This document shows positions 1-64,000 of a stretch of DNA of 64,000 nucleotides, piece by piece. Numbering within the stretch: position 1 is the first letter of the stretch; each line of letters begins with the position of its first letter. Made by a program: the position numbers and the translations under genes. This stretch comes from Escherichia phage PSD2001. Location of the stretch: the sequence record OK254198.1; one strand, 5' to 3'. Below the pieces are notes generated by a model. It was not told the DNA's origin and ran no database searches. It saw only the letters and a program-made list of their open reading frames with translations.

Positions 1-1
1 C

Positions 2-1159
2 CATTGGTATCAATCTGACGCCGTATATGATGGTCTGGTCAACAGAAGAAAGATTCTGAACTTACCTACGTCTGCAGGTAAAAGCCTCATCCAGGCGCTT
101 CTGGCGCGATATTATCTCGAGAACTATGAAGGCAAGGTGCTTATCCTTGTTCCCACAACTGCCCTTGTTGACCAGATGATTAATGACTTTGTTGATTATC
201 GACTTTTCCCTCGTGCAGCTTGTCTGGGTATTCGTTCCGGGACTAAACGCGATTCGGATGCGATGATTTATGTATCGACTTATCAGACGGCTGTAAAACA
301 ACCTAAAGAATGGTTTGGCCAGTTTGGCCAGTTTATGAATGACGAATGCCACATGGCTACAGGTAAATCGATTTCGACGGTTATCGAAGGCCTTACGAAT
401 TGCATGTTTAAATTTGGTCTGTCAGGTTCACTCCGTGATGGCAAAGCCAATCTTATGCAATATATGGGTCTGTTTGGTGATATCTTTAAACCAGTATCAA
501 CATCTAAATTAATGGAAGATGGCCAGGTTACTGACCTTAAAATAAATAGTATTTTCCTTCGTTACCCTGATGAATTCACCGTTAAAATGAAAGGTAAAAC
601 TTATCAGGATGAAATCAAGGTAATTACAAAAGCTACACGCAGAAATAAATGGGTAACAAACCTTGCTATCAAACTTGCCAAAAAAGAAGAAAACGTATTC
701 TTGATGTTTAAGAATATCGAACATGGTAAATCAATGTTTGAAATGATTAAGGAAGCCGGCCATGAGAAAGTGTATTATGTTTCTGGAGAAGTTAATACAG
801 AAACCCGTAATGCATTAAAGGTTATGGCCGAACAAGGGAAGGGAATTATTGTTGTAGCATCATATGGTGTATTCTCAACGGGGATTTCCGTTAAAAATCT
901 TCATCATGTTATTTTTGCACATCCCGTAAAATCAAAAACTATAATCCTTCAAACAATTGGGCGTGTGCTTCGAAAACATGATTCAAAAGCACAAGCTAAC
1001 GTTTTTGACATTGTGGATGATATGGGGGTCAAACCCAAATCAGCAAACGCTAAAAAGAAATATGTTCACCTCAATTATGCGCTTAAACATGCACTAGAAC
1101 GTATTCAGCGGTATGCAGACGAAAAATTCAATTATGTAATTAAACAGGTGGAAATATAA
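2..1159 (+). CDS. uvsW: UvsW helicase, 5' partial (gene begins upstream of window)
   Basis: Frame open from position 2; Walker A LPTSAGKS and helicase motifs; very close to remembered T4 UvsW; track ORF 137..1159 begins at an internal GTG. Confidence 0.9.
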   Translation, partial: HWYQSDAVYDGLVNRRKILNLPTSAGKSLIQALLARYYLENYEGKVLILVPTTALVDQMINDFVDYRLFPRAACLGIRSGTKRDSDAMIYVSTYQTAVKQPKEWFGQFGQFMNDECHMATGKSISTVIEGLTNCMFKFGLSGSLRDGKANLMQYMGLFGDIFKPVSTSKLMEDGQVTDLKINSIFLRYPDEFTVKMKGKTYQDEIKVITKATRRNKWVTNLAIKLAKKEENVFLMFKNIEHGKSMFEMIKEAGHEKVYYVSGEVNTETRNALKVMAEQGKGIIVVASYGVFSTGISVKNLHHVIFAHPVKSKTIILQTIGRVLRKHDSKAQANVFDIVDDMGVKPKSANAKKKYVHLNYALKHALERIQRYADEKFNYVIKQVEI

Positions 1160-1386
1160 TGAAATCCTTCGAAGAAATTATGTACGAAGCATCAATTGAA
1201 GGCTTTATGGCTAAGATTGGTTCCTGTCAGACCATGGACGGTCTGAAGGAGTTGGAAGGCTATTATAAGAAACGCAGCAAAGAAGCTGAACTGAAAGATT
1301 CCGATGATATCAGTGTTCGCGATGCTCTTGCCGGTAAACGCGCCGAGCTTGAGGATATGGACGACGAAGAAGACGAAGATTTCTAA
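1159..1386 (+). CDS. uvsW.1: UvsW.1-like small acidic protein
   Basis: 75 aa ORF overlapping uvsW stop (ATGA-type), acidic C-terminus; position as in T4. Confidence 0.65.
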   Translation: MKSFEEIMYEASIEGFMAKIGSCQTMDGLKELEGYYKKRSKEAELKDSDDISVRDALAGKRAELEDMDDEEDEDF

Positions 1387-1444
1387 ATAAAAAGGCCCCA
1401 ACCAAAAGGAAGGGGCAAAACCAAAAAATGGTTAACAACACTAG

Positions 1445-1612
1445 CTAAATTAAAAGTTGGGTCTCGTTCAGTTGCTCTTCTGTATTTTCCGTAACTGGCA
1501 AACTCTGAACATAATTATAACAGGCGCCCGGATGCACCGGACCTTGGTCTGTATCCACAACCAATGCAGAATCGATTGGAGTTTTACAGACAACACAAAT
1601 CTTATCTGACAT
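1445..1612 (-). CDS. small protein with CVVC...HPGAC pair (uvsY.-2 position)
   Basis: Hand-translated ~55 aa minus-strand ORF, below track size cut-off; GGAGA 5 nt upstream of ATG; coordinates approximate. Confidence 0.35.
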   Translation of the reverse strand: MSDKICVVCKTPIDSALVVDTDQGPVHPGACYNYVQSLPVTENTEEQLNETQLLI

Positions 1613-1640
1613 GATTGTCTCCTCAGTTAAACTTACATAT

Positions 1641-1757
1641 CTATTTAGTGCTCTTCATAATAGCAGCGCGAGCTTTCATCTCATTAACAATTTCGGTTAT
1701 TCGGTTTGCAGAGATAACCATCTCGTCGAGAATCTTACTGATATTCTGTTTCATCAT
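1641..1757 (-). CDS. 38 aa ORF (uvsY.-1 position)
   Basis: Hand-translated; ATG overlaps uvsY stop out of frame; weak RBS. Confidence 0.2.
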   Translation of the reverse strand: MMKQNISKILDEMVISANRITEIVNEMKARAAIMKSTK

Positions 1758-2188
1758 TTACCTGCCTCGAATTGTCTTATTTCTAACATATGTTTAAGTG
1801 CAAAACTTCGTGACTTAACACCATCTAATGCAGCGCTACAGAAGTCCTGGAGCAGTGCCCAATACTGAATTGAAGTATCAATCTTCAACACGCTTGAATC
1901 TGCGGCCATGACTGTTTTCAATTCTGACTTCTCGTATACATCCATGCATACTTCTTCCCCTGGGTCACCCCTTCCCGTATAATGGTCTAGTCGTTTTTTC
2001 AGTGCAGTTTTCTTCTGAATCTCAAGACGCATTATTTCTTTCTTGCAGTTGGTATACAATCTCAACCATTTGCTATGCAACAAAACGTTGTTTTGTGTTT
2101 CATATTGAAGTTGTGTACCATCAATTTTTAAATCTGCATCTAGCTCGTCCTGAAATACTTCCAACTTATATTCAATCTCTTTTTTCAT
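1754..2188 (-). CDS. uvsY: UvsY recombination mediator
   Basis: Track ORF 1754..2218 trimmed to MKKEIEYK start; strong similarity to remembered T4 UvsY (LQYE..NNV.L.SKWL, YEKSE.KTV, KSR.FA.KH). Confidence 0.85.
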   Translation of the reverse strand: MKKEIEYKLEVFQDELDADLKIDGTQLQYETQNNVLLHSKWLRLYTNCKKEIMRLEIQKKTALKKRLDHYTGRGDPGEEVCMDVYEKSELKTVMAADSSVLKIDTSIQYWALLQDFCSAALDGVKSRSFALKHMLEIRQFEAGK

Positions 2189-2216
2189 AATGTATCCAAT
2201 GTAAGGGTCTAGAACC

Positions 2217-2241
2217 ATTATACAGCCATAAAATTAAAGCA
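2217..2241 (-). promoter_or_regulatory. MotA-dependent middle promoter candidate for uvsY
   Basis: Minus strand reads aaTGCTTTA, 12 nt, TATAAT; matches the T4 middle promoter architecture (MotA box plus -10). Confidence 0.45.
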
Positions 2242-2631
2242 TTAACCGTTTTGACTTAGCTGAATCCTGATTTGTTCGAGGGTATCAGGGTCATCAACAA
2301 TGCTGAACTGAACCGTTACGATAATGGAGTTATCATCATACATAGGGACAACTGCAACCTGTAGATTGCTTATCCTTGGTTCGAAGTTCCGCACCGCGGA
2401 GACGATGTTGCGTTTAATGGTATCTGTGATTAATGGAGTGATATTCTCAAAAAGCTGATTACTTATATCACATCCAAATTCAGGCATAAAAGGCCTTGAC
2501 CCTTTTCTTGTGGTGATTATTCCCAGAAGACTGTTCTTAACGGACCTTGCACCAGTTACTTTAGCAACGTCTTTATCCCAACTCATTGACAAGTCGGGAG
2601 ACACATCGCTATACATTTTGTTTATATTCAT
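2242..2631 (-). CDS. 25: baseplate wedge protein gp25
   Basis: 129 aa; KNSLLGIITTRKGSRPF.PEFGC motif as in T4 gp25; ATG confirmed. Confidence 0.9.
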   Translation of the reverse strand: MNINKMYSDVSPDLSMSWDKDVAKVTGARSVKNSLLGIITTRKGSRPFMPEFGCDISNQLFENITPLITDTIKRNIVSAVRNFEPRISNLQVAVVPMYDDNSIIVTVQFSIVDDPDTLEQIRIQLSQNG

Positions 2632-3255
2632 TTACATAAACTTAAAGAATTCTTTAAGCCCCTTAATTACATGGACAGAATGCGCTCCACACTCGCAAGA
2701 GATAGGAATAGCCATTTGGACCTGTGGCTTGAGAAGTTCTTCCGTTAGTGCATTTATATCATCGAGGGTAATTGCATTGTACAGGTCTTCGATTTCGGCT
2801 TCATTTAAGTCATCAACAACGATGCGCTCACCGCCTTCCGTGATAATATATTCGATACAACAAGCAATCATTTTTCCTTTATCGCCATCTTCAAACAGAC
2901 CAGGATAACGGAATTTAATTTTAAACGCCCCGAAATCACGAATAACTTCAGACTCATCCACGATGCTTGCGCGACTTATAGTCACAGGAATATCTTGTTC
3001 CTTTCCGCACTCACATACCCATGTATGCTCGACGTTAACAGCTCCGAGACTATTTGCCCAGAGATTAATAAGAAGCAGCTCGGCTTCCTGTTTGTTTAAC
3101 CCTTTAGCATCAGTGCATTTATTAAGCAGTTCAATTATTGCAGGTTCCATACGCTTTTCTAATTTTGCCTGAAGCAAATCTTTGTATTCGCGCAATGTAA
3201 AAGCCCTACAATTTATAGTTTTATTTTTAATTTGGACAATAAATTCATAAGTCAT
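2632..3255 (-). CDS. 26: baseplate hub protein gp26
   Basis: Position between 25 and 51; track ORF trimmed to MTYEF start with GGAG RBS, giving ~207 aa (T4 gp26 ~208 aa). Confidence 0.7.
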   Translation of the reverse strand: MTYEFIVQIKNKTINCRAFTLREYKDLLQAKLEKRMEPAIIELLNKCTDAKGLNKQEAELLLINLWANSLGAVNVEHTWVCECGKEQDIPVTISRASIVDESEVIRDFGAFKIKFRYPGLFEDGDKGKMIACCIEYIITEGGERIVVDDLNEAEIEDLYNAITLDDINALTEELLKPQVQMAIPISCECGAHSVHVIKGLKEFFKFM

Positions 3256-3272
3256 AATTTGCTCCTTTACTG

Positions 3273-3284
3273 TATTTATAAATA
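3273..3284. promoter_or_regulatory. palindromic bidirectional late promoter TATTTATAAATA
   Basis: The 12-mer is its own reverse complement and gives TATAAATA on both strands, ~24 nt before the gp51 ATG and ~18 nt before the trimmed gp26 ATG. Confidence 0.55.
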
Positions 3285-3308
3285 TCAATAAAGATAAAAG
3301 GGGATTCT

Positions 3309-4061
3309 ATGGCCAATATCGTAAGATGTGAAATGCCAGACGGAGTTCATCGTTTCAAACCGTTTACAGTCGCTGATTACCGTGATTTACTGCTTGTGCG
3401 AAACGACATGAACAACAAACCCGTCGAAGAACAAAAACAATTATTAGACGAACTGTTGGAAGATTATTTTGGAGAATATCCAAAAGCATGGAGGCCTTAC
3501 ATATTCCTGAAGGTATTCACTTCCTCTATCGGTAAGACAAAAGTCCCGGTAGCGTTTGAATGTCAAAAATGTAAAAAGACAAAGCAGACTTTGTTTAACA
3601 TGAATCAGGGTCCATTAGTAAATCCAACGATGGAAACCGCCGGGATAAAAATACAATTTAAGTTCCCTGAAGTGGAATATAAAGATAAGTCAGAGCTTGT
3701 CTTGAATACCATCCAGACTGTCGAAGACTCGGAACAAAAATACAATTGGGAAGACCTTCCTGAAGAAACAAAGATGCAGGTTATCGATGCAATTGATATA
3801 GAGAGCCTCGAAGCACTCCTTAAGAAAATGCATTCGGTTTATATTCCATTTACATATGGCTGTTGTGAAAAGCACAAAACCGAATACACTGACCTGCTTG
3901 ACGTCTTTAAGCTTATCCTTAACCCGGATGAAGTCTTTGTATTTTATCAAATTAACCACTTGCTGGTAAAGAATCAATATTCGCTGGATAGCATCATGCA
4001 TATGATTCCTATTGAACGAGGTATTGCTTTATCACTAGTTGAGAAGGACTTGAAAAAATGA
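3309..4061 (+). CDS. 51: baseplate hub assembly protein gp51
   Basis: 250 aa, synteny, ATG confirmed. Confidence 0.8.
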
Positions 4062-5227
4062 CAGTTAAATCTATGCAGCGTGAAGGCTTTCCTAATATCA
4101 GCATCCGCCTTTACGAAGATTATGATGCATGGCTTGAACACCGTTTTGTGGAACTAGCTGCCACCTTTACAACGTTAACCATGCGCGATTCCCTTTATGG
4201 AAGAAACGAGGGACTCTTGCAATTCTATGATACGAAAAACCTGCATACAAAAATGAATGGTGAACAGGTTATTCAGATTTCCGTTAAGAATGCCAACTCT
4301 GACCGAACCCAATCCAGAATATATGGAAGTAAACACTTTGCCGTTTCCGTGGATTCAAAGGGTGATAACATAATTACAATTCAGCTGGCTCCTATTCACG
4401 AAATTGAAGACTTGAAATTTAGTCGTATGTTTTACCCGAGCGTACAGGAAACATTAGTCGAAATGACTGGGGTAATTTATCAAGATAGACCATTACTTTC
4501 CCCACCAATAAACGGCATAAACGTTTATGCTCCTAACGTTCCATGGTGTGATTCGATGAACCAATATATGGAATTCATAAGGGAAGTTGGCCTGTCGGTA
4601 GAAACTGATAAATTTGTTTTTGTATGGGAAGATATTGATGGGATAAGTATCCAGGATTATGAATGGTTAACATCACAAGAGCCAATTAATTTTGTGGTGG
4701 GTGAACCTCGATTGGTTGGTCAATTTGTACAAAACCTCGAGACCCCATTGGCCTTCGATTTCGAATGGTTAACAAAGGCAAACCAACACACAAGAAAACC
4801 ATACGAAAACGCAACTGTGTATGCGCATTCATTCCTTGATAAGAACGCAACCAGAATAACTTTTGGGGAAGGTCAAAACAGTATTCTGGTATCTCGTTCC
4901 GGGGGCTATGCAGATTACACATACCGAAATGGTTTCGAGGAAGCTCAGCGATTAATAACCATGTCACAATATGATGGTTACGCACATTGCAAAACATACG
5001 GGAACTTTGAATTAACTCCGGGCGATAAGATAAATTTCTATGACCCGAAGAACCAATTCAAATATGATTTTTACGTAGACGAAGTTATTCATGAAGTGAG
5101 TAACAATACATCAATTACAAACCTCTATATGTTTACCAATGGTAAGCCTATCGAAGTTGAAGAACCACCGAAGGTTAAAAATGAACTTAAAACTGATTCT
5201 GCCGACGAAGAAAATACAGCTGGGTGA
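4058..5227 (+). CDS. 27: baseplate hub protein gp27
   Basis: 389 aa (T4 391), ATGA overlap with gene 51. Confidence 0.8.
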
Positions 5228-5699
5228 TAAAGAGATTCACGTTCCCAAGCTTGGACTCAAGCATCACAATCTGATTAAAAACGAACCTAACCCATACGCT
5301 GCATTAAGAAAGATTATGCAATCGATATTCCCTAATCTTACAGCAGCCGAATCCGACTTTGTATCTTTACATCTTCTGGAATTTAATGGTAAGCTAAAAG
5401 ACAAACGCGAGATTAACGGATTTACATATAAGCTGGATGATGTTTATATCTGTCAGCGCCTTGAATTCTCTTATCAAGGAAAGACATTTAAATTCCGCTC
5501 GAATAAGCCGTATGAAGAATTCGGACCAGTTGACAATCTCCTGGAGACCCTTTATCTCGGTGAAGATGTTCCAGACTTTCTGGATATGCCTGCTTTTGTT
5601 GCTAAGTGGGCAGACGATATCACAAGCACATTAGCAATCCCGGGTCCGAATGGTCCTGTTAAGGGGTTACTGAAAATAATGGAACTCCTAAATGAATAA
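5181..5699 (+). CDS. 28: baseplate distal hub protein gp28
   Basis: Track ORF 5139..5699 trimmed to ATG at 5181 preceded by AAGGT; ~172 aa (T4 177). Confidence 0.7.
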
Positions 5700-7437
5700 G
5701 AACTCCGAACAAACGAGCTTCAGACGCGGTGGACCTAATAAAAAGCTTATCGAAGAATTAGCACCACAAAGGAGGGCGGAAGCCCTCTCTGCTGAACAGA
5801 ATGATGAATTATCGAATCTGAATACAACTCTTACAAATACTCAGGCTGCAACCGAACTTGTATCGGAAGCTATTGAGGATAAGGGTAATCAGATTATAGA
5901 GAATATCCAAACCAATAATGGAGTCCTCCAGGATATCAGTGCTGGGGTCGAACTGACGGCCGAAGCCACCGAGAAGACTCAACAAGGGATTAAAAACCTC
6001 ACGGATATTCTCTCGGATAAGCTCGACAAACTCAGCGCAATGATAAGTGGTAAACTAGGCGTCACGTCTCCTGTGGCTGGTTCTGAAAGCCTTAAACCTG
6101 TGGAGGATGCACTACCAGAGCCTGAAGAGAATAAGCCCACGGCGAGCGTTCCAACGCTCATACCGCCTGAAGAACAAAAGCCCGACGCTGACTTCATTCC
6201 GGAACCAGAACAGCCAAAAACCGATGCAGAAGGCAAAGAGACTAATACCTGGTCACTTGGTGATAAGCTTGATACCCTTTCGAAGATAACCGAAAAAGGA
6301 TTTAAGGCATCGATTTCTGTAGCCGACCGAATCTCCGGAATGTTGTTCAAATATACAATTACAGCTGCAGCCGAAGCAGCCAAGCTTATTGGTGGATTAT
6401 TGTTGTTGGTATTCGGTATCGATGCAATACGAGTTTACTTCCAATATTTCATGAAGCAATTCGAAAAAGGATGGGCCGAATTTAATGATAAGTTCAAAGA
6501 ATGGGGCCCACTGCTTGAAGGACTAATGACTTGGGCTAAGAACGCGCAAGCGATGTTTAGTGAAAAGAATTGGTTGGGATTAGCTGAAGCTATTATCCGT
6601 GGGATGGTCAACTTAACGAAGAACATGGCTCAACTTCTTATGCTTGGTATTTCGAAACTGATTTCAGCTATCTTAAGCAAAATCCCTGGGATGGGCGATT
6701 TAGCAGATAATGTGGAAGCCTCAGCTTTGATGTCTTATCAGCAAAATACAGGGGCAACTCTGGATGATGAAGACCAAACCAAGATAGCAAAATATCATGA
6801 CAAACGTTCGGCTGAAGCAATGGAAGCTGCAGAGAAGATGAATAAGAAGTATAAGGATAAACCTGAACTAATTAATCAAGCCGAAAAATATGGTAACCTT
6901 ACCAAGGAACAAGCTGACCAGCTTCGCGCGGGTGGGATTGACACAAGCTTCAGAGACCTTCCGGAAGAAGAACGTCTGGACTATTTCAAGAAGCGTGACA
7001 AAGCACAGGCTGATATTATTCGTTTGACCCAAACTGCTGACAACCTAATGAAGCCAGACGCAACCGATAAAAAGAATGCGATGGAAATGAGAGCTAACAT
7101 TGAAAAACAATTAGCTGACCCAGCTATGGCAAAAGGTGGAGCTCCGAAAGACCTGAATATGCGCGCCCTGTTGGAAAAACTTGATAAGTCTCTCGAGAAG
7201 TTCAAAGACGAACCGAAAGTTAAACCGCCGGATGTTAAGACTTCTCCGGATGCACAACAAGCTGCAAAGGTTGACGAAGGCATGAAGGCCAAAGAAAATA
7301 AATACAAGGATGCACCAGCTCAGGCACAAATTAACACGGTCAATAATATTCAGAAGACTTCCAGGACGCAATACAATATGCCTCCTCAAAGTTCAACCCC
7401 TGCCCCTGGCATGAGACAGGCCACGAGAATTAACTAA
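5692..7437 (+). CDS. 29: baseplate hub / tail length determining protein gp29
   Basis: 581 aa, synteny, Pro/Glu-rich central linker. Confidence 0.8.
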   Translation: MNKNSEQTSFRRGGPNKKLIEELAPQRRAEALSAEQNDELSNLNTTLTNTQAATELVSEAIEDKGNQIIENIQTNNGVLQDISAGVELTAEATEKTQQGIKNLTDILSDKLDKLSAMISGKLGVTSPVAGSESLKPVEDALPEPEENKPTASVPTLIPPEEQKPDADFIPEPEQPKTDAEGKETNTWSLGDKLDTLSKITEKGFKASISVADRISGMLFKYTITAAAEAAKLIGGLLLLVFGIDAIRVYFQYFMKQFEKGWAEFNDKFKEWGPLLEGLMTWAKNAQAMFSEKNWLGLAEAIIRGMVNLTKNMAQLLMLGISKLISAILSKIPGMGDLADNVEASALMSYQQNTGATLDDEDQTKIAKYHDKRSAEAMEAAEKMNKKYKDKPELINQAEKYGNLTKEQADQLRAGGIDTSFRDLPEEERLDYFKKRDKAQADIIRLTQTADNLMKPDATDKKNAMEMRANIEKQLADPAMAKGGAPKDLNMRALLEKLDKSLEKFKDEPKVKPPDVKTSPDAQQAAKVDEGMKAKENKYKDAPAQAQINTVNNIQKTSRTQYNMPPQSSTPAPGMRQATRIN

Positions 7438-7445
7438 GGAATAAC

Positions 7446-8540
7446 ATGAAAGTAAAAGAACTCGATATTGATATTGCGGGTTTATTTAACGGAGGTTCTA
7501 AGACCTCCGCTGGGCAGTCAAAAGCTGCCCAGACTCAAGCTACTATTGTGGCGCAATATCCAGCAGAACGAGCTTCCGGTAATGATTCTTCAGATGATAT
7601 GCGAGTTAATGACCTTTATAAAAATGGTCTGTTATTCACGGCATACAATTTCAGTTCAAGAACATCTCCGGAATTACGCTCAGACAGGTCAAGCCAATTG
7701 ACTTCATTAAAGAAAGTTTCCAATGGTGCTTCATTTAACCCGGTTAAAAGTTTAACATCTTTTGCTAAATCGAAATTAACCGGCGCTGGCTCAACAGGTA
7801 AAAGTTTTGATTCAAACGCTGTTGCAAATATCCTGTTGCCTCGTTCGAAGTCTGATGTAGAATCCGTATCGCATCGATTCAACGATGTTGGTGAGTCTCT
7901 TATTACGAAAGGTGGTGGCTCAGCTACAGGTATTCTTAGTAACATCGCATCGACTGCAGTTTTCGGCGCACTCGAATCAGTTACAAACGGTGTAATGGCC
8001 GACCATGGCGAACAGATTTACACAACGGCAAGAAGCATGTATGCTGGTCCAGACAACAGGACAAAAGTTTACACATGGGAAATGACTCCACGTTCGGCCC
8101 AGGACTTAATCCAGATAGTGAAGATATATGAGATTTTTAACTATTATTCCTATGGGGAAACCGGTAAAAGTTCGTTTGCTTCCGAGCTGAAAGATAAAAT
8201 CGATACATGGTATAAATCCACCTTCAAAAAAGAAGCAATCGATAACTTTGACGGCAAGTTGCTCGGTGAAGAGATAACAAGCTTCCTAACGAACGTTCTG
8301 GTGGTCTCTAACCCTACTATCTGGTATATCCGCAACTTCGGCGATACAAGCTCGTACGATGGCCGTGGGGAGCTATTTGGGCCGTGTCAGATTCAGAGCA
8401 TAAGATTCGATAAATCTCCGGATGGTCATTTCGGTGGATTAGCTATTGCTCCTAACCTGCCATCGACTTTTGTACTTGAAATCACTTTCCGTGAAATCAT
8501 TACGCTTAACCGTGGCTCACTATATGCGGAAGGTTTCTAA
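7446..8540 (+). CDS. 48: baseplate tail-tube junction protein gp48
   Basis: 364 aa (T4 364), synteny. Confidence 0.8.
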   Translation: MKVKELDIDIAGLFNGGSKTSAGQSKAAQTQATIVAQYPAERASGNDSSDDMRVNDLYKNGLLFTAYNFSSRTSPELRSDRSSQLTSLKKVSNGASFNPVKSLTSFAKSKLTGAGSTGKSFDSNAVANILLPRSKSDVESVSHRFNDVGESLITKGGGSATGILSNIASTAVFGALESVTNGVMADHGEQIYTTARSMYAGPDNRTKVYTWEMTPRSAQDLIQIVKIYEIFNYYSYGETGKSSFASELKDKIDTWYKSTFKKEAIDNFDGKLLGEEITSFLTNVLVVSNPTIWYIRNFGDTSSYDGRGELFGPCQIQSIRFDKSPDGHFGGLAIAPNLPSTFVLEITFREIITLNRGSLYAEGF

Positions 8541-9499
8541 TGTTTACTTTACAAGAATTTCAAACACAAGCGATTAATATCGACTTACAAAGGAATAACC
8601 TTTTTAGTGTGGTCTTCGCGACCGCACCTTCCTCTAAATCTCAGAATCTTCTGGACCAGTTTGGTGGCGCATTATTCAGCAACCTTCCTGTTAACTCAGA
8701 TTGGTTCGGATTAACACAAGGTGACTTAACTCAAGGGATAACAACTCTTGTTACTGCCGGAACACAAAAGCTTATTCGTAAATCAGGGATAAGCAAATAT
8801 CTTATCGGGGCAATGAGTAACCGTGTTGTGCAATCATTATTAGGTGAATTTGAGGTTGGTACTTACCTGCTAGATTTCTTTAATATGGCTTATCCAACGG
8901 CTGGTCTATTAGTTCACTCTGTTAAGCTTCCGGATAACACATTGAACTACGAAATGGACCTTAACCATAATGCACCAAATATCAAGATAACAGGGAGAGA
9001 ATATTCTCCGTTGGTATTGAGCTTTAGAATGGATTCAGAGGCAGGGAACTTCAGAGCATTTAACGATTGGGTTAACTCTGTACAGGACCCAGTTACCCAG
9101 CTAAGGGCTTTGCCTGAAGACGTTGAAGCTGATATTCAGGTTAACCTGCACTCACGTAACGGATTACCGCATACGGTTGTTATGTTAACTGGTTGTGTTC
9201 CTGTAAGTGTATCAGCGCCTGAATTGAGTTATGAAGGGGATAATCAGATAGCTACATTTGATGTAACTTTTGCTTATCGCGTTATGTCAACGGGAGCAGT
9301 GGGAAGAGCTGCTGCACTGGAATGGTTGGAAGATAAGGTTATTAAGGGTGTATCTGGTATTAGTTCAGATAACAACTTGAACGCAGAAGTTGCCAAATTG
9401 AGCCGCTTGTCTGGTGCTCAATCTGGATTAACAAGTCTGTACAATACGTTCACTGGTTCTGGGAGAACAGTCTCTGGTGGAAGTCAACGTATATTATAA
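8540..9499 (+). CDS. 54: baseplate tail-tube initiator gp54
   Basis: 319 aa (T4 320), ATGA overlap with gene 48. Confidence 0.8.
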   Translation: MFTLQEFQTQAINIDLQRNNLFSVVFATAPSSKSQNLLDQFGGALFSNLPVNSDWFGLTQGDLTQGITTLVTAGTQKLIRKSGISKYLIGAMSNRVVQSLLGEFEVGTYLLDFFNMAYPTAGLLVHSVKLPDNTLNYEMDLNHNAPNIKITGREYSPLVLSFRMDSEAGNFRAFNDWVNSVQDPVTQLRALPEDVEADIQVNLHSRNGLPHTVVMLTGCVPVSVSAPELSYEGDNQIATFDVTFAYRVMSTGAVGRAAALEWLEDKVIKGVSGISSDNNLNAEVAKLSRLSGAQSGLTSLYNTFTGSGRTVSGGSQRIL

Positions 9500-9531
9500 A
9501 AAGAAAGGGACCCGAAGGTCCCTTTTTTATT
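9497..9531. terminator. bidirectional intrinsic terminator
   Basis: Hairpin GGGACC-CGAA-GGTCCC flanked by an A-run and a T-run, between convergent gene 54 and the minus-strand ORF. Confidence 0.7.
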
Positions 9532-9850
9532 TGCGGAATGAAATGAAACCTGCTGCAGTCATTACAACTTCTTTTTTAGCAAAGACTGTAATTGCAATTG
9601 GTGCTTCAGATTCAAGTTGCCCAGTTACTACACCATTAAAAATATTTTCTGTTTGTTCAGAATTTACAAAGTTTTCAACAGGGCGAAGGTCAAACTTCTT
9701 ATCTTCGCCAAACACGCGCCGTAGTTCATTACCCACCGCGCTGTCAAACTCTTCTGAAGCCGGGATAACATTCTCAACTACCAGTTCCTGACCATTAAAG
9801 CGAAAAGATGATTTCATTTTATTTTCCTCATGTGCAATTGATATGAACAT
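9527..9850 (-). CDS. hypothetical protein (alt.-1 position)
   Basis: 107 aa track ORF downstream of alt; likely start at internal MKSSFRF. Confidence 0.5.
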   Translation of the reverse strand: MFISIAHEENKMKSSFRFNGQELVVENVIPASEEFDSAVGNELRRVFGEDKKFDLRPVENFVNSEQTENIFNGVVTGQLESEAPIAITVFAKKEVVMTAAGFISFRK

Positions 9851-9880
9851 TATATCGCACTTCCTTGTGCTTGTAAACCC

Positions 9881-11941
9881 CTACGAAAGGAATTTAGGAG
9901 GAATAGCTTCCAAATTAATACAACTAGCAAGAATACCAAGACCTTGATTGACTTTCTTCGTTACCCCAGAGGATGCAAACGATGCAAAGTCAACAGATTC
10001 TGCTGGCTCTTCTGGTTCCTTGCCCTGATAAACGACAAGCTCACCAGTTTCCATCAACACATCACCATCATAGATAACTGCATTTTCATCCAGTTGGTCC
10101 GTAGTCTGGATATCAGCTTCCAGCATTTTGACGTTCGCGTTTCCTTGATACGAAGCATCAGTAATTTTGGTAATCTTAACTACAGTCCCACGAGGAAGAA
10201 TAACTTCCTGCTCGGATGGGTTGCTTGACAATTCCCCAGGAACAATTACGTTAATTAAGTCCGCCCCAGAAATTTTCCAACCAACATGCATCATTACGTG
10301 GTCGCGGCGTGCAGCCGGCATATCTGGTAAAACAATTTCGTCATCAGCCTGGAAAGATGTCCCATCACGATAGTCCTGATGAACTGCAGCCATAGCAACG
10401 TTCGCCACCCAGCCACCAAAGATAATCGGTTTAAACGACGTTGATACATAGTTCCTGAAATAAAATAATTTAGATTTCTTAATTTTATCAAATGTAGGAA
10501 CGTTTAAATATTGACCACGCCAAAGAGTTGTATTAGGCGGCAACTTATGTCCAATTTCAAAGGCCGAATCCAATTCCTTAATTGTTTCGACAACTCTGTC
10601 TAGATTTAGGAATTCAGCTTCTTCTTCATAATATTTACCCATCAAATAATTATTAATATCGGCATAGTTTGCTCCACAATAATCTGCAATTGCTTCTCGC
10701 TGGCCATAATGGAAACGGTTGTCAGTATACCCTGCTGTGAAATTAAGAGTATTTTCTGATGCTTCTTCGGCAAAGTCTTTAACTGCAACACGAATGGCGC
10801 TCGTGTATTCTTTTTCCCAGAGCGAGGCTGCATAAGTAGCTGCATCCAGGTTAGGAGGAGCATCATTCATTTTTCTTTCGATAAATGCAGCTTTGCGAAG
10901 GTTAAGAATCTCGGCACATGATTCGGCAAAAATCTGCATCTGCTTCATACTACCAACCGGAGCACGTTTAAGTTCACGATGCATACGGTTAAAAATTGGG
11001 TCAGAGTCTTCAACACGAATTTCTTCTTTCCAAACACCATTTGCTCGCATAGCCGTATCTGCTGCACGCATACGAGCCATAGTATTCGTTTCGGAAGGTC
11101 GAACAAAAATTTCCAGTTCTTCATAATCATCGATAAGTTCTGCCGTAGCCGGTCGACTAAACTTAGCAGCTTCTGCATCAATTTCGTCCCAGCCATCGGG
11201 CACGGAATCACTTGGAGCGTACTGGGCTTGTGCAATAGCTCGGCGACTGATTTTAGTTTTCTGGGCAACAGCAGCATCGGTCTTTTTGTTTGCTGCATCA
11301 ATCAGAACTTCGGCTGCGATTTCTTGTTTGGAGACTTGTGCGCCTGTATCTTTATTAGTGAATACATCGCCGACTTTAGTTTCAACTTTTTGATATTTCT
11401 CAGGGACCGGTGGCATACCATCAACCGAAAGCAGGTCAACACCCTTTTTGTACATAATTACATAAGCGTTCTTTTTACCGAGGCCAGAAGCATTCGGAAG
11501 AACATGATAACGCCCGCTGGTTTTCATTTGAATCAGTCGATTCATAATACGAATAACAGCTTGGTCTTGTCCTTTCATCTTTTTGGATGGGAAACGGAAC
11601 AAGACTACATCAGGTTTACCTAGTTTAATGCTTTCCCAGACTGTAACAAAAATCAGGTTAATTGCATCAAGAGGTTTTTCACCTAGACCACCCTTCAGAG
11701 GAACAGCATGGCCATGTGAAGTCCCGGAGAGCAGGAATACCTCGGCAATTGCATCACCACGTTTATATTGTTTAACTGTTTCTTTGCCCGTAAATTGCAT
11801 CAAACGAGCCATAAGAGAATTGGTCCCAGGAACACCGAATTGCCAAACCTGTGGGACCTTGTATTTTGGATTCATATTAATGACAGGATAACCGAAGGCT
11901 TCGATATATTTGTCAAAGAGTTCATTTAATTGTTCAGACAT
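9881..11941 (-). CDS. alt: Alt-type ADP-ribosyltransferase
   Basis: 686 aa (T4 Alt 682); C-terminal R-S-E core: LWRGQ, YVSTSF, SEQEVILPRGT; ATG confirmed. Confidence 0.85.
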   Translation of the reverse strand: MSEQLNELFDKYIEAFGYPVINMNPKYKVPQVWQFGVPGTNSLMARLMQFTGKETVKQYKRGDAIAEVFLLSGTSHGHAVPLKGGLGEKPLDAINLIFVTVWESIKLGKPDVVLFRFPSKKMKGQDQAVIRIMNRLIQMKTSGRYHVLPNASGLGKKNAYVIMYKKGVDLLSVDGMPPVPEKYQKVETKVGDVFTNKDTGAQVSKQEIAAEVLIDAANKKTDAAVAQKTKISRRAIAQAQYAPSDSVPDGWDEIDAEAAKFSRPATAELIDDYEELEIFVRPSETNTMARMRAADTAMRANGVWKEEIRVEDSDPIFNRMHRELKRAPVGSMKQMQIFAESCAEILNLRKAAFIERKMNDAPPNLDAATYAASLWEKEYTSAIRVAVKDFAEEASENTLNFTAGYTDNRFHYGQREAIADYCGANYADINNYLMGKYYEEEAEFLNLDRVVETIKELDSAFEIGHKLPPNTTLWRGQYLNVPTFDKIKKSKLFYFRNYVSTSFKPIIFGGWVANVAMAAVHQDYRDGTSFQADDEIVLPDMPAARRDHVMMHVGWKISGADLINVIVPGELSSNPSEQEVILPRGTVVKITKITDASYQGNANVKMLEADIQTTDQLDENAVIYDGDVLMETGELVVYQGKEPEEPAESVDFASFASSGVTKKVNQGLGILASCINLEAIPPKFLS

Positions 11942-11950
11942 TTTTAACCC

Positions 11951-13825
11951 TTAATTGAGAAGGTGTACAAGTTTTTCCATAGACAAATCATAAGAGATTC
12001 TGTCATATTTTTTCAAAAGCGAATTTGATTCGTCTATCTGGTCATTTTCTAAGATAGAGCATTCAACGAGAATGTATTTACCCATCGAACCCATCATGCC
12101 AGCTGTAGCACCATAGACTTTATCAATCTTAAGCATTGTTCCACGTGGAAGAATAACTTCGGTTTCAACGGACCAGTTTGCCAGGTCACCAGGAATAACT
12201 ACCTTGATATTTTCTGCACCTTTGATAATCATACCAATCTTGATTGTAGGTTTCGCCGAACCAGTTGCACTTTTAATAGTTGCATCGATTGCCCCATCAT
12301 CGATATCACTCGATAATGCATTTGGGTCAAGGTTCGCAGCGGTGTGGCCCATACGACCGAAAATATTTGGCGCCAGAGATGTACTCGCAAACATAGGAAG
12401 ATACATCGTTTTATTTTTGATGGAATTAATTGCCATATCGGTTGGCATGACTTGAGCACGGTAGATGATAGTTCCTTTTGGAAGCTTAACACCGTTTTCA
12501 AATACTTTATCCATATCGGAAATCATTTTGATTTCGCTTTCTTTTGCGTCAGCTTTCCCTAGCAGGAAATTATTGATTGCAGTATATTTTCCGCGAGTAT
12601 ACGCCTTAATTGCTTCGGCCTGGTCTTCAGTTATTTCAGGGTTGTCGGAGATATGAAATAATGGTTGGATGGCCTTGGTGTAAATTTCATCTGCAATAAT
12701 ACGAATAGCTTCTTTAGTCTTATCTTCGCGCGCCCAGGTTCCCACAATGGAGTCGTCAAGCAACATATCAGCAACTCTACGCAATGTATCAACAGGATTC
12801 TTTGAGGCTCGCAGGACGTTCGAAAACTCACTTATTTTGTGTTCCATGCCGACTTCTTTAAGAGCATTAAGCACATCCATAGCTACACGAGTTTTTGTCT
12901 TATCTTCACCGACATCGCCTTGCGCGACTAAATCAAAATAATCTGCATATTCATCACCTGCTCGGTCGATTACTTTTATCGAAGCTTTAGCTATCTGACT
13001 TTCTCTGGCATCATCTGTTGAATGCACTGCGCTGGTAGTCGAGAGCTTCGTATAAATCTCTTTATGTTCTGGCGAGAATTTAGCAAGCCCAGTTGGTTCG
13101 TTCCCCGAATACAACGCATTAATAGCCGCGCGTTTAGAAAACTTGGTTTTAACAACAACTGCCTGGTCTGTACGTTTTTCTTCAACCTTTGCAATGGATG
13201 CTGCAATAGCTTCATTTTTGGTAACAGTTTCACCGCTGGCTTTATCCACATAAACATCACCAACTTTCGATTCCACTTTTGTGTATAGCTCAGTGTTGAT
13301 GCCTGGAATTCCGGCGATAGATTCAATCGGTTTGGATTTACGATAAATCAATACGTAAGTATGTTTACCTGTGTATTGATACATATCATCCAGGACTTTG
13401 AATTGGCCACCCGCGCGAGCCATAATAAGTCGAGCAAGAACACGCTGAATGGTTCGTTCTTGCCCCTTCATTTTACGGGTCGGGAAGCGGAACATAATTG
13501 CATCCATTTTCATCAGTTTTACTTGTTCGTAAACTACATCAAAAATGGATTTAATTGCTCCAATCGGGTTATCACCAAGACCACCTTTAAGAATAGCTGG
13601 AGTACCGTTTGAATTTAATGACATCAAAATAACGTGTGCATACTTATCGCCAGTTTTGACCTGTTTAATAGCATCGCCTTCGGATGCGTAAGACACCATA
13701 CGAGCAATAAGATTATCATTCCCCGGGACCTGGATATTCCAAATCTGTGGAACTTTTGACTTTGAAAGGTTAATGGCCGGGATATTAGATTCCCCTTCAA
13801 AAACCTCTGACAATAATTCGGTCAT
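11951..13825 (-). CDS. second Alt-type ADP-ribosyltransferase (paralog)
   Basis: 624 aa; same N-terminal KVPQIW...VPG...LIARM pattern and R-S-E core (YRAQ, FASTSL, VETEVILPRGT); ATG confirmed. Confidence 0.8.
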   Translation of the reverse strand: MTELLSEVFEGESNIPAINLSKSKVPQIWNIQVPGNDNLIARMVSYASEGDAIKQVKTGDKYAHVILMSLNSNGTPAILKGGLGDNPIGAIKSIFDVVYEQVKLMKMDAIMFRFPTRKMKGQERTIQRVLARLIMARAGGQFKVLDDMYQYTGKHTYVLIYRKSKPIESIAGIPGINTELYTKVESKVGDVYVDKASGETVTKNEAIAASIAKVEEKRTDQAVVVKTKFSKRAAINALYSGNEPTGLAKFSPEHKEIYTKLSTTSAVHSTDDARESQIAKASIKVIDRAGDEYADYFDLVAQGDVGEDKTKTRVAMDVLNALKEVGMEHKISEFSNVLRASKNPVDTLRRVADMLLDDSIVGTWAREDKTKEAIRIIADEIYTKAIQPLFHISDNPEITEDQAEAIKAYTRGKYTAINNFLLGKADAKESEIKMISDMDKVFENGVKLPKGTIIYRAQVMPTDMAINSIKNKTMYLPMFASTSLAPNIFGRMGHTAANLDPNALSSDIDDGAIDATIKSATGSAKPTIKIGMIIKGAENIKVVIPGDLANWSVETEVILPRGTMLKIDKVYGATAGMMGSMGKYILVECSILENDQIDESNSLLKKYDRISYDLSMEKLVHLLN

Positions 13826-13850
13826 ATTGTTTTCCTTATAAAATATGATG

Positions 13851-13858
13851 TATTTATA
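13851..13858 (-). promoter_or_regulatory. late promoter TATAAATA for the alt pair
   Basis: Minus-strand TATAAATA ~25 nt upstream of the ATG at 13825. Confidence 0.5.
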
Positions 13859-13860
13859 CG

Positions 13861-13890
13861 AAAAAAGGGCCGAAGCCCTTTTGTTATTTT
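13861..13890 (-). terminator. intrinsic terminator after ligase
   Basis: Hairpin GGGC-cgaa-GCCC followed by a T-run on the minus strand. Confidence 0.6.
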
Positions 13891-15425
13891 AATCCAGTCT
13901 TTGACCAGTCGCCAAATACATCTTCGAATGTGTCTGCATGGTCTTTATCGAAACGGAACCCTTTGATAATCGGCAGGAACAATGCAACCGTATTATCTTT
14001 ACGAGTCTCGGAAGTCAACCAACCATTACATTCACAGTCAGCAATCATTCCAACCAATTCACCTTTACGAGCTTTAACCATTAAGGCTTCACGGTCCATT
14101 TCATGACGCTCATCAATCGGAATAGAAACCCATTTTTTGGTTTTCTTATCTTTAACTTGAGTTGTGTCTTTAAAACCAGAACCACAGTTATTTCTAATCT
14201 TACCACAAGAAGAACGAAGCACAACACCGCCAATCTTATTCGGGTCTTTATCGTGCTCGTAATATTCAATGATTTCCATTGCAATGTCAATTACTTCTTT
14301 GAACTTATACAGGTTCTTTGAGCGCTTGTTTTCCCAAATCGATGCCATGTTCTTAAGGATAATACCTTCAAGACCTTCATCCACATATTTCTTATAGATA
14401 ACCTTCGCTTCATCGAGATTGTTAACAACATGGTTTTCAATCAGAATCATGCGGTCGAAACCATGTAGCACCACGTTATCTGCAATCATCTTTTCCAGAA
14501 CAGCAAAACGCACATCATATTTCAACGGATTGAGAATCTTAACATCAGAATAGACTTCAATCAGTGGAACATAATCCCAAACCTGGAATTTCATGCAAGA
14601 AGCTTCTGTTGCAGAAATAGTTCCTTTTAATGATTTGTTTGCCAGACCATTTGAAAAGGTTCTTGATTCTGCGAATTCCGCGAATTCTTTTGCCTTACTA
14701 AGCTCAGGCATATCGTCAAAAAGGAAGCCCAAACCGTCATTCTGGGGAGCTACTTTCTGTTCATGGTATACTAACTCGCCGTCAATCAAAACGCCCTCAG
14801 GATGTCTCTCACGCGCTTCACGGGTAGCTTCAATCAATTCCTTTTTAAGGAGGTCAAGCTTGAGGTATTCGTTGCCAGCTCGGGATAACAATCGAACATC
14901 ATCCAACTCATCGCCACGAACTTCTGCAAAACACCGAGCGCCGTCGGCTTTCAATTGCGCAAAGGCCGGGAACTTAATGTTCTTGGCAATACCGGCTTCA
15001 TCATAGGAAGAAGCGAGCATCTGTGGTTGTTCAGGAATTAAACCTTTCCAAACCTTATTCGCAATTGATACGGATGCCCCGCATTCCAGGTCACGCATCA
15101 TCACACGGCGAAGAACTTCAACATCAGCCTTTTTACCATCTGCAATATAGCCAGATAATTCCTCGATTGCAGCATTACCTGTCAATTTGCGAGAGGCCAA
15201 TGTGAATTCGATAAAGTCAAGCATATCATCGATATTCAGCATACCAAAGCTTTGTGTCGTTGCCCCAGGTTTAGGCCATTTCTTAATATAGAACTGGATG
15301 CCTTTGGAATATGTCAAACGATACACGCGTTTAAGGGTTTCATTGTCAGAATACGATTCCAGGATAGCTTGTTTCTCTTTAGTGGAATCGGTTGCAGCAA
15401 TTTCATTTAAAATATCTAAAATCAT
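13884..15425 (-). CDS. 30: ATP-dependent DNA ligase gp30
   Basis: KADGARC adenylation motif; strong similarity to remembered T4 ligase; track start is GTG, trimmed to ATG MILDILNEIA. Confidence 0.9.
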   Translation of the reverse strand: MILDILNEIAATDSTKEKQAILESYSDNETLKRVYRLTYSKGIQFYIKKWPKPGATTQSFGMLNIDDMLDFIEFTLASRKLTGNAAIEELSGYIADGKKADVEVLRRVMMRDLECGASVSIANKVWKGLIPEQPQMLASSYDEAGIAKNIKFPAFAQLKADGARCFAEVRGDELDDVRLLSRAGNEYLKLDLLKKELIEATREARERHPEGVLIDGELVYHEQKVAPQNDGLGFLFDDMPELSKAKEFAEFAESRTFSNGLANKSLKGTISATEASCMKFQVWDYVPLIEVYSDVKILNPLKYDVRFAVLEKMIADNVVLHGFDRMILIENHVVNNLDEAKVIYKKYVDEGLEGIILKNMASIWENKRSKNLYKFKEVIDIAMEIIEYYEHDKDPNKIGGVVLRSSCGKIRNNCGSGFKDTTQVKDKKTKKWVSIPIDERHEMDREALMVKARKGELVGMIADCECNGWLTSETRKDNTVALFLPIIKGFRFDKDHADTFEDVFGDWSKTGLK

Positions 15426-15434
15426 AATCACCTC

Positions 15435-15716
15435 TTAGTCGTTGGCTCTATTATATGCCACATCTTCCAAAAGCAAATCCAGGCGTTTGTGATAAGTGAA
15501 CACAAATTTAGTCGCTCCATCTGGTTTCATTTTAGTCATGAAGTGAACATAGATAAATCCTTGCTCAACACATTCACGCCAAACCGGATGGTCTTTGGCC
15601 GGATTAATATCAAACGAGTAATCATGATTCACATGACGAATAAACTGATTAACATGGCCATAATCCATGGTAGTAGTAGGACCGTAATCAGAAATAGTAT
15701 GAACGACAAACATCAA
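15435..15716 (-). CDS. hypothetical protein (30.1 position)
   Basis: 93 aa track ORF, synteny only. Confidence 0.5.
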   Translation of the reverse strand: MMFVVHTISDYGPTTTMDYGHVNQFIRHVNHDYSFDINPAKDHPVWRECVEQGFIYVHFMTKMKPDGATKFVFTYHKRLDLLLEDVAYNRAND

Positions 15717-16528
15717 TTACCCCCTTGGCCGCCAGTCGGTTGATTGTACCAATATTCAATGCCAGTACCTACGCGTGGACCATATTGATATGGATACGCT
15801 GGATTATATCCAGGAGTCCATGGTTGTCCAGGGCGCCAGCCTTGTTGCAGAAGACGACGAGTTTCACGAAACAGCTCGCCCAGTTTACGGAGTTCATCAG
15901 GGGTGTATTCTGGCTTGACCGGTTCATCTTTGTGTTTCAGTTTAAGCTGTCCAGCAACATCGTCCCAGTTAAAAACTTTGGAAGCTGTTTTAGGAATAGC
16001 ATCACGTTCACCACGAGCCATCCAATAAACCGGGACTTCAAGGATTTCACTCGCATGGTCGCAATGGTGTGCAAGGTCATCAATATAACAAACGACATTA
16101 TATTTGTCTTTTGCCTTCTGAAATAACTCTTCTTTAGAGGCTGTATGACCACACATCATCACTTCTTTAAACGCCCCAGGGAACAAAGCATTCAGGTTGA
16201 ATTGACGATTCAGGCGAGCATCAATAGAATCACCCAGGGCTGTAACAGCCACAAAATCATATTGCTCTTTGAGGTTATTAATAACCCTTAACGCATCTGT
16301 GTAAGGAGACAAATAGCGAATAAAATCTGAACAGTTATATTTTTCAATTAACTGTGCACCCAACTCTTCATCGCAATTGAACAGTTTACCAGGGGTCACA
16401 AATTTTTCATCCTGAATCATTTTAAGGATATGTTCCAGGGGTAAATTATATTTTTGGGCGAAATAAGGCAAGCCAGACTGCCATGACAAACATACGCCAT
16501 CAATATCTGTTAAAATAACGGGTTTCAT
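15713..16528 (-). CDS. HAD-superfamily phosphatase-like protein with Pro/Gly/Tyr-rich tail
   Basis: N-terminal DIDGV (HAD motif I), later YIDD; C-terminal ~45 aa low-complexity PGQPWTPGYNPAYPYQYGP...GGQGGN. Confidence 0.6.
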   Translation of the reverse strand: MKPVILTDIDGVCLSWQSGLPYFAQKYNLPLEHILKMIQDEKFVTPGKLFNCDEELGAQLIEKYNCSDFIRYLSPYTDALRVINNLKEQYDFVAVTALGDSIDARLNRQFNLNALFPGAFKEVMMCGHTASKEELFQKAKDKYNVVCYIDDLAHHCDHASEILEVPVYWMARGERDAIPKTASKVFNWDDVAGQLKLKHKDEPVKPEYTPDELRKLGELFRETRRLLQQGWRPGQPWTPGYNPAYPYQYGPRVGTGIEYWYNQPTGGQGGN

Positions 16529-16983
16529 AATGCATCTCTCAATTGGTTAAGTATGTCAATAAATTCTTGTTCAGTCAATATTGTATCATGAACAGTAAGG
16601 TGACTTGCCATCGAATGCTTTAAAACTTTGCCCTTTGTGGCTTGTAATGCGTCGCGGAATCCTTTGTTTTGGAGCGCTGCTTCAAAATATGCATTTGTAT
16701 ACAACTCTTTCCATGATGTAGAGTATCTTGAAAAGGGAATTCCAAGCCAGAAAAGCGTCCCACGGTCCGCAGCTCTTGCATAAGCTCTTCCACTTTGCTG
16801 GGCGGCCAATCCGGACATCCCAAATATACGTTTTTGTTGTTCATTATTTCTCACCTTGCACCCTTGGAGGAAGCCTTCAAGACCTCCAAACTGGATACCC
16901 TCCATAACAAAAGGCCATTTAGCAAAGTTACTTAATGCACATGACGGCCATGGGAAATTGCTTCTGATTTCTAACTCAGACAT
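16525..16983 (-). CDS. NADAR (YbiA/DUF1768)-like protein
   Basis: Track ORF 16525..17130 trimmed to MSELEIRS; ALSNFAKWPF...GLEGFLQGCK resembles the NADAR signature as I recall E. coli YbiA. Confidence 0.55.
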   Translation of the reverse strand: MSELEIRSNFPWPSCALSNFAKWPFVMEGIQFGGLEGFLQGCKVRNNEQQKRIFGMSGLAAQQSGRAYARAADRGTLFWLGIPFSRYSTSWKELYTNAYFEAALQNKGFRDALQATKGKVLKHSMASHLTVHDTILTEQEFIDILNQLRDAL

Positions 16984-17188
16984 CTTTGACACTGATAATC
17001 TTGGTTGCATACCACATGCCATGGTCTGGCAATCTTTCTTTAATTGACCGTCCGCGATATGTTTTTCGCATAACAACAGTTTTAATAGCATCTTCATCGC
17101 AAGCATATGGCGGTGATAAATCAATAACACGATAAGTCACTTCAACCATTTCCAAGCCAAACAGCTTTTTAAATAATTTCTTAATCAT
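16976..17188 (-). CDS. 70 aa protein, tandem paralog A
   Basis: MIKKLFKKLFGLEMVEVTYRVIDLSP...IISVKDV; clearly homologous to the next ORF. Confidence 0.55.
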   Translation of the reverse strand: MIKKLFKKLFGLEMVEVTYRVIDLSPPYACDEDAIKTVVMRKTYRGRSIKERLPDHGMWYATKIISVKDV

Positions 17189-17197
17189 GAAGATTCC

Positions 17198-17410
17198 TTA
17201 AATATCTTTGACGCTGATAATCTCTACATCAGCCCAATGACCATAACCAGGTAGACGGTCTTTAATAGATAATCCACCGTCAGATTTCAGCATTTTAATT
17301 GTTTTAGTATATGGTTCAATATTTCGGGCCCATGGACTCACGTCTGTTATGCGATAAGTCACTTCAACCATTTCTGTTCCCAAAATTTTCTGAATCAGTT
17401 TCTTAAACAT
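17198..17410 (-). CDS. 70 aa protein, tandem paralog B
   Basis: MFKKLIQKILGTEMVEVTYRITDVSP...IISVKDI. Confidence 0.55.
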   Translation of the reverse strand: MFKKLIQKILGTEMVEVTYRITDVSPWARNIEPYTKTIKMLKSDGGLSIKDRLPGYGHWADVEIISVKDI

Positions 17411-17411
17411 A

Positions 17412-17606
17412 TTATCCTCGCCTTAAACATTTGATTACAGACAGTTCACCGTCCATGCGAACGTCTTCAGTTCCATCAACCCACAGGACTACATAGGCTT
17501 CTTTAATTTGGTTATTACCCAATTTAAAAGCAGGTAAGACCTTAGAAATCATTCCAGGAATACCCACACCTTTTAACTGGACAGTTTGCGATAAGAATAG
17601 TTGCAT
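17412..17606 (-). CDS. hypothetical protein
   Basis: 64 aa track ORF, tightly packed in operon. Confidence 0.45.
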   Translation of the reverse strand: MQLFLSQTVQLKGVGIPGMISKVLPAFKLGNNQIKEAYVVLWVDGTEDVRMDGELSVIKCLRRG

Positions 17607-17893
17607 TAGAACCTCATCTGGAAACCGTGTGATTTAACATTACCGCCATTAATATCAGACGAATTAATTTCACGTGCTGCAATTGGTTCAATATCAATGT
17701 CGCGTCTAAGCTTGGTGATTGCCAGAGTATCACGTCCATTAACAGTCCTGAATTCAACTGGACAAACTATATCAACATAGTTCTTAATGGATTCTTTAGT
17801 TGGTTCACGCCCAGCAGGAACATTAGGGCCTTTTTTAGAGAAAACAACTTCACAGAAATTTTTGCGTGTATCAAAGTAGGTAGTCATAAACAT
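17606..17893 (-). CDS. hypothetical protein
   Basis: Track ORF trimmed to MFMTTYF with GAGGA RBS; small hairpin GGGGC-gaaa-GCCCC just upstream. Confidence 0.5.
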   Translation of the reverse strand: MFMTTYFDTRKNFCEVVFSKKGPNVPAGREPTKESIKNYVDIVCPVEFRTVNGRDTLAITKLRRDIDIEPIAAREINSSDINGGNVKSHGFQMRF

Positions 17894-17929
17894 AGTATTT
17901 TCCTCAAGGGGCTTTCGCCCCATTTAAGA

Positions 17930-18295
17930 TTAGATATCAAATTCATTAAGAACTACATCAAAGATTGCTTCCAGGTGTTCAGGTTTTGCTTTGTTGCTCA
18001 GGATGTGACGAATCCAAGTTTTAACCAGAAGCTTGCGATTAACACCATTCCAGCAAGGATGAGTCCCTAAATCACGTTCACGGAAATCATCATCTAAAGC
18101 AATTTTAAAAGTTGAACCAGTCATAGTGATTGAAAGAGTGATACCATTTTCAAATCGCATATAAACGTAGTTAGGAGTCATATATTGTTCAATTTCACAT
18201 ACTGAACCGTTTTGATGTTTCCACAAGCAAATAACTTCAGAAGAACCTGGGATGCAGTTAGAAACATATTTGCGTTCAAAGTTGATGTAGTTCAT
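17930..18295 (-). CDS. hypothetical protein
   Basis: 121 aa; preceded by the conserved CTGGAGAATAAAATG initiation region. Confidence 0.55.
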   Translation of the reverse strand: MNYINFERKYVSNCIPGSSEVICLWKHQNGSVCEIEQYMTPNYVYMRFENGITLSITMTGSTFKIALDDDFRERDLGTHPCWNGVNRKLLVKTWIRHILSNKAKPEHLEAIFDVVLNEFDI

Positions 18296-18362
18296 TTTAT
18301 TCTCCAGTGTTTGGTTTGTTGGTACAGGTCTATAATATCATAACCTGTACCAAAGTAAACTG
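18296..18362 (-). promoter_or_regulatory. early promoter / stem-loop cassette
   Basis: Conserved leader, inverted repeat GGTACAGG...CCTGTACC with an AT-rich loop, GTAAAC -35-like element. Confidence 0.4.
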
Positions 18363-18364
18363 TT

Positions 18365-18733
18365 TTATGCGACTTTAATCCAATTATCTAAATTTAATTC
18401 ACCCTTAGCTTTCATTTTTTCAATCAAATCATCAGCAGTAGTGCGACCATTTTGATACCATGTAACATCTTCAGAATAACCAGTTTCTTCATCTTCATAG
18501 GTCTTACAACGAATCTTACCAGTTATGATAGTTTTCAGTTCGTAGGTATCACCAGTAAAAAAGTTTGTTACCATAATTTTCCAGGAGAAGTCATCAGAAG
18601 GACCTTCTGGAGTCATGCAAGAAACGAATTCAAATTGTTCTTTATACAAGTGCCATTGCATTTCTTTAGTTTCAATGGCTTTGTAACCGTCGTGGTCTTT
18701 ACCTTTGATGTATGAGTTAAGATTGATTTTCAT
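18365..18733 (-). CDS. hypothetical protein
   Basis: 122 aa; same conserved initiation region CTGGAGAATAAAATG. Confidence 0.55.
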   Translation of the reverse strand: MKINLNSYIKGKDHDGYKAIETKEMQWHLYKEQFEFVSCMTPEGPSDDFSWKIMVTNFFTGDTYELKTIITGKIRCKTYEDEETGYSEDVTWYQNGRTTADDLIEKMKAKGELNLDNWIKVA

Positions 18734-18806
18734 TTTATTCTCCAGTGTTTTATTGTGTAACTCAGTATGGAATCATTATGCACTGGACCAACCCTGTTGT
18801 AAACCC
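18734..18806 (-). promoter_or_regulatory. early promoter cassette with conserved leader
   Basis: Minus strand reads TTTACAA, 16 nt, CATAATG, then ATTCCATACTGAGTTAC leader and GGAG. Confidence 0.45.
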
Positions 18807-18814
18807 CTTTATGG

Positions 18815-18842
18815 AAAATAAAAAGGGACTCCGAAGAGTCCC
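18815..18842 (-). terminator. intrinsic terminator
   Basis: Hairpin GGGACTC-cgaa-GAGTCCC followed by a T-run on the minus strand. Confidence 0.65.
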
Positions 18843-18847
18843 TGAAC

Positions 18848-19009
18848 TTATGCTTTCGGCTTACCAAAGCAAGCTGCATCGGCACGCAATACCGCACGAG
18901 CACGAGCCTGAAGTTTATCAGTTACCTGATTGATTCGCTTGTTGGACGCACGCTTGTAACCAGCGCGTTTGGAGGAGCCATCAACAACTTTAACTTCTTT
19001 CTTAGCCAT
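18848..19009 (-). CDS. small basic protein (~53 aa)
   Basis: Hand-translated MAKKEVKVVDGSSKRAGYKRASNKRINQ...; followed by a terminator; below track size cut-off. Confidence 0.35.
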   Translation of the reverse strand: MAKKEVKVVDGSSKRAGYKRASNKRINQVTDKLQARARAVLRADAACFGKPKA

Positions 19010-19040
19010 ATTAAATTCTCTTTAAAATAGAATGCAGGAC

Positions 19041-19235
19041 TTATTGGCATTGCCTGCGCAAGCCCTCGAAGGGAACATTAGGTTTCGGATATTTAACGAC
19101 AGGATAACCATAAACCTCGTCATCATACCAACCACGGCTTAGACAGATAACCTTTTTCTGACGCGTGATAGTACAAAATACATTCAAGAGGTACACCACA
19201 AAATTATCGGGGTCTAAAACTATAATGATTCGCAA
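19041..19235 (-). CDS. questionable ORF (TTG start)
   Basis: Track ORF starts at TTG with no ATG or convincing RBS. Confidence 0.2.
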   Translation of the reverse strand: MRIIIVLDPDNFVVYLLNVFCTITRQKKVICLSRGWYDDEVYGYPVVKYPKPNVPFEGLRRQCQ

Positions 19236-19303
19236 ATCATTAATCAGATAATTCGGTGGCTCCTCGATTTTAGCTCACACTAAGGTAGCGAATCACCTAC
19301 AGC

Positions 19304-19558
19304 TTACTTCAGGGTTACGACAAAATGACGAACAGCTTTACGGGCAGCAGATGCCAGCGGCTTAGCAAATTTCAGTTCATCTTTTGCTTCGAGCACAGCG
19401 CGAAGGTCGGTTTGAATCGGGTTAAGATGTTTGAAATACTGCAGAATTTCCAGTGCTTCGGCTTCAACATCAATAGATGCGCCATAGTTTTCGTGACCGT
19501 TATTCCATGCAGTGCGTTGCAGTTCAAGAGCGTGTTGTAATTGTTTGTTTAAAGACAT
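19304..19558 (-). CDS. rIII: rIII-like lysis inhibition accessory protein (positional)
   Basis: Track ORF begins at TTG; trimmed to ATG MSLNKQ with GAGG RBS, giving ~84 aa (T4 rIII 82 aa); lies immediately downstream of gene 31 as in T4. Confidence 0.45.
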   Translation of the reverse strand: MSLNKQLQHALELQRTAWNNGHENYGASIDVEAEALEILQYFKHLNPIQTDLRAVLEAKDELKFAKPLASAARKAVRHFVVTLK

Positions 19559-19712
19559 TTTAGAAGCCTCAATATGAGGTGAATATTTGGTGGACACGTT
19601 CTTCTGAATTTCACTTCCTTTCGGCAAGTCTCTCAGTTGTAGTCCACCGTTTAGGATTAGCTAACCCCATACACCAGCAAAGCTCTGTATGACATCAACC
19701 AATCCATATTAT

Positions 19713-19720
19713 TATTTATA
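19713..19720 (-). promoter_or_regulatory. possible late promoter TATAAATA
   Basis: Minus-strand TATAAATA just after the gene 31 stop, ~155 nt upstream of the rIII-like ATG. Confidence 0.3.
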
Positions 19721-19729
19721 ACGCTAATT

Positions 19730-20053
19730 TTACTTATAAAGACAAGGAACAGCTTTATAATGACAGGTCACAAATTTCTGCTTAACTTCTTTAGCCTGCT
19801 TAAGTCCTAGAGCAACCAGAGGATGTGGAACGTTTGCAATCTTGCCAACCGGAAGAGGAGTCAAATCACCCACTTCACAGAAACCTTCAGGAACATCTGG
19901 ACCAACCGAAAATACTTCACACATCTCTGGGATTTCACCCTGATGGAGTTTTCCGATAACGATACCTGATGCCGTAGTTTCTTCATCACCAGCTTGCTTT
20001 GGCTCAGAAACCAAAATAATATATTCACCTACTGCTTTAATTGGTAATTCCAT
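19730..20053 (-). CDS. 31: co-chaperonin gp31 (GroES-like)
   Basis: [18 protein letters not shown]...[27 protein letters not shown] matches remembered T4 gp31; track start 20077, T4-equivalent ATG at 20053. Confidence 0.85.
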
Positions 20054-20108
20054 ATTTAATCCATGTTGTTTGGTCATGTATTAATAATAACACGCACCGT
20101 TTGAAGCA

Positions 20109-20408
20109 TTAAAGGACAAGCAGAGTCTCGGTCTGTAGCCCATTCACGGAAATCAATTTATTGAAACAGAATGAACGCCATTCATTAAGCTTGGTATCAA
20201 ATACCCGGATATAGCTAACTGGTTCTTTATTGACTTCTGGTCCAGGGGCCTGGATTTCTTTATACGGTAGCAGGTCCAGGTCGCGAGTACAAGTCATACG
20301 ACGGATGCTACCATCTGCTTTTTCAAACAGAACTTCGTGAAAACCAACAGACAAAATAGTCTTGACTTTTTCGCGAAGGCGAATTGTTTCTTGTTCAGTT
20401 AAAATCAT
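20109..20408 (-). CDS. hypothetical protein (31.1 position)
   Basis: 99 aa track ORF. Confidence 0.5.
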   Translation of the reverse strand: MILTEQETIRLREKVKTILSVGFHEVLFEKADGSIRRMTCTRDLDLLPYKEIQAPGPEVNKEPVSYIRVFDTKLNEWRSFCFNKLISVNGLQTETLLVL

Positions 20409-20410
20409 AA

Positions 20411-20644
20411 TTATTCCAGAATAGTTTTGATAGTGGTTGCATTACGCTCTTTTAGAGCTCTTAATAGGCTATGACAATTATCAAGAATAGGCACCGTTTT
20501 ATATTTCATTTCGGCGCGAACCCACTCGGATTTATAGTACGATTTCCAACGAGAGAAAAAGTACTTTTTATATTCTACTGAAAAGGCTACCAGGTTTTCA
20601 CCTTTTGAGTTCAGACCTGAAAACTTAACTAGACGAAATTTCAT
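20411..20644 (-). CDS. hypothetical protein (31.2 position)
   Basis: 77 aa track ORF. Confidence 0.5.
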   Translation of the reverse strand: MKFRLVKFSGLNSKGENLVAFSVEYKKYFFSRWKSYYKSEWVRAEMKYKTVPILDNCHSLLRALKERNATTIKTILE

Positions 20645-21225
20645 TATTCACCACAAAATTCGTTAATGTTTTCCCAGTTCAATTTGTCTAGACTACGCTT
20701 AGGCACATTGAACACCTCAATTCCCGCGTTCTTCAGGATATCATCCCAACCAGGAATATTCTTATCATACGTTTCACAGTAAACCAATTTCTTGATTCCT
20801 GATTGAGAAATTGCCTTTGCACAATCAGGGCAAGGAGAAAGCGTCACATACATAGTAGCGCCTTCAATTGACGAACCCATTCTGGCAGCGAACAGAATCG
20901 CATTAAGCTCGGCATGAATTTCGTTGTTCTTTGACCAGGCCGAATGAGCTTCGCGATGAGCTTTCGCCAATACAAAACGGTCAACCTGACTGAATCTCAC
21001 GCATTCTGGCTTATGACCAGGGATGAGAACAGGTTTAGGTTTATTCAGTAACCAACCTTGCTCTTCCGCATGCTCGCAACAGTTAACCCCACCTGCAGGG
21101 GAACCATTATACCCTGTAGAAATAATGCGGCCATTCTTTTCAATAACAGCTCCCACTTTCCAGGAGCAACATTTGGATTCTTGAGATACAAGGTATGCGA
21201 TTTGCAGAACAGTAGTTGGTTTCAT
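20644..21225 (-). CDS. cd: dCMP deaminase
   Basis: 193 aa (T4 Cd 193); zinc-binding CEHAE ... PCPDCAK motifs. Confidence 0.9.
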   Translation of the reverse strand: MKPTTVLQIAYLVSQESKCCSWKVGAVIEKNGRIISTGYNGSPAGGVNCCEHAEEQGWLLNKPKPVLIPGHKPECVRFSQVDRFVLAKAHREAHSAWSKNNEIHAELNAILFAARMGSSIEGATMYVTLSPCPDCAKAISQSGIKKLVYCETYDKNIPGWDDILKNAGIEVFNVPKRSLDKLNWENINEFCGE

Positions 21226-21561
21226 TTACATCACCACAAGATAATTGGTTTTAATAGTTTCAACACGATATAATTCATGTCGCAATTTAGTAATGCTCTT
21301 AACATGTGTTGTAATTATACTATCACCATCACTGAAGCGTTTTTTCTTATCGCCAAAAATCACCCCAAACATTCGCTCACCAATTTCTACAGGAGCTTCT
21401 GTGATAACAACCGCATCATAATTACTTGGGTGAATACTTTTAAACAGAGCATCATTCGCAAGTGTTACTTTGATAAATGCAGCTGTCTCCGGGTCCAACT
21501 TACGATGGTCGCCCAAATCATTTTTAAGGGCTTCTTTGAAAATATCCATTAAATTCATCAT
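21226..21561 (-). CDS. hypothetical protein (cd.x)
   Basis: 111 aa track ORF in operon. Confidence 0.5.
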   Translation of the reverse strand: MMNLMDIFKEALKNDLGDHRKLDPETAAFIKVTLANDALFKSIHPSNYDAVVITEAPVEIGERMFGVIFGDKKKRFSDGDSIITTHVKSITKLRHELYRVETIKTNYLVVM

Positions 21562-21803
21562 TGAATATACACTCGCTGCGCTTCAACCAGACCATCAGAA
21601 CCCAATTTCAGTTGGGTCAACTGGTCACCACCCTTTAGAGTAATTTTCGGATTAATGACAATCATAAAACTGCGTGCAGATTCCTGAATAACTTGCAAAG
21701 TCGCAGCAGGGAATCGCTGTGATACACGGTTAATCATCTCTTGAGCAAATGCCTTCACTTTTTCGTGAAACTCTTCAACAGTAATTGGGGTTTCGCTAAG
21801 CAT
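21558..21803 (-). CDS. hypothetical protein (cd.x)
   Basis: 81 aa track ORF, overlapping stop/start. Confidence 0.5.
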   Translation of the reverse strand: MLSETPITVEEFHEKVKAFAQEMINRVSQRFPAATLQVIQESARSFMIVINPKITLKGGDQLTQLKLGSDGLVEAQRVYIQ

Positions 21804-22345
21804 CAGATTGTCTCCTGTTTAACTTGTTTAACGATAGAAGCTTTTGTGATATCGCCTTTGATAATATAGCAATCTTCTGCAGTACCACGGTTTAACAAAC
21901 GCTCGGCTTCGCCTTCTGCGTGTTCTTTTGACACATGACGAGAGTTAATCTCAATCTTGCCATTTTTAACCACAAGCAATTTCCAAACTGATGCAAGTTT
22001 TACTGGCACAGGTTCAACTTCTGGCTTAACACCAACTTCTACCTGGATGAAATATTCAAATTCATCTGACAATGGACCAACAGAAACAAACATTGCCCCA
22101 TGATGCCTGTTTTCTGCACCAGATATTTTTGCCAAATCCACAAAATTCTTTTCATCAATCAAACGAATCTCACAAACTTTTCTTCCACCGCTAGCAGTAT
22201 CAGGGACAATCTTAACTTCAAACGGAGTCATACCGATGTATTTGGCAATTTGGTAATTAGCTGCCCAGCCTCCGGCAATAAACTGTTTTTTGGCATTTTC
22301 AGACGTGAACTTGTAAAACTTACCTTCTTCAAAGAAATTGCTCAT
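21803..22345 (-). CDS. hypothetical protein (cd.x)
   Basis: 180 aa track ORF. Confidence 0.5.
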   Translation of the reverse strand: MSNFFEEGKFYKFTSENAKKQFIAGGWAANYQIAKYIGMTPFEVKIVPDTASGGRKVCEIRLIDEKNFVDLAKISGAENRHHGAMFVSVGPLSDEFEYFIQVEVGVKPEVEPVPVKLASVWKLLVVKNGKIEINSRHVSKEHAEGEAERLLNRGTAEDCYIIKGDITKASIVKQVKQETI

Positions 22346-22405
22346 TTTGTTTTCCTCATGTGTTGATAAAATTCATTATACACCATCCGTGGTGAAAGTA
22401 AACAC

Positions 22406-22684
22406 TTAAATTGCTTCGACAACTACCGTTTGTTTCTGGAAGTCCATTTTGCATGAAATAGCTAAAATGTGGTTATCAATTTTAAACGGAACAATTGCAA
22501 ATGCTGCACCAGGTGTGAGTTGAACAGTGATTGCATCAACTGCATCCGGGAACATGATTTCCAGAATAGCAGACAAACGACCATGCACCTTTAGTTCAGT
22601 CGACGTGTCGACGCTTTCGTATAGATAATCAGATGCAATCTGACTAAAAACTACTTTAACAATTTCAGAATATGTAGGAAACAT
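22406..22684 (-). CDS. hypothetical protein (cd.x)
   Basis: 92 aa track ORF; upstream TATAAT plus GGGGT...ACCCC stem-loop. Confidence 0.5.
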   Translation of the reverse strand: MFPTYSEIVKVVFSQIASDYLYESVDTSTELKVHGRLSAILEIMFPDAVDAITVQLTPGAAFAIVPFKIDNHILAISCKMDFQKQTVVVEAI

Positions 22685-22755
22685 TTCTTTTCTCGCTTAG
22701 TTATTGGGGTATCCAAAGGACCTAGACCCCATTATACCATAAAATTTTTAAAGCG

Positions 22756-22971
22756 TTAATGAACGGTATGCACCTTGACATTAACGATAAATCGGTCAAT
22801 GACTTCAGTCAGCGGAACGAATTCAACATAATATTCGCCCTTGTATCGTTCGTTGATATCATTGCGCAGTGCAGCCAGGTTGTTGATAAGAGCAGGAGAC
22901 ATATTCTGCCCTACCAGTTTCTGAAGCTCTTTATAAGCTTCTTCTTCAACTTCATGGTGTTTGTTATACAT
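22756..22971 (-). CDS. hypothetical protein
   Basis: 71 aa track ORF. Confidence 0.45.
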   Translation of the reverse strand: MYNKHHEVEEEAYKELQKLVGQNMSPALINNLAALRNDINERYKGEYYVEFVPLTEVIDRFIVNVKVHTVH

Positions 22972-23161
22972 AATGTTCTTCCAAGAAGGCTAAGAGTTCT
23001 GGAGCGGATTTAAAGATACCGCCATCGACCTTGTCTTCATCTTTATAGTCCATTACATCCAGGCCAATACGTCCATCGGTTAAAGGCCATACGCCGAAGA
23101 AAAAGCATTTACGTTTTTCAATCTCTTCGATTGTACGAAAAATCTTTTCGATATTATTCAT
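22964..23161 (-). CDS. hypothetical protein
   Basis: Track ORF 22964..23218 trimmed to MNNIEKIF, with GGAG ~12 nt upstream. Confidence 0.4.
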   Translation of the reverse strand: MNNIEKIFRTIEEIEKRKCFFFGVWPLTDGRIGLDVMDYKDEDKVDGGIFKSAPELLAFLEEHYV

Positions 23162-23187
23162 AGGGTTCCACATCTCCACTACTTGAG

Positions 23188-23195
23188 TATAAATA
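23188..23195 (+). promoter_or_regulatory. late promoter TATAAATA for the HNH gene
   Basis: Plus-strand TATAAATA ~26 nt upstream of the ATG at 23222. Confidence 0.5.
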
Positions 23196-23221
23196 TAGTA
23201 TATCACCAAAGAGGACATACA

Positions 23222-25079
<1,858 letters not shown>

Positions 25080-25083
<4 letters not shown>

Positions 25084-25562
25084 ACGCCAAGCTCCTTATA
25101 AAGTTCTTCGCGACAGGTTTTAAGGATTTTACCAGTTTCATAAGCATCACTTTCAGAAACATCACCAAGTGCAGCGGCAGATTGCATTTGACCATGGCGT
25201 TTAGCTGCATATTCAAAACTTTTTACTAGCTCACGAATACGTTCTTTTTCATTGTATTCTTCAATAAATTCTGGGTATTCCCAAACAGGTCGCATCATAC
25301 GATACCAATGCTGAATAGTAATATAATTACTTCCATCCAGATTAATAATTTGCGAAGGCTTAATAGCGCCCGGAGCATAAAAAGTTACCTGTCTTACTAC
25401 ATCAATACCGTCCACCATAGCCCAAGCAAAATCAAAAGTTGCCTTCTTTTCAATTGGTGTACTTGCGCAGGACCCTAATTTTAAGAGCTTTTGTAATGCA
25501 GGGGATTTAACACCTGAAATGTATTCAGGATTAGATACAAAAGAATTGTCACGTAAAGTCAT
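25080..25562 (-). CDS. hypothetical protein
   Basis: Track ORF trimmed to MTLRDNSF with GAGGA RBS. Confidence 0.5.
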
Positions 25563-25589
25563 AATAATTTCCTCAAATTTTATAATCCG

Positions 25590-25630
25590 TGGGAACATTA
25601 TACTCTGCTCCCATGAGTTTGTACACTACT
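25590..25630 (-). promoter_or_regulatory. early promoter cassette
   Basis: Minus strand GTGTACAA, 16 nt, TATAATG, with flanking inverted repeat. Confidence 0.4.
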
Positions 25631-25631
25631 T

Positions 25632-25733
25632 TCCAAAAAGACCTTGGACACATAAAGTGGCCGCAATTCCAAAACAAAAACAGAATGCACCAAATCTAAC
25701 AATATCCCAACCAAGGCTACAGGTCTCTATCAT
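25632..25733 (-). CDS. 33 aa hydrophobic peptide
   Basis: Hand-translated MIETCSLGWDIVRFGAFCFCFGIAATLCVQGLFGK; ATG overlaps the o-spanin stop in an ATGA arrangement. Confidence 0.3.
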
Positions 25734-26020
25734 TTGCAACGTTCCTCTTTTAGTTCAGAACGATAATAGCATAACATACCTTTTTGGTCATGTACATATC
25801 TTTTTACATCATTCATCCAAATCCTGAATTCTTGCGATGCTTCAAAAGGCATACCAACCCAGGCTTGACCCTCAATTACCTTCACTTCCCATTGCTGCTT
25901 ATAATCAGCCAATGCAACAGGCCAATTAGGATGAACTTGAATTGTGGGCTCCACAACGGGCTTCTGGGCGCATGAAACGAGTCCAATAGCCAAACATACT
26001 GCCATGATAGATTTCATCAT
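25730..26020 (-). CDS. o-spanin (outer-membrane lipoprotein; PseT.2-like)
   Basis: 96 aa; signal peptide with lipobox LVSC; immediately downstream of the i-spanin. Confidence 0.65.
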   Translation of the reverse strand: MMKSIMAVCLAIGLVSCAQKPVVEPTIQVHPNWPVALADYKQQWEVKVIEGQAWVGMPFEASQEFRIWMNDVKRYVHDQKGMLCYYRSELKEERCK

Positions 26021-26370
26021 TTGGTGAGCTCCTGGAAGTCCTGTGCGAACTTATCAAAAGACTGATTAATCTGTTTTTCAACTAATTTAGGCTTCGCGGC
26101 CACAACCTTAGTGCGTTTTGCATCTGCACGGAGTTTATCATTTTCCTTCTGCAGGTGTTCAACATATTCCTGACGTTCCTGGTCAAGGAGATTAATTTGA
26201 TTAATCTGGTCTTTTACTGATTGCAGATTTTTCGCGTTATCTTCTGCAACTTTGGTGACTTCCGCCACCGCTGTCTTGAGATTATCCACTTTTGCTTTTA
26301 GATAGAAACCACTACCAGCAGTTACTACCAGGGCGAGCATAAGCCCTGCAGTGAGATTACTTATTTGCAT
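26017..26370 (-). CDS. i-spanin (PseT.3-like)
   Basis: 117 aa; N-terminal transmembrane helix then charged coiled-coil region; ATGA overlap with the o-spanin. Confidence 0.65.
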   Translation of the reverse strand: MQISNLTAGLMLALVVTAGSGFYLKAKVDNLKTAVAEVTKVAEDNAKNLQSVKDQINQINLLDQERQEYVEHLQKENDKLRADAKRTKVVAAKPKLVEKQINQSFDKFAQDFQELTK

Positions 26371-26864
26371 AACTTGATGATTACCTCAACAATATCATCC
26401 TGGGATAAACCATTCAGGAGGATGTGATTTGTACTGTCAGATGCTGAAATGCGGAACTGATTACCAACTTCATCCGCCATATCATCCTGGGTCAACACTG
26501 GGTGTTTAATTCCCAGACGGTGTTGAAGTGTCAGGGGTTCAACCACAACATAACAAACACATCCATTGATATGCACATTAGGTTGGGTCTGATTGATGAA
26601 CACTTCTGCATCATATTTAACCAAATGGTTCTTTAAGAAGTCAACCATTTCAGGAACAGATTCATGCAGTGCTTCTTTCCGCTCTTCTGATTTTTTATCA
26701 CGATATTCTTTTTGTTTCGCCTTCAACTTTTTATCGGAGGCGAGTTTTTTCCGCAAGTCAGTCATGAGACCAATTTTCTTGGTCCCTTTATAGACATAAA
26801 TTCCGTCATGACGGTCACCATATTCATTGACAATCATTTCATTTGAAATCAGTTGCATATCCAT
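26361..26864 (-). CDS. alc: Alc (blocks host transcription on cytosine DNA)
   Basis: Track ORF trimmed to MDMQ start with GAGGA RBS, giving 167 aa (T4 Alc 167 aa); position between rnlA and the spanins. Confidence 0.6.
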   Translation of the reverse strand: MDMQLISNEMIVNEYGDRHDGIYVYKGTKKIGLMTDLRKKLASDKKLKAKQKEYRDKKSEERKEALHESVPEMVDFLKNHLVKYDAEVFINQTQPNVHINGCVCYVVVEPLTLQHRLGIKHPVLTQDDMADEVGNQFRISASDSTNHILLNGLSQDDIVEVIIKLCK

Positions 26865-26877
26865 AATATTTTCCTCA

Positions 26878-27111
26878 TTAGTAGCGGTTGTAACCCCGGG
26901 GACCAAAAGAGTTGGCACCCAGGCGTTCATCTTTCTTTTTGGCTCTTGCTCTAAACCCAGAATCACCTGTTTGAGCTTTCAGTTCTTTTAACAATTTGGC
27001 CTTCAGGTCAGTAATGAAACCAATCCGGCGGTCTCCCTTGTAGACATAGATTCCGTCATTACTGTCACCATATGCCTGTGTAACTCTTTCATTTGTAATT
27101 AAGTTTAACAT
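26878..27111 (-). CDS. 77 aa paralog of the Alc N-terminal region
   Basis: ITNERVTQAYGDSNDGIYVYKGDRRIGFITDLKAKL aligns with Alc ISNEMIVNEYGDRHDGIYVYKGTKKIGLMTDLRKKL; own GAGGA RBS and ATG. Confidence 0.55.
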   Translation of the reverse strand: MLNLITNERVTQAYGDSNDGIYVYKGDRRIGFITDLKAKLLKELKAQTGDSGFRARAKKKDERLGANSFGPRGYNRY

Positions 27112-27134
27112 GTTTTAGTCCTCATCAGTAGTTG

Positions 27135-27180
27135 ATGGAACCATTATGTATAGAAAGGAGGGGCTTGTACACCCCTTTTT
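27135..27180 (-). promoter_or_regulatory. early promoter cassette
   Basis: Minus strand GTGTACAA inside hairpin GGGG...CCCC, 16 nt, CATAATG. Confidence 0.4.
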
Positions 27181-27182
27181 TA

Positions 27183-28319
27183 TTATTCAGGAAGGATTAC
27201 TTCCGCTTGGTAGTCCGACGGAATGTAAAGTTTATGATTTTTAAGGAAAACTTTATTGATTTGAGCAATCGTTTGTTCAGTTTCCTGTGGGCGTTGATAG
27301 GTGTTCATTAATACGGAGAACAATCCCGGGTATGGTTTGCACAACTCTTGACCTTTAATCGCAAACTCGCGCCGGTCTTTTCCTGCCAGTTGTTTCTGAG
27401 CATCAAGCAACAATCCCAATGTATTGGACAGATAATCCAGATGCGTTACAGTAAAGGCATTAACTTTTTCGCGAGCATAAGTATCGCCAGTAAACATGGC
27501 AATAACATCATCTGCCCCGCCAGCAACAACAACTTCAAACAGTCGCTCATTATTATTAATGGAGTCTTTAGTATGATGCAGAGCACAATACCATTCTGTT
27601 TTCATCTTGAACTTCTGACCACTTGCCAGCTCATAGACGAAGCCTTCAATCTCTTTCATACCACGAACATTCTCAATGCTCGCCGGGTCATATGCTTCAA
27701 CCAGGAAAGGACGGAGCGCAGCATCTTTGAACAGTTCCTGATAAGGAATATATTCACCAGTTTCATTATGGCGAACGTTCAGTAAAATCAGGTCACGTTC
27801 CAGGTAAGGCAAAACAATGCGGTTGGTTGGTGCAACATATTCCATATTGCATGTATAACCAGCTTCAGTGATTTCAGTTACGCGAGCCCTGAATGCACTG
27901 CGATGCTCTTGTTTAAACACCTGCAAGGATTCAGCAGCTTGGGAGCTTTTGATTGACCCTTTGGATTTAAAGGCGATATTAGTCTGGTCCATATAAGTAG
28001 AAACCAAGCTACCATCAGCTTTTGCAGTAACCAGGACAACCTCATCAAGGTTAAGGTCCATGGTCATTGGATTCTCACCCAGATTAAAGAATTTTTCCAT
28101 AGGACGGGCGGCAATGCGAACTGGACCATTGTCATCCATTTCAAACATAATGCCACGACACTCCAGCGCATCATCAAGAAGCCAATCACTATAGGAAGCA
28201 TAGTTATAGCTAAAGATGCGGAACTTAGTTTCAAATGGAGAAACAAAATCCGTATAGAAAAACTTACCTTTATCGGATTCGGCGCAAAGCTTCATTAAGT
28301 TATCATATAATTCAATCAT
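27183..28319 (-). CDS. rnlA: RNA ligase 1
   Basis: 378 aa; strong similarity to remembered T4 Rnl1 (YRIFSYNYASYSDWLL, ALECRGIMFEMD, KADGSLVS adenylation lysine). Confidence 0.9.
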   Translation of the reverse strand: MIELYDNLMKLCAESDKGKFFYTDFVSPFETKFRIFSYNYASYSDWLLDDALECRGIMFEMDDNGPVRIAARPMEKFFNLGENPMTMDLNLDEVVLVTAKADGSLVSTYMDQTNIAFKSKGSIKSSQAAESLQVFKQEHRSAFRARVTEITEAGYTCNMEYVAPTNRIVLPYLERDLILLNVRHNETGEYIPYQELFKDAALRPFLVEAYDPASIENVRGMKEIEGFVYELASGQKFKMKTEWYCALHHTKDSINNNERLFEVVVAGGADDVIAMFTGDTYAREKVNAFTVTHLDYLSNTLGLLLDAQKQLAGKDRREFAIKGQELCKPYPGLFSVLMNTYQRPQETEQTIAQINKVFLKNHKLYIPSDYQAEVILPE

Positions 28320-28726
28320 TTCTTCACCTTATGTTGGTAATTCCACGGGGGATTAAAAAGCTTGATGAACATCGGCTCTTCCAGAGACATCGTTTCGACT
28401 GACATTGTGCCAAGTTCATTGGTCATTGACAGATTGAAACATTGTCGTGCATAGAATACCACCTTTTTACCTTCTTGTAAAGCTTCATGTATCATCCGGG
28501 ATTTGTTTGAATCGCTCGTCTGGTCGATTCGGTTAATCGCAGTCCGGTAATAGTTGATACGCTTCTTAAGGTTGTTCGTCTTACCAATATACACTAGTTC
28601 ATCATCAACTGAAATAGCATAGATAACATTTTTCTTGTTCGCGAGAGTAAGAATAGGGATTTTACCATCGACTAACTCTAACTCCGCGTATTTTATAAAA
28701 CTGTATTCATCAGCGATTTGTTTCAT
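28316..28726 (-). CDS. denA: endonuclease II (GIY-YIG)
   Basis: Track start is TTG; trimmed to ATG giving 136 aa (T4 EndoII 136 aa); VYIGKTNNLKKRINYY GIY-YIG-like motif. Confidence 0.7.
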   Translation of the reverse strand: MKQIADEYSFIKYAELELVDGKIPILTLANKKNVIYAISVDDELVYIGKTNNLKKRINYYRTAINRIDQTSDSNKSRMIHEALQEGKKVVFYARQCFNLSMTNELGTMSVETMSLEEPMFIKLFNPPWNYQHKVKK

Positions 28727-28730
28727 GGGC

Positions 28731-28752
28731 AAAAAGGGCCGAAGCCCTTTCC
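28731..28752 (-). terminator. intrinsic terminator after nrdB
   Basis: Hairpin GGGC-ttcg-GCCC plus T-run on the minus strand, ending ~5 nt before the denA ATG. Confidence 0.55.
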
Positions 28753-29931
28753 TTATAGATATTTACGGAAACCAGCAAGAACATTCTCATCGACGTCATT
28801 GTCAATCTGGGCTACCAGGTAAGCAGACAACTCAACTTCTTGTGGTGCAGATTGCACATTATCAGAGTTAAGATATTCGCGAATCCATGGAATCGGGTGC
28901 TTAGTAGATTCTAACACGATTTCACAAGGGAGACCGCATTGCTTCATACGAGAAACCGTCAGGTAATCGATGAACCGGTTAAGAATCTCGACGCTCAACC
29001 CAGGGAGTCCACCGTCTTTAAACAGATGCACGGCCCATTCTTTTTCCTGGCGATTAACTTCCATGAAAATGGCTGCGGCTTCTGCTTCACATTCGTGTGC
29101 AATTTTAACCCATTCGTCGCCGTCGGTGCCAGTCTGCAACTGACGAAGAATATATTGGGTCCCCTTAAGGTGGAGCTGTTCATCACGGGCGATGAACTTC
29201 ATTATCTTCGCATTGCCTTCCATGATTTCCATGTTCTTATGGAAGTTGAAAGTACAGGCAAAAGATACATAAAAACGAATGGCTTCCAGGGCATTAATGA
29301 CATGCAGACAGAGATAAAGAGACTTCATCAATGCTCGTTTGGCGATAGCTTCTTGTTTGATAGCTCGTTCCAAACGTTCGTCCGCTTCGGGAGTTTCTTT
29401 GGCCAGTTCAACAAAAGCAATCTGGTTTTGCCATTGACGAGTTTTATTCAGAACATCATCATAGTAATGGCCAATGGATTCTGCTCGCTTCATGATTGCA
29501 TCATCTAACAGGATTTCGTCGAATACCTTCGCCGGGTCCGTATAGAGATTTCGCATGATGTGCGTATAAGAACGAGAGTGAATTGTCTCGCTGAATGTCC
29601 AGGTCTGAATCCATGTATCAAGACTCGGGTCGGAAACTAATGCGGCTAATGCTGCAGCTGGAGCACGACCCTGTATACTATCCAGAAGTGATTGGTATTT
29701 CAGGTTATTTGTAAAAATATTTTGCTGATGGACAGGAAGCTTATTAAATTGGGCTCCATCCATCATCAGGTTTACTTCCTCAGGTCGCCAGAAGAATGAT
29801 AATTGCCTTTCTGTTAATTCTTCGAAAACTTTATGACGCTGGATATCATAACGGGCGATGCCCAATCCAGAACCGAAGAACATCGGCTCGGCTAAAACAT
29901 CCACCGGAGTGGTATTAAAAACTGTACTCAT
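28753..29931 (-). CDS. nrdB: ribonucleotide reductase small subunit
   Basis: 392 aa continuous ORF, di-iron RNR beta features. Confidence 0.9.
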   Translation of the reverse strand: MSTVFNTTPVDVLAEPMFFGSGLGIARYDIQRHKVFEELTERQLSFFWRPEEVNLMMDGAQFNKLPVHQQNIFTNNLKYQSLLDSIQGRAPAAALAALVSDPSLDTWIQTWTFSETIHSRSYTHIMRNLYTDPAKVFDEILLDDAIMKRAESIGHYYDDVLNKTRQWQNQIAFVELAKETPEADERLERAIKQEAIAKRALMKSLYLCLHVINALEAIRFYVSFACTFNFHKNMEIMEGNAKIMKFIARDEQLHLKGTQYILRQLQTGTDGDEWVKIAHECEAEAAAIFMEVNRQEKEWAVHLFKDGGLPGLSVEILNRFIDYLTVSRMKQCGLPCEIVLESTKHPIPWIREYLNSDNVQSAPQEVELSAYLVAQIDNDVDENVLAGFRKYL

Positions 29932-29969
29932 TTTATTTCCTCAATAGCTCATCCATGAGCATAATTATA

Positions 29970-32225
29970 TCAAAGTTTACAGGCGGAGCAGTCTTCTGCT
30001 TTAGGAGCTTCGATTTCGTAATCGTCTGTTCCGGAACCATCTCTAGTGTTATGATAATAAAGGTTTTTTCCACCAAAATACCAGAAGTACATCAGGTCGT
30101 CAAGCATAACTGACATCGGAACTTTTCCTTTCGGATAATTCTGCGGGTCATAATACGTATTTGCCGATGCTGACTGACAAATCCATTTCAACATAATCGC
30201 GACTTGGGTCAGATAAGGTTTGTTACCTTGCTTAGCTAGCACCCATGCGTAATCGTACAATCCTTTATTGTGCTCAATATTGGGCACGACTTGATTAAAG
30301 GAACCCTCTTTTGACTCTTTAATAGAGACTGGTCCACGCGGAGGTTCGATACCGTTTGTACTGTTAGAAACTTGGGAAGATGACTCACAAGGCATAAGTG
30401 CTGATAATGTGCTATTACGGATGCCATATTCAACCAGGTCTTCCCGCAACTGCGCCCAGTCACAAACGTAGTTTGGAGCTGCGATTTGGTCAATCTTTTT
30501 ATTGTACCAGTCGATAGGTAATTCGCCTCGAGCCCAACGAGTGTCTGAATAATATTCGCAAGGTCCTTTTTCTTTGGCGAGCTTGATTGATGCTCGGATA
30601 AGGCCATATTGTAATCTCTCGAACAGTTCATGCGTTAAATCGTTTGCATCAGCGTAGGAAGCGAAATTGCTTGCCAGCCATGCAGCATAGTTAGTAACCC
30701 CAACACCCAGGTTACGGCGTTTTTTGGCTTTCAGAGCTTCTTTAACCGGATAACCCTGATAGTCCAACAGGTTATCAAGAGCACGAACTTGAACTTCGGC
30801 CAGTTCATTAATCTTATCTTGGTCTTGCCAGTCAAAACTATCCAGAACAAATGCAGACAATGTGCACAATCCGATTTCAGCGTCTTCGTTGTTCACATCA
30901 GTAGTCGGGATTGCAATTTCGCAGCAAAGGTTTGATTGACGAATCGGAGCCTTGTCACGGATAAACGGAGTGTAGTCATTCACGTTATCGACGAACTGCG
31001 GATAAACCCTGGCTGTACCGGAACGTTCGGTCATGAATAATTCAAATACATCTTTTGCTTTGATGCGCTTCTTACGAACCGTCGGGTCTTTTTCTAAGGC
31101 TTCATATAACTCGCGGAATTTATCCGGGTTATCAAAATATGAATAATACAATTCACCGCCAGCTTCGTGTGGACTAAACAGAGTGATGTAATCATTCTTA
31201 GCCAGTCGTTCCATCATCAGGTTATTCAGCTGGACACCATAGTCCATATGTCTGATGCGGTTTTCTTCAACGCCCTTGTTGTTCTTCAGAACGAGTAAAT
31301 TTTCAACTTCCAAATGCCAAATAGGATAATAAGCAGTAGCAGCGCCGCCACGGATTCCACCTTGTGAACATGATTTAACAGCCGTTTGGAAATGTTTCCA
31401 GAACGGAATAACACCAGTATGCTTGACTTCGCCCATACCGATTTTCGAACCTTCGGCACGAATCATGCCAACGTTGATACCGATACCTGCACGCTTACTG
31501 ATATATTCGATGATTGAATTAGCAGTCTTATTAATTGACTTCAGGGAGTCAGCCGCTTCGATAACCACACAGGAACTGAACTGTCGGGTAGGTGTTCTGG
31601 CGCCCGCCATGATAGGTGTGGGCAACGAAACCTGTCGGGTGGATACTGCATCATAAAAACGGCAAACGTGCTTCAGGCGGTCCGTTGGTTCATCCTGGTG
31701 CAGTGCCATGCCGATAGCCATGATAGCGAATTGCGGAGTCTCGTAGATTTTACCAGTGGTTTTATCTTTAACCAGGTATTTCTCTTTAAGTTGCATCGCG
31801 CCTGCATAAGTCAGGTCAAAATCACGTTCATGCTTGATACGAGATTCCAGATAAGTAATCTCTTCGGCCGAGTAGCTTGACAACAGCTCCGGGTCGTATT
31901 TGCCTTCATTAACACAATAAGAAATCTGGTCAATAAAAGAACGCGGCTCAAATTGTCCATAAACATCTTTACGCAGAGCAAACATCGTAGCTTTGGCTGC
32001 AACATATTGGTAATCTGGTTCTTCAACCGAGATAAGTCCAGCAGACACTTTGATGATAACCGTCTGAATATCGCGAGTAGTCATACCATCGCGCAGATGC
32101 GGTTTGATTGTTTCGTATAATTCATATGGGTCGATATTAGTTCCTTCACATGACCAGGAAAGAACTTTAATAATTTTCTGGCCATCAAAATCTTGGGATA
32201 CACCACTACTTTTTTGTACTTGCAT
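29970..32225 (-). CDS. nrdA: ribonucleotide reductase large subunit
   Basis: 751 aa continuous ORF (T4 754). Confidence 0.9.
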   Translation of the reverse strand: MQVQKSSGVSQDFDGQKIIKVLSWSCEGTNIDPYELYETIKPHLRDGMTTRDIQTVIIKVSAGLISVEEPDYQYVAAKATMFALRKDVYGQFEPRSFIDQISYCVNEGKYDPELLSSYSAEEITYLESRIKHERDFDLTYAGAMQLKEKYLVKDKTTGKIYETPQFAIMAIGMALHQDEPTDRLKHVCRFYDAVSTRQVSLPTPIMAGARTPTRQFSSCVVIEAADSLKSINKTANSIIEYISKRAGIGINVGMIRAEGSKIGMGEVKHTGVIPFWKHFQTAVKSCSQGGIRGGAATAYYPIWHLEVENLLVLKNNKGVEENRIRHMDYGVQLNNLMMERLAKNDYITLFSPHEAGGELYYSYFDNPDKFRELYEALEKDPTVRKKRIKAKDVFELFMTERSGTARVYPQFVDNVNDYTPFIRDKAPIRQSNLCCEIAIPTTDVNNEDAEIGLCTLSAFVLDSFDWQDQDKINELAEVQVRALDNLLDYQGYPVKEALKAKKRRNLGVGVTNYAAWLASNFASYADANDLTHELFERLQYGLIRASIKLAKEKGPCEYYSDTRWARGELPIDWYNKKIDQIAAPNYVCDWAQLREDLVEYGIRNSTLSALMPCESSSQVSNSTNGIEPPRGPVSIKESKEGSFNQVVPNIEHNKGLYDYAWVLAKQGNKPYLTQVAIMLKWICQSASANTYYDPQNYPKGKVPMSVMLDDLMYFWYFGGKNLYYHNTRDGSGTDDYEIEAPKAEDCSACKL

Positions 32226-32258
32226 GTTTTCCTCTATAGTTCAAAAGGGTTGGGAACC

Positions 32259-32504
32259 TTAAATTGTTTCTGGTAGTTCCGAAGTCATTTCATCATTATA
32301 TTCTTCTTCTGACTGGACAGTGATGTCAAAATATGACTGGACGTCACCGGCTGAATCATGACAGTAGACACGTTCATGTCTTTTGGCCAGAAATTTGATT
32401 CCGTCAATAGTGATATAAGAATTTGGGGCAGGTAAATCCTGTTCGGTAAATTGTGGCATTTCAAAAATGACTTCGCCTGACTGGCGTTTAAATCGTAAAT
32501 TCAT
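32259..32504 (-). CDS. hypothetical protein (nrdA.1 position)
   Basis: 81 aa track ORF. Confidence 0.5.
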   Translation of the reverse strand: MNLRFKRQSGEVIFEMPQFTEQDLPAPNSYITIDGIKFLAKRHERVYCHDSAGDVQSYFDITVQSEEEYNDEMTSELPETI

Positions 32505-32563
32505 AATTTCCTCTCATTAAATTTTAAATAATTATATCACAGTGCCCTGAAGCGGAATCGTAT

Positions 32564-32863
32564 TTATGTACCCAAATCCTCGAGCGAAAAGGTGTCTTTG
32601 AAAAGTTTGTTAACGACTAGAGCGATAATATCACCATGACATGACTTCGGTTTGCATGTGCAGGCTAATCGCATTCCGCGGAGAGTTTCAAGGTGTTCTC
32701 TTTTGATTTCACCCGATTTAATCTTTGCTATGAAATATTCTTTAAAGTTCTTTATGTTTTCTTCTCGGGTACCATCTTTATATGGATTTCCCCACATGGT
32801 ACCCCGTTGAATATTCACATCAAAGTCGGATTGATATTTGTTAACAACCCGACAGGCTTTCAT
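32564..32863 (-). CDS. hypothetical Cys/His-containing protein (nrdA.2 position)
   Basis: 99 aa track ORF with GNPY...RLACTCKPKSCHGD. Confidence 0.5.
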   Translation of the reverse strand: MKACRVVNKYQSDFDVNIQRGTMWGNPYKDGTREENIKNFKEYFIAKIKSGEIKREHLETLRGMRLACTCKPKSCHGDIIALVVNKLFKDTFSLEDLGT

Positions 32864-32924
32864 AGTAGGAAGTTAAGCCCGACCATTACGGCCAGAAATA
32901 AAATACCGACAATTTGAATTTTCA

Positions 32925-34701
<1,777 letters not shown>

Positions 34702-34711
34702 TATATTTTCC

Positions 34712-34951
34712 TCACGCTTTCTTAGCGATTTTCCAGTCAGCTTTAAATTGGTCAACATCAGAGTGGTGAATCCAGAAACCAGATGAGCTACCATCTTCAT
34801 AAAGAGGACAACCATCACACTCATCTTTCCAACCCATTGCACACAAAGTTTCTTCAGCTTTTTCCAGAGCTTCTGGATTGTTACCCTGGATTGTAAAGTA
34901 CCATTTGCCTTTAACTTCTGAATCTTTGATGCTCTCACGTTGTAATTTCAT
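34712..34951 (-). CDS. hypothetical protein (frd.x)
   Basis: 79 aa; conserved CTGGAGAATAAAATG initiation region. Confidence 0.55.
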   Translation of the reverse strand: MKLQRESIKDSEVKGKWYFTIQGNNPEALEKAEETLCAMGWKDECDGCPLYEDGSSSGFWIHHSDVDQFKADWKIAKKA

Positions 34952-35025
34952 TTTATTCTCCAGGGTTTTAGTTGTTAACTCAGTATGGGACCATTATGTC
35001 ATAGCCCCATTTGGTTGTACACTAC
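34952..35025 (-). promoter_or_regulatory. early promoter cassette with conserved leader
   Basis: GTGTACAA, 16 nt, CATAATGG, ACTGAGTTAAC leader, GGAG. Confidence 0.45.
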
Positions 35026-35028
35026 TTT

Positions 35029-35295
35029 TTAAATTTTATCAAGCCATTTTCCAAGTTTAGTCATTTCCTTGGTGGCTTTTTCCATACTTCTGAACTTAAC
35101 TAATAAAGGATAGGTATCTACACCCATCACCAGATTGGTTGCAAGACTATGTTCACCCACAAGCCATAATGAGTATGTTTGAACATCCAGACCATAATTT
35201 CTGTCTTTATGTAAACGTACACCCATTACTTCAAACTGTTCACTCGCCCTTTCTACTGCGTCCAGGAAATCATCTTTAGTCATATTAGACCCCAA
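35029..35295 (-). CDS. hypothetical protein (frd.x)
   Basis: 88 aa track ORF. Confidence 0.5.
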   Translation of the reverse strand: MGSNMTKDDFLDAVERASEQFEVMGVRLHKDRNYGLDVQTYSLWLVGEHSLATNLVMGVDTYPLLVKFRSMEKATKEMTKLGKWLDKI

Positions 35296-35647
35296 AAGTT
35301 GCTTTAATCAATGCAATGACTTCCGCAGCATTTTTGTGATTGACTTGCACATGAATGGTTTGGGTATCAACATCAGGAGCATCGCCATCAACTTCCAGGA
35401 AGTGGCGGAATTCACTTTCAGAGAGTTCAAAATAATCATCAGCTCCATCGCTATTCAGGATGGTACCATCTTTCATTTCAACTTTTTCAACAAAATAATC
35501 ACCTTCAATATAACACATATCCAGGACTTTGAAGGAATTACCATGTTGTTCCATCAACTTGACCATACACGAATTAGATTTAGGATTTTCTTTAATGAAA
35601 CGTTTTTTGGCAGCAGGGTCTAATACGTAAAATTTACCAGTTTCCAT
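35285..35647 (-). CDS. hypothetical protein, DDYFELSE-motif paralog 1
   Basis: Trimmed to METGKF with GAGGA RBS; shares DGADDYFELSESEF with the ORF at 35994. Confidence 0.5.
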   Translation of the reverse strand: METGKFYVLDPAAKKRFIKENPKSNSCMVKLMEQHGNSFKVLDMCYIEGDYFVEKVEMKDGTILNSDGADDYFELSESEFRHFLEVDGDAPDVDTQTIHVQVNHKNAAEVIALIKATFGV

Positions 35648-35649
35648 TT

Positions 35650-35705
35650 TAATTTCCTCATATTCAATTGGGAACATATTATCATGTTCCCGTTGGTTTG
35701 TATAC
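35650..35705 (-). promoter_or_regulatory. early promoter / stem-loop cassette
   Basis: Inverted repeat GGGAACAT...ATGTTCCC around an AT-rich core, GTATACAA -35-like element. Confidence 0.35.
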
Positions 35706-35932
35706 TAAGCTTCAATCAAATTCATATAAAATTCAGCGTCTTCCGGGTGCATCCCTTCGCAATACTCATCAGCCATAAAGCGGGTAAGGTCTTCAAGAGG
35801 ACCTTGGACTTCAATTTGCATACTACAGAATTGCTTATCTTTAATGTAAGTCATGCACAAAGAAGGATAACGATTGCGAATAACTTCGTAAGTGTATTCA
35901 AAATCAACGATATCAATATTAACCTTAGCCAT
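35705..35932 (-). CDS. hypothetical protein
   Basis: 75 aa track ORF. Confidence 0.5.
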
Positions 35933-35934
35933 TT

Positions 35935-35993
35935 TATTTTCCTCATGTAGTTGATAGGTCTATAGTATCTCAACCATAGACCCTTGTAAACTG
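35935..35993 (-). promoter_or_regulatory. early promoter / stem-loop cassette
   Basis: Inverted repeat GGTCTAT...ATAGACC, GTTTACAA -35-like element. Confidence 0.35.
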
Positions 35994-36356
35994 CTATTTG
36001 AAAGCTTTTTGTAGAAGTTCAATGATTTGGTCAACGTTATTAGCATCCACAACACAATTAATAGAAACCGCACCTGAAGGTGTTTTTGCATAACTAGAGT
36101 ATTCACGGAAGCAATAAAACTCTTCTTCACTAAGTTCAAAATAATCATCGCCCATACCATCATCATTATAGATTGCACCATTAGCACAAATGATTTCGGT
36201 TACATAATCATAGCCGTCTGCACTTGATATTGATTTAACTTCAAACCAACCGCCATTTTCTTGGATGATGTCGACCATACCAGCATTCGATGAACTAATA
36301 TCAATGAAAGATTTAATACGATGTGGATTGAACTCATATTTTTTGCCGATTTCCAT
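35994..36356 (-). CDS. hypothetical protein, DDYFELSE-motif paralog 2
   Basis: 120 aa; DGMGDDYFELSEEEF. Confidence 0.5.
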   Translation of the reverse strand: MEIGKKYEFNPHRIKSFIDISSSNAGMVDIIQENGGWFEVKSISSADGYDYVTEIICANGAIYNDDGMGDDYFELSEEEFYCFREYSSYAKTPSGAVSINCVVDANNVDQIIELLQKAFK

Positions 36357-36359
36357 TTT

Positions 36360-36425
36360 AATTTCCTCAGTTGTTATCAGTAGTTGATGGAATCATTATG
36401 CCTTAGCTCAAAGGACTTGTACACT
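36360..36425 (-). promoter_or_regulatory. early promoter cassette
   Basis: GTGTACAA, 16 nt, CATAATG, leader ATTCCATCAACTACTG. Confidence 0.4.
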
Positions 36426-36433
36426 ACTTTTTG

Positions 36434-36465
36434 AAAATAAAAAAGGGACCCGAAGGTCCCCTTAT
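36434..36465 (-). terminator. intrinsic terminator after gene 32
   Basis: Hairpin GGGACC-ttcg-GGTCCC plus TTTTTTATTTT on the minus strand. Confidence 0.7.
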
Positions 36466-36466
36466 A

Positions 36467-37378
36467 TTAAAGGCCAGCCAGAAGGTCGTCAAGACCATCA
36501 TCAGAAGGCTCTGGAGTGCTTGGAGCAGTCGCAGTGCGTTCAGACTTAGCAGGTTTGCTGGAAGTGAAGTCTTCCATATCTTTATCAAAATCGTCCAGGT
36601 CAGCACCCAGTTTATCGGCTTGCGCAGCAGCTTTAGAAGCAGCACCACCGAGAGCAGCTGTACCCATTACTTTAGAGAATTTCTTCTGATTCTCTTCAAG
36701 AGATTTAAATACCAGCAATTCATTCAGGTCAGACATTTCGTCCCAAAGTTTTTTCTGGAATGCTTCATCATTGATGCCAGCGATTTCAGACTGGTTCATG
36801 AATTTGGAATCATCGTAGTTTTTATAATTGGAAACCATTTTAGATTTCAGTACGAAGTTCGCACCTTCAAAAGGACAGGTTACATCAACAGCTGTTTCGC
36901 CCATGTCAACATCGACTTCAACCATCTGGTTGATTTTGTCCATGATTTTCTTACCAAAGCGATATTTGAATACTTGACCTTCGTTAGACGGAACTGCAGG
37001 GTCTTTAATGACCAGGATGTTAGCCCAGTAAGAAGTATTACGCTTCAGTTTACGATATTCGGATTCGTTTGTATTGTACAGGTCATTCTTATTCATGTAC
37101 GCACACACAGGGCAGTTTTCATAATCGCCGTGAGTAGAAGTACAGTTTTCAATATACCATTGACCAGCATTTTTAAAGCCGTGGTTAACGAGCTTGATGA
37201 ATGGAGATGGATTTTCTTCATTCTTAGAAGGCAGGAAACGAATAACCGCAGAGCCGACGCCATCAGTATCTTTCAGTTTCCATTCTTTTTTATCGTCAGA
37301 AGAGAAACCAGAACCACCTTTAAGAGCGTTAAGGGAAGCAGCCAGGTCAGCAGGGTTTTTACGTTTAAACATAGACAT
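36467..37378 (-). CDS. 32: single-stranded DNA-binding protein gp32
   Basis: 303 aa; strong similarity to remembered T4 gp32 ([35 protein letters not shown], acidic C-terminus). Confidence 0.95.
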
Positions 37379-37438
37379 ATGATTTTCCTTAGATTATTTG
37401 ATTTTTAGCAGTTGTTTTGATTACGTATTAATTATACT

Positions 37439-38107
37439 TCAAAGTGCTTGAAGCGTTATTTGACAGTTTTTAACGGTCTCGATGAACAATTTACGAGCTT
37501 CAAGAGAATCTATATTTAAGATTTTCTTATAGGCATTTAGTTTGGTTGAATACTTTTCCCAAACCAAGTCGTTAGTCTGTTCATCATGTTTATTTATAAT
37601 ACCTAAAAATGAATCAAGCAAACAAAACGTTTCAAATGAGATAACATTCGATTGGAGAAGTTTGAAAATATAACTTGTGTTTACTTTAGTATTATACTCG
37701 AAAATCTCTTGGAGCGATTTGACTTCGACTTTCTTACTGAAGTAATATATGTTCTTTATATCATCTTCGTATACTTGTCTAATTCTTTTAAGTCGGCCAA
37801 TGTATTCCCTATAAAATATTAGAGCATCGGCATCACTTATATCGCCTATCCATGCATCCTGGTTTGCAACCAGGTTTGACATGAATATTAACGTTAATTC
37901 TTTAAGAGTGTACTTATCGCTAAGCTTTTCGAAAAAATACTTATCGCGACGTTTTTGATAAGCACTATCGGAGATTCGCATGGTCCAGTTATATTTGATA
38001 ATATCATAACGACCCGAAAAATGCTGTTTGATGGATAAGTACAGTTGGTATACTGATTTACCATTTATATATCGGTTGTTATTTGGAGGCATGCGAATCG
38101 TAATCAT
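37439..38107 (-). CDS. 59: helicase loader gp59
   Basis: 222 aa; near-identical to remembered T4 gp59. Confidence 0.9.
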   Translation of the reverse strand: MITIRMPPNNNRYINGKSVYQLYLSIKQHFSGRYDIIKYNWTMRISDSAYQKRRDKYFFEKLSDKYTLKELTLIFMSNLVANQDAWIGDISDADALIFYREYIGRLKRIRQVYEDDIKNIYYFSKKVEVKSLQEIFEYNTKVNTSYIFKLLQSNVISFETFCLLDSFLGIINKHDEQTNDLVWEKYSTKLNAYKKILNIDSLEARKLFIETVKNCQITLQAL

Positions 38108-38397
38108 AACAAAAAGTCCAGCGTATTAGTTTTCTGTGTACGAGACATACTCGGACGAAGCAAGTTATCATCATATGCTTCATTCATAATCTTATCGACG
38201 ATTCCCGCAGGGATATATCGCGCAAAATTGCCTTCAGGAATTCCACGTTCTTCCAACCAGGCAGTCGCAGCTTCCAGATAAGACATTTCAGTTGACTCGA
38301 CCATAGCTTCAATATCAAGCCCGTTTTGCTGCTTACTAATCGCCCCGGAAGGCGATTCAGTTTTCTGTGTATCAAAATTAACTAAAGAGGACATCAT
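38104..38397 (-). CDS. 33: late transcription co-activator gp33
   Basis: C-terminus LLRPSMSRTQKTNTLDFLL resembles T4 gp33; track ORF start would overlap dsbA by >100 nt, so trimmed to MMSSLV; start uncertain. Confidence 0.55.
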   Translation of the reverse strand: MMSSLVNFDTQKTESPSGAISKQQNGLDIEAMVESTEMSYLEAATAWLEERGIPEGNFARYIPAGIVDKIMNEAYDDNLLRPSMSRTQKTNTLDFLL

Positions 38398-38647
38398 AGA
38401 GCTCCACAGCTTCGGTTTTTTCATCTTCAAAACGCTCACGAGTGCCTTTATGATACAGGCCGAGCTGTGTATTGAACATCTTACCGTCAACACCTAATTC
38501 AGTTTTTGCCTTGTCTTTAAGGTCTTTAATTTCGTCTGCATATGCTTCCATTTTTAATTTGGTATCGGAAGCAGCTTTAATCAGCTTGGCCAGTTCAGCA
38601 CCATGAGTATCAGGACAAAATTCAACTTTCACTTTTTTCTCTTTCAT
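38378..38647 (-). CDS. dsbA: dsDNA-binding protein DsbA
   Basis: 89 aa (T4 DsbA 89 aa), position between rnh and 33. Confidence 0.7.
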   Translation of the reverse strand: MKEKKVKVEFCPDTHGAELAKLIKAASDTKLKMEAYADEIKDLKDKAKTELGVDGKMFNTQLGLYHKGTRERFEDEKTEAVELYDVLFS

Positions 38648-38655
38648 AATATACC

Positions 38656-39600
38656 TTAATAAAATTCGGCAATGTTTGCAGTTAGTTTAGACAGACCAGA
38701 CTTAACAAAGTAAGGATAAACTTTACTTTTAGCCGGGATAACGTAGTTATTATATCGTTCTAAGATTGAAGCGGATATTTCCGTTGGGATAAAGTCCATA
38801 TCAATCAACAATTGATTTTCACAGAATCTATTATATTGTTCTTCTGTTAAAAGCGTTTTCAAAACATCGTGGTCGTAATAGTTGAGTGCAATTTGTTCAA
38901 GCTCAGCGGCGCGGGTCGGTGGAGTGCGTTCGCCTTCTTCGTGGGTGTAATAAAAATCACCACGAACCTTGATGCTTGACACGTTATCTTTTTTGTCACC
39001 TTTAACAACCTTTGTCACGCAATCCATAAGGGCATCGCCTGATTTAGTTTTGACATATTTTTTCTGCATCGGGGACCATTGTTTCACCCCAGGGAATTTA
39101 TGTAGCTGTGTAAAGTCACCATCCGAAGAAACAATCATAACCGGATGTCCTAGACCAGTGAGCAACTTCGTTAATACTGCAATATGGTCATCAGCCTCGA
39201 CTTTATCCATATTCATCACGATGTAAGGCATATGTTTTTCCATTTCATCGATGATGATATGCATGGCAGCATGTAGACCTTCCCAATCGAATTGAGACTC
39301 TTCACGAGCTTTCGCACGGTTTTTCTTATAGTAATAAGATTTAGTCCGGCGCCAATAACCGTTCTTCGAGTTATCAACACAAATAATCGGAATCGTATAA
39401 CCGAGCTTCTTGAACTGCACAATATTTTTTCGGATAGAGTTTAGAACCAGGTGTCTGGTCATTGCAGTTGTTACCTTCGGAAAGCCTGCGTCTTTGCCGA
39501 ATTCCTGGAAGGCTGCAGCCATGATGAGCTGACTAAAATCGAGTAACTGAAAACCATCTTTTTGACGGTCTTCTTCAGGGAGTAAAAAATCTAAATTCAT
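38656..39600 (-). CDS. rnh: RNase H (5'-3' exonuclease, FEN-1 family)
   Basis: 314 aa; strong similarity to remembered T4 RNase H (YEADDHIAVL, SSDGDFTQLHK, KGDKKDNV). Confidence 0.9.
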   Translation of the reverse strand: MNLDFLLPEEDRQKDGFQLLDFSQLIMAAAFQEFGKDAGFPKVTTAMTRHLVLNSIRKNIVQFKKLGYTIPIICVDNSKNGYWRRTKSYYYKKNRAKAREESQFDWEGLHAAMHIIIDEMEKHMPYIVMNMDKVEADDHIAVLTKLLTGLGHPVMIVSSDGDFTQLHKFPGVKQWSPMQKKYVKTKSGDALMDCVTKVVKGDKKDNVSSIKVRGDFYYTHEEGERTPPTRAAELEQIALNYYDHDVLKTLLTEEQYNRFCENQLLIDMDFIPTEISASILERYNNYVIPAKSKVYPYFVKSGLSKLTANIAEFY

Positions 39601-39657
39601 ATGAACCTCTGTTCAATTAGTTGACTCGATTATATTAGCATAAAATTTTTAAAGCAA

Positions 39658-39665
39658 TATAAATA
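39658..39665 (+). promoter_or_regulatory. late promoter TATAAATA for gene 34
   Basis: TATAAATA ~31 nt upstream of the gene 34 ATG. Confidence 0.55.
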
Positions 39666-39696
39666 CACATATACCAAATCAATAAGGATAAAGCAC

Positions 39697-42600
39697 ATGG
39701 CCGATATTTTAAAACCAGCATTCAGAGCAACATCCGGTCTCGATGCTGCTGGTGAGAAAGTCATTAATGTCGCAAAAGCTGATTACTCAGTTTTATCAGA
39801 CGGCGTTAACGTAGATTTCTTTATAGAAGAAAACACAGTTCAACAATATGATGCAACACGCGGATACAAAAAGAACTTTGCAGTTATTAATGATAACCGT
39901 ATTTGGGTTGCTCAACGTGATATCGCGGCTCCTGCGGGAGCATTTACCCCTCAGTATTGGTTAGCAACTCGTACTGACCCGAAATGGGAAACTGTTGCAT
40001 CTCCAACTCGTCAGCTTAACTCGGGTGAATTTATCGCCGTCGACTCGGCTGCAAGCTTTACCACATTTACATTGCCTCCAAACCCGGTTGACGGTGATAC
40101 CATCGTTATTAAAGATATCGGTGGGAACGTTGGTTACAATGAAATTAAAATCCAGTCAAGCAACGTACCAGGGGCAGGTAACCAAAAGATTGTTCGCTTT
40201 GGTAATCAGTATCCGGAAATTTTAATTACCAAACCATTCTCTTATAACATGCTTATCTTTTCAAACCGCTTATGGCAATTTTGGGAAGCTGGCAACGAAG
40301 AACGTGGCATCAGAGTAGAACCATCAACGGGTCGTTTCCATGCACAAGCTGGCGACTTTATTATGCGTCGTTATACAACTGGTGCACCGATTACTTTCAT
40401 TCTTCCTAAGTATGCAAACCAGGGTGATATTGTCAAATCTGTTGATATCGATGGCATGGGACCAACGTTCCACCTGATGGTTGAAACTTTTGACACCAGT
40501 TCCAGTCTTGGAAAAGCTGGCCAGCATCAAATGGAATTCCGTACCACAGGTGATGGTTTCTTCGTTTATAATGCTGCCGAAAAACTCTGGTATGTTTGGG
40601 ACGGTGATAATAAAACTCGTCTGCGCGTTATTCGTGACAGTGTTAAACTTTTACCAAACGAAAGCATCATTGTATTTGGCGAAGATAACTCAACTCCGGC
40701 AACGATTAATATCGATTTACCAACTAATGTTTTACAAGGTGACATTGTTAAAATTGCGCTGAACTATCTCCGCAAATCACAGACCGTTAATATAAGAGCT
40801 GCTGTTGGTGATAAGATTGCATCTGACATTAAATTGCTACAATTCCCTAAACGTTCCGAGTATCCACCGGATACAACTTGGGTGCTGGTTGATTCATTAA
40901 CCTTTAATGGCAACATCAGTTATACTCCGGTTATTGAATTGTCATATGCAGAAGATACAGTGGCTGGAACAAGTTATTGGGTTGTCGCTCAGAACGTCCC
41001 GACTGTCGAACGAGTTGACTCATTAAATGATTCCACGCGCGCACGTCTTGGTGTTATTGCTCTGGCAAACCAGACTCAGGCAAACGTTGACCATGAAAAT
41101 AATCCAGAGAAAGAACTTGCAATTACCCCTCAGACTTTAGCCAACCGTGTTGCTAAAGAGAACCAACGAGGCATTGCCAGAATCGCAACGACTGCTCAAG
41201 TAAATCAGAACAGTGATTTTGCATTTGTTGATGATGTAATTATTTCTCCGAAAAAACTCAATGAACGTACGGCAACAGAAACGAGACGTGGGCTCGCAGA
41301 ACTCGCCACACAGCAAGAAACCGATGCAGGTGTAGATGATACCACAATTATCACTCCAAAGAAACTGCAAGCGCGTCAGGGCTCAGAATCGCTATCTGGT
41401 ATTGTAACTTACGTTTCAACGACTGGTACAACTCCTGCTGCTTCACGTGAATTAAATGGTACAAACGTTTATAATAAAAATACGGTTAATCTGGTTGTTT
41501 CCCCGAAAGCTCTTGACCAGTACAAAGCTACTTACACTCAGCAAGGCGCGGTTATTCTTGCGGTTGAAAGTGAAGTAATTGCTGGTACTTCTCAATCTGG
41601 ATGGGCAAACGCAGTCGTTACTCCAGAAATGTTACATCGCAAAACTGCTCTTGATTCCCGTATCGGTTTAATCGAGATTGCTACCCAGGTTGAAACAGAT
41701 GCAGGAACCGATTATACCAGAGCTGTGACTCCCAAAACGTTAAATGACCGTAAAGCATCAGAAACGTTAACCGGCATAGCCGAGATTGCTACGCAATCAG
41801 AATTTGATACTGGAACTGATGATACTCGTATCTCAACCCCATTAAAAATTAAAAATAGATTTAATAATACTGCTCGTACTTCTGTTAATGCATTAAGTGG
41901 TTTAGTAGAAACAGGGACGCTCTGGGACCATTATAGCCTGAATATTCTTGAAGCAAATGAGACTCAGCGTGGCACAGCAAGATTAGCAACTCAGGGCGAA
42001 GTCAATACTGGCACTGACGATAAAACAATCGTTACTCCGCTTAAATTGATGTCGAAAAAAGCTACTGAAAATGCCGAAGGTATTGTTCGCATCGCGACAA
42101 ACGCAGAAGCAACAGCAGGCACATCAAAAGTCTTGGCCATTAGTCCGTCTGCGCTGAAATATATTGCACAAACGGAAACAACCTGGGAAGCATCTGAAAC
42201 ACTGCGTGGATTTGTTCGTTTATCTTCTGGTGCAGCTACTTCGGCCGCAACTACAACGACTGGTGCAGGATTTACATATGCAAATGGTGTGTATACTCCG
42301 GACCCAAGTAAACTGGTTAGCTATGCAAAATCTGGATATGCAGTTTCGCCTTACGAATTAAACCGCGTATTGCAAAACTTCTTACCGATAAATGCAATGG
42401 CTGTTAATGCCGAAAAACTGGATAACCTCGATTCGACCCAGTTTATTCGTCGTGATATTGCTCAGACTGTTGAAGGTGCGTTAACTCTTACTAAACAGAC
42501 AAATATCTCTGCTCCGGTTGTATCGACGAGCACTGCAGTGTTTACTGATGTAACGGCTGGCACTTCGACGTTCGGAACTGTGAATGTTGTTAACGGAACT

Positions 42601-43653
42601 AACAAGTGGAAAATCACTGCTCCTTCCGCCGGAACGACAATGACTATTGGCGATACGACTAACGTATTGACATTAAACACCGCCTCGGGTAATGTTGCTG
42701 TATTGAACAACCTCAGCGCCGGTAACGATGTTCAAGCCAAAAATAATTACGTTCTAAATGGTCGTACTATTGCAACCACGACGGGTGAAGCTTCTGGCGC
42801 AACTCTGGCTCTGGGTGATAACTCGCAGAATTTAGTGCTTAAAACTCTTGATGCTGGTAATATCATAGCAAACGGTGGCGGTGCATTTAAAGTCCTGACC
42901 GAGAAAAACGCTGTTGAGATTGTAGATAGAAACTTTGTTAACCAAGCCGGTGATACAATGTCTGGTGTGCTCCGTGTGAATGCTCCAGTCCGCGTATTCG
43001 GTACGAAACCAAGTCTTATCGCACAAGCCCCGACCGCAGATACTGTTGGCTTCTGGTCTGTCGATATCAATGATGAACCGACTTACAGCCAGTTCCCTGG
43101 CTACTGGACAATGAAGTTAAAACGTCAGGTAAACATTGATACAGTTCAAACTAAACCTGCTGGGGTAACTGATGAAGTTTGGAATGCTTCTGGTTGGTTA
43201 ACTGAAAACGGAACTTTCGCCTCGCCTGCTATTCGTTATCGTAATGATGACGGCTCGCTCGGTGACGAAGTATTGAGTAGTTCTGGTCAGAAACTGCGCG
43301 GAACCTGGTTTGACTATTCAGTTCGTGATAAACAAATTAAATATCCTGGTACATTGACTCAGTTCGGTAATACGCTGGATTCGTGCTATCAAGATTGGGT
43401 TTGCTATCCAACTGGATTGAACGGTGGTACTATTCGTTATACCCGTACCTGGCAGAAAAATAAATCTGCATGGACGACTTTCGCAATGGTTTACACCGCG
43501 GATAACCCTCCATCTGCAGAGGATGTTGGTGCATTACCGGCTGACAACACAACGATGGGGAACTTAACCATTCTCGATTGGTTGCGTATCGGTAACGTGC
43601 GTATCATCCCAGACCCGACCACTAAATCCGTTAAGTTTGAATGGATTGAATAA
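39697..43653 (+). CDS. 34: long tail fibre proximal subunit gp34
   Basis: 1318 aa (T4 1289); position after rnh. Confidence 0.85.
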   Translation: MADILKPAFRATSGLDAAGEKVINVAKADYSVLSDGVNVDFFIEENTVQQYDATRGYKKNFAVINDNRIWVAQRDIAAPAGAFTPQYWLATRTDPKWETVASPTRQLNSGEFIAVDSAASFTTFTLPPNPVDGDTIVIKDIGGNVGYNEIKIQSSNVPGAGNQKIVRFGNQYPEILITKPFSYNMLIFSNRLWQFWEAGNEERGIRVEPSTGRFHAQAGDFIMRRYTTGAPITFILPKYANQGDIVKSVDIDGMGPTFHLMVETFDTSSSLGKAGQHQMEFRTTGDGFFVYNAAEKLWYVWDGDNKTRLRVIRDSVKLLPNESIIVFGEDNSTPATINIDLPTNVLQGDIVKIALNYLRKSQTVNIRAAVGDKIASDIKLLQFPKRSEYPPDTTWVLVDSLTFNGNISYTPVIELSYAEDTVAGTSYWVVAQNVPTVERVDSLNDSTRARLGVIALANQTQANVDHENNPEKELAITPQTLANRVAKENQRGIARIATTAQVNQNSDFAFVDDVIISPKKLNERTATETRRGLAELATQQETDAGVDDTTIITPKKLQARQGSESLSGIVTYVSTTGTTPAASRELNGTNVYNKNTVNLVVSPKALDQYKATYTQQGAVILAVESEVIAGTSQSGWANAVVTPEMLHRKTALDSRIGLIEIATQVETDAGTDYTRAVTPKTLNDRKASETLTGIAEIATQSEFDTGTDDTRISTPLKIKNRFNNTARTSVNALSGLVETGTLWDHYSLNILEANETQRGTARLATQGEVNTGTDDKTIVTPLKLMSKKATENAEGIVRIATNAEATAGTSKVLAISPSALKYIAQTETTWEASETLRGFVRLSSGAATSAATTTTGAGFTYANGVYTPDPSKLVSYAKSGYAVSPYELNRVLQNFLPINAMAVNAEKLDNLDSTQFIRRDIAQTVEGALTLTKQTNISAPVVSTSTAVFTDVTAGTSTFGTVNVVNGTNKWKITAPSAGTTMTIGDTTNVLTLNTASGNVAVLNNLSAGNDVQAKNNYVLNGRTIATTTGEASGATLALGDNSQNLVLKTLDAGNIIANGGGAFKVLTEKNAVEIVDRNFVNQAGDTMSGVLRVNAPVRVFGTKPSLIAQAPTADTVGFWSVDINDEPTYSQFPGYWTMKLKRQVNIDTVQTKPAGVTDEVWNASGWLTENGTFASPAIRYRNDDGSLGDEVLSSSGQKLRGTWFDYSVRDKQIKYPGTLTQFGNTLDSCYQDWVCYPTGLNGGTIRYTRTWQKNKSAWTTFAMVYTADNPPSAEDVGALPADNTTMGNLTILDWLRIGNVRIIPDPTTKSVKFEWIE

Positions 43654-43661
43654 GAGGTAAT

Positions 43662-44792
43662 ATGGAAAAATTTATGGCAGAGTTTGGACAAGGATACGTC
43701 CAAACGCCAGTTATATCAGAAAATAATGCCGTTAAATTTAAAATGAGTATAGCAGGGAGCTGTACTCTTTCCACGGTGAAATCGTATATCAAATTTCAGG
43801 ATGAACGAATTGGACCAACTACTTTTGGTAATGGTCTGACTCTATTGGAAATTGATACAACTACGAATAAAATTGTTAACACGAAAAACTATTCATTAAC
43901 TAGCACACATGATGCAATCAGTCAGGCATTAATCACCTTTGTGGAATCTGTTCCAGCCGGAAGATTGATTGCTTTTATTTCTTCAGGGAAACTAAACGCA
44001 TCACAGCCATTAATTGATTGGTTCCGTAAATGCGGTTCAAGGGCATTCCCAGATAAATGGCTGATTGATAAAGTTGATACATCATACTCGGCTTTTTACA
44101 TAACCGGCCGGAACGTAATTGTTTCGGAGCATGTTAAGTATAATGACGGGAAGTTAGTTGAGGATGTTTCGACTCCGCTTGAAGTCATTTATGATACCTT
44201 TAGTGATATAGGAGCAACAGGCTATCCTGTGCGCATAACGGAAGACGAGAGCACGTATTCATCAACAGGTGATGGAACATCAACCGCAATTAGAAGGTTC
44301 CCCACAGAGGACCTGGTGACTCCTATGAGCACCTATAACCTTTTACCTTTGGATGTGCTTTACCTGAAGTTTCAGATGTCATTTGACGCCGCACTGAAAG
44401 CTGCCGGGACTGTAAGGACTTCGGTTCGATTCTTTAAAAGTCCTAGCACTTCTCCGATATCAAATACAAACATCGATATTGCGGCAAACGTTCCAGCTGG
44501 TGCATGGGCAAGTTTCGAAAGATATGTCGAGATTCCAGCGGGAGCCGATGGCTTTACAGTAGTAACATCAAGGACTGTAGCTGTGGGAACTGGGTCAATA
44601 CGTAATATTGTTATTGGCGAGATAACCAGAGGCGATTCGGCATTCAAACCAGCTGAATTTGGTGTCAACGGCATAAGGATGTCATATGCAAACGATGCAA
44701 CAAATACAGGCAATACAATTGTAACATTACCAGATGCACAAGCTCCGAGAGCCGGCAAGATATATGCAGCCGAACTACGGGAAAAACAATAG
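43662..44792 (+). CDS. 35: long tail fibre hinge protein gp35
   Basis: 376 aa (T4 372), synteny. Confidence 0.8.
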   Translation: MEKFMAEFGQGYVQTPVISENNAVKFKMSIAGSCTLSTVKSYIKFQDERIGPTTFGNGLTLLEIDTTTNKIVNTKNYSLTSTHDAISQALITFVESVPAGRLIAFISSGKLNASQPLIDWFRKCGSRAFPDKWLIDKVDTSYSAFYITGRNVIVSEHVKYNDGKLVEDVSTPLEVIYDTFSDIGATGYPVRITEDESTYSSTGDGTSTAIRRFPTEDLVTPMSTYNLLPLDVLYLKFQMSFDAALKAAGTVRTSVRFFKSPSTSPISNTNIDIAANVPAGAWASFERYVEIPAGADGFTVVTSRTVAVGTGSIRNIVIGEITRGDSAFKPAEFGVNGIRMSYANDATNTGNTIVTLPDAQAPRAGKIYAAELREKQ

Positions 44793-44813
44793 GACTCTTC
44801 GGAGTCCTTTTTT
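44790..44813 (+). terminator. intrinsic terminator after gene 35
   Basis: Hairpin GGACTC-ttcg-GAGTCC followed by TTTTTT. Confidence 0.7.
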
Positions 44814-44816
44814 CGT

Positions 44817-44824
44817 TATAAATA
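44817..44824 (+). promoter_or_regulatory. late promoter TATAAATA for genes 36-37-38
   Basis: TATAAATA ~35 nt upstream of the gene 36 ATG. Confidence 0.55.
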
Positions 44825-44859
44825 CAAAATATCATATGCCGGTTGAAGAGGACTTATAA

Positions 44860-45507
44860 ATGGCAGATTTAAAACTAGGCTCAACAGCCGGAGGTTCGGT
44901 CCTCTGGCACCAGGGTAATTTCCCATTAACACCAGTCAGTAATGACTTATATTTCAAAACTTATAAAATTTATTCCGAATATAACAAGCCACAAGCCGTC
45001 GATAACGATTTCGTTTCTAAAGCTCTTGGCGGTAATTATAAAGCAAATGTATATTTCGAACAAGGCCTGACATTTAACGATTCAAATGGTTACGGGATTA
45101 AGTTGGGAGCGAGAACGGGCGGTGTACCATTTACCGCATCTTTCCGTATTAAGGGGCCGTTTGGATTTGAGACTGAAACGGGAACACCATTCGTTATTTT
45201 TGACCCTGACACTACAACAAGAGCAAAACGTCTTACTGTTATGGGTGATACGTTAGCTCGACAAATTTATGATGAAACAGGTCGTGTATTTTCTCCAGGG
45301 AATACTCCGTCAAAAGCTCAAGTTGGTCTTGGTAATGTAACTAACCAGCAACAGGTGGAACTAAATAATAGTACATTGCAAACAATGACAGGTAACTTGT
45401 CAGCACCTAATTTCTTCTCTAGGAACCCTGCATCAGACCCGGCCCATGTGCCTCGTTTTGACCAAATCGTTCTTAAAGACTCCGTACAAGATTTTGGATA
45501 TTATTAA
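44860..45507 (+). CDS. 36: long tail fibre distal connector gp36
   Basis: 215 aa (T4 221), synteny. Confidence 0.8.
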   Translation: MADLKLGSTAGGSVLWHQGNFPLTPVSNDLYFKTYKIYSEYNKPQAVDNDFVSKALGGNYKANVYFEQGLTFNDSNGYGIKLGARTGGVPFTASFRIKGPFGFETETGTPFVIFDPDTTTRAKRLTVMGDTLARQIYDETGRVFSPGNTPSKAQVGLGNVTNQQQVELNNSTLQTMTGNLSAPNFFSRNPASDPAHVPRFDQIVLKDSVQDFGYY

Positions 45508-45515
45508 GAGGCATT

Positions 45516-48500
45516 ATGGCTACTTTAAAACAAATACAATTTAAAAGAAGTAAGGTTGCCGGCGTTCGCCCGGCGCCAACAGTTCTTGCTGAAGGTGAAC
45601 TGGCTATCAACCTGAAAGACCGCTTACTTTTTACTAAAGATGACACCGGCGCCATCATCGACCTTGGCTTTGCCAAAGGTGGTAATATCGACGGAAACGT
45701 TATTCATAACGGTAACTACAATCAAACCGGTGATTATACCCTAAATGGTACCTTTACCCAAACAGGTGATTTTAATTTAACCGGTATTGCTCGTGTAACT
45801 CGTGATATTATTGCTGCAGGTCAGATAATGACTGAAGGCGGAGAACTTATTTCTAAGAGTGCTTCAACTTCTCATTTGAGATTCTTTGATGGTGCATCAC
45901 GTGAACGTGGTATTATCTTTTCTCCTAATAATGCAGGTTTGACAACTCAGGTAGTTAATATCCGCGTTCAAGATTATGCCGCTGATAGCGAAAGCATTTA
46001 TGCGTTTTCAGGCAACGGTGTATTTTCTTCACCTGAAGTATCGGCACGGAAATCTATTTCATCCCCACAAATTCTGACCGATAAAGTTATTACAGATGGG
46101 AAGAAGACGGGCGATTATGATATATCTTCATTAGCAAATAATAATTCTGACACGGATAAAAACTATTTGCGCATTGTACGTACCGACCCAGCGTCTGCAA
46201 TACTTCATGAAATTTGCGAAAATAACGGCATAAGTTGGTATTCAGGTTCGACTCCAACTGAGTATATGTTGTCATTTTCTTATTCCGGTGGGGTGCAGGC
46301 AGGACATTCTATTGCAGTAGGTATGGAATCAGGCCCGATGGTTGGTTCTGCCTTAGGTAAAGGTTCAATTGCCCTCGGTGATAATGATACCGGATTTAAA
46401 TGGCATCAAGATGGGTATTTTTTTAGCGTTAATAACGGCACAAAAACTTTCCTTTCTGGCCCGGCGGAAACCACCAGTCTTAGAAAAATGGTTATGGGTT
46501 ATTCTGTAAACGGTACCGATTTAACCACTCCTCCGGTGGAAAATTATGCTTTGGCTACTGTTGTCACTTATCATGATAATAACGCGTTTGGAGATGGTCA
46601 GACTCTTTTGGGTTATTATCAAGGTGGTAATTATCACCACTATTTCCGCGGTAAGGGTACTACAAACGTTAACACTGCTGGCGGTTTGTTAGTTACTCCT
46701 GGCAATATTGATGTTGTTGGTGGTTCTGTTAATATTGATGGCCGAAATAACAACTCAGTTTTGCTTTTTAAAGGTTATACCACTGGTCAGAGCTCTGTTG
46801 ATAATATGTCTATTGCCGTATGGGGTAACACCTTTAATACAGTAGATGGCATCCGTAAAAACGTGATGGAAATTTCTGATGCAACTAGTTGGATGCATTA
46901 TATTCAACGAACAACTGCAGGTAAAGTCGAATCTGTTATAAATGGCACCCAGATTGTTAATGAAAACTTGACAGTAGTAAAAAATGCTACATTTGACGGT
47001 ACAATCAGCGCAGCCGGTGAAATCGCGACAAATGCTGTAAATGGTCTTCGTATTTGGAACAATGATTACGGTGCCATTTTTAGACGTTCAGAAGGAAGTC
47101 TTCATATTATTCCTACAGCATTTGGCGAAGGACAGAATGGTGATATCGGCCCACTTCGTCCATTTAGTATATCTTTAGATACAGGTAAGGTTGTTATTCC
47201 TGACTTGGATTTGAGTTATGCTTCTTTTGCAGCAAACGGCTATATTAAATTCGGTGGGCATGGCGCTGGTGCAGGCGGTTACGATATTCAATATGCACAA
47301 GCAGCTCCTGTTTTCCAAGAAATTGATGATGACGCGGTAAGTAAATATTATCCTATTGTTAAGCAGAAATTCTTACAAGGAAAAGCTGTTTGGTCTTTAG
47401 GTACTGAAATTAATTCCGGGACTTTTGTTTTGCATCATTACAAAGAAGACGGGACCCAAGGTCATACATCAAGATTTAATGCCGATGGTACAGTTAACTT
47501 CCCGGATAACGTCCAAGTTGGTGGTGGTGAAGCTACTATTGCTAAAAATGGCAATATTTTCTCTGATATTTGGAAAACATTTACTTCAGCTGGCGATGTA
47601 ACTAATATTCGAGACGCTATTGCCACCCGTGTTGCTAAAGAAGGCGATACAATGACCGGCAAATTAATCGTTAAAAGAGACTCCGACGCTATTAATATTG
47701 CTGCTGGTGATGAAACTGATTCTGGCTATTTACTTGGAACAGCAGGTGGAGTAAATTCTTGGTACGTTGGTAAAGGTGGAGCAGATGACAGTGTTTCATT
47801 TTATAATTTCAAAACTACCGCAGGAATTACTCTTAATAGTGTAGGTGATATTGATTTTAATGTTAAAAATCAAGCTACTGCAGCTTCATTAAATTTTTAT
47901 CGCTTATATTTAAATGGAAGACAGTGGGTTGCTACACAAGGTCACGGTTATGGAAACCAATGGCAAACAGAAGCTCCTTATTTCGTCGACTTCGGTGAAT
48001 CTGTTCCTAAAGATAGTTATATGCCAATTATCAAAGGAAAAAGCACTCTAATTACCGATGGATATTCTACTAAAGCAGACTTCGGTATTATTCGATTGGG
48101 TGGAGCTGCTACTTGGGGTTCTGCTGTTATTCGTGTGGGTTCTGCTGAAAGTGGCGATGCAAGTCACCCTAATGCTATATTCGTTTTTGGGGCCGACGGC
48201 ACCTTAACCGCTCCCAATGCTTTGAATGCCTCAGGTCGAATGGGCATTGGTACAGCATGTACATTACCAAATGCTTCTCTTGCCATAGGTGATAACGATA
48301 CAGGCTTTGCCACTAGAGGCGACGGAAGCCTAGGAGCCTATGCCAACGGTCAGAGTGTGTTCTTCTGGGAATTTAACGGTATTACGACCGAGCAAAATAA
48401 GTTTTTAAACGTTAATGCCGGTATGTATGTTCGTGATAATATTGACGTTAATGACGTTTATATTCGTTCTGATATCCGTTGTAAGTCAGAAATTAAGCTT

Positions 48501-48785
48501 ATTGATAACGCCCAAGAGAAATCCAAACTCTTAGGTGGTTACACTTATTTGCTTAAAAACTCCGTTACTGATGAAGTTAAACCCTCTGCTGGTTTGATTG
48601 CACAGGAAGTTCAAGAAGTATTGCCTGAACTTGTGACTGAAGATAAAGAGACTGGCTTACTTCGTTTGAATTATAACGGTATTATCGGTTTAAATACTGC
48701 TACTATCAACGAGCATACTGACGAAATCAAGGAATTGAAATCTGAAATTGCTGAATTGAAAGCATTAATTAAATCATTATTATAA
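45516..48785 (+). CDS. 37: long tail fibre distal subunit gp37 with C-terminal chaperone-like domain
   Basis: 1089 aa; last ~105 aa (from SDIRCK at ~48468) resemble a tail-fibre intramolecular chaperone domain. Confidence 0.85.
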
Positions 48786-48812
48786 GAAAGGGCCTTCGGG
48801 CCCTGGAGGTTT
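48786..48812 (+). terminator. stem-loop / weak terminator between 37 and 38
   Basis: Hairpin GGGCC-ttcg-GGCCC, then GGAGG RBS and T-run before the gene 38 ATG. Confidence 0.4.
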
Positions 48813-48814
48813 TT

Positions 48815-49600
48815 ATGGCAGTAGTAGGAATACCTGGTTGGATTGGAACATCAGCAGTGGCCGAAACAGGTCAACGTTGGATGTCTGCAGCTTCTAGAGA
48901 ATTGCGTCTAGGGAACCCATCTTGGATGTCGCAATTTGCTGGTCGGTCAAGAGAAATTATTCACACAGTAAGTGAAAACCATAACTTTAACGGTCAATGG
49001 TTCCGCGACCGTTGCTTTGAAGCTGGCGCTGCCCCTATTGTGTTTAATATCGTCGGGAATATTGTATCTTATACTCGTGATGTTCCGTTGTTCTTTATGT
49101 ATGGCGATACACCTAATGAATACGTTACTTTGAATATCCACGGCGGTGTTCATATGTGGGGACGTGGTGGGAATGGCTGGGCAGCAGGGGCGATAAATGC
49201 CTCAAACGGCGGGGATGTTATACAAAATGATATTGGGGGTCGATTACGTATATGGAACTATGGTGTCATTGCTTCAGGTGGCGGCGGTGGCGGTGGATAT
49301 TCAATGGCCAACAACTGGGCTGGTAAGTATGTGGCCGGTGGTGGTGGTGGTCGTCCATATGGTTTAGGCGGTACTAATGGTGCCGCTTGGCCCGGTGGTA
49401 ATGCTTCTTATGAAAGTCCAGGAGCTGGTGGTAATACAGGGCAATATTGGGCCGGTGCAGGTGGCGATGCTGGTGCCCCTGGTCAGGCTGCAAATCCTGG
49501 TCATGGTTATTCTACCCCTCCTATGGCCGCCGGACGCGCGGTGTTCGGAAGTTCTCCTGCTTGGGGGGCAACGGGCACTATCTATGGCTCATGGTTATAG
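48815..49600 (+). CDS. 38: gp38 tail fibre adhesin, T2-type (glycine-rich)
   Basis: 261 aa; C-terminal half with repeated poly-Gly blocks ([32 protein letters not shown]) separated by short variable segments. Confidence 0.8.
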
Positions 49601-49611
49601 TACATAAGCGC

Positions 49612-49619
49612 TATAAATA
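49612..49619 (+). promoter_or_regulatory. late promoter TATAAATA for holin gene t
   Basis: TATAAATA ~18 nt upstream of the t ATG, with AAGGAG RBS. Confidence 0.55.
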
Positions 49620-49637
49620 TCTTTAAAGGAGAAAAGT

Positions 49638-50291
49638 ATGGAACCAAAAGTAGGAATATCAATACCCGACCTACTTTTTGGACTTCTTGATAGAATTTTT
49701 AAAGATAATGCGACCGGGAAAGTTGTTTTTTCCAGGGTACTAGTTATTGTTCTATTATTTTTAATGGCGGTAATCTGGTATAAAGGTGATGCACTTTTAG
49801 ATGCGTACAGGGATGCTTCATATGCCTCATACACTGAAATGATAAGGCAAGACCAGGATAACAGATTTAAAATTGCAGCTATCGAGCAAATCCAGATAGT
49901 CCACTCGTCAAGTGGGGCAGACTTTACAGCAATATATTCTTTTAGACCAACTAACCTTAACTACTTTGTGGATATGGTGGGATACGAGGGGATATTGCCT
50001 GATACAGTCGACGAAAAAAATTTAGGTGGGTTTCCAATAGATAAAACTTCGGCGGAATATTTGGCGGGGGTTAATGGTAATTATTTTGAATCCAGTACGG
50101 AATCTGTATTCTTACCAACAAAGAAAAAAAGCAGCTTCACATATATGTTCAGCTGCCCATTCTTTAATTTGGAAAACGTTTATGCAGGTACAGTCTCACT
50201 GTACTGGTATAAGCAAAAACCTAACCTTGGTTTTGATAGGCTTTCTGCTATGTGTGGACAAGCAGGTCGTACGCTCGGGCGTACACGTTAG
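49638..50291 (+). CDS. t: holin T
   Basis: 217 aa; strong similarity to remembered T4 T (LFG.LDR.FKDNATGKV, one TM helix, YSFRP.NLNYFVD). Confidence 0.9.
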   Translation: MEPKVGISIPDLLFGLLDRIFKDNATGKVVFSRVLVIVLLFLMAVIWYKGDALLDAYRDASYASYTEMIRQDQDNRFKIAAIEQIQIVHSSSGADFTAIYSFRPTNLNYFVDMVGYEGILPDTVDEKNLGGFPIDKTSAEYLAGVNGNYFESSTESVFLPTKKKSSFTYMFSCPFFNLENVYAGTVSLYWYKQKPNLGFDRLSAMCGQAGRTLGRTR

Positions 50292-50563
50292 AATCCGGAG
50301 GTATACATCATAAGATAACGGTGTATATCTTCGAATCCTTCGTTAAATTGTTCAATGATTTGTTCAATTTCATCTTCAGATAAACTTTTAAACAATTTGT
50401 TAAACGATACATTGTTTAACTCATTCCCATTCTCATTTCTCAATCCCAACTCATTCAAAAACGCGATAAACACATCACGCTTCATCGTAATATCTTCCCG
50501 GTCGGTTTTAATCAAAATTGAAGTTACAGTAACAATTTCAGAAACGATTTCAAATTTAGTCAT
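50288..50563 (-). CDS. asiA: anti-sigma70 factor AsiA
   Basis: 91 aa; similar to remembered T4 AsiA (SILIK..REDI, FIAFLNE.G, FNEGFE...RYL.MYT). Confidence 0.85.
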   Translation of the reverse strand: MTKFEIVSEIVTVTSILIKTDREDITMKRDVFIAFLNELGLRNENGNELNNVSFNKLFKSLSEDEIEQIIEQFNEGFEDIHRYLMMYTSGF

Positions 50564-50621
50564 TTTAATTTACTCAAGTATTCAATAAGACATTCAATTA
50601 TTCAGTAAGGATATTGTACTA

Positions 50622-50786
50622 TTATTCCTCTGGGTTGTACACATGATTTTCCATCTGTACAACATATTCCTGATACATCTGTTCAACCGGTTCCTGGAAC
50701 TTAAAATCAGTCCCAAGGAATTCATCAAAGCAAGTCTGTTCGCGTGTGCGTTGCCCAGTGATGGTGTTCTCTAAGTTATGACTCAT
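50622..50786 (-). CDS. ~54 aa hypothetical protein
   Basis: Hand-translated MSHNLENTITGQRTREQTCFDEF...; GAGGAG RBS; below track cut-off; coordinates approximate. Confidence 0.3.
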   Translation of the reverse strand: MSHNLENTITGQRTREQTCFDEFLGTDFKFQEPVEQMYQEYVVQMENHVYNPEE

Positions 50787-50796
50787 AGTTTACTCC

Positions 50797-51078
50797 TCAA
50801 TCAATATAATCTTCTAAACCAAAATCATCAATTTCTTCTTGAATTTCTCTTAATACTTGTTCTTCATCTAGACCAGGACCAAAAATCACTTTAGCGTAGC
50901 CAGGTCGTTCACTAGAGAATCGAATTGTATATTCCGGTTGAATATAGCCAAAGCTGCTATCCAAATCACAAAGAATTTCTGCATAGATTTCGGCTGGAAC
51001 TGAAGCATGGATTTTAAAAAGCTCATCAATAAGAATAACCAATTCAGTTGCTTGATATGTATGGAGTTTAGTAATCAT
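50797..51078 (-). CDS. arn: Arn-like acidic protein (positional)
   Basis: 93 aa acidic ORF between asiA and motA (T4 Arn 92 aa); no sequence-level confirmation. Confidence 0.4.
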   Translation of the reverse strand: MITKLHTYQATELVILIDELFKIHASVPAEIYAEILCDLDSSFGYIQPEYTIRFSSERPGYAKVIFGPGLDEEQVLREIQEEIDDFGLEDYID

Positions 51079-51187
51079 AGCCTTTACCCTTGTGCTTCTG
51101 CTTGCGTTTGGACTGCATTTCAGTTTTCTTCTTATCCTTATGGACAGACGCCTTATTGAAATCGTGTTTAGCTACCAGGTTGTTCAT
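51068..51187 (-). CDS. 39 aa lysine-rich peptide
   Basis: Hand-translated MNNLVAKHDFNKASVHKDKKKTEMQSKRKQKHKGKGYDY; AAGGA RBS; overlaps the arn-like start. Confidence 0.3.
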   Translation of the reverse strand: MNNLVAKHDFNKASVHKDKKKTEMQSKRKQKHKGKGYDY

Positions 51188-51446
51188 GTAATTTCCTTAA
51201 TTGGTATTCAAGAGAGCTAATAATTTCTTTATTAGTCGCAATATACATATCACGCAGGAAGGGCTTCAGGCCTTCCCTAACTCTATATGTGTTATCACTA
51301 ATATCCTTTATATATTCATGGTCTAAAGCATCCCAACCTGGCTGGTTAACATAAGTTCCCCAGTTGTCTTCCATCATAGTATTCAGATGTTTGATATGAT
51401 TAATATGGTTTTCAATCGCATCAATTTGGAGTTGTTTAAGGTTCAT
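51168..51446 (-). CDS. hypothetical protein (arn.x)
   Basis: 92 aa track ORF. Confidence 0.5.
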   Translation of the reverse strand: MNLKQLQIDAIENHINHIKHLNTMMEDNWGTYVNQPGWDALDHEYIKDISDNTYRVREGLKPFLRDMYIATNKEIISSLEYQLRKLHEQPGS

Positions 51447-51907
51447 TAGTAAAGGTCCTCTGAATAAAGTTCTTTCTCACTACCGCCACGTTCAATACGC
51501 ACCTGATTTGCATAAGTCGCAATAATCATTGCTTCTTCGCGGGTCCAGTAATTGCTGTATTGGTCAATAAACCCTTGGTTATCACCGCAAACATGGTCTG
51601 ACACAAGTTTATCACTTACCTGGTCAAGCACTTCTGCCATATCTTTTGAATAATGTCTGGCACCAGGAATAACCAGAGTCCCACCATCTTTTAACTTAAA
51701 GCGGTTGGCTGCGCACACAATCCTGCGCTGATATTTTTCATTGTTGTTCCAATGAGCAATCTGCCAACAGATTTCAGGAACTTCCTTTAGAATATCTTCT
51801 TCTGTGCATTTATAACCATGTGCTTTAAATTTTTCAGCAAGACTTTCTGGAGTCTCACGAGATAAAGGAACATTCAGCATTTTTAAACGATTAATAAATG
51901 GGTTCAT
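51446..51907 (-). CDS. hypothetical protein (arn.x)
   Basis: 153 aa track ORF. Confidence 0.5.
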
Positions 51908-52236
51908 TTAAACCATCCTTTAACACGTTGCCACAGACTTTTCTGTTGAGCTTTATTAACACCAATTGAGCGAATAACTGGTTGTGATTCCAGGTATTCT
52001 TTATAGTCAGCTTTATAGACTTCATATGCTGCTGGAACAAAGGCACCAATCGCCGCCATGAAGTTCTTGCGAGCACCAAATGGAGCTACTGCATCATCCT
52101 GGCGATGGATAAGATACTGACCAGCTTTGACCTTGACAATAGTCCCAAGGTAAGCGCCATGATACCAAACATCCCAACCCTCTTGAGTAGGTTCTACGCA
52201 AGCACGCAATTCATTAACAATATTCAGCTTATTCAT
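51904..52236 (-). CDS. hypothetical protein (arn.x)
   Basis: 110 aa track ORF. Confidence 0.5.
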
Positions 52237-52243
52237 AATTTCC

Positions 52244-52852
52244 TCACTTTAAGATGTTAATAACATGTTGAATGTTTTCAGTTGACATATGATTGTCAAT
52301 GTAGGTATTCAATCCACCTACTTTAACGCTAAATCCCACGTCTGTAAACTGTTTTACTATCTTTTGTTCAGTATTATACGCATGCACGCGAATCTGACCA
52401 TCACGACGTACATCAATCTGTTTTAATGTCTTGACACGCTTGAACTTCACAATCAGATTGCTGCGGTCTTCTGAAATGCTCTTAAAGTCAATACCAATAG
52501 ACAACAATTGCTCTTTGATATATTCTGCAGTCGCTTCCATTTCATCAGTCACACCGCGTTTTGTTCTTGTCTTCTTCACTTCCAGAAGGTCAGGATTATT
52601 TTCATTCGCCCAAAGTTCAGCTGCATCCAGAATAAGGTCAACGCCTTTTTCTGTAACCATCAAACCATCACCAGAAGCTTCAACATAGTTGTTATTCAAC
52701 AATGTCTGCACACTATCAATTGATGTGTTCTGCTGGTCTAAAACAACCTCTGGACTCACGAAGTTGTTTTTGTATACAAACACCAGAGCATTGACATCAG
52801 TCTCATGCAGCGCGTTCTGGGAGCATTTAACGATATAATTTAACTTGTTCAC
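52244..52852 (-). CDS. motA: middle transcription activator MotA
   Basis: 202 aa; similar to remembered T4 MotA (SGDGL, QKFTD.G.S.K, ENI..VI); start appears to be GTG. Confidence 0.8.
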   Translation of the reverse strand: MNKLNYIVKCSQNALHETDVNALVFVYKNNFVSPEVVLDQQNTSIDSVQTLLNNNYVEASGDGLMVTEKGVDLILDAAELWANENNPDLLEVKKTRTKRGVTDEMEATAEYIKEQLLSIGIDFKSISEDRSNLIVKFKRVKTLKQIDVRRDGQIRVHAYNTEQKIVKQFTDVGFSVKVGGLNTYIDNHMSTENIQHVINILK

Positions 52853-52854
52853 AA

Positions 52855-53070
52855 TTATCCCTTAATAGATTTCATGTAATTTGATGCATATGATTGTACC
52901 ACAGTACGTTTCATATGGGAAGTAGAAACAATCACATCAATTGCTTGTTTACGTTCTTCTTTAGAGTTTGCCAGTTTGAACATGTCAAAGTAGTAGTAGC
53001 AAGCTTCTTTGTTAGATTTGAATTTGATGTTGATGTATTCTTGACCTTCATTCTGTTGTGCAGTAAACAT
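52855..53070 (-). CDS. hypothetical protein (motA.1 position)
   Basis: Trimmed to MFTAQQ, preceded by conserved CTGGAGAATAAAATG. Confidence 0.5.
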   Translation of the reverse strand: MFTAQQNEGQEYINIKFKSNKEACYYYFDMFKLANSKEERKQAIDVIVSTSHMKRTVVQSYASNYMKSIKG

Positions 53071-53152
53071 TTTATTCTCCAAAGTTTTTGTGATTCAGTG
53101 TGTAACTCAGTATGGAATCATTATGTCCTAAGACAAGGGGGTTGTACACTAC
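53071..53152 (-). promoter_or_regulatory. early promoter cassette with conserved leader
   Basis: GTGTACAA, 16 nt, CATAATG, ATTCCATACTGAGTTAC leader. Confidence 0.45.
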
Positions 53153-53160
53153 TTTTTTTA

Positions 53161-53195
53161 AAATAAAAAAGGACCCCGAAGGGTCCTAGTCTTTA
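53161..53195 (-). terminator. intrinsic terminator
   Basis: Hairpin GGACCC-ttcg-GGGTCC plus TTTTTTATTTT on the minus strand. Confidence 0.7.
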
Positions 53196-53284
53196 TCTAT
53201 CTTATTACCAATAAACATACCAACAATCACACCTGCGATTGCCGCAAAAATACAAAGCAATGCAAACTCAACTCCAAAACTCAT
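53186..53284 (-). CDS. 32 aa hydrophobic peptide
   Basis: Hand-translated MSFGVEFALLCIFAAIAGVIVGMFIGNKIDKD; ATG overlaps the gene 52 stop (ATGA). Confidence 0.3.
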   Translation of the reverse strand: MSFGVEFALLCIFAAIAGVIVGMFIGNKIDKD

Positions 53285-54660
53285 AGAGCCTCCAAGTCAT
53301 TAAGGTATTCAGTTTTAACATCAGTTGTCTTCCAGTATTCATGCTCAGCTTTCTTAGCCTTTGCTTCGTCTGCAAGCTTCTTGGCTTCATCAGAGGTCAT
53401 ATGGTAGATGTTCATCGCCACTAACTTCTCTGCATAATCGCCATATATTTCACTTGCCTGGAGTTCCTCAATCAACTTCTTACGAGGTTTCCCCTGGATA
53501 ACAACCTTACCGTCAATCACTTCTTTAATAAAGAAGACTTTTGCCCGGGCCAGTTTAAATGCTGCTTCAGTTTCTTTAATCTTACTGTCAATTCGCACTT
53601 GAACATAAGTCTTACGGACATCAACGAAATCGCGAATCAGGTCAAGCGTGTTGGTGTATTCGGCCAGCTTACCTTTGTGATTAAGCACCGTTAAGTTCTG
53701 GGAGAGCTTCTCAATCAGACCGAAGTCTTTCATGATTTTCTCATGATTCTCTTCTTCAGTACCATCCAACTTGTATTCTTTGCGGAATTTAATCTTAAAC
53801 CCAAAACCATGCTCGCCGCAGTTATCTTTCCAGGTGATAAAACCTTTCTCTTCCAGCGGGTCCAGGATTTTACTTGTATACTTTTCCAGGTTCCATTGGA
53901 CCGGGATTTCAGTAATTTCCATTTGGGTCCTGGAGGTCATTTTGTATGTGCCATGAAGTTCATACTTACCAGGCTCTTCCAGCTCAACAACTTCACCGCG
54001 GAATTCTGGATATTTTACTTTCGGAGCAACCGGCTCACGACCTTCCACGATAGCTTTAACAGCTTCCTTGACGTCCTGGAACGAATGAGGAAGTATATCA
54101 GTAGCGAAGCCAACAGCAATCCCAGAAGTGGCGTTAAGTAATACAGTAGGAATAACAGGAAGATAAAAAGCAGGAGGCTTATGTTCTTCATCAGGATGGA
54201 CCGGAGCATATTCTGTATCCTTAAACAAGTTATAAAAGTTCTTTGAAACCCTTGCGAATACATAACGAGCTGATGATGCTTCTGGCACCATTCTGGAACC
54301 AAAGTTGCCTTGCCCATCAAACATGGGGTATTCATTTTTATATGTTGCGACCAGACCAGAAGTTGCTTCTTCCGCCGATGCTTCGCCATGGTGATAACCA
54401 TAATCAGCTACGCCGCCGGCGATAGATGCAACTTTATGGAATTTATTCTTATCACCACGAGCCAGGTCTAATGCTCTCGCCATAACAAATCTGTGAACTG
54501 GTTTAAAACCATCAATCATGTTTGGGATGGCACGACCTTCCACAGTGTAGATAGCATATGATAATGCTTCCACATCAATAATGTCTTTTAGACTGCGTGG
54601 GTTAAGGGTCCCCATGGAATCACTGAACTGTTTGGACATCATACTTAAAACGTCAGACAT
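53281..54660 (-). CDS. 52: DNA topoisomerase II medium subunit gp52
   Basis: 459 aa (T4 442); GyrA/ParC-like, position after motA. Confidence 0.85.
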   Translation of the reverse strand: MSDVLSMMSKQFSDSMGTLNPRSLKDIIDVEALSYAIYTVEGRAIPNMIDGFKPVHRFVMARALDLARGDKNKFHKVASIAGGVADYGYHHGEASAEEATSGLVATYKNEYPMFDGQGNFGSRMVPEASSARYVFARVSKNFYNLFKDTEYAPVHPDEEHKPPAFYLPVIPTVLLNATSGIAVGFATDILPHSFQDVKEAVKAIVEGREPVAPKVKYPEFRGEVVELEEPGKYELHGTYKMTSRTQMEITEIPVQWNLEKYTSKILDPLEEKGFITWKDNCGEHGFGFKIKFRKEYKLDGTEEENHEKIMKDFGLIEKLSQNLTVLNHKGKLAEYTNTLDLIRDFVDVRKTYVQVRIDSKIKETEAAFKLARAKVFFIKEVIDGKVVIQGKPRKKLIEELQASEIYGDYAEKLVAMNIYHMTSDEAKKLADEAKAKKAEHEYWKTTDVKTEYLNDLEAL

Positions 54661-54668
54661 ATATCACC

Positions 54669-54809
54669 TTACCAGATTAACGAATGTACTGCCATTATAG
54701 CATCAGAAATAAAAAGCACAACCTGCACTAATGCAAACATAACTCCATAATACAACGCCACCAATAAGGTAGCAAGGGCTAACGAGTAGCCCAGGATTTT
54801 CTTAATCAT
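54669..54809 (-). CDS. 46 aa hydrophobic peptide
   Basis: Hand-translated [46 protein letters not shown]; ATGA overlap with the upstream ORF. Confidence 0.3.
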   Translation of the reverse strand: MIKKILGYSLALATLLVALYYGVMFALVQVVLFISDAIMAVHSLIW

Positions 54810-54991
54810 TTGTTAACCGCTGATTCCAGAAATTTGACTAAGGCATCCAGTACAAACCATGTGCAAATAAATCCTGCAAAAAGAGTACTTGGGACCCATA
54901 CACCTGTAGCAAAAAGAGTCACAGCAACGATAACAGCTACGAGCCAGATAAAAGTAAAAACTGTTTGCATATTTTCCTCAAGGGCGTCCAA
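54806..54991 (-). CDS. small membrane protein
   Basis: 61 aa track ORF with two hydrophobic segments. Confidence 0.45.
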
Positions 54992-55059
54992 AGACGCCAG
55001 TTAATTTCAGATTATGACGATGCCATTGCATCACGTGCTCATTATGGAAATTACTCATA

Positions 55060-55509
55060 TTAATAGCTCTGCAGAATGAATTTAAAGTTATCAGCAAGCA
55101 TGCGATTCATTTCTGAAAGGGTCTGACAATCAGAACTATGTGAGCGTGTGAACGCCATCGCAATTTGACCTTTACCATAACCAGTTGTCAAAGGTTTCAT
55201 TTTAGAAACTGGAACAAACAGGACTTCATAGATAACACCATTGTTCGCCATTGTGCGCGACAGTTGTGAACGCTGTTTGCGGATGTGACTTAATACAGTG
55301 TCAAACCCTTGTTGTGAACGTTGGTTACCAACGTAAAAACGTGCAGCAACAATACGTGATTCGCCTTCACCTTTAACCACGAAATAAAAACCTGGTTGGG
55401 TGATAGCTTCTTTAGTTGGACGCCCTACAACATAATTGCCATTATGGATGTGAGCAACAGTGGTAGCGCCAGCATTCAGTACGTCACGACGGGTCATGTA
55501 AGTAGTCAT
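55060..55509 (-). CDS. ndd: nucleoid disruption protein Ndd
   Basis: 149 aa; strong similarity to remembered T4 Ndd ([55 protein letters not shown]). Confidence 0.9.
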
Positions 55510-55544
55510 ATTAATTTCCTCAGTAAGTTAAAGTTTTGTGCTCC

Positions 55545-55585
55545 AGTGGGGTCATTATACTCTGACCCCAAGAGTTTGTACACTA
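55545..55585 (-). promoter_or_regulatory. early promoter / stem-loop cassette
   Basis: GTGTACAA, 16 nt, TATAATG; the -10 sits in the loop of GGGGTCA...TGACCCC. Confidence 0.4.
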
Positions 55586-55951
55586 TTTTTGAAGTTGTTC
55601 TAAAATAAATCCGCTGGTGTAAAAGGGAGCATTATAAACCTTGTTCAGTGGGTTCAAAGCCTGTCCGTAAGTATCACATAGTTCTTTGATAACATTTTCA
55701 TAGCTTACATAATAACCACTATGATAATACGGGTCCATACTCATACGAAATTTAATGAACCGATAAAAGCCTGTTTCTGGGTCTTGAACGAAAACGAAAT
55801 CAGCACTCGTCATAATTTTTGAATCTACGCCGGGAATCATACTTTGATTGAATGCCGCCGATGCATCCTGAAGGCTGAGTTGTTTAAAGAACATCACCTT
55901 AGCATTACCAAAAAAGATTTTAGACATGATAATTTCCTTATTCAGCGTCAA
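55583..55951 (-). CDS. hypothetical protein (ndd.x)
   Basis: 122 aa track ORF. Confidence 0.5.
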   Translation of the reverse strand: MTLNKEIIMSKIFFGNAKVMFFKQLSLQDASAAFNQSMIPGVDSKIMTSADFVFVQDPETGFYRFIKFRMSMDPYYHSGYYVSYENVIKELCDTYGQALNPLNKVYNAPFYTSGFILEQLQK

Positions 55952-56150
55952 CAGAAATAGCCATCAGTTCATCAACAGTAAGACACTGTACACTAGGACC
56001 TACGCAAAAACGCTTAGTTGAATCATTGAGGTCTGTAGCATTAACAGGTTGTAATTCGGTCCCAACTTGCAAAGGAGAAATACGAATAAGTTGTTGGCCA
56101 TTATGCAATACAAAGCTCTCACCGACTACCACATCTTTAAAAAGTTTCAT
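55938..56150 (-). CDS. hypothetical protein (ndd.x)
   Basis: 70 aa track ORF with GAGGA RBS. Confidence 0.5.
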   Translation of the reverse strand: MKLFKDVVVGESFVLHNGQQLIRISPLQVGTELQPVNATDLNDSTKRFCVGPSVQCLTVDELMAISVDAE

Positions 56151-56167
56151 AATATTTTCCTCAGTAA

Positions 56168-56314
56168 TTAAAGAATTTCTTCAATTTGAATGTATTTGCT
56201 ATAACCTTCCTCAATGAGGATATCACGAGCACAATCAGCACTGATATAAGCATTAAAGCTAAGGGTTTTAATCACTTTACCATGCAGCTTTACTTTATAA
56301 ATTCGATTACCCAT
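56168..56314 (-). CDS. hypothetical protein (ndd.x)
   Basis: Track ORF 56168..56356 starts at TTG; trimmed to MGNRIYKV with GAGGA RBS. Confidence 0.4.
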   Translation of the reverse strand: MGNRIYKVKLHGKVIKTLSFNAYISADCARDILIEEGYSKYIQIEEIL

Positions 56315-56325
56315 AATATTTTCCT

Positions 56326-56436
56326 CAGAAGTTAAAGAATACGCGTACATGGTCAATCATAAAAACAATTGGGAAAATGCTCAGGACAACAAACAGTACA
56401 AACATGTTCCAAATGGCTTTAAGTAACTTTTTCATA
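56326..56436 (-). CDS. 36 aa hydrophobic peptide
   Basis: Hand-translated MKKLLKAIWNMFVLFVVLSIFPIVFMIDHVRVFFNF; GGAGA RBS; coordinates approximate. Confidence 0.3.
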
Positions 56437-56445
56437 ATCATCTCC

Positions 56446-56495
56446 AGTAGTTGATAGGTTCATTATACTACAACCACTGGAGATGTACACTCTTT
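56446..56495 (-). promoter_or_regulatory. early promoter / stem-loop cassette
   Basis: GTGTACAT, ~15 nt, TATAATG inside inverted repeat CTCCAGT...ACTGGAG. Confidence 0.4.
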
Positions 56496-56580
56496 TATGC
56501 AAGTTTCAATAATAATAAACTAAAACAAACGCAAATTACTGGGATGCACAACATCCAGATAAAACACCAGGTTCTGCTGC

Positions 56581-56844
56581 TCACAATTCCACCTCAATGA
56601 TTTCAAGTTGATTTTCAACAATTGCATGCTGAATACATTTATACACATCAATGGACCAGGAATTATTATATTGCCCATCAATCAAACGTTGAAGGTCTTC
56701 GCGAGTTGACAGATATGGTTGGTCTGATTCCCATTTTGATAAAAACATTGTGGTGTATGTATCGCCTTCGCCGGTGACAAAGGTCGCGGATGCAACAAAT
56801 TCCCCAGTAACTTTATGCTTGACATAGTAAAATTTAAATTTCAT
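56581..56844 (-). CDS. hypothetical protein
   Basis: Track ORF 56581..56964 trimmed to MKFKFYYV with GGAG RBS. Confidence 0.45.
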   Translation of the reverse strand: MKFKFYYVKHKVTGEFVASATFVTGEGDTYTTMFLSKWESDQPYLSTREDLQRLIDGQYNNSWSIDVYKCIQHAIVENQLEIIEVEL

Positions 56845-56915
56845 TTTGTTTCTCCAGTCTGTTTGGTAACTCAGTATGAAGCCATTATGCACTGACTCCA
56901 TACTGATGTACACTA
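56845..56915 (-). promoter_or_regulatory. early promoter cassette with conserved leader
   Basis: GTGTACAT, 16 nt, CATAATGG, TTCATACTGAGTTAC leader. Confidence 0.45.
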
Positions 56916-56917
56916 TT

Positions 56918-57193
56918 TTAATTGTGCATTTGTTCTTTAACTTCTTTATATGCGCCAACTGCATTCACGACCCCAGTAAAATCTGCAGTACCGCGATAGA
57001 GATATAAAGCAATTTCAGTCAGGTGGTAGACTTCAAATTCTGAAAGATAAACGATAACGTCATAATATGCAACTTGACCCTGGACTTCGTTGAATACCAC
57101 ATCAAAAATTTCATGAGTTGGAAAATTGATGTTGTTGTTTTTGAGTGCTTGGATAAGAATTTGTTTGATGTTGTGAGTAGTAACGTGTTCCAT
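56918..57193 (-). CDS. hypothetical protein
   Basis: Track ORF 56918..57283 trimmed to MEHVTTHN with GAGGA RBS. Confidence 0.45.
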   Translation of the reverse strand: MEHVTTHNIKQILIQALKNNNINFPTHEIFDVVFNEVQGQVAYYDVIVYLSEFEVYHLTEIALYLYRGTADFTGVVNAVGAYKEVKEQMHN

Positions 57194-57240
57194 GATAATG
57201 TCCTCATTTGTTGGTATGAGGACATTATTACACAGTTGGT

Positions 57241-57834
57241 TCAGCTTGTAAACCGGTGATAGGGAAATTTTTCTTCTGAACAAGAACGGAGGTACCAGCC
57301 ATCCCCTTGTGACTTTTGCACAAGACCAGACTCAGGAACGAAAGCACCAGGTCCAGCAAGGAATTTTGGCTTAAAACGATAACCTTTGATAGTCTCTTTT
57401 ACATTAAACATAATCATAAGGTCAGCAAGCTTGTGTTGCATAAAAGGACCAAGATTGACCCCGTAACCATGCGGATAATCGCCCTGGTGACCAGTATGCA
57501 CGGATATCCATTTGGAACCGGACTGATGAGTCTTGACTTCAATTCTTACGCCTTCTTTCGAAACTACATCAAATGCAAAGGAATAAGGATTATCGTAATC
57601 TTCATCACCGCCGCATAAAAAGCCGGAGGTCCATTTGGCAATAGCTTGTTCTGCCATTGTAGCCACCATACATCTTTGCATGACTTGCTCACGGTCCTGG
57701 CCAGGGTCTTTACGTAATGAATACCTGGCAGTGTCTACAATCTTTTGCAGTGATTCTGGGGTTAAGTCTTCTTTTGTATAAAGAAAGGAAGGCATCTTTT
57801 TCAGATGCTCCCATGTTTTACTCTTCTGAATCAT
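57241..57834 (-). CDS. denB: endonuclease IV-like (positional)
   Basis: 197 aa between ndd cluster and rIIB (T4 denB 185 aa); no motif-level confirmation. Confidence 0.45.
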   Translation of the reverse strand: MIQKSKTWEHLKKMPSFLYTKEDLTPESLQKIVDTARYSLRKDPGQDREQVMQRCMVATMAEQAIAKWTSGFLCGGDEDYDNPYSFAFDVVSKEGVRIEVKTHQSGSKWISVHTGHQGDYPHGYGVNLGPFMQHKLADLMIMFNVKETIKGYRFKPKFLAGPGAFVPESGLVQKSQGDGWYLRSCSEEKFPYHRFTS

Positions 57835-58087
57835 CTTTTACCTCATCGATACCGACGATTCCCCGGATATGAAGCTCGCCATAGTACAAACGGTCATTAG
57901 CATCAAATGTATCAGAATCCGGGTCAGGAAATTCCCCAACAACTACTTCATCACATTCCAACCAGCCATAGTGAACATCACCTTCATGCTTGATAAGCTT
58001 ACCACAGTAAACTATTCCTGCATAATGATGACCCCGGAGATTTGAAACTTTGATGTCACGGTCTGACACATTGAAATGCTTAATCAT
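57818..58087 (-). CDS. hypothetical protein (denB.1 position)
   Basis: 89 aa track ORF. Confidence 0.45.
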   Translation of the reverse strand: MIKHFNVSDRDIKVSNLRGHHYAGIVYCGKLIKHEGDVHYGWLECDEVVVGEFPDPDSDTFDANDRLYYGELHIRGIVGIDEVKDDSEE

Positions 58088-58090
58088 AAT

Positions 58091-58288
58091 TTATTCACCA
58101 AAATAAGAGATACGAGTTGCCAGTACATGAGCATATGCGCCCATCGCATCTAACTGGGCAATCAAAAGACCTTGTTGACGAGCATCGAGAGTTTCAAAAA
58201 CTCCACCCTTAATAAACTCTTCAAGAGCATTAATTTTCAAAACCAGCTGGTCATATTCTTCAACTACACGTGCTTGGAAACCTAACAT
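58091..58288 (-). CDS. hypothetical protein
   Basis: 65 aa track ORF. Confidence 0.45.
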   Translation of the reverse strand: MLGFQARVVEEYDQLVLKINALEEFIKGGVFETLDARQQGLLIAQLDAMGAYAHVLATRISYFGE

Positions 58289-58321
58289 AAAGCCTCATTA
58301 GGGGCCGAAGCCCCGATTAAT

Positions 58322-59296
58322 TTAGAATTGTTCAGTTACATCATCAAGGACCAGATAACCACATACCCTCATTTTGGAATCATTATAATCCACCGGGATG
58401 CTTACAACATCGCGCGGGTGAACTTTACAGGATACGATGCGCCCATCACCATGACCAAAGCCACTTCCGATATAACCTTTAGAACAAACGTGCAGCCCAG
58501 TTGAACAGGTCTGTTCGTCATTGTCATTCACACGAGAGCGCGGCATTTTAACATATTGGCCAGGGCTGTTGTCGAATGTGTTTGAGTGGCAATCTTTGTA
58601 GGTTGAACGAACCATTTTCCATGCGATGAAATGGCCGTCTTCGGTGATTTCGATATCGTTCGCAACCAGGAAGTCAAACAAACGCTGTACGGCTTTCTCA
58701 CTCGGGTTCTCAAGGAGATTCTCAAGGAACGGCAGATAAAATTCAAAGTCTTCGCCATTTTGCATTGAATCAATGATACGAGTAACCAGGCCAGAGCGCA
58801 GTTCAATTCCCTGATAGAACAGACTACCACCTTCAATACGCACATCGCCTTTTACATATTTTTGTACTGCAGCTTTGATTGAAATAAACTCGATAGCATC
58901 ATCAAAACGAGATTCAATCAATGCCTGAATAATATCATTAAAGTGTTTATGGTCTTTTGTTGCGTTCCAGACTGTACGACCTTCAGTGATGGAAACGAAT
59001 TTGCTTGATGCGTTCCATACGATTTCTGGACGGCTACCGCCGATTGTATCTTCAACAACCGGAACTTCAACCGTTACTGTCACTGGAGCATTAATCGCCA
59101 CACCAACAGCTGCTTTCAGTGATGCAGAAATGGTTTTAGATAATTTTGATTCTTTATCATTTTTCAAAACACGGCGAATGGTGTCAACCGATACACCGAA
59201 ATTATCTGCTAGTTCCTGTTGGGTATAATTACCAGTTTTATAAAGAGAAACTACCTGGTTTTGGTCAAATTTGGATAAAGCTTTAATATTAAACAT
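58322..59296 (-). CDS. rIIB: rIIB protein
   Basis: 324 aa; near-identical to remembered T4 rIIB. Confidence 0.95.
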   Translation of the reverse strand: MFNIKALSKFDQNQVVSLYKTGNYTQQELADNFGVSVDTIRRVLKNDKESKLSKTISASLKAAVGVAINAPVTVTVEVPVVEDTIGGSRPEIVWNASSKFVSITEGRTVWNATKDHKHFNDIIQALIESRFDDAIEFISIKAAVQKYVKGDVRIEGGSLFYQGIELRSGLVTRIIDSMQNGEDFEFYLPFLENLLENPSEKAVQRLFDFLVANDIEITEDGHFIAWKMVRSTYKDCHSNTFDNSPGQYVKMPRSRVNDNDEQTCSTGLHVCSKGYIGSGFGHGDGRIVSCKVHPRDVVSIPVDYNDSKMRVCGYLVLDDVTEQF

Positions 59297-59297
59297 A

Positions 59298-61532
59298 TTA
59301 TTCCTTATTGGCCGCTTCCACGGCTTTCATGATTTGAGCAACGTTCTGTACTTGTTCAGTTGACATGGCGTTACGGTTATATAAAAAGTGTGAAACAATC
59401 GGGTGATTCTTTTCAAATTCAAAAACCATTTTATCGCTTGTTACCGAAGCGTTTTTGGTCAGGTCGTCATAAATCTTATTACAAAGGACCAGTGTTTCCT
59501 GCATGGTCTTATCAACCGTTCCACTGTTATATGCGTTATAAGCAAAGAACTTATTGAACTGCATTAGTTCGGCATAGTCAGTATTCACATCTTTCTGAAC
59601 ATCTTTTGCATAAAAATACTTGAACATAAAATTCAGTTCTGCATATTCAGACAGGATAGGAATATAATAACGCGAACGGCTTGAAGCGGCAATGTACTGG
59701 TCAGCATCAACCGCATCAATCAATTCCACATAACGATTGACTGCAGCTTCAATCAGACAATCACACTGCGCCAGCTTGGTAACCTTTTTCTGAAGCTGTG
59801 GACGAATAACACAGAATTCATTGATTTCCAACAGGTTTGCCAGTTTACACAATGTCTGGGTCCCGAAGGTCGTGGTGCCATATTCTTGATTCAACGGGGA
59901 AATGCTACTGCGGTTAATGAATACAGCATAACCATCGATTTCCTCTGCATCAGCTGCACATGTAAATTCTTCAACAGACTGCCATTTGCCATTAGTTTTA
60001 GTCCAACGAATCAATGATGGAGTCTTTGACTTAACGCGCGCTTTCGGGTCAGCAACCGGAATCCAGTCTTTTACAAGGGCGGTCAGTTCAGACGTACGAT
60101 AGATATTAACTGTATCGCCTTTAAATCGTTCTTGAAGTTGAACCATCAGACGTGTTTGAATTTCGCTGGTTGGGTCAACGAACAATAGACTACTACCTTG
60201 TACAGTCGGGACTTTACCAGATGCTTTGAGCTTTTTGGCTTTCGCGCTGGTGTCATATAGCATTGAACTGATACCACGAATCATCGCAATTCGCCCTTTA
60301 GCATCGTCAATAACAATGTTCAAGGTATTATTCTGAATACCAAACATGCTCGTCAGACTTGCAGTATTCGTGTTCGAGCTTGAGTTACGCAGACGTTTCA
60401 GACGGGTAGTGCTATAGATATCATAGACAACCCCGGCATTAATAAGGTCTTTGTCCAGCTCGAACATTTCATACATCTGGTTAAAGGTCAATTGCGATTT
60501 CGTAAATTTCGTTTCAGCATTACGAGCTTTCAGAAAATTACGAGCTTCATAACTCAGACTCTGTAATTCGCGATACGTGTGGCGGATACATTCTGATTCC
60601 TGCCATTTCTTACAATCATCTTCCATGACTTTCTTATCAAGGGATTCAATACGTTCAACGATATTTGCGACCGTACGTTTATCCAGTGATAATGCTTCGC
60701 GAGAAGGTGCAATATCCAACGAACCCATCGGGAACTTAATAAAGACAACATCATTTTTGGCAGTCATCCAGGTTTTCTTTGTATAACCGTCGGCAATTGG
60801 ATAAACAATTCCACCGTAAATTGCATAAAGACCATAACGTTCTGGGCTGCTATAATTAATACGCTCTGGAGCATAATAATCATCAAATTCCGGGAAATAA
60901 TTAATTTCGCCTACGCCTTGTACTTCAGCCAGTCCAGCAAATGGGCGCATGATATATGCAATCTCGTGGCGGAACTTACCAAAATCATTACTATCAACCG
61001 GGACAACAACTTCAATCCCTGTGCGGTCGCCAGGTTTCATTGGTTCGCTAAAGGTTGGCTTAATCTGTGGACCATCACCATCCATATAAGCGACATAACC
61101 ATTAACTTGACCATCATGATACGAAATCAGGCTAAACGTCTCTGTATAACTGAACGGAGATTTAGAACCCAGACCAAAGCCACCAATAAAATCATTGGAT
61201 TCAGCCTTGGATGATGCAAAGAAACTGTTATACAGACCTGGGGTATTTTCATCACCACGAATCTGGAAATCACTCATACCCGGACCAAAGTCACGACACA
61301 CAAAACGTGGGTCCAGTTCACCAGGAGCCTGGACAATGAATTTATCCTGACAACCATTGAGCATATGAGCATCAATCATATTGGTAATCAGCTCACGAAC
61401 AACCGCACGCACCTTGTTTGTATAAAGGTCGCTGGTCAGAATCTTAAACACCTTTGGAGATGCCTGGATTGTGAATGCTGATGCCTTGGCACCATTACCA
61501 AGGATTGTTTCCTTTTCAGTTTCTAAAATCAT
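59298..61532 (-). CDS. rIIA: rIIA protein
   Basis: 744 aa (T4 725), immediately upstream of rIIB. Confidence 0.9.
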   Translation of the reverse strand: MILETEKETILGNGAKASAFTIQASPKVFKILTSDLYTNKVRAVVRELITNMIDAHMLNGCQDKFIVQAPGELDPRFVCRDFGPGMSDFQIRGDENTPGLYNSFFASSKAESNDFIGGFGLGSKSPFSYTETFSLISYHDGQVNGYVAYMDGDGPQIKPTFSEPMKPGDRTGIEVVVPVDSNDFGKFRHEIAYIMRPFAGLAEVQGVGEINYFPEFDDYYAPERINYSSPERYGLYAIYGGIVYPIADGYTKKTWMTAKNDVVFIKFPMGSLDIAPSREALSLDKRTVANIVERIESLDKKVMEDDCKKWQESECIRHTYRELQSLSYEARNFLKARNAETKFTKSQLTFNQMYEMFELDKDLINAGVVYDIYSTTRLKRLRNSSSNTNTASLTSMFGIQNNTLNIVIDDAKGRIAMIRGISSMLYDTSAKAKKLKASGKVPTVQGSSLLFVDPTSEIQTRLMVQLQERFKGDTVNIYRTSELTALVKDWIPVADPKARVKSKTPSLIRWTKTNGKWQSVEEFTCAADAEEIDGYAVFINRSSISPLNQEYGTTTFGTQTLCKLANLLEINEFCVIRPQLQKKVTKLAQCDCLIEAAVNRYVELIDAVDADQYIAASSRSRYYIPILSEYAELNFMFKYFYAKDVQKDVNTDYAELMQFNKFFAYNAYNSGTVDKTMQETLVLCNKIYDDLTKNASVTSDKMVFEFEKNHPIVSHFLYNRNAMSTEQVQNVAQIMKAVEAANKE

Positions 61533-61539
61533 GTTTTTC

Positions 61540-61749
61540 TCACTTTATGTTACGTTTGATTAATTCTGCAACTTCAAGAAGTTCATCCTTTGTTGCGGTG
61601 TCTGAAGCTATTTTAATACGGATTTCTTTGAAGCGTTCTTTAAACTCTTCAGCTTCTCTTATATCAAAAAATCGTTGGATAACGCGGTATTCTTTATGGA
61701 CAGCCTTATCAAACAGTTCCATATTAACTTTGAAGTTCGTCATTTCCAA
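61540..61749 (-). CDS. hypothetical protein (rIIA.1 position)
   Basis: 69 aa track ORF. Confidence 0.5.
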   Translation of the reverse strand: MEMTNFKVNMELFDKAVHKEYRVIQRFFDIREAEEFKERFKEIRIKIASDTATKDELLEVAELIKRNIK

Positions 61750-62008
61750 TCTCCTGTAATATTTTTCTCATACTACGCATGGTAGCTTTATGTTCTTGGT
61801 CATGGTATATCAATGCAAGGAGTGCTTCAATTCGCTCCTCAGGAACCTTCTGACCAGCTTTAATGCTCATGGCTGTTGTTCTTACAGCCAACAAGTAACT
61901 TCGCTTCCTGTCGCTATCTGGGAGCTCCTGCACCTTCCTCAGGCCTGCTTCCATAATACAACGAGCAACATTCTGTAGATTAACTAAACTTCCGTCAGAC
62001 ATAATCAT
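61724..62008 (-). CDS. hypothetical protein
   Basis: 94 aa track ORF. Confidence 0.45.
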   Translation of the reverse strand: MIMSDGSLVNLQNVARCIMEAGLRKVQELPDSDRKRSYLLAVRTTAMSIKAGQKVPEERIEALLALIYHDQEHKATMRSMRKILQEIGNDELQS

Positions 62009-62057
62009 ATTTTCACCTCAAGGACATCTTAACGCAATTTTTATGGCTTGTACATAA

Positions 62058-62085
62058 TAAAAAAGGACCCGAAGGTCCTTTTGGC
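62058..62085 (-). terminator. intrinsic terminator
   Basis: Hairpin GGACC-ttcg-GGTCC plus TTTTTTATT on the minus strand. Confidence 0.65.
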
Positions 62086-62237
62086 TACTCAACTTTATAG
62101 ACTTGCCCATATGCGGTATAGTATTCACCATCCCAGGTCTCGCACATAATGGTGACAAAGGATGCAAACAGGGGTTTAGTATCGGCCCACAGATAACCGT
62201 ATTCGCCATTTGACAACGTAACCCACCACTTTTTCAT
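62085..62237 (-). CDS. 50 aa Trp/Tyr-rich protein
   Basis: Hand-translated MKKWWVTLSNGEYGYLWADTKPLFASFVTIMCETWDGEYYTAYGQVYKVE; GGAG RBS; ends just before the terminator. Confidence 0.4.
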   Translation of the reverse strand: MKKWWVTLSNGEYGYLWADTKPLFASFVTIMCETWDGEYYTAYGQVYKVE

Positions 62238-62253
62238 GGACTTCTCCTATAAG

Positions 62254-62269
62254 ACGGGAGAATATTCTC
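62254..62269. repeat. perfect 16-bp palindrome GGGAGAATATTCTCCC
   Basis: Self-complementary 16-mer between the gene 39 stop and the small ORF start. Confidence 0.6.
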
Positions 62270-62279
62270 CCACATCTAT

Positions 62280-64000
62280 TTATAGCGTCGCATTCATCCA
62301 GTCTTTACGCTGCTGGGAATCTTTACCGAATAGCATTTCGAACAGTTCTTTCCAGTTGTCGGGCAATTGAACAACTTCGAATACCGGTTCGAGCAATACA
62401 CGTTTATACTCGGAATCTTCCAGAGAACCAAGTCCCTTGATATATCGGATGGTGTGCTTCGGAAGTTTATCCTTAGCTTCTTCATAGTCAGGAAGAGAAT
62501 AGAACCATTCTTGTTTATCTTTGAGCTGTGCAATAATAACAGGAGTTTTCACAAAGCGAATTCGTCCTTCATGGAACAGCTCCGGCCAGTTACTGAAAAA
62601 CGCCAATAATGATGGATAGATACTACCGACACCATCCACATCCGCATCTGTCATGATAGCAATGTTTCGGTAATTCATATTCTCGGCCGGCTGACCAATC
62701 GTTAACCCAGTAATTGCACACACATCAAAGGCTTCGGCGTTCTTCATAACGTCAACGGCTTTCAGACCCCATGTGTTTTTAAACTTACCACGTAATGGAT
62801 AAGCACCTTGCAATTCACGGTCGCGAACCTTGATAAATGGACCAGTTGCAGAATCACCCTCGGTCAGGAACAGAGTCGTTTCCAGCTTATCATTGCCCCA
62901 TTCGTTGGCCTTGATATGCTTCTGTACCTTGGCCTTTGAAGCTTTCTTATTTGCCTTAGTCTCTGCTGCTTTCTCTGCAGCCAATTTACGGGCTAACGCA
63001 GCTTCAACAATCGGCATAATCAGCGGTTCATTTTTCAGAATAGCTTGCGCGATTTTCTTAGCATCAATCTTAATGTGATTTCGGATTTCACCAGCCGGAG
63101 AAGTCAATCGCTCCTTGGTCTGGGAATCAAATCGCATGTTGCTCATATCGCGGATGAACATAAGCATGGTGAGACATTCTTTAACTCGTGCCTTGGTCAC
63201 CTCGATGCCTTTATATTTGCGCTTAATCGCCGGCTGAAGGTGTTCACAGATATCATCCATAACACATTCAACGTGGTGTCCGCCATTCTTTGTATGAATG
63301 TTGTTGACATAAGTCAGCTGACGGAAACCGTCCGGGCTGGTCGTAAAGGCCATCGATACTGTATCAGTTTCCTGGATAACAACTTCAGTCCCGAATTGCT
63401 TGGAGAACTTCTTGAAATTACCATCAACCTTTTTACCATTAAAGGTGAACTGAATATCCGGATAAACAACCGCGAGAGTTTGCAGACGGTCCAATGTAAT
63501 ATCCAGATAAATCTGGGACAGACTATTTTCTTCAAAGTGACTAAAATCTGGAACAAATATAACAGTTGTACCTTTGCCCTTAGATTTCTTGGTGGACCAA
63601 CCTTTGTTTTCCATACCGTTGGAGCAGTTAACGGTGATTTCATTTGCACCATCAGCGGTAATCCCGGTGAACAATACAGAGAAAATATTGGTCAGAGAAG
63701 ACCCGACACCATTCATCCCGCCAGTTTTACGTTCAGCATCATCACCGAAGTTGCCACCGGCTTTTGGAATAGTCCATGCTGCAACAGGGCCAGGGATTTG
63801 TTCACCGTTTTGGTCTGTAACCATTGCTTGTGGAATACCACGGCCATTATCAGAAACCGAAATCTGATTATCTTTAATTTGGACATCAATTTTATTGGCA
63901 AATTTAAAACTGGTGCGAATTGCTTCATCAACAGAGTTATCGATAATTTCATCAATCAGTTTTACAATACCAGGAACATAGCTTACGGACTTATATTCAC
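62280..64000 (-). CDS. 39: DNA topoisomerase II large subunit gp39, GyrB-like, 5' partial (runs off window end)
   Basis: Reading frame stays open from the window end (LIDEIIDNSVDEAI ATPase motif) through the Toprim LTEGDSATG to the stop at 62280; the track begins at an internal ATG. Confidence 0.85.
   Translation of the reverse strand, partial: EYKSVSYVPGIVKLIDEIIDNSVDEAIRTSFKFANKIDVQIKDNQISVSDNGRGIPQAMVTDQNGEQIPGPVAAWTIPKAGGNFGDDAERKTGGMNGVGSSLTNIFSVLFTGITADGANEITVNCSNGMENKGWSTKKSKGKGTTVIFVPDFSHFEENSLSQIYLDITLDRLQTLAVVYPDIQFTFNGKKVDGNFKKFSKQFGTEVVIQETDTVSMAFTTSPDGFRQLTYVNNIHTKNGGHHVECVMDDICEHLQPAIKRKYKGIEVTKARVKECLTMLMFIRDMSNMRFDSQTKERLTSPAGEIRNHIKIDAKKIAQAILKNEPLIMPIVEAALARKLAAEKAAETKANKKASKAKVQKHIKANEWGNDKLETTLFLTEGDSATGPFIKVRDRELQGAYPLRGKFKNTWGLKAVDVMKNAEAFDVCAITGLTIGQPAENMNYRNIAIMTDADVDGVGSIYPSLLAFFSNWPELFHEGRIRFVKTPVIIAQLKDKQEWFYSLPDYEEAKDKLPKHTIRYIKGLGSLEDSEYKRVLLEPVFEVVQLPDNWKELFEMLFGKDSQQRKDWMNATL

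Follow-up and report, generated by a model that had tools for sequence, protein, structure and literature searches.

Described T-even tail-fibre tips and the gene 37-38 locus of PSD2001

In the classical T2 system (known from the work of Riede, Drexler and Henning between 1985 and 1987), which uses OmpF and FadL as receptors, gp37 is reportedly processed at its C-terminus and gp38 is said to be a virion-bound adhesin, the processing of T2 gp37 being reportedly on record from Drexler et al. in 1986 (cited in PMC3157838). C-terminal processing has likewise been described for gp37 of phage S16 (PMC7917993), the structure of whose fibre tip is available (PDB 6F45; Dunne et al. 2018) and whose target is Salmonella OmpC. 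In such tips, conserved tryptophans in the N-terminal helical bundle of gp38 plug into gp37 (PMC6851490), the tip of which is the docking surface (PMC6851490, PMC7917993), and the two proteins pair in a lock-and-key manner (PMC3157838). Phage PP01, whose gp38 receptor-binding domain has been crystallised (PDB 9V85; PMC12892980), binds O157 OmpC: loop E is the main element of OmpC specificity, loops A and C span W119-I124 and N184-W189, the lysine and tyrosine at 168 and 169 of loop B were proposed to contact LPS sugars, Y159 and Y209 are among the functionally critical residues, and mutant A228D abolished infection while Q161L lowered infectivity. T4 differs from these systems, as its gp38 is absent from the virion and acts only as an assembly chaperone (a point of the first-pass annotation that agrees with PMC12892980 and PMC6851490), and its gp37 has no S74 domain.

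Phage PSD2001 was isolated on E. coli O157:H7 EDL933 (PMC9241756). We analysed a window of 64,000 nt (the whole stretch taken from record OK254198.1), in which genes 37 and 38 constitute an ordinary, already well-described T2/S16-type T-even tail-fibre tip (Table 1); what the present analysis adds is the loop/scaffold mosaic of gp38 and the derivation, from its loops, of OmpC as the likely receptor. The open reading frames and their family memberships are direct observations: gp37 matches phrog_1699 along its entire length in a profile search (1232 bits, residues 1-1089), and gene 38 lies directly 3' of the chaperone-bearing gene 37 and 5' of holin gene t, an order (37, 38, t) shared with T2, S16, CAM-21, bov9_1 and Bas38.

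Genes 36, 37 and 38 are probably expressed as one late transcription unit, since an exact search for the late promoter consensus TATAAATA found copies at 39658 (before g34), 44817 (before g36) and 49612 (before t) and none from 44825 to 49611, that is, between the three genes. Between the stop codon of gene 37 and the ribosome-binding site of gene 38 lies a hairpin, whose MFE z-score in the PSD2001 stretch is only -1.27; a GC-rich hairpin occupies the equivalent spot in VR5, JS98, CAM-21, T2, S16 and others, where each arm of the stem carries changes.

Table 1. Features of the tail-fibre tip locus of PSD2001 (positions in the window)
Feature	Position	Strand	Description
T4-type late promoter consensus TATAAATA	44817..44824	+	upstream of gene 36; function from consensus only
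Gene 37, distal long-tail-fibre subunit precursor	45516..48785	+	1089 aa, 116.3 kDa; exact match to UIS66074.1 (PSD2001)
gp37 distal beta-helix tip, residues 917-984, ending in DVYIR984	48264..48467	+	expected gp38 docking surface, by homology
Predicted autoproteolytic site R984^S985	48465..48470	+	from alignment to published S16 and fPS sites
gp37 intramolecular chaperone (Peptidase_S74), residues 985-1089	48468..48782	+	105 aa, 11.6 kDa; heptad-like helical tail
SDIRCK motif	48468..48485	+	S985 and K990 as putative Ser-Lys catalytic dyad
Intercistronic hairpin A-GGGCC-UUCG-GGCCC-U	48789..48804	+	between gene 37 stop (48783-48785) and gene 38 ribosome-binding site
Shine-Dalgarno GGAGG of gene 38	48805..48809	+	5 nt, then ATG at 48815; kept in relatives
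Gene 38, T2/S16/PP01-type tail-fibre adhesin	48815..49600	+	261 aa, 26.8 kDa; exact match to UIS66075.1 (PSD2001)
gp38 N-terminal attachment domain, residues 1-46	48815..48952	+	Gp38_N match at residues 1-42; W9, W22, W37
gp38 receptor-binding domain, residues 47-261	48953..49597	+	beta-helix and glycine-rich (polyglycine-II) sandwich
Distal loop A region, residues 121-131	49175..49207	+	9/11 identical to PP01, CAM-21, bov9_1; at most 3/11 to VR5, JS98, others
Distal loop B region, residues 161-174	49295..49336	+	12/14 identical to PP01; at most 5/14 to others
Distal loop C region, residues 187-193, TNGAAWP	49373..49393	+	5/7 identical to PP01, CAM-21, JS98
Distal loop D region, residues 207-214, NTGQYWAG	49433..49456	+	8/8 identical to CAM-21, bov9_1; 6/8 to PP01
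Distal loop E region, residues 228-240	49496..49534	+	9/13 identical to PP01, CAM-21; at most 4/13 to others
Holin t, downstream of gene 38	49638..50291		Pfam Phage_holin_T, 2e-66

The C-terminal chaperone domain of gp37

The first-pass annotation had described the last ~105 residues of gp37 as chaperone-like, a tail that corresponds exactly to the last 105 of the 1089 residues of this distal long-tail-fibre subunit (i.e. its extreme C-terminus), because codon S985 starts at position 48468. The profile search that it had proposed against peptidase S74/chaperone-of-endosialidase models bears the description out: in the whole protein, PF13884 (‘chaperone of endosialidase’) covers residues 985-1041 over the full model (1-58/58) with 46.5 bits (4.6e-12), more than twice the gathering score of 22 bits, and the isolated 105-aa tail scores 52.6 bits (5.6e-14). 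The match begins precisely at the serine of SDIRCK, so that an SDxRxK-type site, near which self-cleavage had been suggested, lies at the N-terminal edge of the domain. In an alignment of 14 T2-type gp37 tails (T2 and S16 included) none of its S, D, R and K varies, nor (in 12-14 homologues) do Y27, G42, A45, Q46, L52 and P53 in domain numbering. The assignment of the Ser-Lys dyad reportedly goes back to work on the endosialidase chaperone by Schulz et al. in 2010.

Structural databases point to the same family. Against the PDB, gp37 retrieved S16 gp37 (6F45_A, 2.7e-32 over residues 917-1088, a stretch that takes in both the SDxRxK site and the chaperone), the tail on its own retrieved 6F45_A (6e-22) and MYRF (7DC3, 0.018), and a profile built from 12 gp37 tails reached 6F45_A at 2e-43, the self-cleaving domain of MYRF (7DC3) at 4e-9, the tail-fibre chain 8JOV at 1e-6 and the released chaperone of the GA-1 neck appendage (3GUD) at 5e-4, the first residue of 3GUD (the S of SDERHK) being aligned with S985. 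With the PF13884 chaperones of endosialidase, the GA-1 neck appendage and MYRF, the gp37 domain shares the profile match, the Ser-Lys site (SDxRxK) and the location C-terminal to a trimeric beta-structure, although the similarity is remote and confined to the chaperone, the passengers (tailspike, appendage, transcription factor) being unrelated.

Cleavage itself is predicted by homology. The published sites (S16 DLNVS^SDRRIKK and fPS phages DVYIR^SDGRLK; PMC7917993) align with DVYIR984^S985, where a cut would yield a 105-aa chaperone and a 984-aa fibre of 104.7 kDa; residues 917-984 align with the segment that precedes the cleavage site in S16 gp37 (6F45_A), and the GDNDTG and DVYIR motifs of this tip are common to relatives. 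PSD2001 departs from S16 in the residue before the cut (Arg in DVYIR^S, Ser in DLNVS^S), in the length of the chaperone (105 aa as compared to 112-113 aa) and in an identity of only 43% across the 190 C-terminal residues of gp37; T2 gp37 carries SDIRxK at residue 1243, while its tail is 37% identical.

On the proposed mechanism, gp37 would first be synthesised as a 1089-aa precursor, whose last 105 residues (Peptidase_S74) would trimerise and template the folding of the upstream trimeric beta-helix; the chaperone would then excise itself at the R984/S985 bond by means of the Ser985-Lys990 dyad, and its loss would expose the gp37 tip ending in DVYIR. Were the domain instead a degenerate, non-cleaving relic, gp37 would stay full length, a reading that we consider highly improbable: nothing specific speaks for it apart from the Cys at 989 (V, L or I in relatives) and a single-sequence AlphaFold2 monomer of the chaperone that was too poor for a fold search (pLDDT 49; a long helix was predicted at domain residues 69-104), whereas the motif and the other core residues are invariant among the 12-14 homologues, the domain score stands well clear of the Pfam threshold, and the identical SDIRCK variant occurs in VR5, JS98, Bas38 and bov9_1, all of which are viable phages.

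The gp38 adhesin and its attachment to gp37

The product of the next gene, which had been singled out as a 261-aa protein with repeated poly-Gly blocks of the T2 adhesin type, proved to be a member of that family: it matches PF05268 (GP38) at 7.3e-75 (252 bits) and PF21721 (Gp38_N) at 1.6e-20 (73.3 bits), the cut-offs being 25 each, as well as phrog_2056 (2e-107), and in the PDB it retrieves PP01 (9V85, 8e-102) and S16 (6F45_D, 7e-52). The poly-Gly blocks are present as ten runs of at least two glycines, all within residues 110-217 (G7 at 155-161 and G5 at 175-179 are two of them), a pattern read at sequence level only; glycine makes up 21.8% of the protein (57 residues), and reaches 31.8% in residues 115-246 as compared to 10.5% in residues 1-114. 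Residues 40-259 align to the crystallised PP01 domain with only two single-residue gaps, and over the receptor-binding domain the identity to PP01 is 80%. The alignment to S16 gp38 extends over the full length and retains the three tryptophans, the glycine motifs and the five loops, but the identity is only about 50% and the loop sequences are unrelated; T2 gp38 shares the pattern of ten glycine runs at 46% identity.

The docking residues are conserved as well, the three tryptophan columns (W9, W22 and W37) being invariant in 14 gp38 sequences, with the exception of the truncated L004, in which the first is missing. By homology, one gp38 monomer would sit on the gp37 tip through these tryptophans of its N-terminal helical domain. 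The closest gp37 tip to that of PSD2001 is found in VR5, and the gp37 proteins of the two phages are 99% identical over their last 89 residues; gp38 residues 1-46 are likewise identical between them (46/46), and this joint match of the gp38 N-terminus and the gp37 tail agrees with the lock-and-key pairing (PMC3157838).

A different arrangement is implied by the 2025 paper on PSD2001 (PMC12323348), which, in its accessible part, credits LPS/receptor binding to a C-terminal fragment of gp37 (ORF165) and makes no mention of gp38; on such a T4-like scheme, the gp37 C-terminus would be the receptor-binding tip kept on the virion and gp38 a mere assembly factor. In its favour, the purified ORF165 fragment competed with the phage for commercial LPS (at concentrations of at least 100 nM), as reported in the accessible portion of PMC12323348; this competition, however, could also be explained if the mature gp37 shaft bound LPS laterally or if the binding were non-specific, and the boundaries of the construct are not given in that portion. 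PSD2001 does resemble T4 in genomic position, in the overall design of the long tail fibre and in the homologous N-terminal and shaft regions of gp37. The tip is another matter: in BLASTP searches no similarity was found between gp38 and T4 gp38 (E = 11), nor between the last 289 aa of gp37 and the last 226 aa of T4 gp37 (E = 0.65), and the T4 tip was not among the PDB matches of gp37. As the last 105 residues of gp37 moreover form a Peptidase_S74 chaperone whose dyad is intact, and the receptor-binding domain of gp38 is so close to a crystallised adhesin, we regard the T4-like scheme as having hardly any chance of being right.

Variable loops of gp38 and the receptor

Short variable segments had been proposed to lie between the Gly blocks, and they do: any two of the 14 gp38 proteins compared share on average 35% of their residues in the five loops, as against 74% elsewhere in the receptor-binding domain. 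In their sequence, the PSD2001 loops are identical to those of CAM-21 and bov9_1 (PP01-type) at 43 of 53 positions (81%) and to every other type, that of the OmpF-using Bas38/AugustSocin included, at 18 of 53 at most. The remainder of the protein groups elsewhere, since the scaffold (beta-helix and C-terminal strand), like the N-terminal attachment domain, follows the VR5/JS98 type: the N-terminus shares 25/46 residues with the PP01-like CAM-21 (as against all 46 with VR5), and the C-terminal 21 residues share 10-11 with the PP01 type and 18-20 with VR5 and JS98. At the level of sequence, gp38 of PSD2001 is therefore a mosaic of a VR5/JS98-like scaffold and PP01/CAM-21-like loops. At the DNA level the loops are only 67-83% identical to PP01-type genes, a divergence of the loop set that may have been accompanied by a drift in specificity.

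All five loops are of the same type as in PP01, and the PP01 residues Y159, K168, Y169, Y209 and Y230 are kept (as Y162, K171, Y172, Y211 and Y232, respectively), among them the essential Y209, whereas Q161 is replaced by M164 and A228 by H230 (N in CAM-21), and the dispensable G208 is missing. Because these loops are of the PP01/CAM-21 type, and as both PSD2001 and PP01 infect O157:H7, OmpC of E. coli O157:H7 would, by homology, most likely be the terminal protein receptor, and loop B (K171/Y172) may also touch the LPS outer core.

The published phenotype of PSD2001, in the accessible part of PMC12323348, stresses capsule and LPS, and not OmpC: adsorption was sensitive to periodate and not reduced by proteinase K, waaG and waaO mutants were fully resistant and an etp mutant partly so, and the authors concluded that polysaccharides alone, namely the O-antigen capsule and the R3 LPS outer core, serve as receptors, no ompC mutant tested with PSD2001 being described there. 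A 2026 preprint reasons, on the other hand, that PSD2001 must recognise an outer-membrane protein, as it encodes a Gp38 adhesin, and calls this protein as yet unknown. It is, in our judgement, somewhat less likely than not that the architecture is as proposed and the receptor of gp38 is another outer-membrane protein, or carbohydrate only (R3 LPS outer core and/or O-antigen capsule), as would fit the adsorption and mutant phenotypes, the conservation of the LPS-contact candidates of PP01 (K168 and Y169), the location of the A228 and Q161 replacements within the specificity loops, and the description of the outer-membrane receptor as unknown in the preprint. Against this weigh the loops themselves, which are near to those of PP01-type adhesins of O157 phages and unlike the OmpF-type loops of Bas38 or the FadL/OmpF-type loops of T2. 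Outer-membrane porins are, besides, typically protease-resistant on intact cells. Closely related gp38 proteins mostly share a receptor (PMC12032242), and the abundance of OmpC drops in LPS-core mutants (PMC12892980), which makes the published phenotypes compatible with OmpC.

Taken together, the above observations suggest that the locus very probably encodes the distal tip of a T2/S16-type long tail fibre, with a gp37 chaperone that would remove itself and a docked gp38 adhesin, in which five hypervariable loops on a rigid polyglycine-II sandwich would contact the host receptor (most likely OmpC) and set the host range. It is unlikely that adsorption to polysaccharide only is literally correct, with PP01-type loops on a VR5-type scaffold having shifted from a porin to a glycan (R3 LPS outer core and/or O157 group 4 capsule); if it were true, gp38 of PSD2001 would represent a natural polyglycine-sandwich adhesin that was retargeted from protein to glycan by few loop changes (A228 to H, Q161 to M and the loss of G208).

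Architecture of the fibre tip and its gp38 adhesin

The genes for gp37 (distal subunit of the long tail fibre), gp38 (adhesin) and t (holin) lie consecutively as three plus-strand ORFs, the first two being exact matches to the PSD2001 proteins UIS66074.1 and UIS66075.1. STEC O157:H7 EDL933 served as the isolation host of the source phage (OK254198, 172,175 bp; PMC9241756). While the window backbone shares ~96% identity with the E. coli phages P896 and 212 and with Shigella phage SP18, the nearest DNA match to genes 37-38 in the phage collection reaches just 86% identity over 87% of the query; furthermore, each of the two proteins stays a singleton when ~15 billion proteins are clustered at 90%. 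In the hinge connector gp35 (43662-44792), we observed that residues 57-128 match the Pfam family ILEI (interleukin-like EMT inducer/FAM3 family; E = 1.1e-6; 29.5 bits, cut-off 27). Phage gp35 and the FAM3/POMGnT1 proteins have been described as sharing a 'GG' domain.

Features of the fibre-tip region (window positions, or gp38 residues where indicated), with the closest relative of each gp38 segment
Feature	Position	Strand	Evidence or context	Closest relative	Identity
gp37 ORF, 1089 aa	45516..48785	+	phrog_1699, 1232 bits (PHROGs)		
gp38 adhesin ORF, 261 aa	48815..49600	+	PF05268 7.3e-75; PF21721 1.6e-20; phrog_2056 2e-107		
holin t ORF, 217 aa	49638..50291	+	PF11031 2.4e-66		
late-promoter consensus TATAAATA, exact	39658	+	before g34		
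late-promoter consensus TATAAATA, exact	44817	+	before g36		
late-promoter consensus TATAAATA, exact	49612	+	before t		
GC-rich hairpin A-GGGCC-UUCG-GGCCC-U, C(UUCG)G-type	48789-48804		29-nt 37-38 spacer, 48786-48814		
gp38 N-terminal attachment domain	residues 1-46			VR5	46/46
gp38 loop A	residues 121-131			PP01/CAM-21/bov9_1	9/11
gp38 central scaffold	residues 132-160			VR5	29/29
gp38 loop B	residues 161-174			PP01/CAM-21/bov9_1	12/14
gp38 loop C	residues 187-193			PP01/CAM-21/bov9_1	5/7
gp38 loop D	residues 207-214			CAM-21/bov9_1	8/8
gp38 loop E	residues 228-240			PP01/CAM-21/bov9_1	9/13
gp38 C-terminal strand	residues 241-261			JS98	20/21

The first-pass annotation had described gp38 as a T2-type adhesin, built of glycine blocks with intervening variable segments, rather than as a T4-type assembly chaperone, and both points hold. 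Besides its family assignments (PF05268 and PF21721), the protein has solved counterparts: residues 40-259 align with the receptor-binding domain of gp38 from the O157 phage PP01, known from a crystal structure (9V85, 8e-102), and the full length aligns with gp38 of the Salmonella phage S16 (6F45_D, 7e-52). A T4-type tip arrangement is excluded, as neither gp38 (E = 11) nor the gp37 tip (E = 0.65) shows similarity to its T4 counterpart. Tryptophans W9, W22 and W37 are present in gp38, and the corresponding three plug into gp37 in S16 (PMC6851490). Residues 110-217 hold ten glycine runs (31.8% Gly over residues 115-246), and across 14 gp38 sequences pairwise identity averages 35% in the five loop regions (the variable distal loops A-E) as compared to 74% elsewhere in the receptor-binding domain, which agrees with published descriptions of glycine-rich motifs and hypervariable segments (PMC3157838; PMC6851490). 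Of the adhesins proposed for the variable-segment comparison, T2 was included (together with S16, PP01/CAM-21, VR5, JS98 and Bas38), and T6 and Ox2 were left out. Taken together, the feature is confirmed as an observation, and its interpretation as a standard T2/S16-type fibre tip is supported.

The C-terminal chaperone of gp37 and its predicted cleavage

The annotation of a chaperone-like domain in the last ~105 residues of gp37 was likewise borne out: codon 985 begins at position 48468, which makes the stated tail length correct, and residues 985-1041 match the entire Peptidase_S74 ('chaperone of endosialidase') model of Pfam (1-58/58), at 46.5 bits for the whole of gp37 and 52.6 bits for the tail alone (curated cut-off 22). 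The closest solved relative is the S16 gp37 C-terminal construct 6F45_A (2.7e-32, residues 917-1088). For comparison, gp37 and gp38 were gathered from 13 further T2-type phages (VR5, JS98, CAM-21, bov9_1, Bas38/AugustSocin, T2, S16 and six IMG/VR contigs), gp37 being extractable from 12 of them. All 12 carry S-D-x-R-x-K at the equivalent place (99-113 residues before the C-terminus), and the aligned tails do not vary at S, D, R or K. A profile built from 12 such tails matches 6F45_A (2e-43), the self-cleaving domain of MYRF (7DC3, 4e-9), the tail-fibre chain 8JOV (1e-6) and the released chaperone of the GA-1 neck appendage (3GUD, 5e-4), in which residue 1 (the S of SDERHK) is aligned with S985.

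The S16 protein is cut at DLNVS^SDRRIKK, with release of the last 113 residues and exposure of the gp38 docking surface, and for the fPS phages a cut is predicted at DVYIR^SDGRLK (PMC7917993); for T2 gp37, Drexler et al. reported proteolytic processing in 1986 (as cited in PMC3157838). The corresponding site in PSD2001 reads DVYIR984^S985DIRCK, and by analogy with these phages we infer cleavage at R984^S985, with a 984-aa fibre (104.7 kDa) and a 105-aa chaperone (11.6 kDa) as the predicted products. A single-sequence AlphaFold2 model of the 105-aa domain has a mean pLDDT of 49 and a pTM of 0.24, values too low for the model to be used; the Pfam and PDB matches were judged decisive.

Mosaicism of the fibre genes and the 37-38 spacer

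The present analysis adds that gp38 is a mosaic adhesin (see table): summed over the five loops, 43 of 53 residues are identical to CAM-21 and bov9_1, and all other types reach at most 18/53. The gp37 tip is VR5-like as well (last 89 residues 99% identical to VR5), and its combination with a VR5-like gp38 N-terminus fits the lock-and-key pairing of gp37 tips and gp38 N-termini reported by Trojet et al. A recent acquisition of the loops from a phage of PP01 type was rejected, since their DNA identity to PP01-type genes is just 67-83%, and the mosaic must therefore be either old or derived from unsampled donors. A different chimera was observed in bov9_1, whose gp38 (4501-5283 of its locus) has loops and scaffold of PP01/CAM-21 type, an N-terminal attachment domain of VR5/JS98 type (45/46 identical to that of the window) and a partner gp37 tip reading NDVYIR^SDIRCK; this arrangement is likewise consistent with gp38 modules being swapped where the attachment domain meets the body. 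The gp37 shaft (45516-48467) is itself strongly mosaic, the best relative per 100-residue bin alternating between JS98, VR5, L008 (a further relative) and CAM-21, and identity spanning 23% to 98% inside one pairwise comparison. Moreover, the C-terminal trimerisation region of gp34, the proximal fibre protein, is homologous to gp37 residues 413-563 (46752-47204; PF21446, 2.2e-7; PDB 4UXE/5NXF, ~2e-15).

With regard to putative expression signals, exact matches to the T4 late-promoter consensus TATAAATA lie 30-45 nt upstream of the g34, g36 and t start codons (the window has ten such sites, where chance would give 4.7), and a consensus scan of the window found no exact site from g36 to the end of g38. 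The 37-38 spacer carries a hairpin directly 5' of the gene 38 GGAGG, and a hairpin occupies the matching spot in VR5, JS98, CAM-21, T2, S16 and four metagenomic relatives with differing stems (GGGGC/GCCCC, GAGCC/GGCTC, AGAGGGC/GCCCTCT). Read by eye, the stem changes look compensatory; the stems are out of register when the intergenic regions are aligned with MAFFT, and the hairpin of the window, taken by itself, has an unremarkable MFE z-score (-1.27).

Receptor prediction and published receptor work

PP01 binds O157 OmpC via loop E (with support from loops B and D), and its loop-B residues K168/Y169 are proposed to touch LPS sugars (PMC12892980). Five PP01 residues (Y159, K168, Y169, Y209 and Y230) are kept in PSD2001 gp38 as Y162, K171, Y172, Y211 and Y232; Q161 is replaced by Met and A228 by His (CAM-21 has Asn there), and G208, which is dispensable in PP01, is absent. 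As these PP01-type loop residues are conserved, we predict, at somewhat better than even chances, that OmpC is the terminal protein receptor of PSD2001; alongside OmpC dependence, loop B possibly contacts the LPS outer core.

A different assignment comes from the sole receptor study of this phage (Wang et al. 2025, PMC12323348). There, PSD2001 is reported to depend on O-antigen capsule (etp) and on the outer core of R3 LPS (waaF, waaG and waaO; partly waaR), its adsorption is not lowered by proteinase K, and a C-terminal fragment of the gp37-like 'ORF165' (which from the description given there we infer to be the present gp37) competes for LPS; by analogy with T4, the receptor-binding site was placed at the gp37 C-terminus, with polysaccharides as sole receptors. 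The word gp38 is absent from that paper, and the sections consulted describe no ompC mutant tested with PSD2001. Judging from the sequence, and contrary to that assignment, the extreme gp37 C-terminus is a putative chaperone that should be missing from virions, and the actual fibre tip would be the gp38 adhesin with its PP01-like loops. The genetics reported there do not exclude a porin receptor, because OmpC abundance falls in LPS-core mutants (PMC12892980) and K168/Y169 are proposed LPS contacts. Furthermore, a 2026 preprint states that PSD2001 must recognise an 'unknown outer membrane protein', and shows that T-even phages which carry gp38 and grow on O157 commonly depend on capsule, LPS core and porin together. 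CkP1 (PMC10175313) was considered as a precedent for an LPS-binding gp38-type fibre and rejected, its gp37 being described as a T4-like needle.

Escherichia phage 212 (PQ765507) is the PNJ212 of PMC12323348. With 99% of the query covered, it is 96.2% identical to window positions 1-25000, a stretch that does not include genes 37 and 38. PNJ212 is reported in that paper to have a T4-like gp37 that binds OmpC and is only 14.6% 'homologous' to the PSD2001 protein, and the difference would be a swap of the entire fibre-tip module (T2-type versus T4-type) between near-identical genomes.

The fibre-tip architecture is textbook (T2 work of 1985-87, S16 crystal structure of 2018, PP01 structure of 2026), and the value of the finding is local, PSD2001 being a component of therapeutic cocktails directed at E. 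coli O157:H7: it consists of a testable receptor prediction and a corrected description of the receptor-binding protein. OmpC dependence, if true, would identify the outer membrane protein postulated in the preprint and guide cocktail design, because ompC resistance would overlap with the companion phage PNJ212.

Follow-up and report, generated by a model that had tools for sequence, protein, structure and literature searches.

PeSL cassettes have been described in RB49/phi1 (Arbiol et al. 2010, PMC2839356), and in PST/T4 and nt-1/KVP40 (Comeau et al. 2014, PMC4122927). They combine an A/T tract, sigma70-like -35 and -10 boxes, a stable stem-loop (upstream, between the boxes, around the -35 or around the -10) and a 3' end made of a Shine-Dalgarno sequence (SD) and an ATG. 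The copies are numerous, point the same way and are concentrated at small non-essential early genes of hyperplastic regions, and insertions, deletions and replacements between close relatives break inside the element. T4 early promoters are known as 'uber' UP/-35/TGn/-10 promoters (Hinton 2010, PMC2988021), and T4 early mRNAs carry RegB/S1 sites (Durand et al. 2006, PMC1702504; Uzan and Miller 2010, PMC3014915). The 11-nt optimal RegB/S1 target, GGAGRAYARAA (T4 optimum GGAGAAUAAAA), was defined experimentally and requires single-stranded RNA (PMC1702504). It should be noted that our literature search found no paper on the promoters of VR7, SP18 or other Gapriverviruses, which is not proof of absence.

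We analyzed a 64,000-nt stretch of Escherichia phage PSD2001 (OK254198.1; hereafter, the window). It belongs to a T4-type coliphage of the genus Gaprivervirus, with 97.6% identity to Escherichia phage 212 in a 4-kb comparison (window 52000-56000). An initial annotation had pointed to a repeated early-promoter cassette resembling the PeSL elements, and this likeness is borne out by the A/T tract, the sigma70-like promoter, the predicted stem-loop, the 3' end with SD and ATG, the many copies in one orientation and the clustering at small non-essential early genes. In some places, changes between close relatives also have junctions at a cassette. The denB-ndd region, one of the T4/PST examples of Comeau et al., is also the most plastic region here. 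The sequences, however, are genus-specific: GTGTACAA...CATAATG with the ATACTGAGTTAC leader in this phage, compared to TTGACA...TATAAT in RB49 and TTTACW...TAYWAT in T4/PST. A further difference is that the repeat unit here extends over a long leader of invariant sequence and an exact match to the RegB target. Mini-circles, promoter activity and terminator activity have been demonstrated for RB49/phi1, whereas promoter and terminator activity of the cassettes considered here are predicted from the sequence.

The T4 promoters used for comparison were read from the sequence, as the T4 GenBank record has no promoter features. Both phages have a consensus extending past the two hexamers, an A/T-rich upstream region, a GT(T/G)TACA -35 region and 17-nt spacing, in front of orthologous early genes. 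The -35 is mostly GTGTAC here and GTTTAC in T4, the -10 of comparable cassettes is mostly CATAAT or TATAAT here and TACTAT in T4, and the focal copy described below has no TG one base upstream of the -10. The T4 equivalent of the focal -35 region is GTTTACAA. In T4, motA, ndd.6 and frd.3 share a cassette of their own (~80 nt), which at ndd.6 ends in TTGGAGAATAAAATG. The element is of a kind already described (PeSL), and T4 has an equivalent cassette family.

Results

Repeated Cassettes in the Window

The repeat of the cassette in the window is real. Four full copies of the ~90-base cassette, here called type A, are located on the minus strand, upstream of the ATGs at 18733, 34951, 53070 and 56844. 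What they have in common is GT(G/T)TACA-N17-CATAATG, followed by a leader, (A/G)T(T/C)CCATACTGAGTTA, and by a start region with GGAG; the chance expectation is none. The 23-mer CATAATGATTCCATACTGAGTTA occurs exactly at 18758-18780 and 53103-53125, with two mismatches at 34976-34998 and with three at 56867-56889, and has zero matches in any shuffle. The start-region motif CTGGAGAATAAAATG has three exact matches (18293, 18731 and 34949) and a fourth with one mismatch at 53068 (mean in shuffles, 0.32; four matches were never reached). A repeat search of the window recovered an 83-nt family with four copies, and a 97-nt pair with 77% identity that includes the terminator. Three of the four cassettes listed in the initial annotation (18733, 34951 and 53070) stand; the one at 18295 shares only the start region, and the fourth full copy is found at 56913-56842. 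The elements of the focal copy lie where they had been located, but the 18804 copy has GTTTACAA, not GTGTACAA. The variants noticed at ~25.6, 27.15, 36.4 and 56.9 kb are real according to the motif search of the window.

The pattern GTKTACA-N17-YATAATG has nine matches in the window, all nine on the minus strand, versus zero expected, and a broader promoter pattern has 14 minus-strand and 2 plus-strand matches, compared to 1.6 +/- 1.4 per strand in shuffles. All minus-strand promoters are followed by an SD-ATG and an ORF within ~20-50 nt. There are ~16 predicted minus-strand early promoters in the window, including the four full copies, with a predicted stem-loop on nearly all of them; about half carry neither the type A nor the type B leader. 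They are confined to the early-gene parts, and the tail-fibre block has none. A generic sigma70 scan of 50-58.5 kb showed no enrichment (30 matches versus 23.8 +/- 5.6 in shuffles); thus, the promoter call depends on the extended phage-specific motif and on the analogy with T4. The window copies are conserved in blocks, and they differ from each other in the 16-nt spacer and in the middle of the leader. The A/T tract before the focal -35 reads TTTTTTATTTTAAAAAAAGTA, and most copies have (A)AAAGTA or AAAATA there.

The Focal Cassette

The focal cassette (53187-53068, minus strand) is located in front of a 71-aa ORF that is followed by motA (Table 1). Its terminator hairpin AGGACCCTTCGGGGTCCT, i.e., AGGACCC-TTCG-GGGTCCT at 53187-53170 followed by the T-run TTTTTTATTTT, has a predicted folding energy of -14.2 kcal/mol (RNAfold, z = -3.1) and is near-invariant in an alignment of eight phages, including the window. 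The length of the A/T tract differs among orthologues, with the AAAAAGTAGTGTACA block retained; by analogy with T4 early promoters (PMC2988021), the tract may serve as an UP element. The two hexamers are separated by 17 nt, and GTGTACAA and CATAATG by 16 nt. The usual 7-nt distance to the -10 places the predicted transcript start at A 53113. In the eight phages, the 55-nt stretch from the -10 to the ATG has one variable site, compared to 17 of 72 third codon positions (p = 0.0005). The motA GTG start lies 2 nt past the stop of the 71-aa ORF and has a weak SD; motA is probably translationally coupled to this ORF and hence under the control of the focal cassette.

Table 1. Coordinates of the focal cassette and of other predicted promoters in the window
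Feature	Position	Strand	Sequence or remarks
Intrinsic terminator (predicted), gene 52 / small-ORF transcript end	53160..53187	-	terminator scan
A/T-rich tract, UP-element position	53150..53169	-	terminator T-run, then AAAAAAAGTA; read from sequence
-35 region GTGTACAA	53142..53149	-	sigma70 hexamer TGTACA 53148-53143; motif scans
CATAATG	53125-53119	-	-10 hexamer CATAAT = 53120..53125, invariant in orthologues; motif scans
Type A discriminator and initial transcribed block	53102..53119	-	G-ATTCCATACTGAGTTAC (ATTCCATACTGAGTTAC = 53118-53102); common to copies 18804, 35022 and 56913
Locus-specific leader	53081..53101	-	ACACTGAATCACAAAAACTTT; predicted unstructured (-2.3 kcal/mol, z = +1.05)
SD and exact match to RegB/S1 11-nt target	53070..53080	-	GGAGAATAAAA
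Focal start region	53082-53068	-	TTGGAGAATAAAATG; start codon ATG 53070-53068
71-aa ORF	52855..53070	-	kept in all Gapriverviruses examined
motA	52244..52852	-	GTG start, weak SD AAGGGA
Type A copy before gp30.8	18731..18842	-	terminator GGGACTC-TTCG-GAGTCCC and T-run, GTTTACAA, CATAATG, type A leader, GGAGAATAAAATG
Type A copy before DUF5417 gene	34949..35033	-	hairpin ATGGGGC...GTCCCAT (predicted), -10 in loop, z = -4.7
Type A copy before 87-aa ORF	56842..56924	-	predicted 14-bp stem across -10 (core TCAGTATGGAG / CTTCATACTGA), z = -5.5
gp30.7 promoter	18293..18360	-	GTTTAC-N17-TATTAT; predicted hairpin GGTACAGGT...ACCTGTACC around -10, z = -5.5
frd.2 cassette	36354..36463	-	same terminator and promoter core, type B leader ATTCCATCAACTACTGAT
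Further promoters of the same type	9877, 22402, 35704, 35990, 50641, 55582, 56489, 57252	-	

Leaders and the Predicted RegB Site

Exact copies of GGAGAATAAAA are found at 18295, 18733, 34951 and 53070; these are the only matches to GGAGRAYARAA in 64 kb, versus 0.3 expected. The 56844 copy (GGAGAAACAAA) has no match and is a poor RegB site, its SD region GGAGAAACAAAATG deviating from the optimum. Folding predictions for the leaders gave 0 to -2.3 kcal/mol, with less structure than in shuffled sequences (z = +0.3 to +1.5). The regB gene is not within the 64-kb window; in the relative RZ (94.5% identity, window 52000-56000), a 152-aa protein matches PF10715 (RegB) with E = 2e-72. The suggestion that the GGAG of the shared start region is a RegB-type site therefore holds, given the exact published 11-nt optimum, the predicted single-stranded leaders and the RegB encoded by relatives, and cleavage at the GGAGAATAAAA sites may be expected. 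As in T4, the optimum doubles as the SD of early genes, and T4 motA, ndd.6 and 30.7 carry comparable sites. The difference is that the predicted site serving motA here is on the upstream 71-aa ORF, not at motA's own ribosome site.

The type A leader AUACUGAGUUAC is largely confined to Gaprivervirus; its 13-nt core was also found in Morganella phage MP1 and a Dhakavirus. A second leader family, ATCAACTACTGAT (type B, AUCAACUACUGAU), is common to this phage and T4, at different genes. A scan of viral contigs with the type B 14-mer TATCAACTACTGAT returned 120+ scattered matches in unrelated contigs, and the 14-mer is too unspecific. The whole window had no match in Rfam at gathering thresholds; as the folding predictions also give unstructured leaders, we rejected the reading as a structured leader RNA.

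Predicted Upstream Terminators and -10 Hairpins

Upstream terminators are predicted at 18804, 36424 and 53149 (~-14 kcal/mol, z = -3.1 to -3.9), and these three copies have no -10 hairpin (z about 0). Hairpins around the -10 are predicted in seven promoters (18360, 25626, 35022, 35705, 55583, 56490 and 56913; z = -3.7 to -7.2). Further predicted hairpins are at 35990 (z = -3.3), at 27171 with the -35 in the loop (z = -2.4) and at 57252, from the -10 to the SD (z = -6.2). The copy before the DUF5417 gene has no upstream terminator. The two architectures coexist in the window and, as far as can be judged from the predicted folds, appear to be mutually exclusive per copy. The -10 hairpins have no U-run after them and thus are not classical terminators. 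The gp30.7 promoter has no ATACTGAGTTAC leader, and its likeness to the type A copies is limited to ~25 nt at and near the start codon (start region ACACTGGAGAATAAAATG); the promoter is orthologous to the upstream region of T4 30.7, including the hairpin.

The promoter at 56489, a neighboring copy and not the focal one, lies inside a predicted 17-bp hairpin (-25.5 kcal/mol), in which the SD GGAG and the ATG are paired with a segment that precedes the transcript start. RNA reading through from upstream would thus be silent in translation, and promoter-proximal RNA would be active. The T4 genes for lysozyme (e), soc and I-TevI have a hairpin with an internal promoter and translational control; that promoter is late, whereas the one at 56489 is early.

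Downstream Genes

The genes behind the type A copies, i.e., gp30.8, the DUF5417 gene, the 71-aa ORF and the 87-aa ORF, are unrelated. No pairwise similarity was found among the downstream proteins (all E > 0.1), the Pfam matches fall into separate families (gp30.8, DUF5417 and gp30.7), and the 71-aa and 87-aa products have no Pfam match. The likeness in the alignment of the copies ends at the ATG. The genes served are orthologues of the T4 early genes 30.7, 30.8, frd.2 and ndd, with motA further downstream.

Cassettes in Related Phages

The focal copy is syntenic, with the same 71-aa ORF behind it, in eight of the eight phages compared (window included); mobility of this copy was not found in the seven relatives, each of which has the 71-aa ORF and motA behind the cassette. 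Two VR26 cassettes, one in front of the 71-aa ORF and the other in front of an unrelated 122-aa ORF, are identical at 71 of 72 positions; their flanks are unrelated. The locus-specific leader of the focal copy is duplicated before the unrelated 122-aa gene in VR20, VR25 and VR26. The relaxed motif detects 10 type A copies in VR20, 9 in VR25 and 9 in VR26 (6-8 per genome with the strict motif). The VR26 promoter at the frd.2 locus is a chimaera, combining the upstream half found in the window with a type A instead of the type B leader; it is identical to the window cassette through CATAATGATTCCAT, after which type B switches to type A. The initial annotation had proposed that a regulatory module was copied rather than a gene, in agreement with this near-identical VR26 pair, the end of the likeness at the ATG and the unrelated products.

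Behind the 56913 copy, the downstream gene is swapped exactly at the ATG in four of the eight relatives compared (RZ, EAWsc9, VR26 and TH41): homology to these phages is lost at the cassette ATG (window 56839-56842) and starts again at 56606. Phage 212 is without 268 nt and VR26 without 694 nt between repeated SD-ATG motifs, the 35704 promoter included, and junctions between relatives are located at cassettes at 35661/35930 and 36354/35659. Changes of this kind in close relatives, with junctions at a cassette, would fit PeSL, and the elements themselves may be mobile. It should be noted that most indel breakpoints are at SD-ATG regions, whether a promoter is present or absent; thus, selection for intact genes would give the same pattern. 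Across the genus, denB-ndd and frd form mosaic regions: at least 80% coverage is reached by only 9 of 91 and 27 of 345 records, respectively.

Discussion

The cassettes are probably strong sigma70-dependent early promoters of a T4-type phage, composite promoter-terminator elements of the PeSL kind. Instead, the copies could be convergent or retained, i.e., each gene could have an independent early promoter and ribosome site fitted to the optimum of the same RNA polymerase, ribosome and RegB, with nothing copied or moved. We consider this unlikely. The block-wise conservation (the 16-nt spacer and mid-leader differ between the window copies), the 30.7 promoter that is orthologous in T4 and this phage, the fixed position of the focal copy in the genus and the recurrence of the functional optimum GGAGAATAAAA in T4 would fit this reading. 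However, stretches with no known consensus role (ACACACTGAATCACAAAAACTT, and the part TTGACCGG of the spacer) are identical at the two unrelated VR26 loci, the VR26 frd.2-locus cassette joins one upstream half to another leader, and a Gaprivervirus genome has ~9-10 type A leaders by the relaxed motif, whereas T4 uses another leader for the same job. The initial annotation had named remnants of duplicated coding sequence as the finding that would contradict a copied module; the probability that the copies represent such remnants, or a small duplicated gene, is negligible. True paralogues do exist nearby (the products at 35647 and 36356, with 35% identity and E = 1e-17; tandem alt genes; a partial alc duplicate), but the similarity of the copies stops at the start codon, the type A products are unrelated and belong to different Pfam families where matched, and the repeat is bounded by a stop codon or terminator on one side and by the following ATG on the other. 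Only one ORF runs across the repeat, a mechanical plus-strand ORF with a TTG start and an overlap with the 71-aa gene. Duplicated coding sequence is ruled out by the end of the similarity at the start codon and by the unrelated products.

A different question is whether the type A leader, which is invariant, works in cis as a specific signal of its own, and not merely as an efficient initial transcribed sequence; it could be a site for a phage or host factor (in early shut-off, antitermination or mRNA stability), or a preferred site of recombination. This is very unlikely in our estimation. The leader is conserved beyond synonymous sites, its core recurs in MP1 and the Dhakavirus, the ATCAACTACTGAT family is found in this phage and in T4 at different genes, and the type B to type A switch in VR26 puts the junction at the 5' edge of the leader. 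Conversely, the leader has neither predicted structure nor an Rfam match, no candidate for a binding factor emerged, about half of the window's early promoters have neither leader, and promoter escape, S1 binding and homogenization could account for the conservation. It is similarly doubtful, and quite improbable, that the type A and type B leaders are discrete exchangeable cis-acting modules recognized by a specific factor. If so, this factor might be a recombination protein or have a role in early shut-off, antitermination or the stability of transcripts. Early genes would then fall into regulatory sub-classes, and one promoter could take over the leader of another, as in the VR26 chimaera.

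Under the preferred reading as PeSL-type promoter-terminator cassettes, the intrinsic terminator would halt transcription arriving from gene 52, and the host RNA polymerase would be recruited by the A/T tract, GTGTACAA and CATAAT right after infection. Transcription from ~53113 would produce an unstructured, A/C-rich leader of 43 nt, and the ribosome-binding site GGAGAAUAAAA would direct translation of the 71-aa ORF and, via coupling, of motA. RegB, once made, would together with ribosomal protein S1 cut within the same GGAG, inactivating the message and limiting expression to the early period. The role of the -10 hairpins is a guess from folding predictions: in copies lacking a terminator, a hairpin enclosing the -35 or the -10 could form only in read-through RNA and would attenuate or mark these transcripts, leaving RNA from the copy's own promoter unaffected. 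The likeness of the copies may be the result of selection on each block, the orthologous leader being conserved more than synonymous sites, and of very active homologous recombination, which would also copy or exchange cassettes and half-cassettes among loci. The swaps of small genes behind the cassettes are likely to be a by-product of this recombination.

These are modest refinements that do not overturn the current understanding. They carry the PeSL picture over to one more genus of T4-type phages; sewage and animal feces were the source of many of its members, with E. coli or Shigella as the host of isolation. A repeat unit with an invariant leader and an exact RegB/S1 site suggests that the signals for 'on early' and 'off soon after' are united in one cassette, and the upstream terminators and the -10 hairpins look like alternative solutions within the same cassette family. 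The promoter half and the leader half appear to be recombinable. The motif can serve as a rule for annotating early transcription units and genes under RegB control in these genomes, and it flags likely sites of gain and loss of small accessory genes.

Results

Copies of the cassette and the promoter family

Escherichia phage 212 shares 97.6% identity with window positions 52000-56000, vB_EcoM_RZ ~94-95%, and VR20 96.7% over the 91% that could be aligned; RZ and VR20 are classified in Straboviridae, Tevenvirinae, genus Gaprivervirus. Placed by the relatives' annotation and Pfam matches, the genes follow the T4 order (alt/30, 30.7-30.8, alc, frd, 32, tail-fibre genes, motA, 52, ndd, denB, rII, 39), with early genes on the minus strand.

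We aligned the cassette copies (named here by their -35 positions) and searched the whole window for the motif, and the repeated promoter cassette described in the initial annotation was found. Its placement in front of four genes was correct for the starts at 18733, 34951, and 53070 (the focal copy), and incorrect for 18295, as judged from a five-copy alignment: the gp30.7 gene at 18295 has only the last ~25 nt in common with the full copies, and its promoter, GTTTAC-N17-TATTAT, carries a hairpin but lacks the ATACTGAGTTAC leader. The supposed variant at 56.9 kb is real, yet it is the fourth full copy (56913-56842). The 23-mer CATAATGATTCCATACTGAGTTA of the focal copy has an exact second match at 18758-18780, matches with 2 mismatches at 34976-34998 and 3 mismatches at 56867-56889, and no matches in 100 shuffles; the start-region motif CTGGAGAATAAAATG has three exact occurrences and one with a single mismatch. 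An independent repeat search returned an 83-nt family with four copies, a promoter-core family with nine copies, and a 97-nt pair (77% identity) that includes the terminator.

The pattern GTKTACA-N17-YATAATG has 9 matches in the window, all on the minus strand, with 0 expected. A broader pattern gave 14 minus-strand and 2 plus-strand matches, compared to 1.6 +/- 1.4 per strand in shuffles, and downstream of each match on the minus strand come a Shine-Dalgarno (SD) sequence, an ATG, and an ORF. The looser matches at 35704 and 57252 bring the total in the window to ~16 such promoters. Since the leaders fall into families, as do the start regions (GGAGAATAAAATG, ATGAGGAAAATAAAATG, and CTGAGGAAAATATTATG, from the repeat search), the cassette is a mosaic built from a small number of interchangeable blocks.

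Features of the focal cassette and of the early promoters in the window
Feature	Position	Strand	Remark
Focal terminator hairpin AGGACCCTTCGGGGTCCT, then TTTTTTATTTT, AAAAAAAGTA	hairpin 53187-53170	-	read from sequence
Focal -35 region GTGTACAA	53149-53142	-	16 nt before CATAATG
Focal -10 element CATAATG	53125-53119	-	then ATTCCATACTGAGTTAC, ACACTGAATCACAAAAACTT
Focal start region TGGAGAATAAAATG	ATG at 53070	-	3' end of cassette
Type A leader CCATACTGAGTTA	18804, 35022, 53149, 56913	-	sequence after -10
Type B leader C(C/T)ATCAACTAC(TGAT)	27172, 35990, 36424, 56490	-	sequence after -10
Other leaders, various	rest of early promoters	-	sequence after -10
Predicted hairpin around -10	18360, 25626, 35022, 35705, 55583, 56490, 56913	-	

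A regulatory module probably copied between genes

Similarity between copies stops at the ATG in the five-copy alignment. The products behind the type A copies are gp30.8 (PF06019), DUF5417 (PF17438), and proteins of 71 and 87 aa without a Pfam match; gp30.7 (PF06919) lies behind the partial copy. No pair of these products is similar (E > 0.1), as the initial annotation had held. A scan of IMG/VR with the exact pattern found 6-8 strict type A copies per genome; under a relaxed motif, VR20 has 10, and VR25 and VR26 have 9 each. Morganella phage MP1 and a Dhakavirus have one copy each. The strict-pattern copies of VR20 precede eight different genes. VR26 has two cassettes, one serving the 71-aa ORF and the other lying at ~66.5 kb in front of an unrelated 122-aa ORF, that agree at 71/72 positions from the spacer interior to the ATG, including stretches without a consensus role; the flanks are unrelated on both sides. 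This pair is the clearest evidence of copying. The VR26 frd.2 locus has the window's terminator, -35, and spacer with a type A, not type B, leader, and by its sequence this cassette is chimaeric. The end of similarity at the ATG, the unrelated products, the VR26 pair, and the chimaera support the proposal that a regulatory module was copied, and not a gene.

Stem-loops

Three copies (18804, 36424, and 53149) have a predicted canonical upstream terminator (about -14 kcal/mol, z = -3.1 to -3.9) and no significant promoter-flanking structure (z about 0). Seven copies without this terminator have a strong predicted hairpin around the -10 (z = -3.7 to -7.2), with the 5' arm in the -35/-10 spacer, the -10 in the loop, and the 3' arm at the transcript start; a similar hairpin is predicted at 35990. 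At 27171, the -35 is in the loop of a predicted G4/C4 hairpin, and at 57252 the -10 region is predicted to pair with its own SD. In copy 56913, the spacer TCAGTATGGAG is predicted to pair with the conserved leader CTTCATACTGA, and in 35022, ATGGGGC with GTCCCAT; therefore, the spacer, elsewhere variable, is shaped to pair with the conserved leader. Published stem-loops of promoter-early stem-loop (PeSL) cassettes lie between the boxes, over the -10, or just upstream (PMC2839356, PMC4122927), exactly the positions predicted here.

Two of these minus-strand hairpins involve ribosome-binding sites. That of promoter 57252 (57185-57230; 13 bp, -17.3 kcal/mol, z = -6.2) starts at the putative -10, AATAAT, and extends to the GAGGA that serves as SD for the next ORF; the SD is contained in the 3' arm AUGAGGACAUUA, so the ribosome-binding site would be masked. 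Early promoter 56489 is enclosed by a predicted hairpin of 17 bp (56435-56490; -25.5 kcal/mol, z = -5.95), in which sequence preceding the transcript start pairs with the GGAG SD and the first ATG of a membrane-like ORF of 38 aa. Under this model, translational masking would affect read-through RNA but not RNA from the promoter itself. The arrangement is similar to that of T4 e/soc, but the promoter here is early.

The predicted RegB site and motA

The RegB/S1 target is an 11-nt single-stranded RNA with consensus GGAGRAYARAA and T4 optimum GGAGAAUAAAA (Durand et al., PMC1702504), and cleavage of the SD by RegB inactivates early messages (PMC3014915). The consensus has exactly 4 matches in the 64-kb window (0.3 expected), which are the four start regions of the initial annotation. 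The leaders are predicted to have essentially no structure (0 to -2.3 kcal/mol, weaker folding than in shuffles), and RZ encodes a 152-aa RegB (PF10715, E = 2e-72) adjoining vs, as in T4. The sequence thus supports the earlier reading of the GGAG as a RegB-type site.

At 52852-52860 on the minus strand, the stop of the conserved 71-aa ORF is followed after two bases by the GTG start of motA, whose SD is weak; this suggests translational coupling of motA to the ORF, and RegB cleavage at the 71-aa ORF site would probably lower MotA synthesis too. T4 motA differs in having its own GGAG ribosome site straight after the promoter, without an intervening ORF.

Gene shuffling and the cassettes

The denB-ndd interval is mosaic: only 9/91 related records span 80% or more of positions 55400-58000. 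In local alignments, homology with RZ, EAWsc9, VR26, and TH41 ends at the start codon belonging to the 56913 cassette (56839-56842) and restarts at 56606; here RZ has 51-aa and 92-aa genes and the window has the 87-aa gene. Further junctions fall on repeated CTGAGGAAAATATTATG start regions (56312 and 56148). Deletions of 268 nt in phage 212 and 694 nt in VR26 affect the frd region, with loss of one or two genes and the 35704 promoter; both are bounded by repeated ATGAGGAAA(A/T)TAAAATGG motifs. The focal copy has the same site and the same ORF behind it in 8/8 phages compared, including this one. The link to plasticity is therefore real for the family, and the focal copy is static. It should be noted that when the window was compared to larger pieces of 212, VR20, VR25, and VR26, almost all of the indel junctions that lie outside the tail-fibre genes fell at SD-ATG regions, both with and without a promoter; on these sequences, a link between cassettes and plasticity cannot be separated from selection for intact genes.

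The following loci are also on the minus strand. At 56581-56606 (7166-7454 in comparison sequence L002), 212 and CJ20 have an extra ~88-aa gene behind the 87-aa gene; the extra gene is bounded by a 26-nt repeat, which makes up the 3' end of each of the two, and the window has only one gene; this is consistent with deletion or insertion via recombination between repeated gene ends. Positions 9881-13825 hold a tandem pair of alt-like genes (RNA polymerase ADP-ribosylase; 686 and 624 aa), the second in a 1.9-kb segment (11942-13831) absent from VR25 and VR26, with both junctions at SD-ATG regions. Behind the 27172 promoter, a 77-aa ORF (26878-27111; PF17527, E = 7e-11) has a match to Alc that is limited to the N-terminal ~60 residues; it is similar to the N-terminus of the adjacent downstream full-length alc-like ORF (26361-26860), and so is apparently a partial tandem duplicate. 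A 698-nt segment (23162-23859), absent from VR20 and VR26, has one junction at a stop codon and the other in a GGAG-ATG start region behind the promoter-like TATACTAT. At 16993-17410, two 59-nt repeats (222 nt apart, 76% identity) lie inside small adjacent ORFs, and VR20 and VR25 lack about 205-210 nt; these ORFs are probably tandem small paralogues collapsing by recombination.

Discussion

From the -10 to the ATG (55 nt), the focal copy has 1 variable site across eight phages, whereas 17/72 third codon positions vary in the ORF directly downstream (Fisher p = 0.0005 vs leader); the 8 nt that precede the -10 vary freely, as does the length of the A/T tract. It is improbable that invariant leaders are specific recognition modules, as opposed to just good initial transcribed sequences.

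The region upstream of T4 30.7 corresponds base for base to its orthologue in the window, and this extends to the -10 hairpin and CGGAGAATAAAAATG. T4 motA, ndd.6, and frd.3 have their own common near-identical ~80-nt early cassette, AAAAATTTTTTCACAAAACGGTTTACA...GGTACTATACAACTATC, followed in the motA and ndd.6 copies by leader AACTACTGATAC; the ndd.6 copy ends in TTGGAGAATAAAATG. These T4 cassettes are at 3600-3720 and 6997-7100 of L003 (T4, AF158101) and 3803-3950 of comparison sequence L014. The motA/ndd.6 leader ATCAACTACTGAT is the window's type B leader, found here before alc-like, frd.2, and the 38-aa ORF; type B is common to both genera, at different genes. Given the T4 cassette family and the orthologous 30.7 region, the phenomenon is that already described for PST/T4. 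We infer the promoter, terminator, cleavage, and recombination functions from sequence and by analogy with the T4 literature. The identification as PeSL cassettes is supported: the element class is already known, and the copies described here are its Gaprivervirus version, with an exact RegB site built in.

Follow-up and report, generated by a model that had tools for sequence, protein, structure and literature searches.

Stem-loops laid over the early promoters of a Gaprivervirus-like coliphage follow the PeSL architecture and may insulate successive early transcription units

Early-promoter cassettes that carry a stem-loop, called PeSLs (promoter-early stem-loop), were described by Arbiol et al. 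in 2010 for the phages RB49 and phi1 (PMC2839356). In lacZ reporters, the RB49/phi1 PeSLs acted both as promoters and as attenuators, and they recombined in the loop; crossovers in mini-circles were mapped to the loop, and a protein binding to the stem was speculated about. Comeau et al. extended the PeSLs in 2014 to PST/T4 and nt-1/KVP40 (PMC4122927). Another precedent are the T4 genes e, soc, 49 and I-TevI, for which an inhibitory RNA helix forms in long transcripts and is relieved when transcription starts inside the helix (PMC3014915). Here we analyzed a stretch of DNA of 64,000 nucleotides, called the window throughout, and found that its early promoters carry cassettes of the PeSL architecture, hence of an already described kind, in another genus (Gaprivervirus-like). 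As far as the accessible parts of Arbiol 2010 and Comeau 2014 go, Gaprivervirus and Dhakavirus lie outside the phages analyzed there.

The window belongs to a T4-like coliphage close to VR20 and SP18, and VR20 is classified as Tevenvirinae, Gaprivervirus. Between 54.8 and 57 kb it is 93-96% identical to its closest relatives P479, phage 212, SP18 and VR20; JS10 (Dhakavirus) is ~79% identical across the 74% of this query that is covered. The annotation of the relatives gives ndd, ndd.1, ndd.4 and denB on the minus strand of this region. The ndd gene is the minus-strand ORF 55060-55509, and the hairpin at the center of this study is located directly upstream of it. Elsewhere, the segment 23162-23859, which is missing from all eight relatives compared, holds a homing endonuclease gene (ORF 23222-23947, plus strand; phrog_655, E = 7e-63) on the strand opposite to its neighbors, with a T4 late-promoter-like TATAAATA at 23188-23195 upstream of the ORF. 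Two tandem Alt-like ADP-ribosyltransferase genes (PF03496) are found on the minus strand at 9881-11941 and 11951-13825; the second is without a nucleotide-level match in the VR20-like relatives.

We found 16 early promoters in the window, all on the minus strand and of the form GT[T/G/A]TAC[A/T]-N16/17-TATAAT-like. Their first bases are at 9878, 18360, 18804, 22403, 25626, 27172, 35022, 35705, 35991, 36424, 50642, 53149, 55583, 56490, 56913 and 57253. The cassettes are 60-80 bp long and are built in a constant order: an A/T-rich tract, the GT[T/G/A]TAC[A/T] box, 16-17 nt of spacer, the TATAAT-like box, 15-40 nt, and finally SD and ATG. The stop codon of the upstream gene lies 0-6 nt before the -35, and the 25 nt upstream of the -35 contain 72% A+T compared with 59% window-wide. 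Each promoter leads via an SD and an ATG into a small minus-strand ORF (36-180 aa), and most of these ORFs are without assigned function. In a generic sigma-70 scan, the promoters at 55582, 56489, 56912, 53148 and 50641 score 9-10 of 12. The ndd cassette (55507-55583, minus strand) has its -35 GTGTACA at 55577-55583, its -10 TATAAT at 55554-55559, its SD GAGGA at 55517-55521 and its ATG at 55507-55509. The preliminary description of this DNA had noticed -10-like elements within hairpins at five sites, and these elements are indeed part of real promoter cassettes with a -35, a spacer and the SD and ATG of a small minus-strand ORF.

At all five sites a perfect inverted repeat of 7-11 bp brackets the -10 of a T4-type early promoter (minus strand). 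This agrees with the initial claim, which placed the -10 in the loop or on the shoulder of such a repeat, and several repeats are longer than first given. Four sites are also where they had been placed, while the third, put at ~35660-35685, is found at 35670-35691, ~6-10 nt further to the right. The focal hairpin upstream of ndd (55547-55570, minus strand) pairs TGGGGTCA (55563-55570) with TGACCCCA (55547-55554) in a stem of 8 bp that closes a loop of 8 nt. The loop holds the first five bases of the -10, and the last T of the -10 opens the 3' arm. Over a 66-nt segment the RNA of this site folds with -19.4 kcal/mol (z -2.7), and the DNA fold reaches a z of -4.5.

The stems fall into two classes. 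Class A comprises the focal site and, counted among stems of 7 bp or more, 25 of 35; its 5' arm is in the spacer, its 3' arm starts a few bases from the -10, and its loops measure 6-20 nt. In class B, the 5' arm is an anti-SD sequence located after or across the -35, or across the -10, and it pairs with the SD as 3' arm; of the 10 long-loop stems, 9 have a 3' arm that overlaps the SD. Three further class A hairpins of the window, all on the minus strand, are found at promoter 35705 (35670-35691, GGGAACAT/ATGTTCCC, 8 bp, loop 6 nt, -10 TAATAT at 35676-35681), at promoter 35991 (35957-35982, GGTCTAT/ATAGACC, 7 bp, loop 12 nt, -10 TACTAT at 35962-35967) and at promoter 18360 (18319-18353, TTGGTACAGGT/ACCTGTACCAA, 11 bp, loop 13 nt, -10 at 18332-18337, z -3.9). 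Class B is represented in the window by the promoters 56490, 57253 and 18804. The hairpin of promoter 56490 (56439-56485, minus strand) pairs CATCTCCAGT with ACTGGAGATG, 10 bp perfectly and 12 bp with one G·U, around a loop of 27 nt that includes the -10 at 56462-56467. Its 5' arm CATCTCCAGT(GG) begins in the -35, its first two bases being the last two of GTGTACA, and its 3' arm (CT)ACTGGAGATG includes GGAG, the SD of a membrane-like ORF of 36 aa (ATG 56433-56435). The fold reaches -25.5 kcal/mol (z -6.7), while the promoter's own transcript is unstructured (-0.9). Promoter 57253 (57195-57253, minus strand; GTTTACA 57247-57253, -10 AATAAT 57224-57229) carries a perfect 13-bp repeat ATAATGTCCTCAT/ATGAGGACATTAT over 57195-57228, whose 3' arm provides the SD for an ORF of 68 aa; here the read-through RNA folds with -20.9 kcal/mol (z -4.0) and the own transcript with -2.0. 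This promoter is situated within the 3' end of the upstream gene. Promoter 18804 has a long-range stem of 7 bp, UCCAGUG/CACUGGA, between spacer and SD region (18741-18787, minus strand), and a canonical terminator is located just upstream at 18824-18843.

Additional minus-strand hairpins were detected at promoter 56913 (56871-56906, -10 CATAAT 56884-56889), where TCAGTATG/CATACTGA pair without mismatch over the outer 8 bp and G·U pairs bring the RNA helix to 14 bp (-22.8 kcal/mol, z -3.7), at promoter 25626 (25590-25613, GGGAGCAG/UGUUCCC with G·U), whose cassette belongs to the same family as that of the ndd promoter, and at promoter 35022 (34985-35010, AUGGGGCUAU/AUGGUCCCAU, 10 bp with G·U, -10 CATAAT 34993-34998). 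In total, 8 promoters have the -10 inside a hairpin loop (15 of the 16 were folded), with RNA z values from -1.5, the weakest of the eight at promoter 35022, to -6.7; single-strand folds of the five original sites give z -2.3 to -6.7. Two promoters of the window have short spacer hairpins, three or four have anti-SD stems, and ~5 of the 16 are without any convincing stem. The view that the stems keep their position is only roughly correct: all arms lie astride the -10 or overlap it, but the centers and the loop sizes (6-29 nt) vary. Because stems and loops are variable and the boxes are those of ordinary sigma-70 promoters, we set N4-type hairpin promoters and single-strand promoters aside.

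Compared with the described PeSLs, sigma-70-type boxes ~17 nt apart, an A/T-rich upstream tract, a stem-loop overlapping the promoter, and an SD with a small ORF are all present in the window. As in the published PeSLs, copies of the cassette recur among the small early ORFs of variable regions, many stems are of the G-run/C-run type, and G·T pairs occur within stems; loop crossovers and shuffling of promoter-plus-ORF modules are seen here in individual examples. There are also differences. The promoter box is the T4-type GT(T/G)TACA here and TTGACA in RB49. The stem-loops of PST/T4 are placed just upstream of the promoter (PMC4122927), whereas those of the window and of T4 motB and dmd straddle the -10. 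Many stems of the window are not G/C runs, the stems are diverse in sequence, no T-tract comes after them, and we found no mention of an anti-SD subclass in the parts of Arbiol 2010 and Comeau 2014 available to us. Finally, promoter and attenuator activity come from experiment for RB49/phi1 only, while the cassettes of the window are known from their sequence.

T4 was included with its first 50 kb, in which we located promoters by pattern alone since the RefSeq record holds no promoter features. The upstream promoter of dmd (T4 locus L075, ~20560-20612) carries GACAAGACTA/TAGTCTTGTC, a stem of 10 bp that spans its -10, so that T4 itself has the class A arrangement. A scan of viral contigs with AGTTTACA-N17-TATAAT (14 specified bases) was non-specific among the matches listed, and the loci from it (L077 onward) were excluded. 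Rfam covariance models gave zero matches at the gathering threshold anywhere in the window.

The hairpins are more frequent than expected by chance. Of the 16 window promoters, 6 have their -10 enclosed by a perfect repeat of 7 bp or more, while the background frequency over all hexamer positions is 5.1% (binomial P = 9e-5). Additionally, complementarity between spacer and downstream segment is higher within a window promoter than between different promoters (permutation P < 5e-5), and this pairing of cognate against non-cognate halves controls for position-specific composition. We then collected loci around ndd, gp52, nrdB and DNA ligase from related phages and obtained 92 non-redundant early promoters. 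Perfect stems of 7 bp or more that span the -10 occur in 38% of them and in 4% of the non-cognate pairings (permutation P < 2e-4).

The helix is kept while its sequence changes. The stem of the ndd promoter, TGGGGTCA/TGACCCCA in the window, reads CGAGAATC/GGTTCTCG at the same place in the JS98/JS10 group (Dhakavirus ortholog). Among orthologous and paralogous cassettes, the same helix written with other letters is seen in GGGGTCA/TGACCCC, GGGAGCA/TGCTCCC and GGGACCA/TGGTCCC (T4 motB). Orthologs of the promoters 22403 and 18360 have unrelated stems at the same place, namely GGTAGGAC/GTCCTACC, GGTAGAG/CTCTACC, GCTGATTGAGTGT/ACACTCAATCAGC and GTAGGAGAC/GTCTCCTAC, of which the last two are stems of different sequence in distant orthologs of promoter 18360. 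The cassette family AACTCTTGGGnnCAGAGTATAATGnnCCC, which comprises the ndd and 25626 promoters of the window, several loci in relatives and the T4 motB promoter, could be aligned. In this alignment two-sided, compensatory changes are found at 3 of 8 pairs, 97% of the cells are paired compared with 37-59% when the partner is slid, and the covariation score of 0.319 versus 0.178 was exceeded by 0 of 500 shuffles. For promoter 56490, the 9 orthologs are 98% paired, with one compensatory pair and with one-sided changes that all lead to G·U. The proposal that the stems differ in sequence and are selected for structure is therefore borne out by covariation across related phages, the analysis suggested for it: the orthologous intergenic regions of the relatives keep the helix with different letters, and the stems are thus conserved as structures. 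We conclude that the hairpins are real and are maintained by selection for pairing.

Near-identical AACTCTTGGGnnCAGAGTATAATGnnCCC cassettes lie at 55540-55583 and 25585-25626 of the window and at ~7170-7215 of T4 (L075). The genes they drive are unrelated (ndd, a 160-aa ORF at 25562, and T4 motB). In these cassettes GGAG or GGAT follows 2-3 nt past the stem and, judged by its letters, is a possible RegB site.

One could argue that the helix has no function and is a by-product of promoter constraints, with a G-rich spacer and a C-rich -3 to -1, or of quasi-palindrome mutation or cassette copying. Several stems are indeed G-run/C-run pairs, C is known to be preferred at -3 to -1 (PMC1524935), the cassettes have clearly been copied and recombined between loci, and some promoters are stemless. 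However, many stems are not G/C runs (GGTACAGG/CCTGTACC, GGTCTAT/ATAGACC, CAGTATG/CATACTG, GCTGATTGAGTGT/ACACTCAATCAGC), the variable inner positions covary, and the test of cognate against non-cognate halves takes composition into account. In addition, a neutral by-product is not expected to be linked to the absence of a terminator and to the SD, as discussed below. We consider this explanation improbable.

At which level does the helix act? A sigma-70 promoter starts transcription ~7 nt after the -10. With this geometry, together with the C preference at -3 to -1 that Nolan et al. reported for related phages (PMC1524935), the start site would be at or past the end of the 3' arm or in the loop. 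The promoter's own transcript should thus be without the 5' arm, and the helix should be possible only in RNA that reads through from upstream, or in DNA. Own transcripts are predicted to be unstructured (-0.9 to -2.0 kcal/mol), compared with -20 to -25 kcal/mol for the read-through form. Three observations point to RNA of the sense strand. The mismatches internal to stems are G·T in 10 cases, A·C in 3 and other in 4, whereas the control gives 15%, 16% and 69%. One-sided changes that keep a standard pair lead to G·U in 7 of 7 cases in the alignments of the AACTCTTGGGnnCAGAGTATAATGnnCCC family and of the promoter 56490 orthologs. Folding of both strands, which the preliminary description had advised, gives the sense strand a stability advantage of 1.24 kcal/mol over the antisense (P = 0.01; +0.2 in the shuffled control). 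Moreover, loops reach 29 nt, which is tolerable in RNA. These signals are mutually consistent and modest in size, since the G·U and A·C counts are small (10 versus 3) and the energy asymmetry is modest. The helix is probably an RNA helix on the sense strand. A literature search for maps of T4 start sites and RNA 3' ends found none among the papers covered.

The intergenic stems past stop codons could simply be ordinary intrinsic (Rho-independent) terminators that overlap the next promoter by happenstance. In its favor, the stem-loop of the RB49/phi1 PeSL cut lacZ expression about as much as rrnB T1 (PMC2839356), and stems and canonical terminators nearly exclude each other. Among the 35 stems of at least 7 bp, however, 0 have at least 5 T in the 8 nt past the 3' arm; the mean of 1.9 T equals the background. 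The terminator scan made no call at the -10 hairpins, yet it called the true terminators at 53170-53187 and 62061-62082. These genuine terminators of the phage are of a different design, with a UUCG tetraloop and a T-run. We therefore rejected the reading of the -10 hairpins as canonical intrinsic terminators, and a chance overlap of this kind is highly improbable. Without a T-tract, efficient intrinsic termination by the class A stems is unlikely as well. The idea of a combined promoter and RNA processing or termination signal thus holds for the promoter and probably for a signal at the RNA level, and fails for the canonical terminator. A promoter joined to an RNA-level signal, with the whole also serving recombination as a substrate, is precisely what the PeSL concept describes (PMC2839356).

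G+C-rich hairpins with a UUCG tetraloop are located on the minus strand at 9504-9525, 13863-13882, 18824-18843, 28733-28750, 53170-53187 and 62061-62082; the following T-run was checked for 53170-53187 and 62061-62082, the two called by the terminator scan, and for 18824-18843. Of the 35 promoters with a stem of 7 bp or more, only 1 also has a canonical terminator upstream, compared with 18 of the 57 promoters that lack a stem of this length (Fisher P = 0.001). This near-exclusion suggests that the two are alternative ways of handling transcripts that arrive from upstream. In this respect the stems are similar to the terminators and stabilizer hairpins of bacterial operons, being stable intergenic hairpins just past a stop codon that stand in for a true terminator. 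They differ in that a U-tract is missing and the loop is the -10 element, and a role in protecting the RNA 3' end is putative.

We also asked how the SD is affected. Its accessibility is more than halved in the read-through form at 14 of 92 promoters, compared with 1 in the non-cognate control. Masking of the SD as the general function was rejected, as the accessibility showed no difference between a cognate and a non-cognate upstream segment (P = 0.39). SD masking is consequently a property of a subclass of ~15% of the cassettes, which is class B. At the focal class A site (55547-55570), the SD is free in both RNA forms. The class B cassettes 56490, 57253 and 18804 resemble T4 e, soc, 49 and I-TevI in that the anti-SD arm lies upstream of the putative start, so that the SD would be sequestered only in read-through RNA. 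The documented T4 cases of masking switch on a later internal promoter and are hence temporal switches. Here, the internal promoter is itself early and the contrast is one between neighboring early units; and, again unlike T4 e, soc, 49 and I-TevI, the class A stems, the focal one included, leave the SD untouched.

The cassettes are also shuffled. Between 35.0 and 36.0 kb, the promoter-plus-ORF modules with the ORFs starting at 35932 and 35647 are in reverse order in 5 of the 8 relatives compared; this swapped order is seen when window positions 34950-36430 are set against the loci L021, L022, L024, L026 and L030. Chimeric cassettes, with halves from different cassette types, occur upstream of the 35647 ortholog in L024 and upstream of the 18733 ortholog in L030, and their crossovers are in the loop or at the -35. 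Some chimeric cassettes have arms that are not complementary, from which it follows that the helix is not indispensable. In a crude test based on greedy gene calls, blastn HSP ends and 8 relatives, homology breakpoints were not enriched at promoter junctions over other gene junctions (6 of 12 versus 32 of 66, P = 1). Of the suggestion that the hairpins form a recombination hotspot, individual examples of shuffling and chimeras thus remain, and a general enrichment of breakpoints at promoter junctions does not.

These exchanges bear on the view that the repeat acts in DNA. In this view, supercoiling or replication would let it extrude into a cruciform or hairpin, and RNA would be irrelevant. 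It could then tune promoter melting or shut-off, or serve as a substrate for recombination or endonuclease VII. The single strand of DNA does fold (z -2.3 to -5.6), chimeric cassettes cross over in the loop or at the -35 with promoter-plus-ORF modules being swapped, and the mini-circles of Arbiol et al. had their crossovers in the loop and led to the speculation about a stem-binding protein (PMC2839356). But strand-asymmetric mismatches (G·T 10 versus A·C 3) and one-sided changes to G·U would be meaningless for a duplex palindrome, the class B arms pair specifically with the SD, and the stems avoid promoters that have an upstream terminator, which a promoter function at the DNA level does not predict. 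Breakpoints, as stated, are not enriched at promoter junctions. Long loops are poor for cruciforms in general, and loops of 8-29 nt on stems of 7-8 bp are poor for extrusion. We regard an action in DNA as unlikely.

The reading we prefer is that, in these PeSL-type cassettes, a sense-RNA helix in read-through transcripts insulates successive early transcription units; we give it a probability of roughly 60%. A cassette consists of a strong sigma-70 promoter of the T4 early type with its A/T-rich upstream tract and SD/ATG, overlain by an inverted repeat. The arms fill the only sequence-free parts of the cassette, which are the 17-nt spacer and either the segment from -6 to +1 or a segment of the 5'-UTR, and because the arms take these parts, the -10 ends up in the loop or on the shoulder. 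With a putative start site that in class A coincides with the end of the 3' arm and in class B falls within the loop, the hairpin would be exclusive to RNA reading through from the upstream gene, and we infer its effect for that RNA. In class B, the anti-SD arm would mask the downstream RBS, so that the gene would be translated from its own transcript or when a ribosome coming from upstream opens the stem. In class A, the helix would form an intercistronic barrier, acting as an attenuator and/or as a hairpin that protects the 3' end, and would replace a true terminator. As a secondary effect, the conserved cassette may provide short homology for the exchange of promoter-plus-ORF modules.

A conserved hairpin without a promoter, GGCCGCG...UGCGGCC, is found upstream of ndd in T-even-type phages (L009-L012 and L014, ~1440-1465). 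It has the same intercistronic position as the ndd promoter hairpin of the window, and its variation is mostly in the loop or towards G·U. Such a hairpin is consistent with a function independent of the promoter, in which case the overlap with the -10 would be a result of packing into a 70-nt intergenic space. One may further speculate, though we find it rather doubtful, that the hairpins are a general tag of transcript origin, with both arms present only in RNA that began upstream. If so, read-through and promoter-proximal copies could be treated differently in translation, in access for RegB or RNase, or in decay. Every small early gene would then work as an expression unit of its own, insulated despite read-through, and the two classes would be two ways of applying a single principle, with canonical terminators as a third.

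In summary, coliphages of the Gaprivervirus and Dhakavirus type join the PeSL scheme with their early intergenic regions, as does T4 with the motB and dmd promoters. To the original descriptions our analysis adds points that were left unquantified there, which are the compensatory retention of the helix, a substitution pattern that points to sense RNA, and the use of the stems instead of true terminators; the SD masking by a subclass is a further quantitative point. For annotation and engineering, the cassettes are at once promoters, boundaries of transcription units and likely recombination joints. A change in one arm or the swap of a cassette can therefore alter the expression of both neighboring genes.
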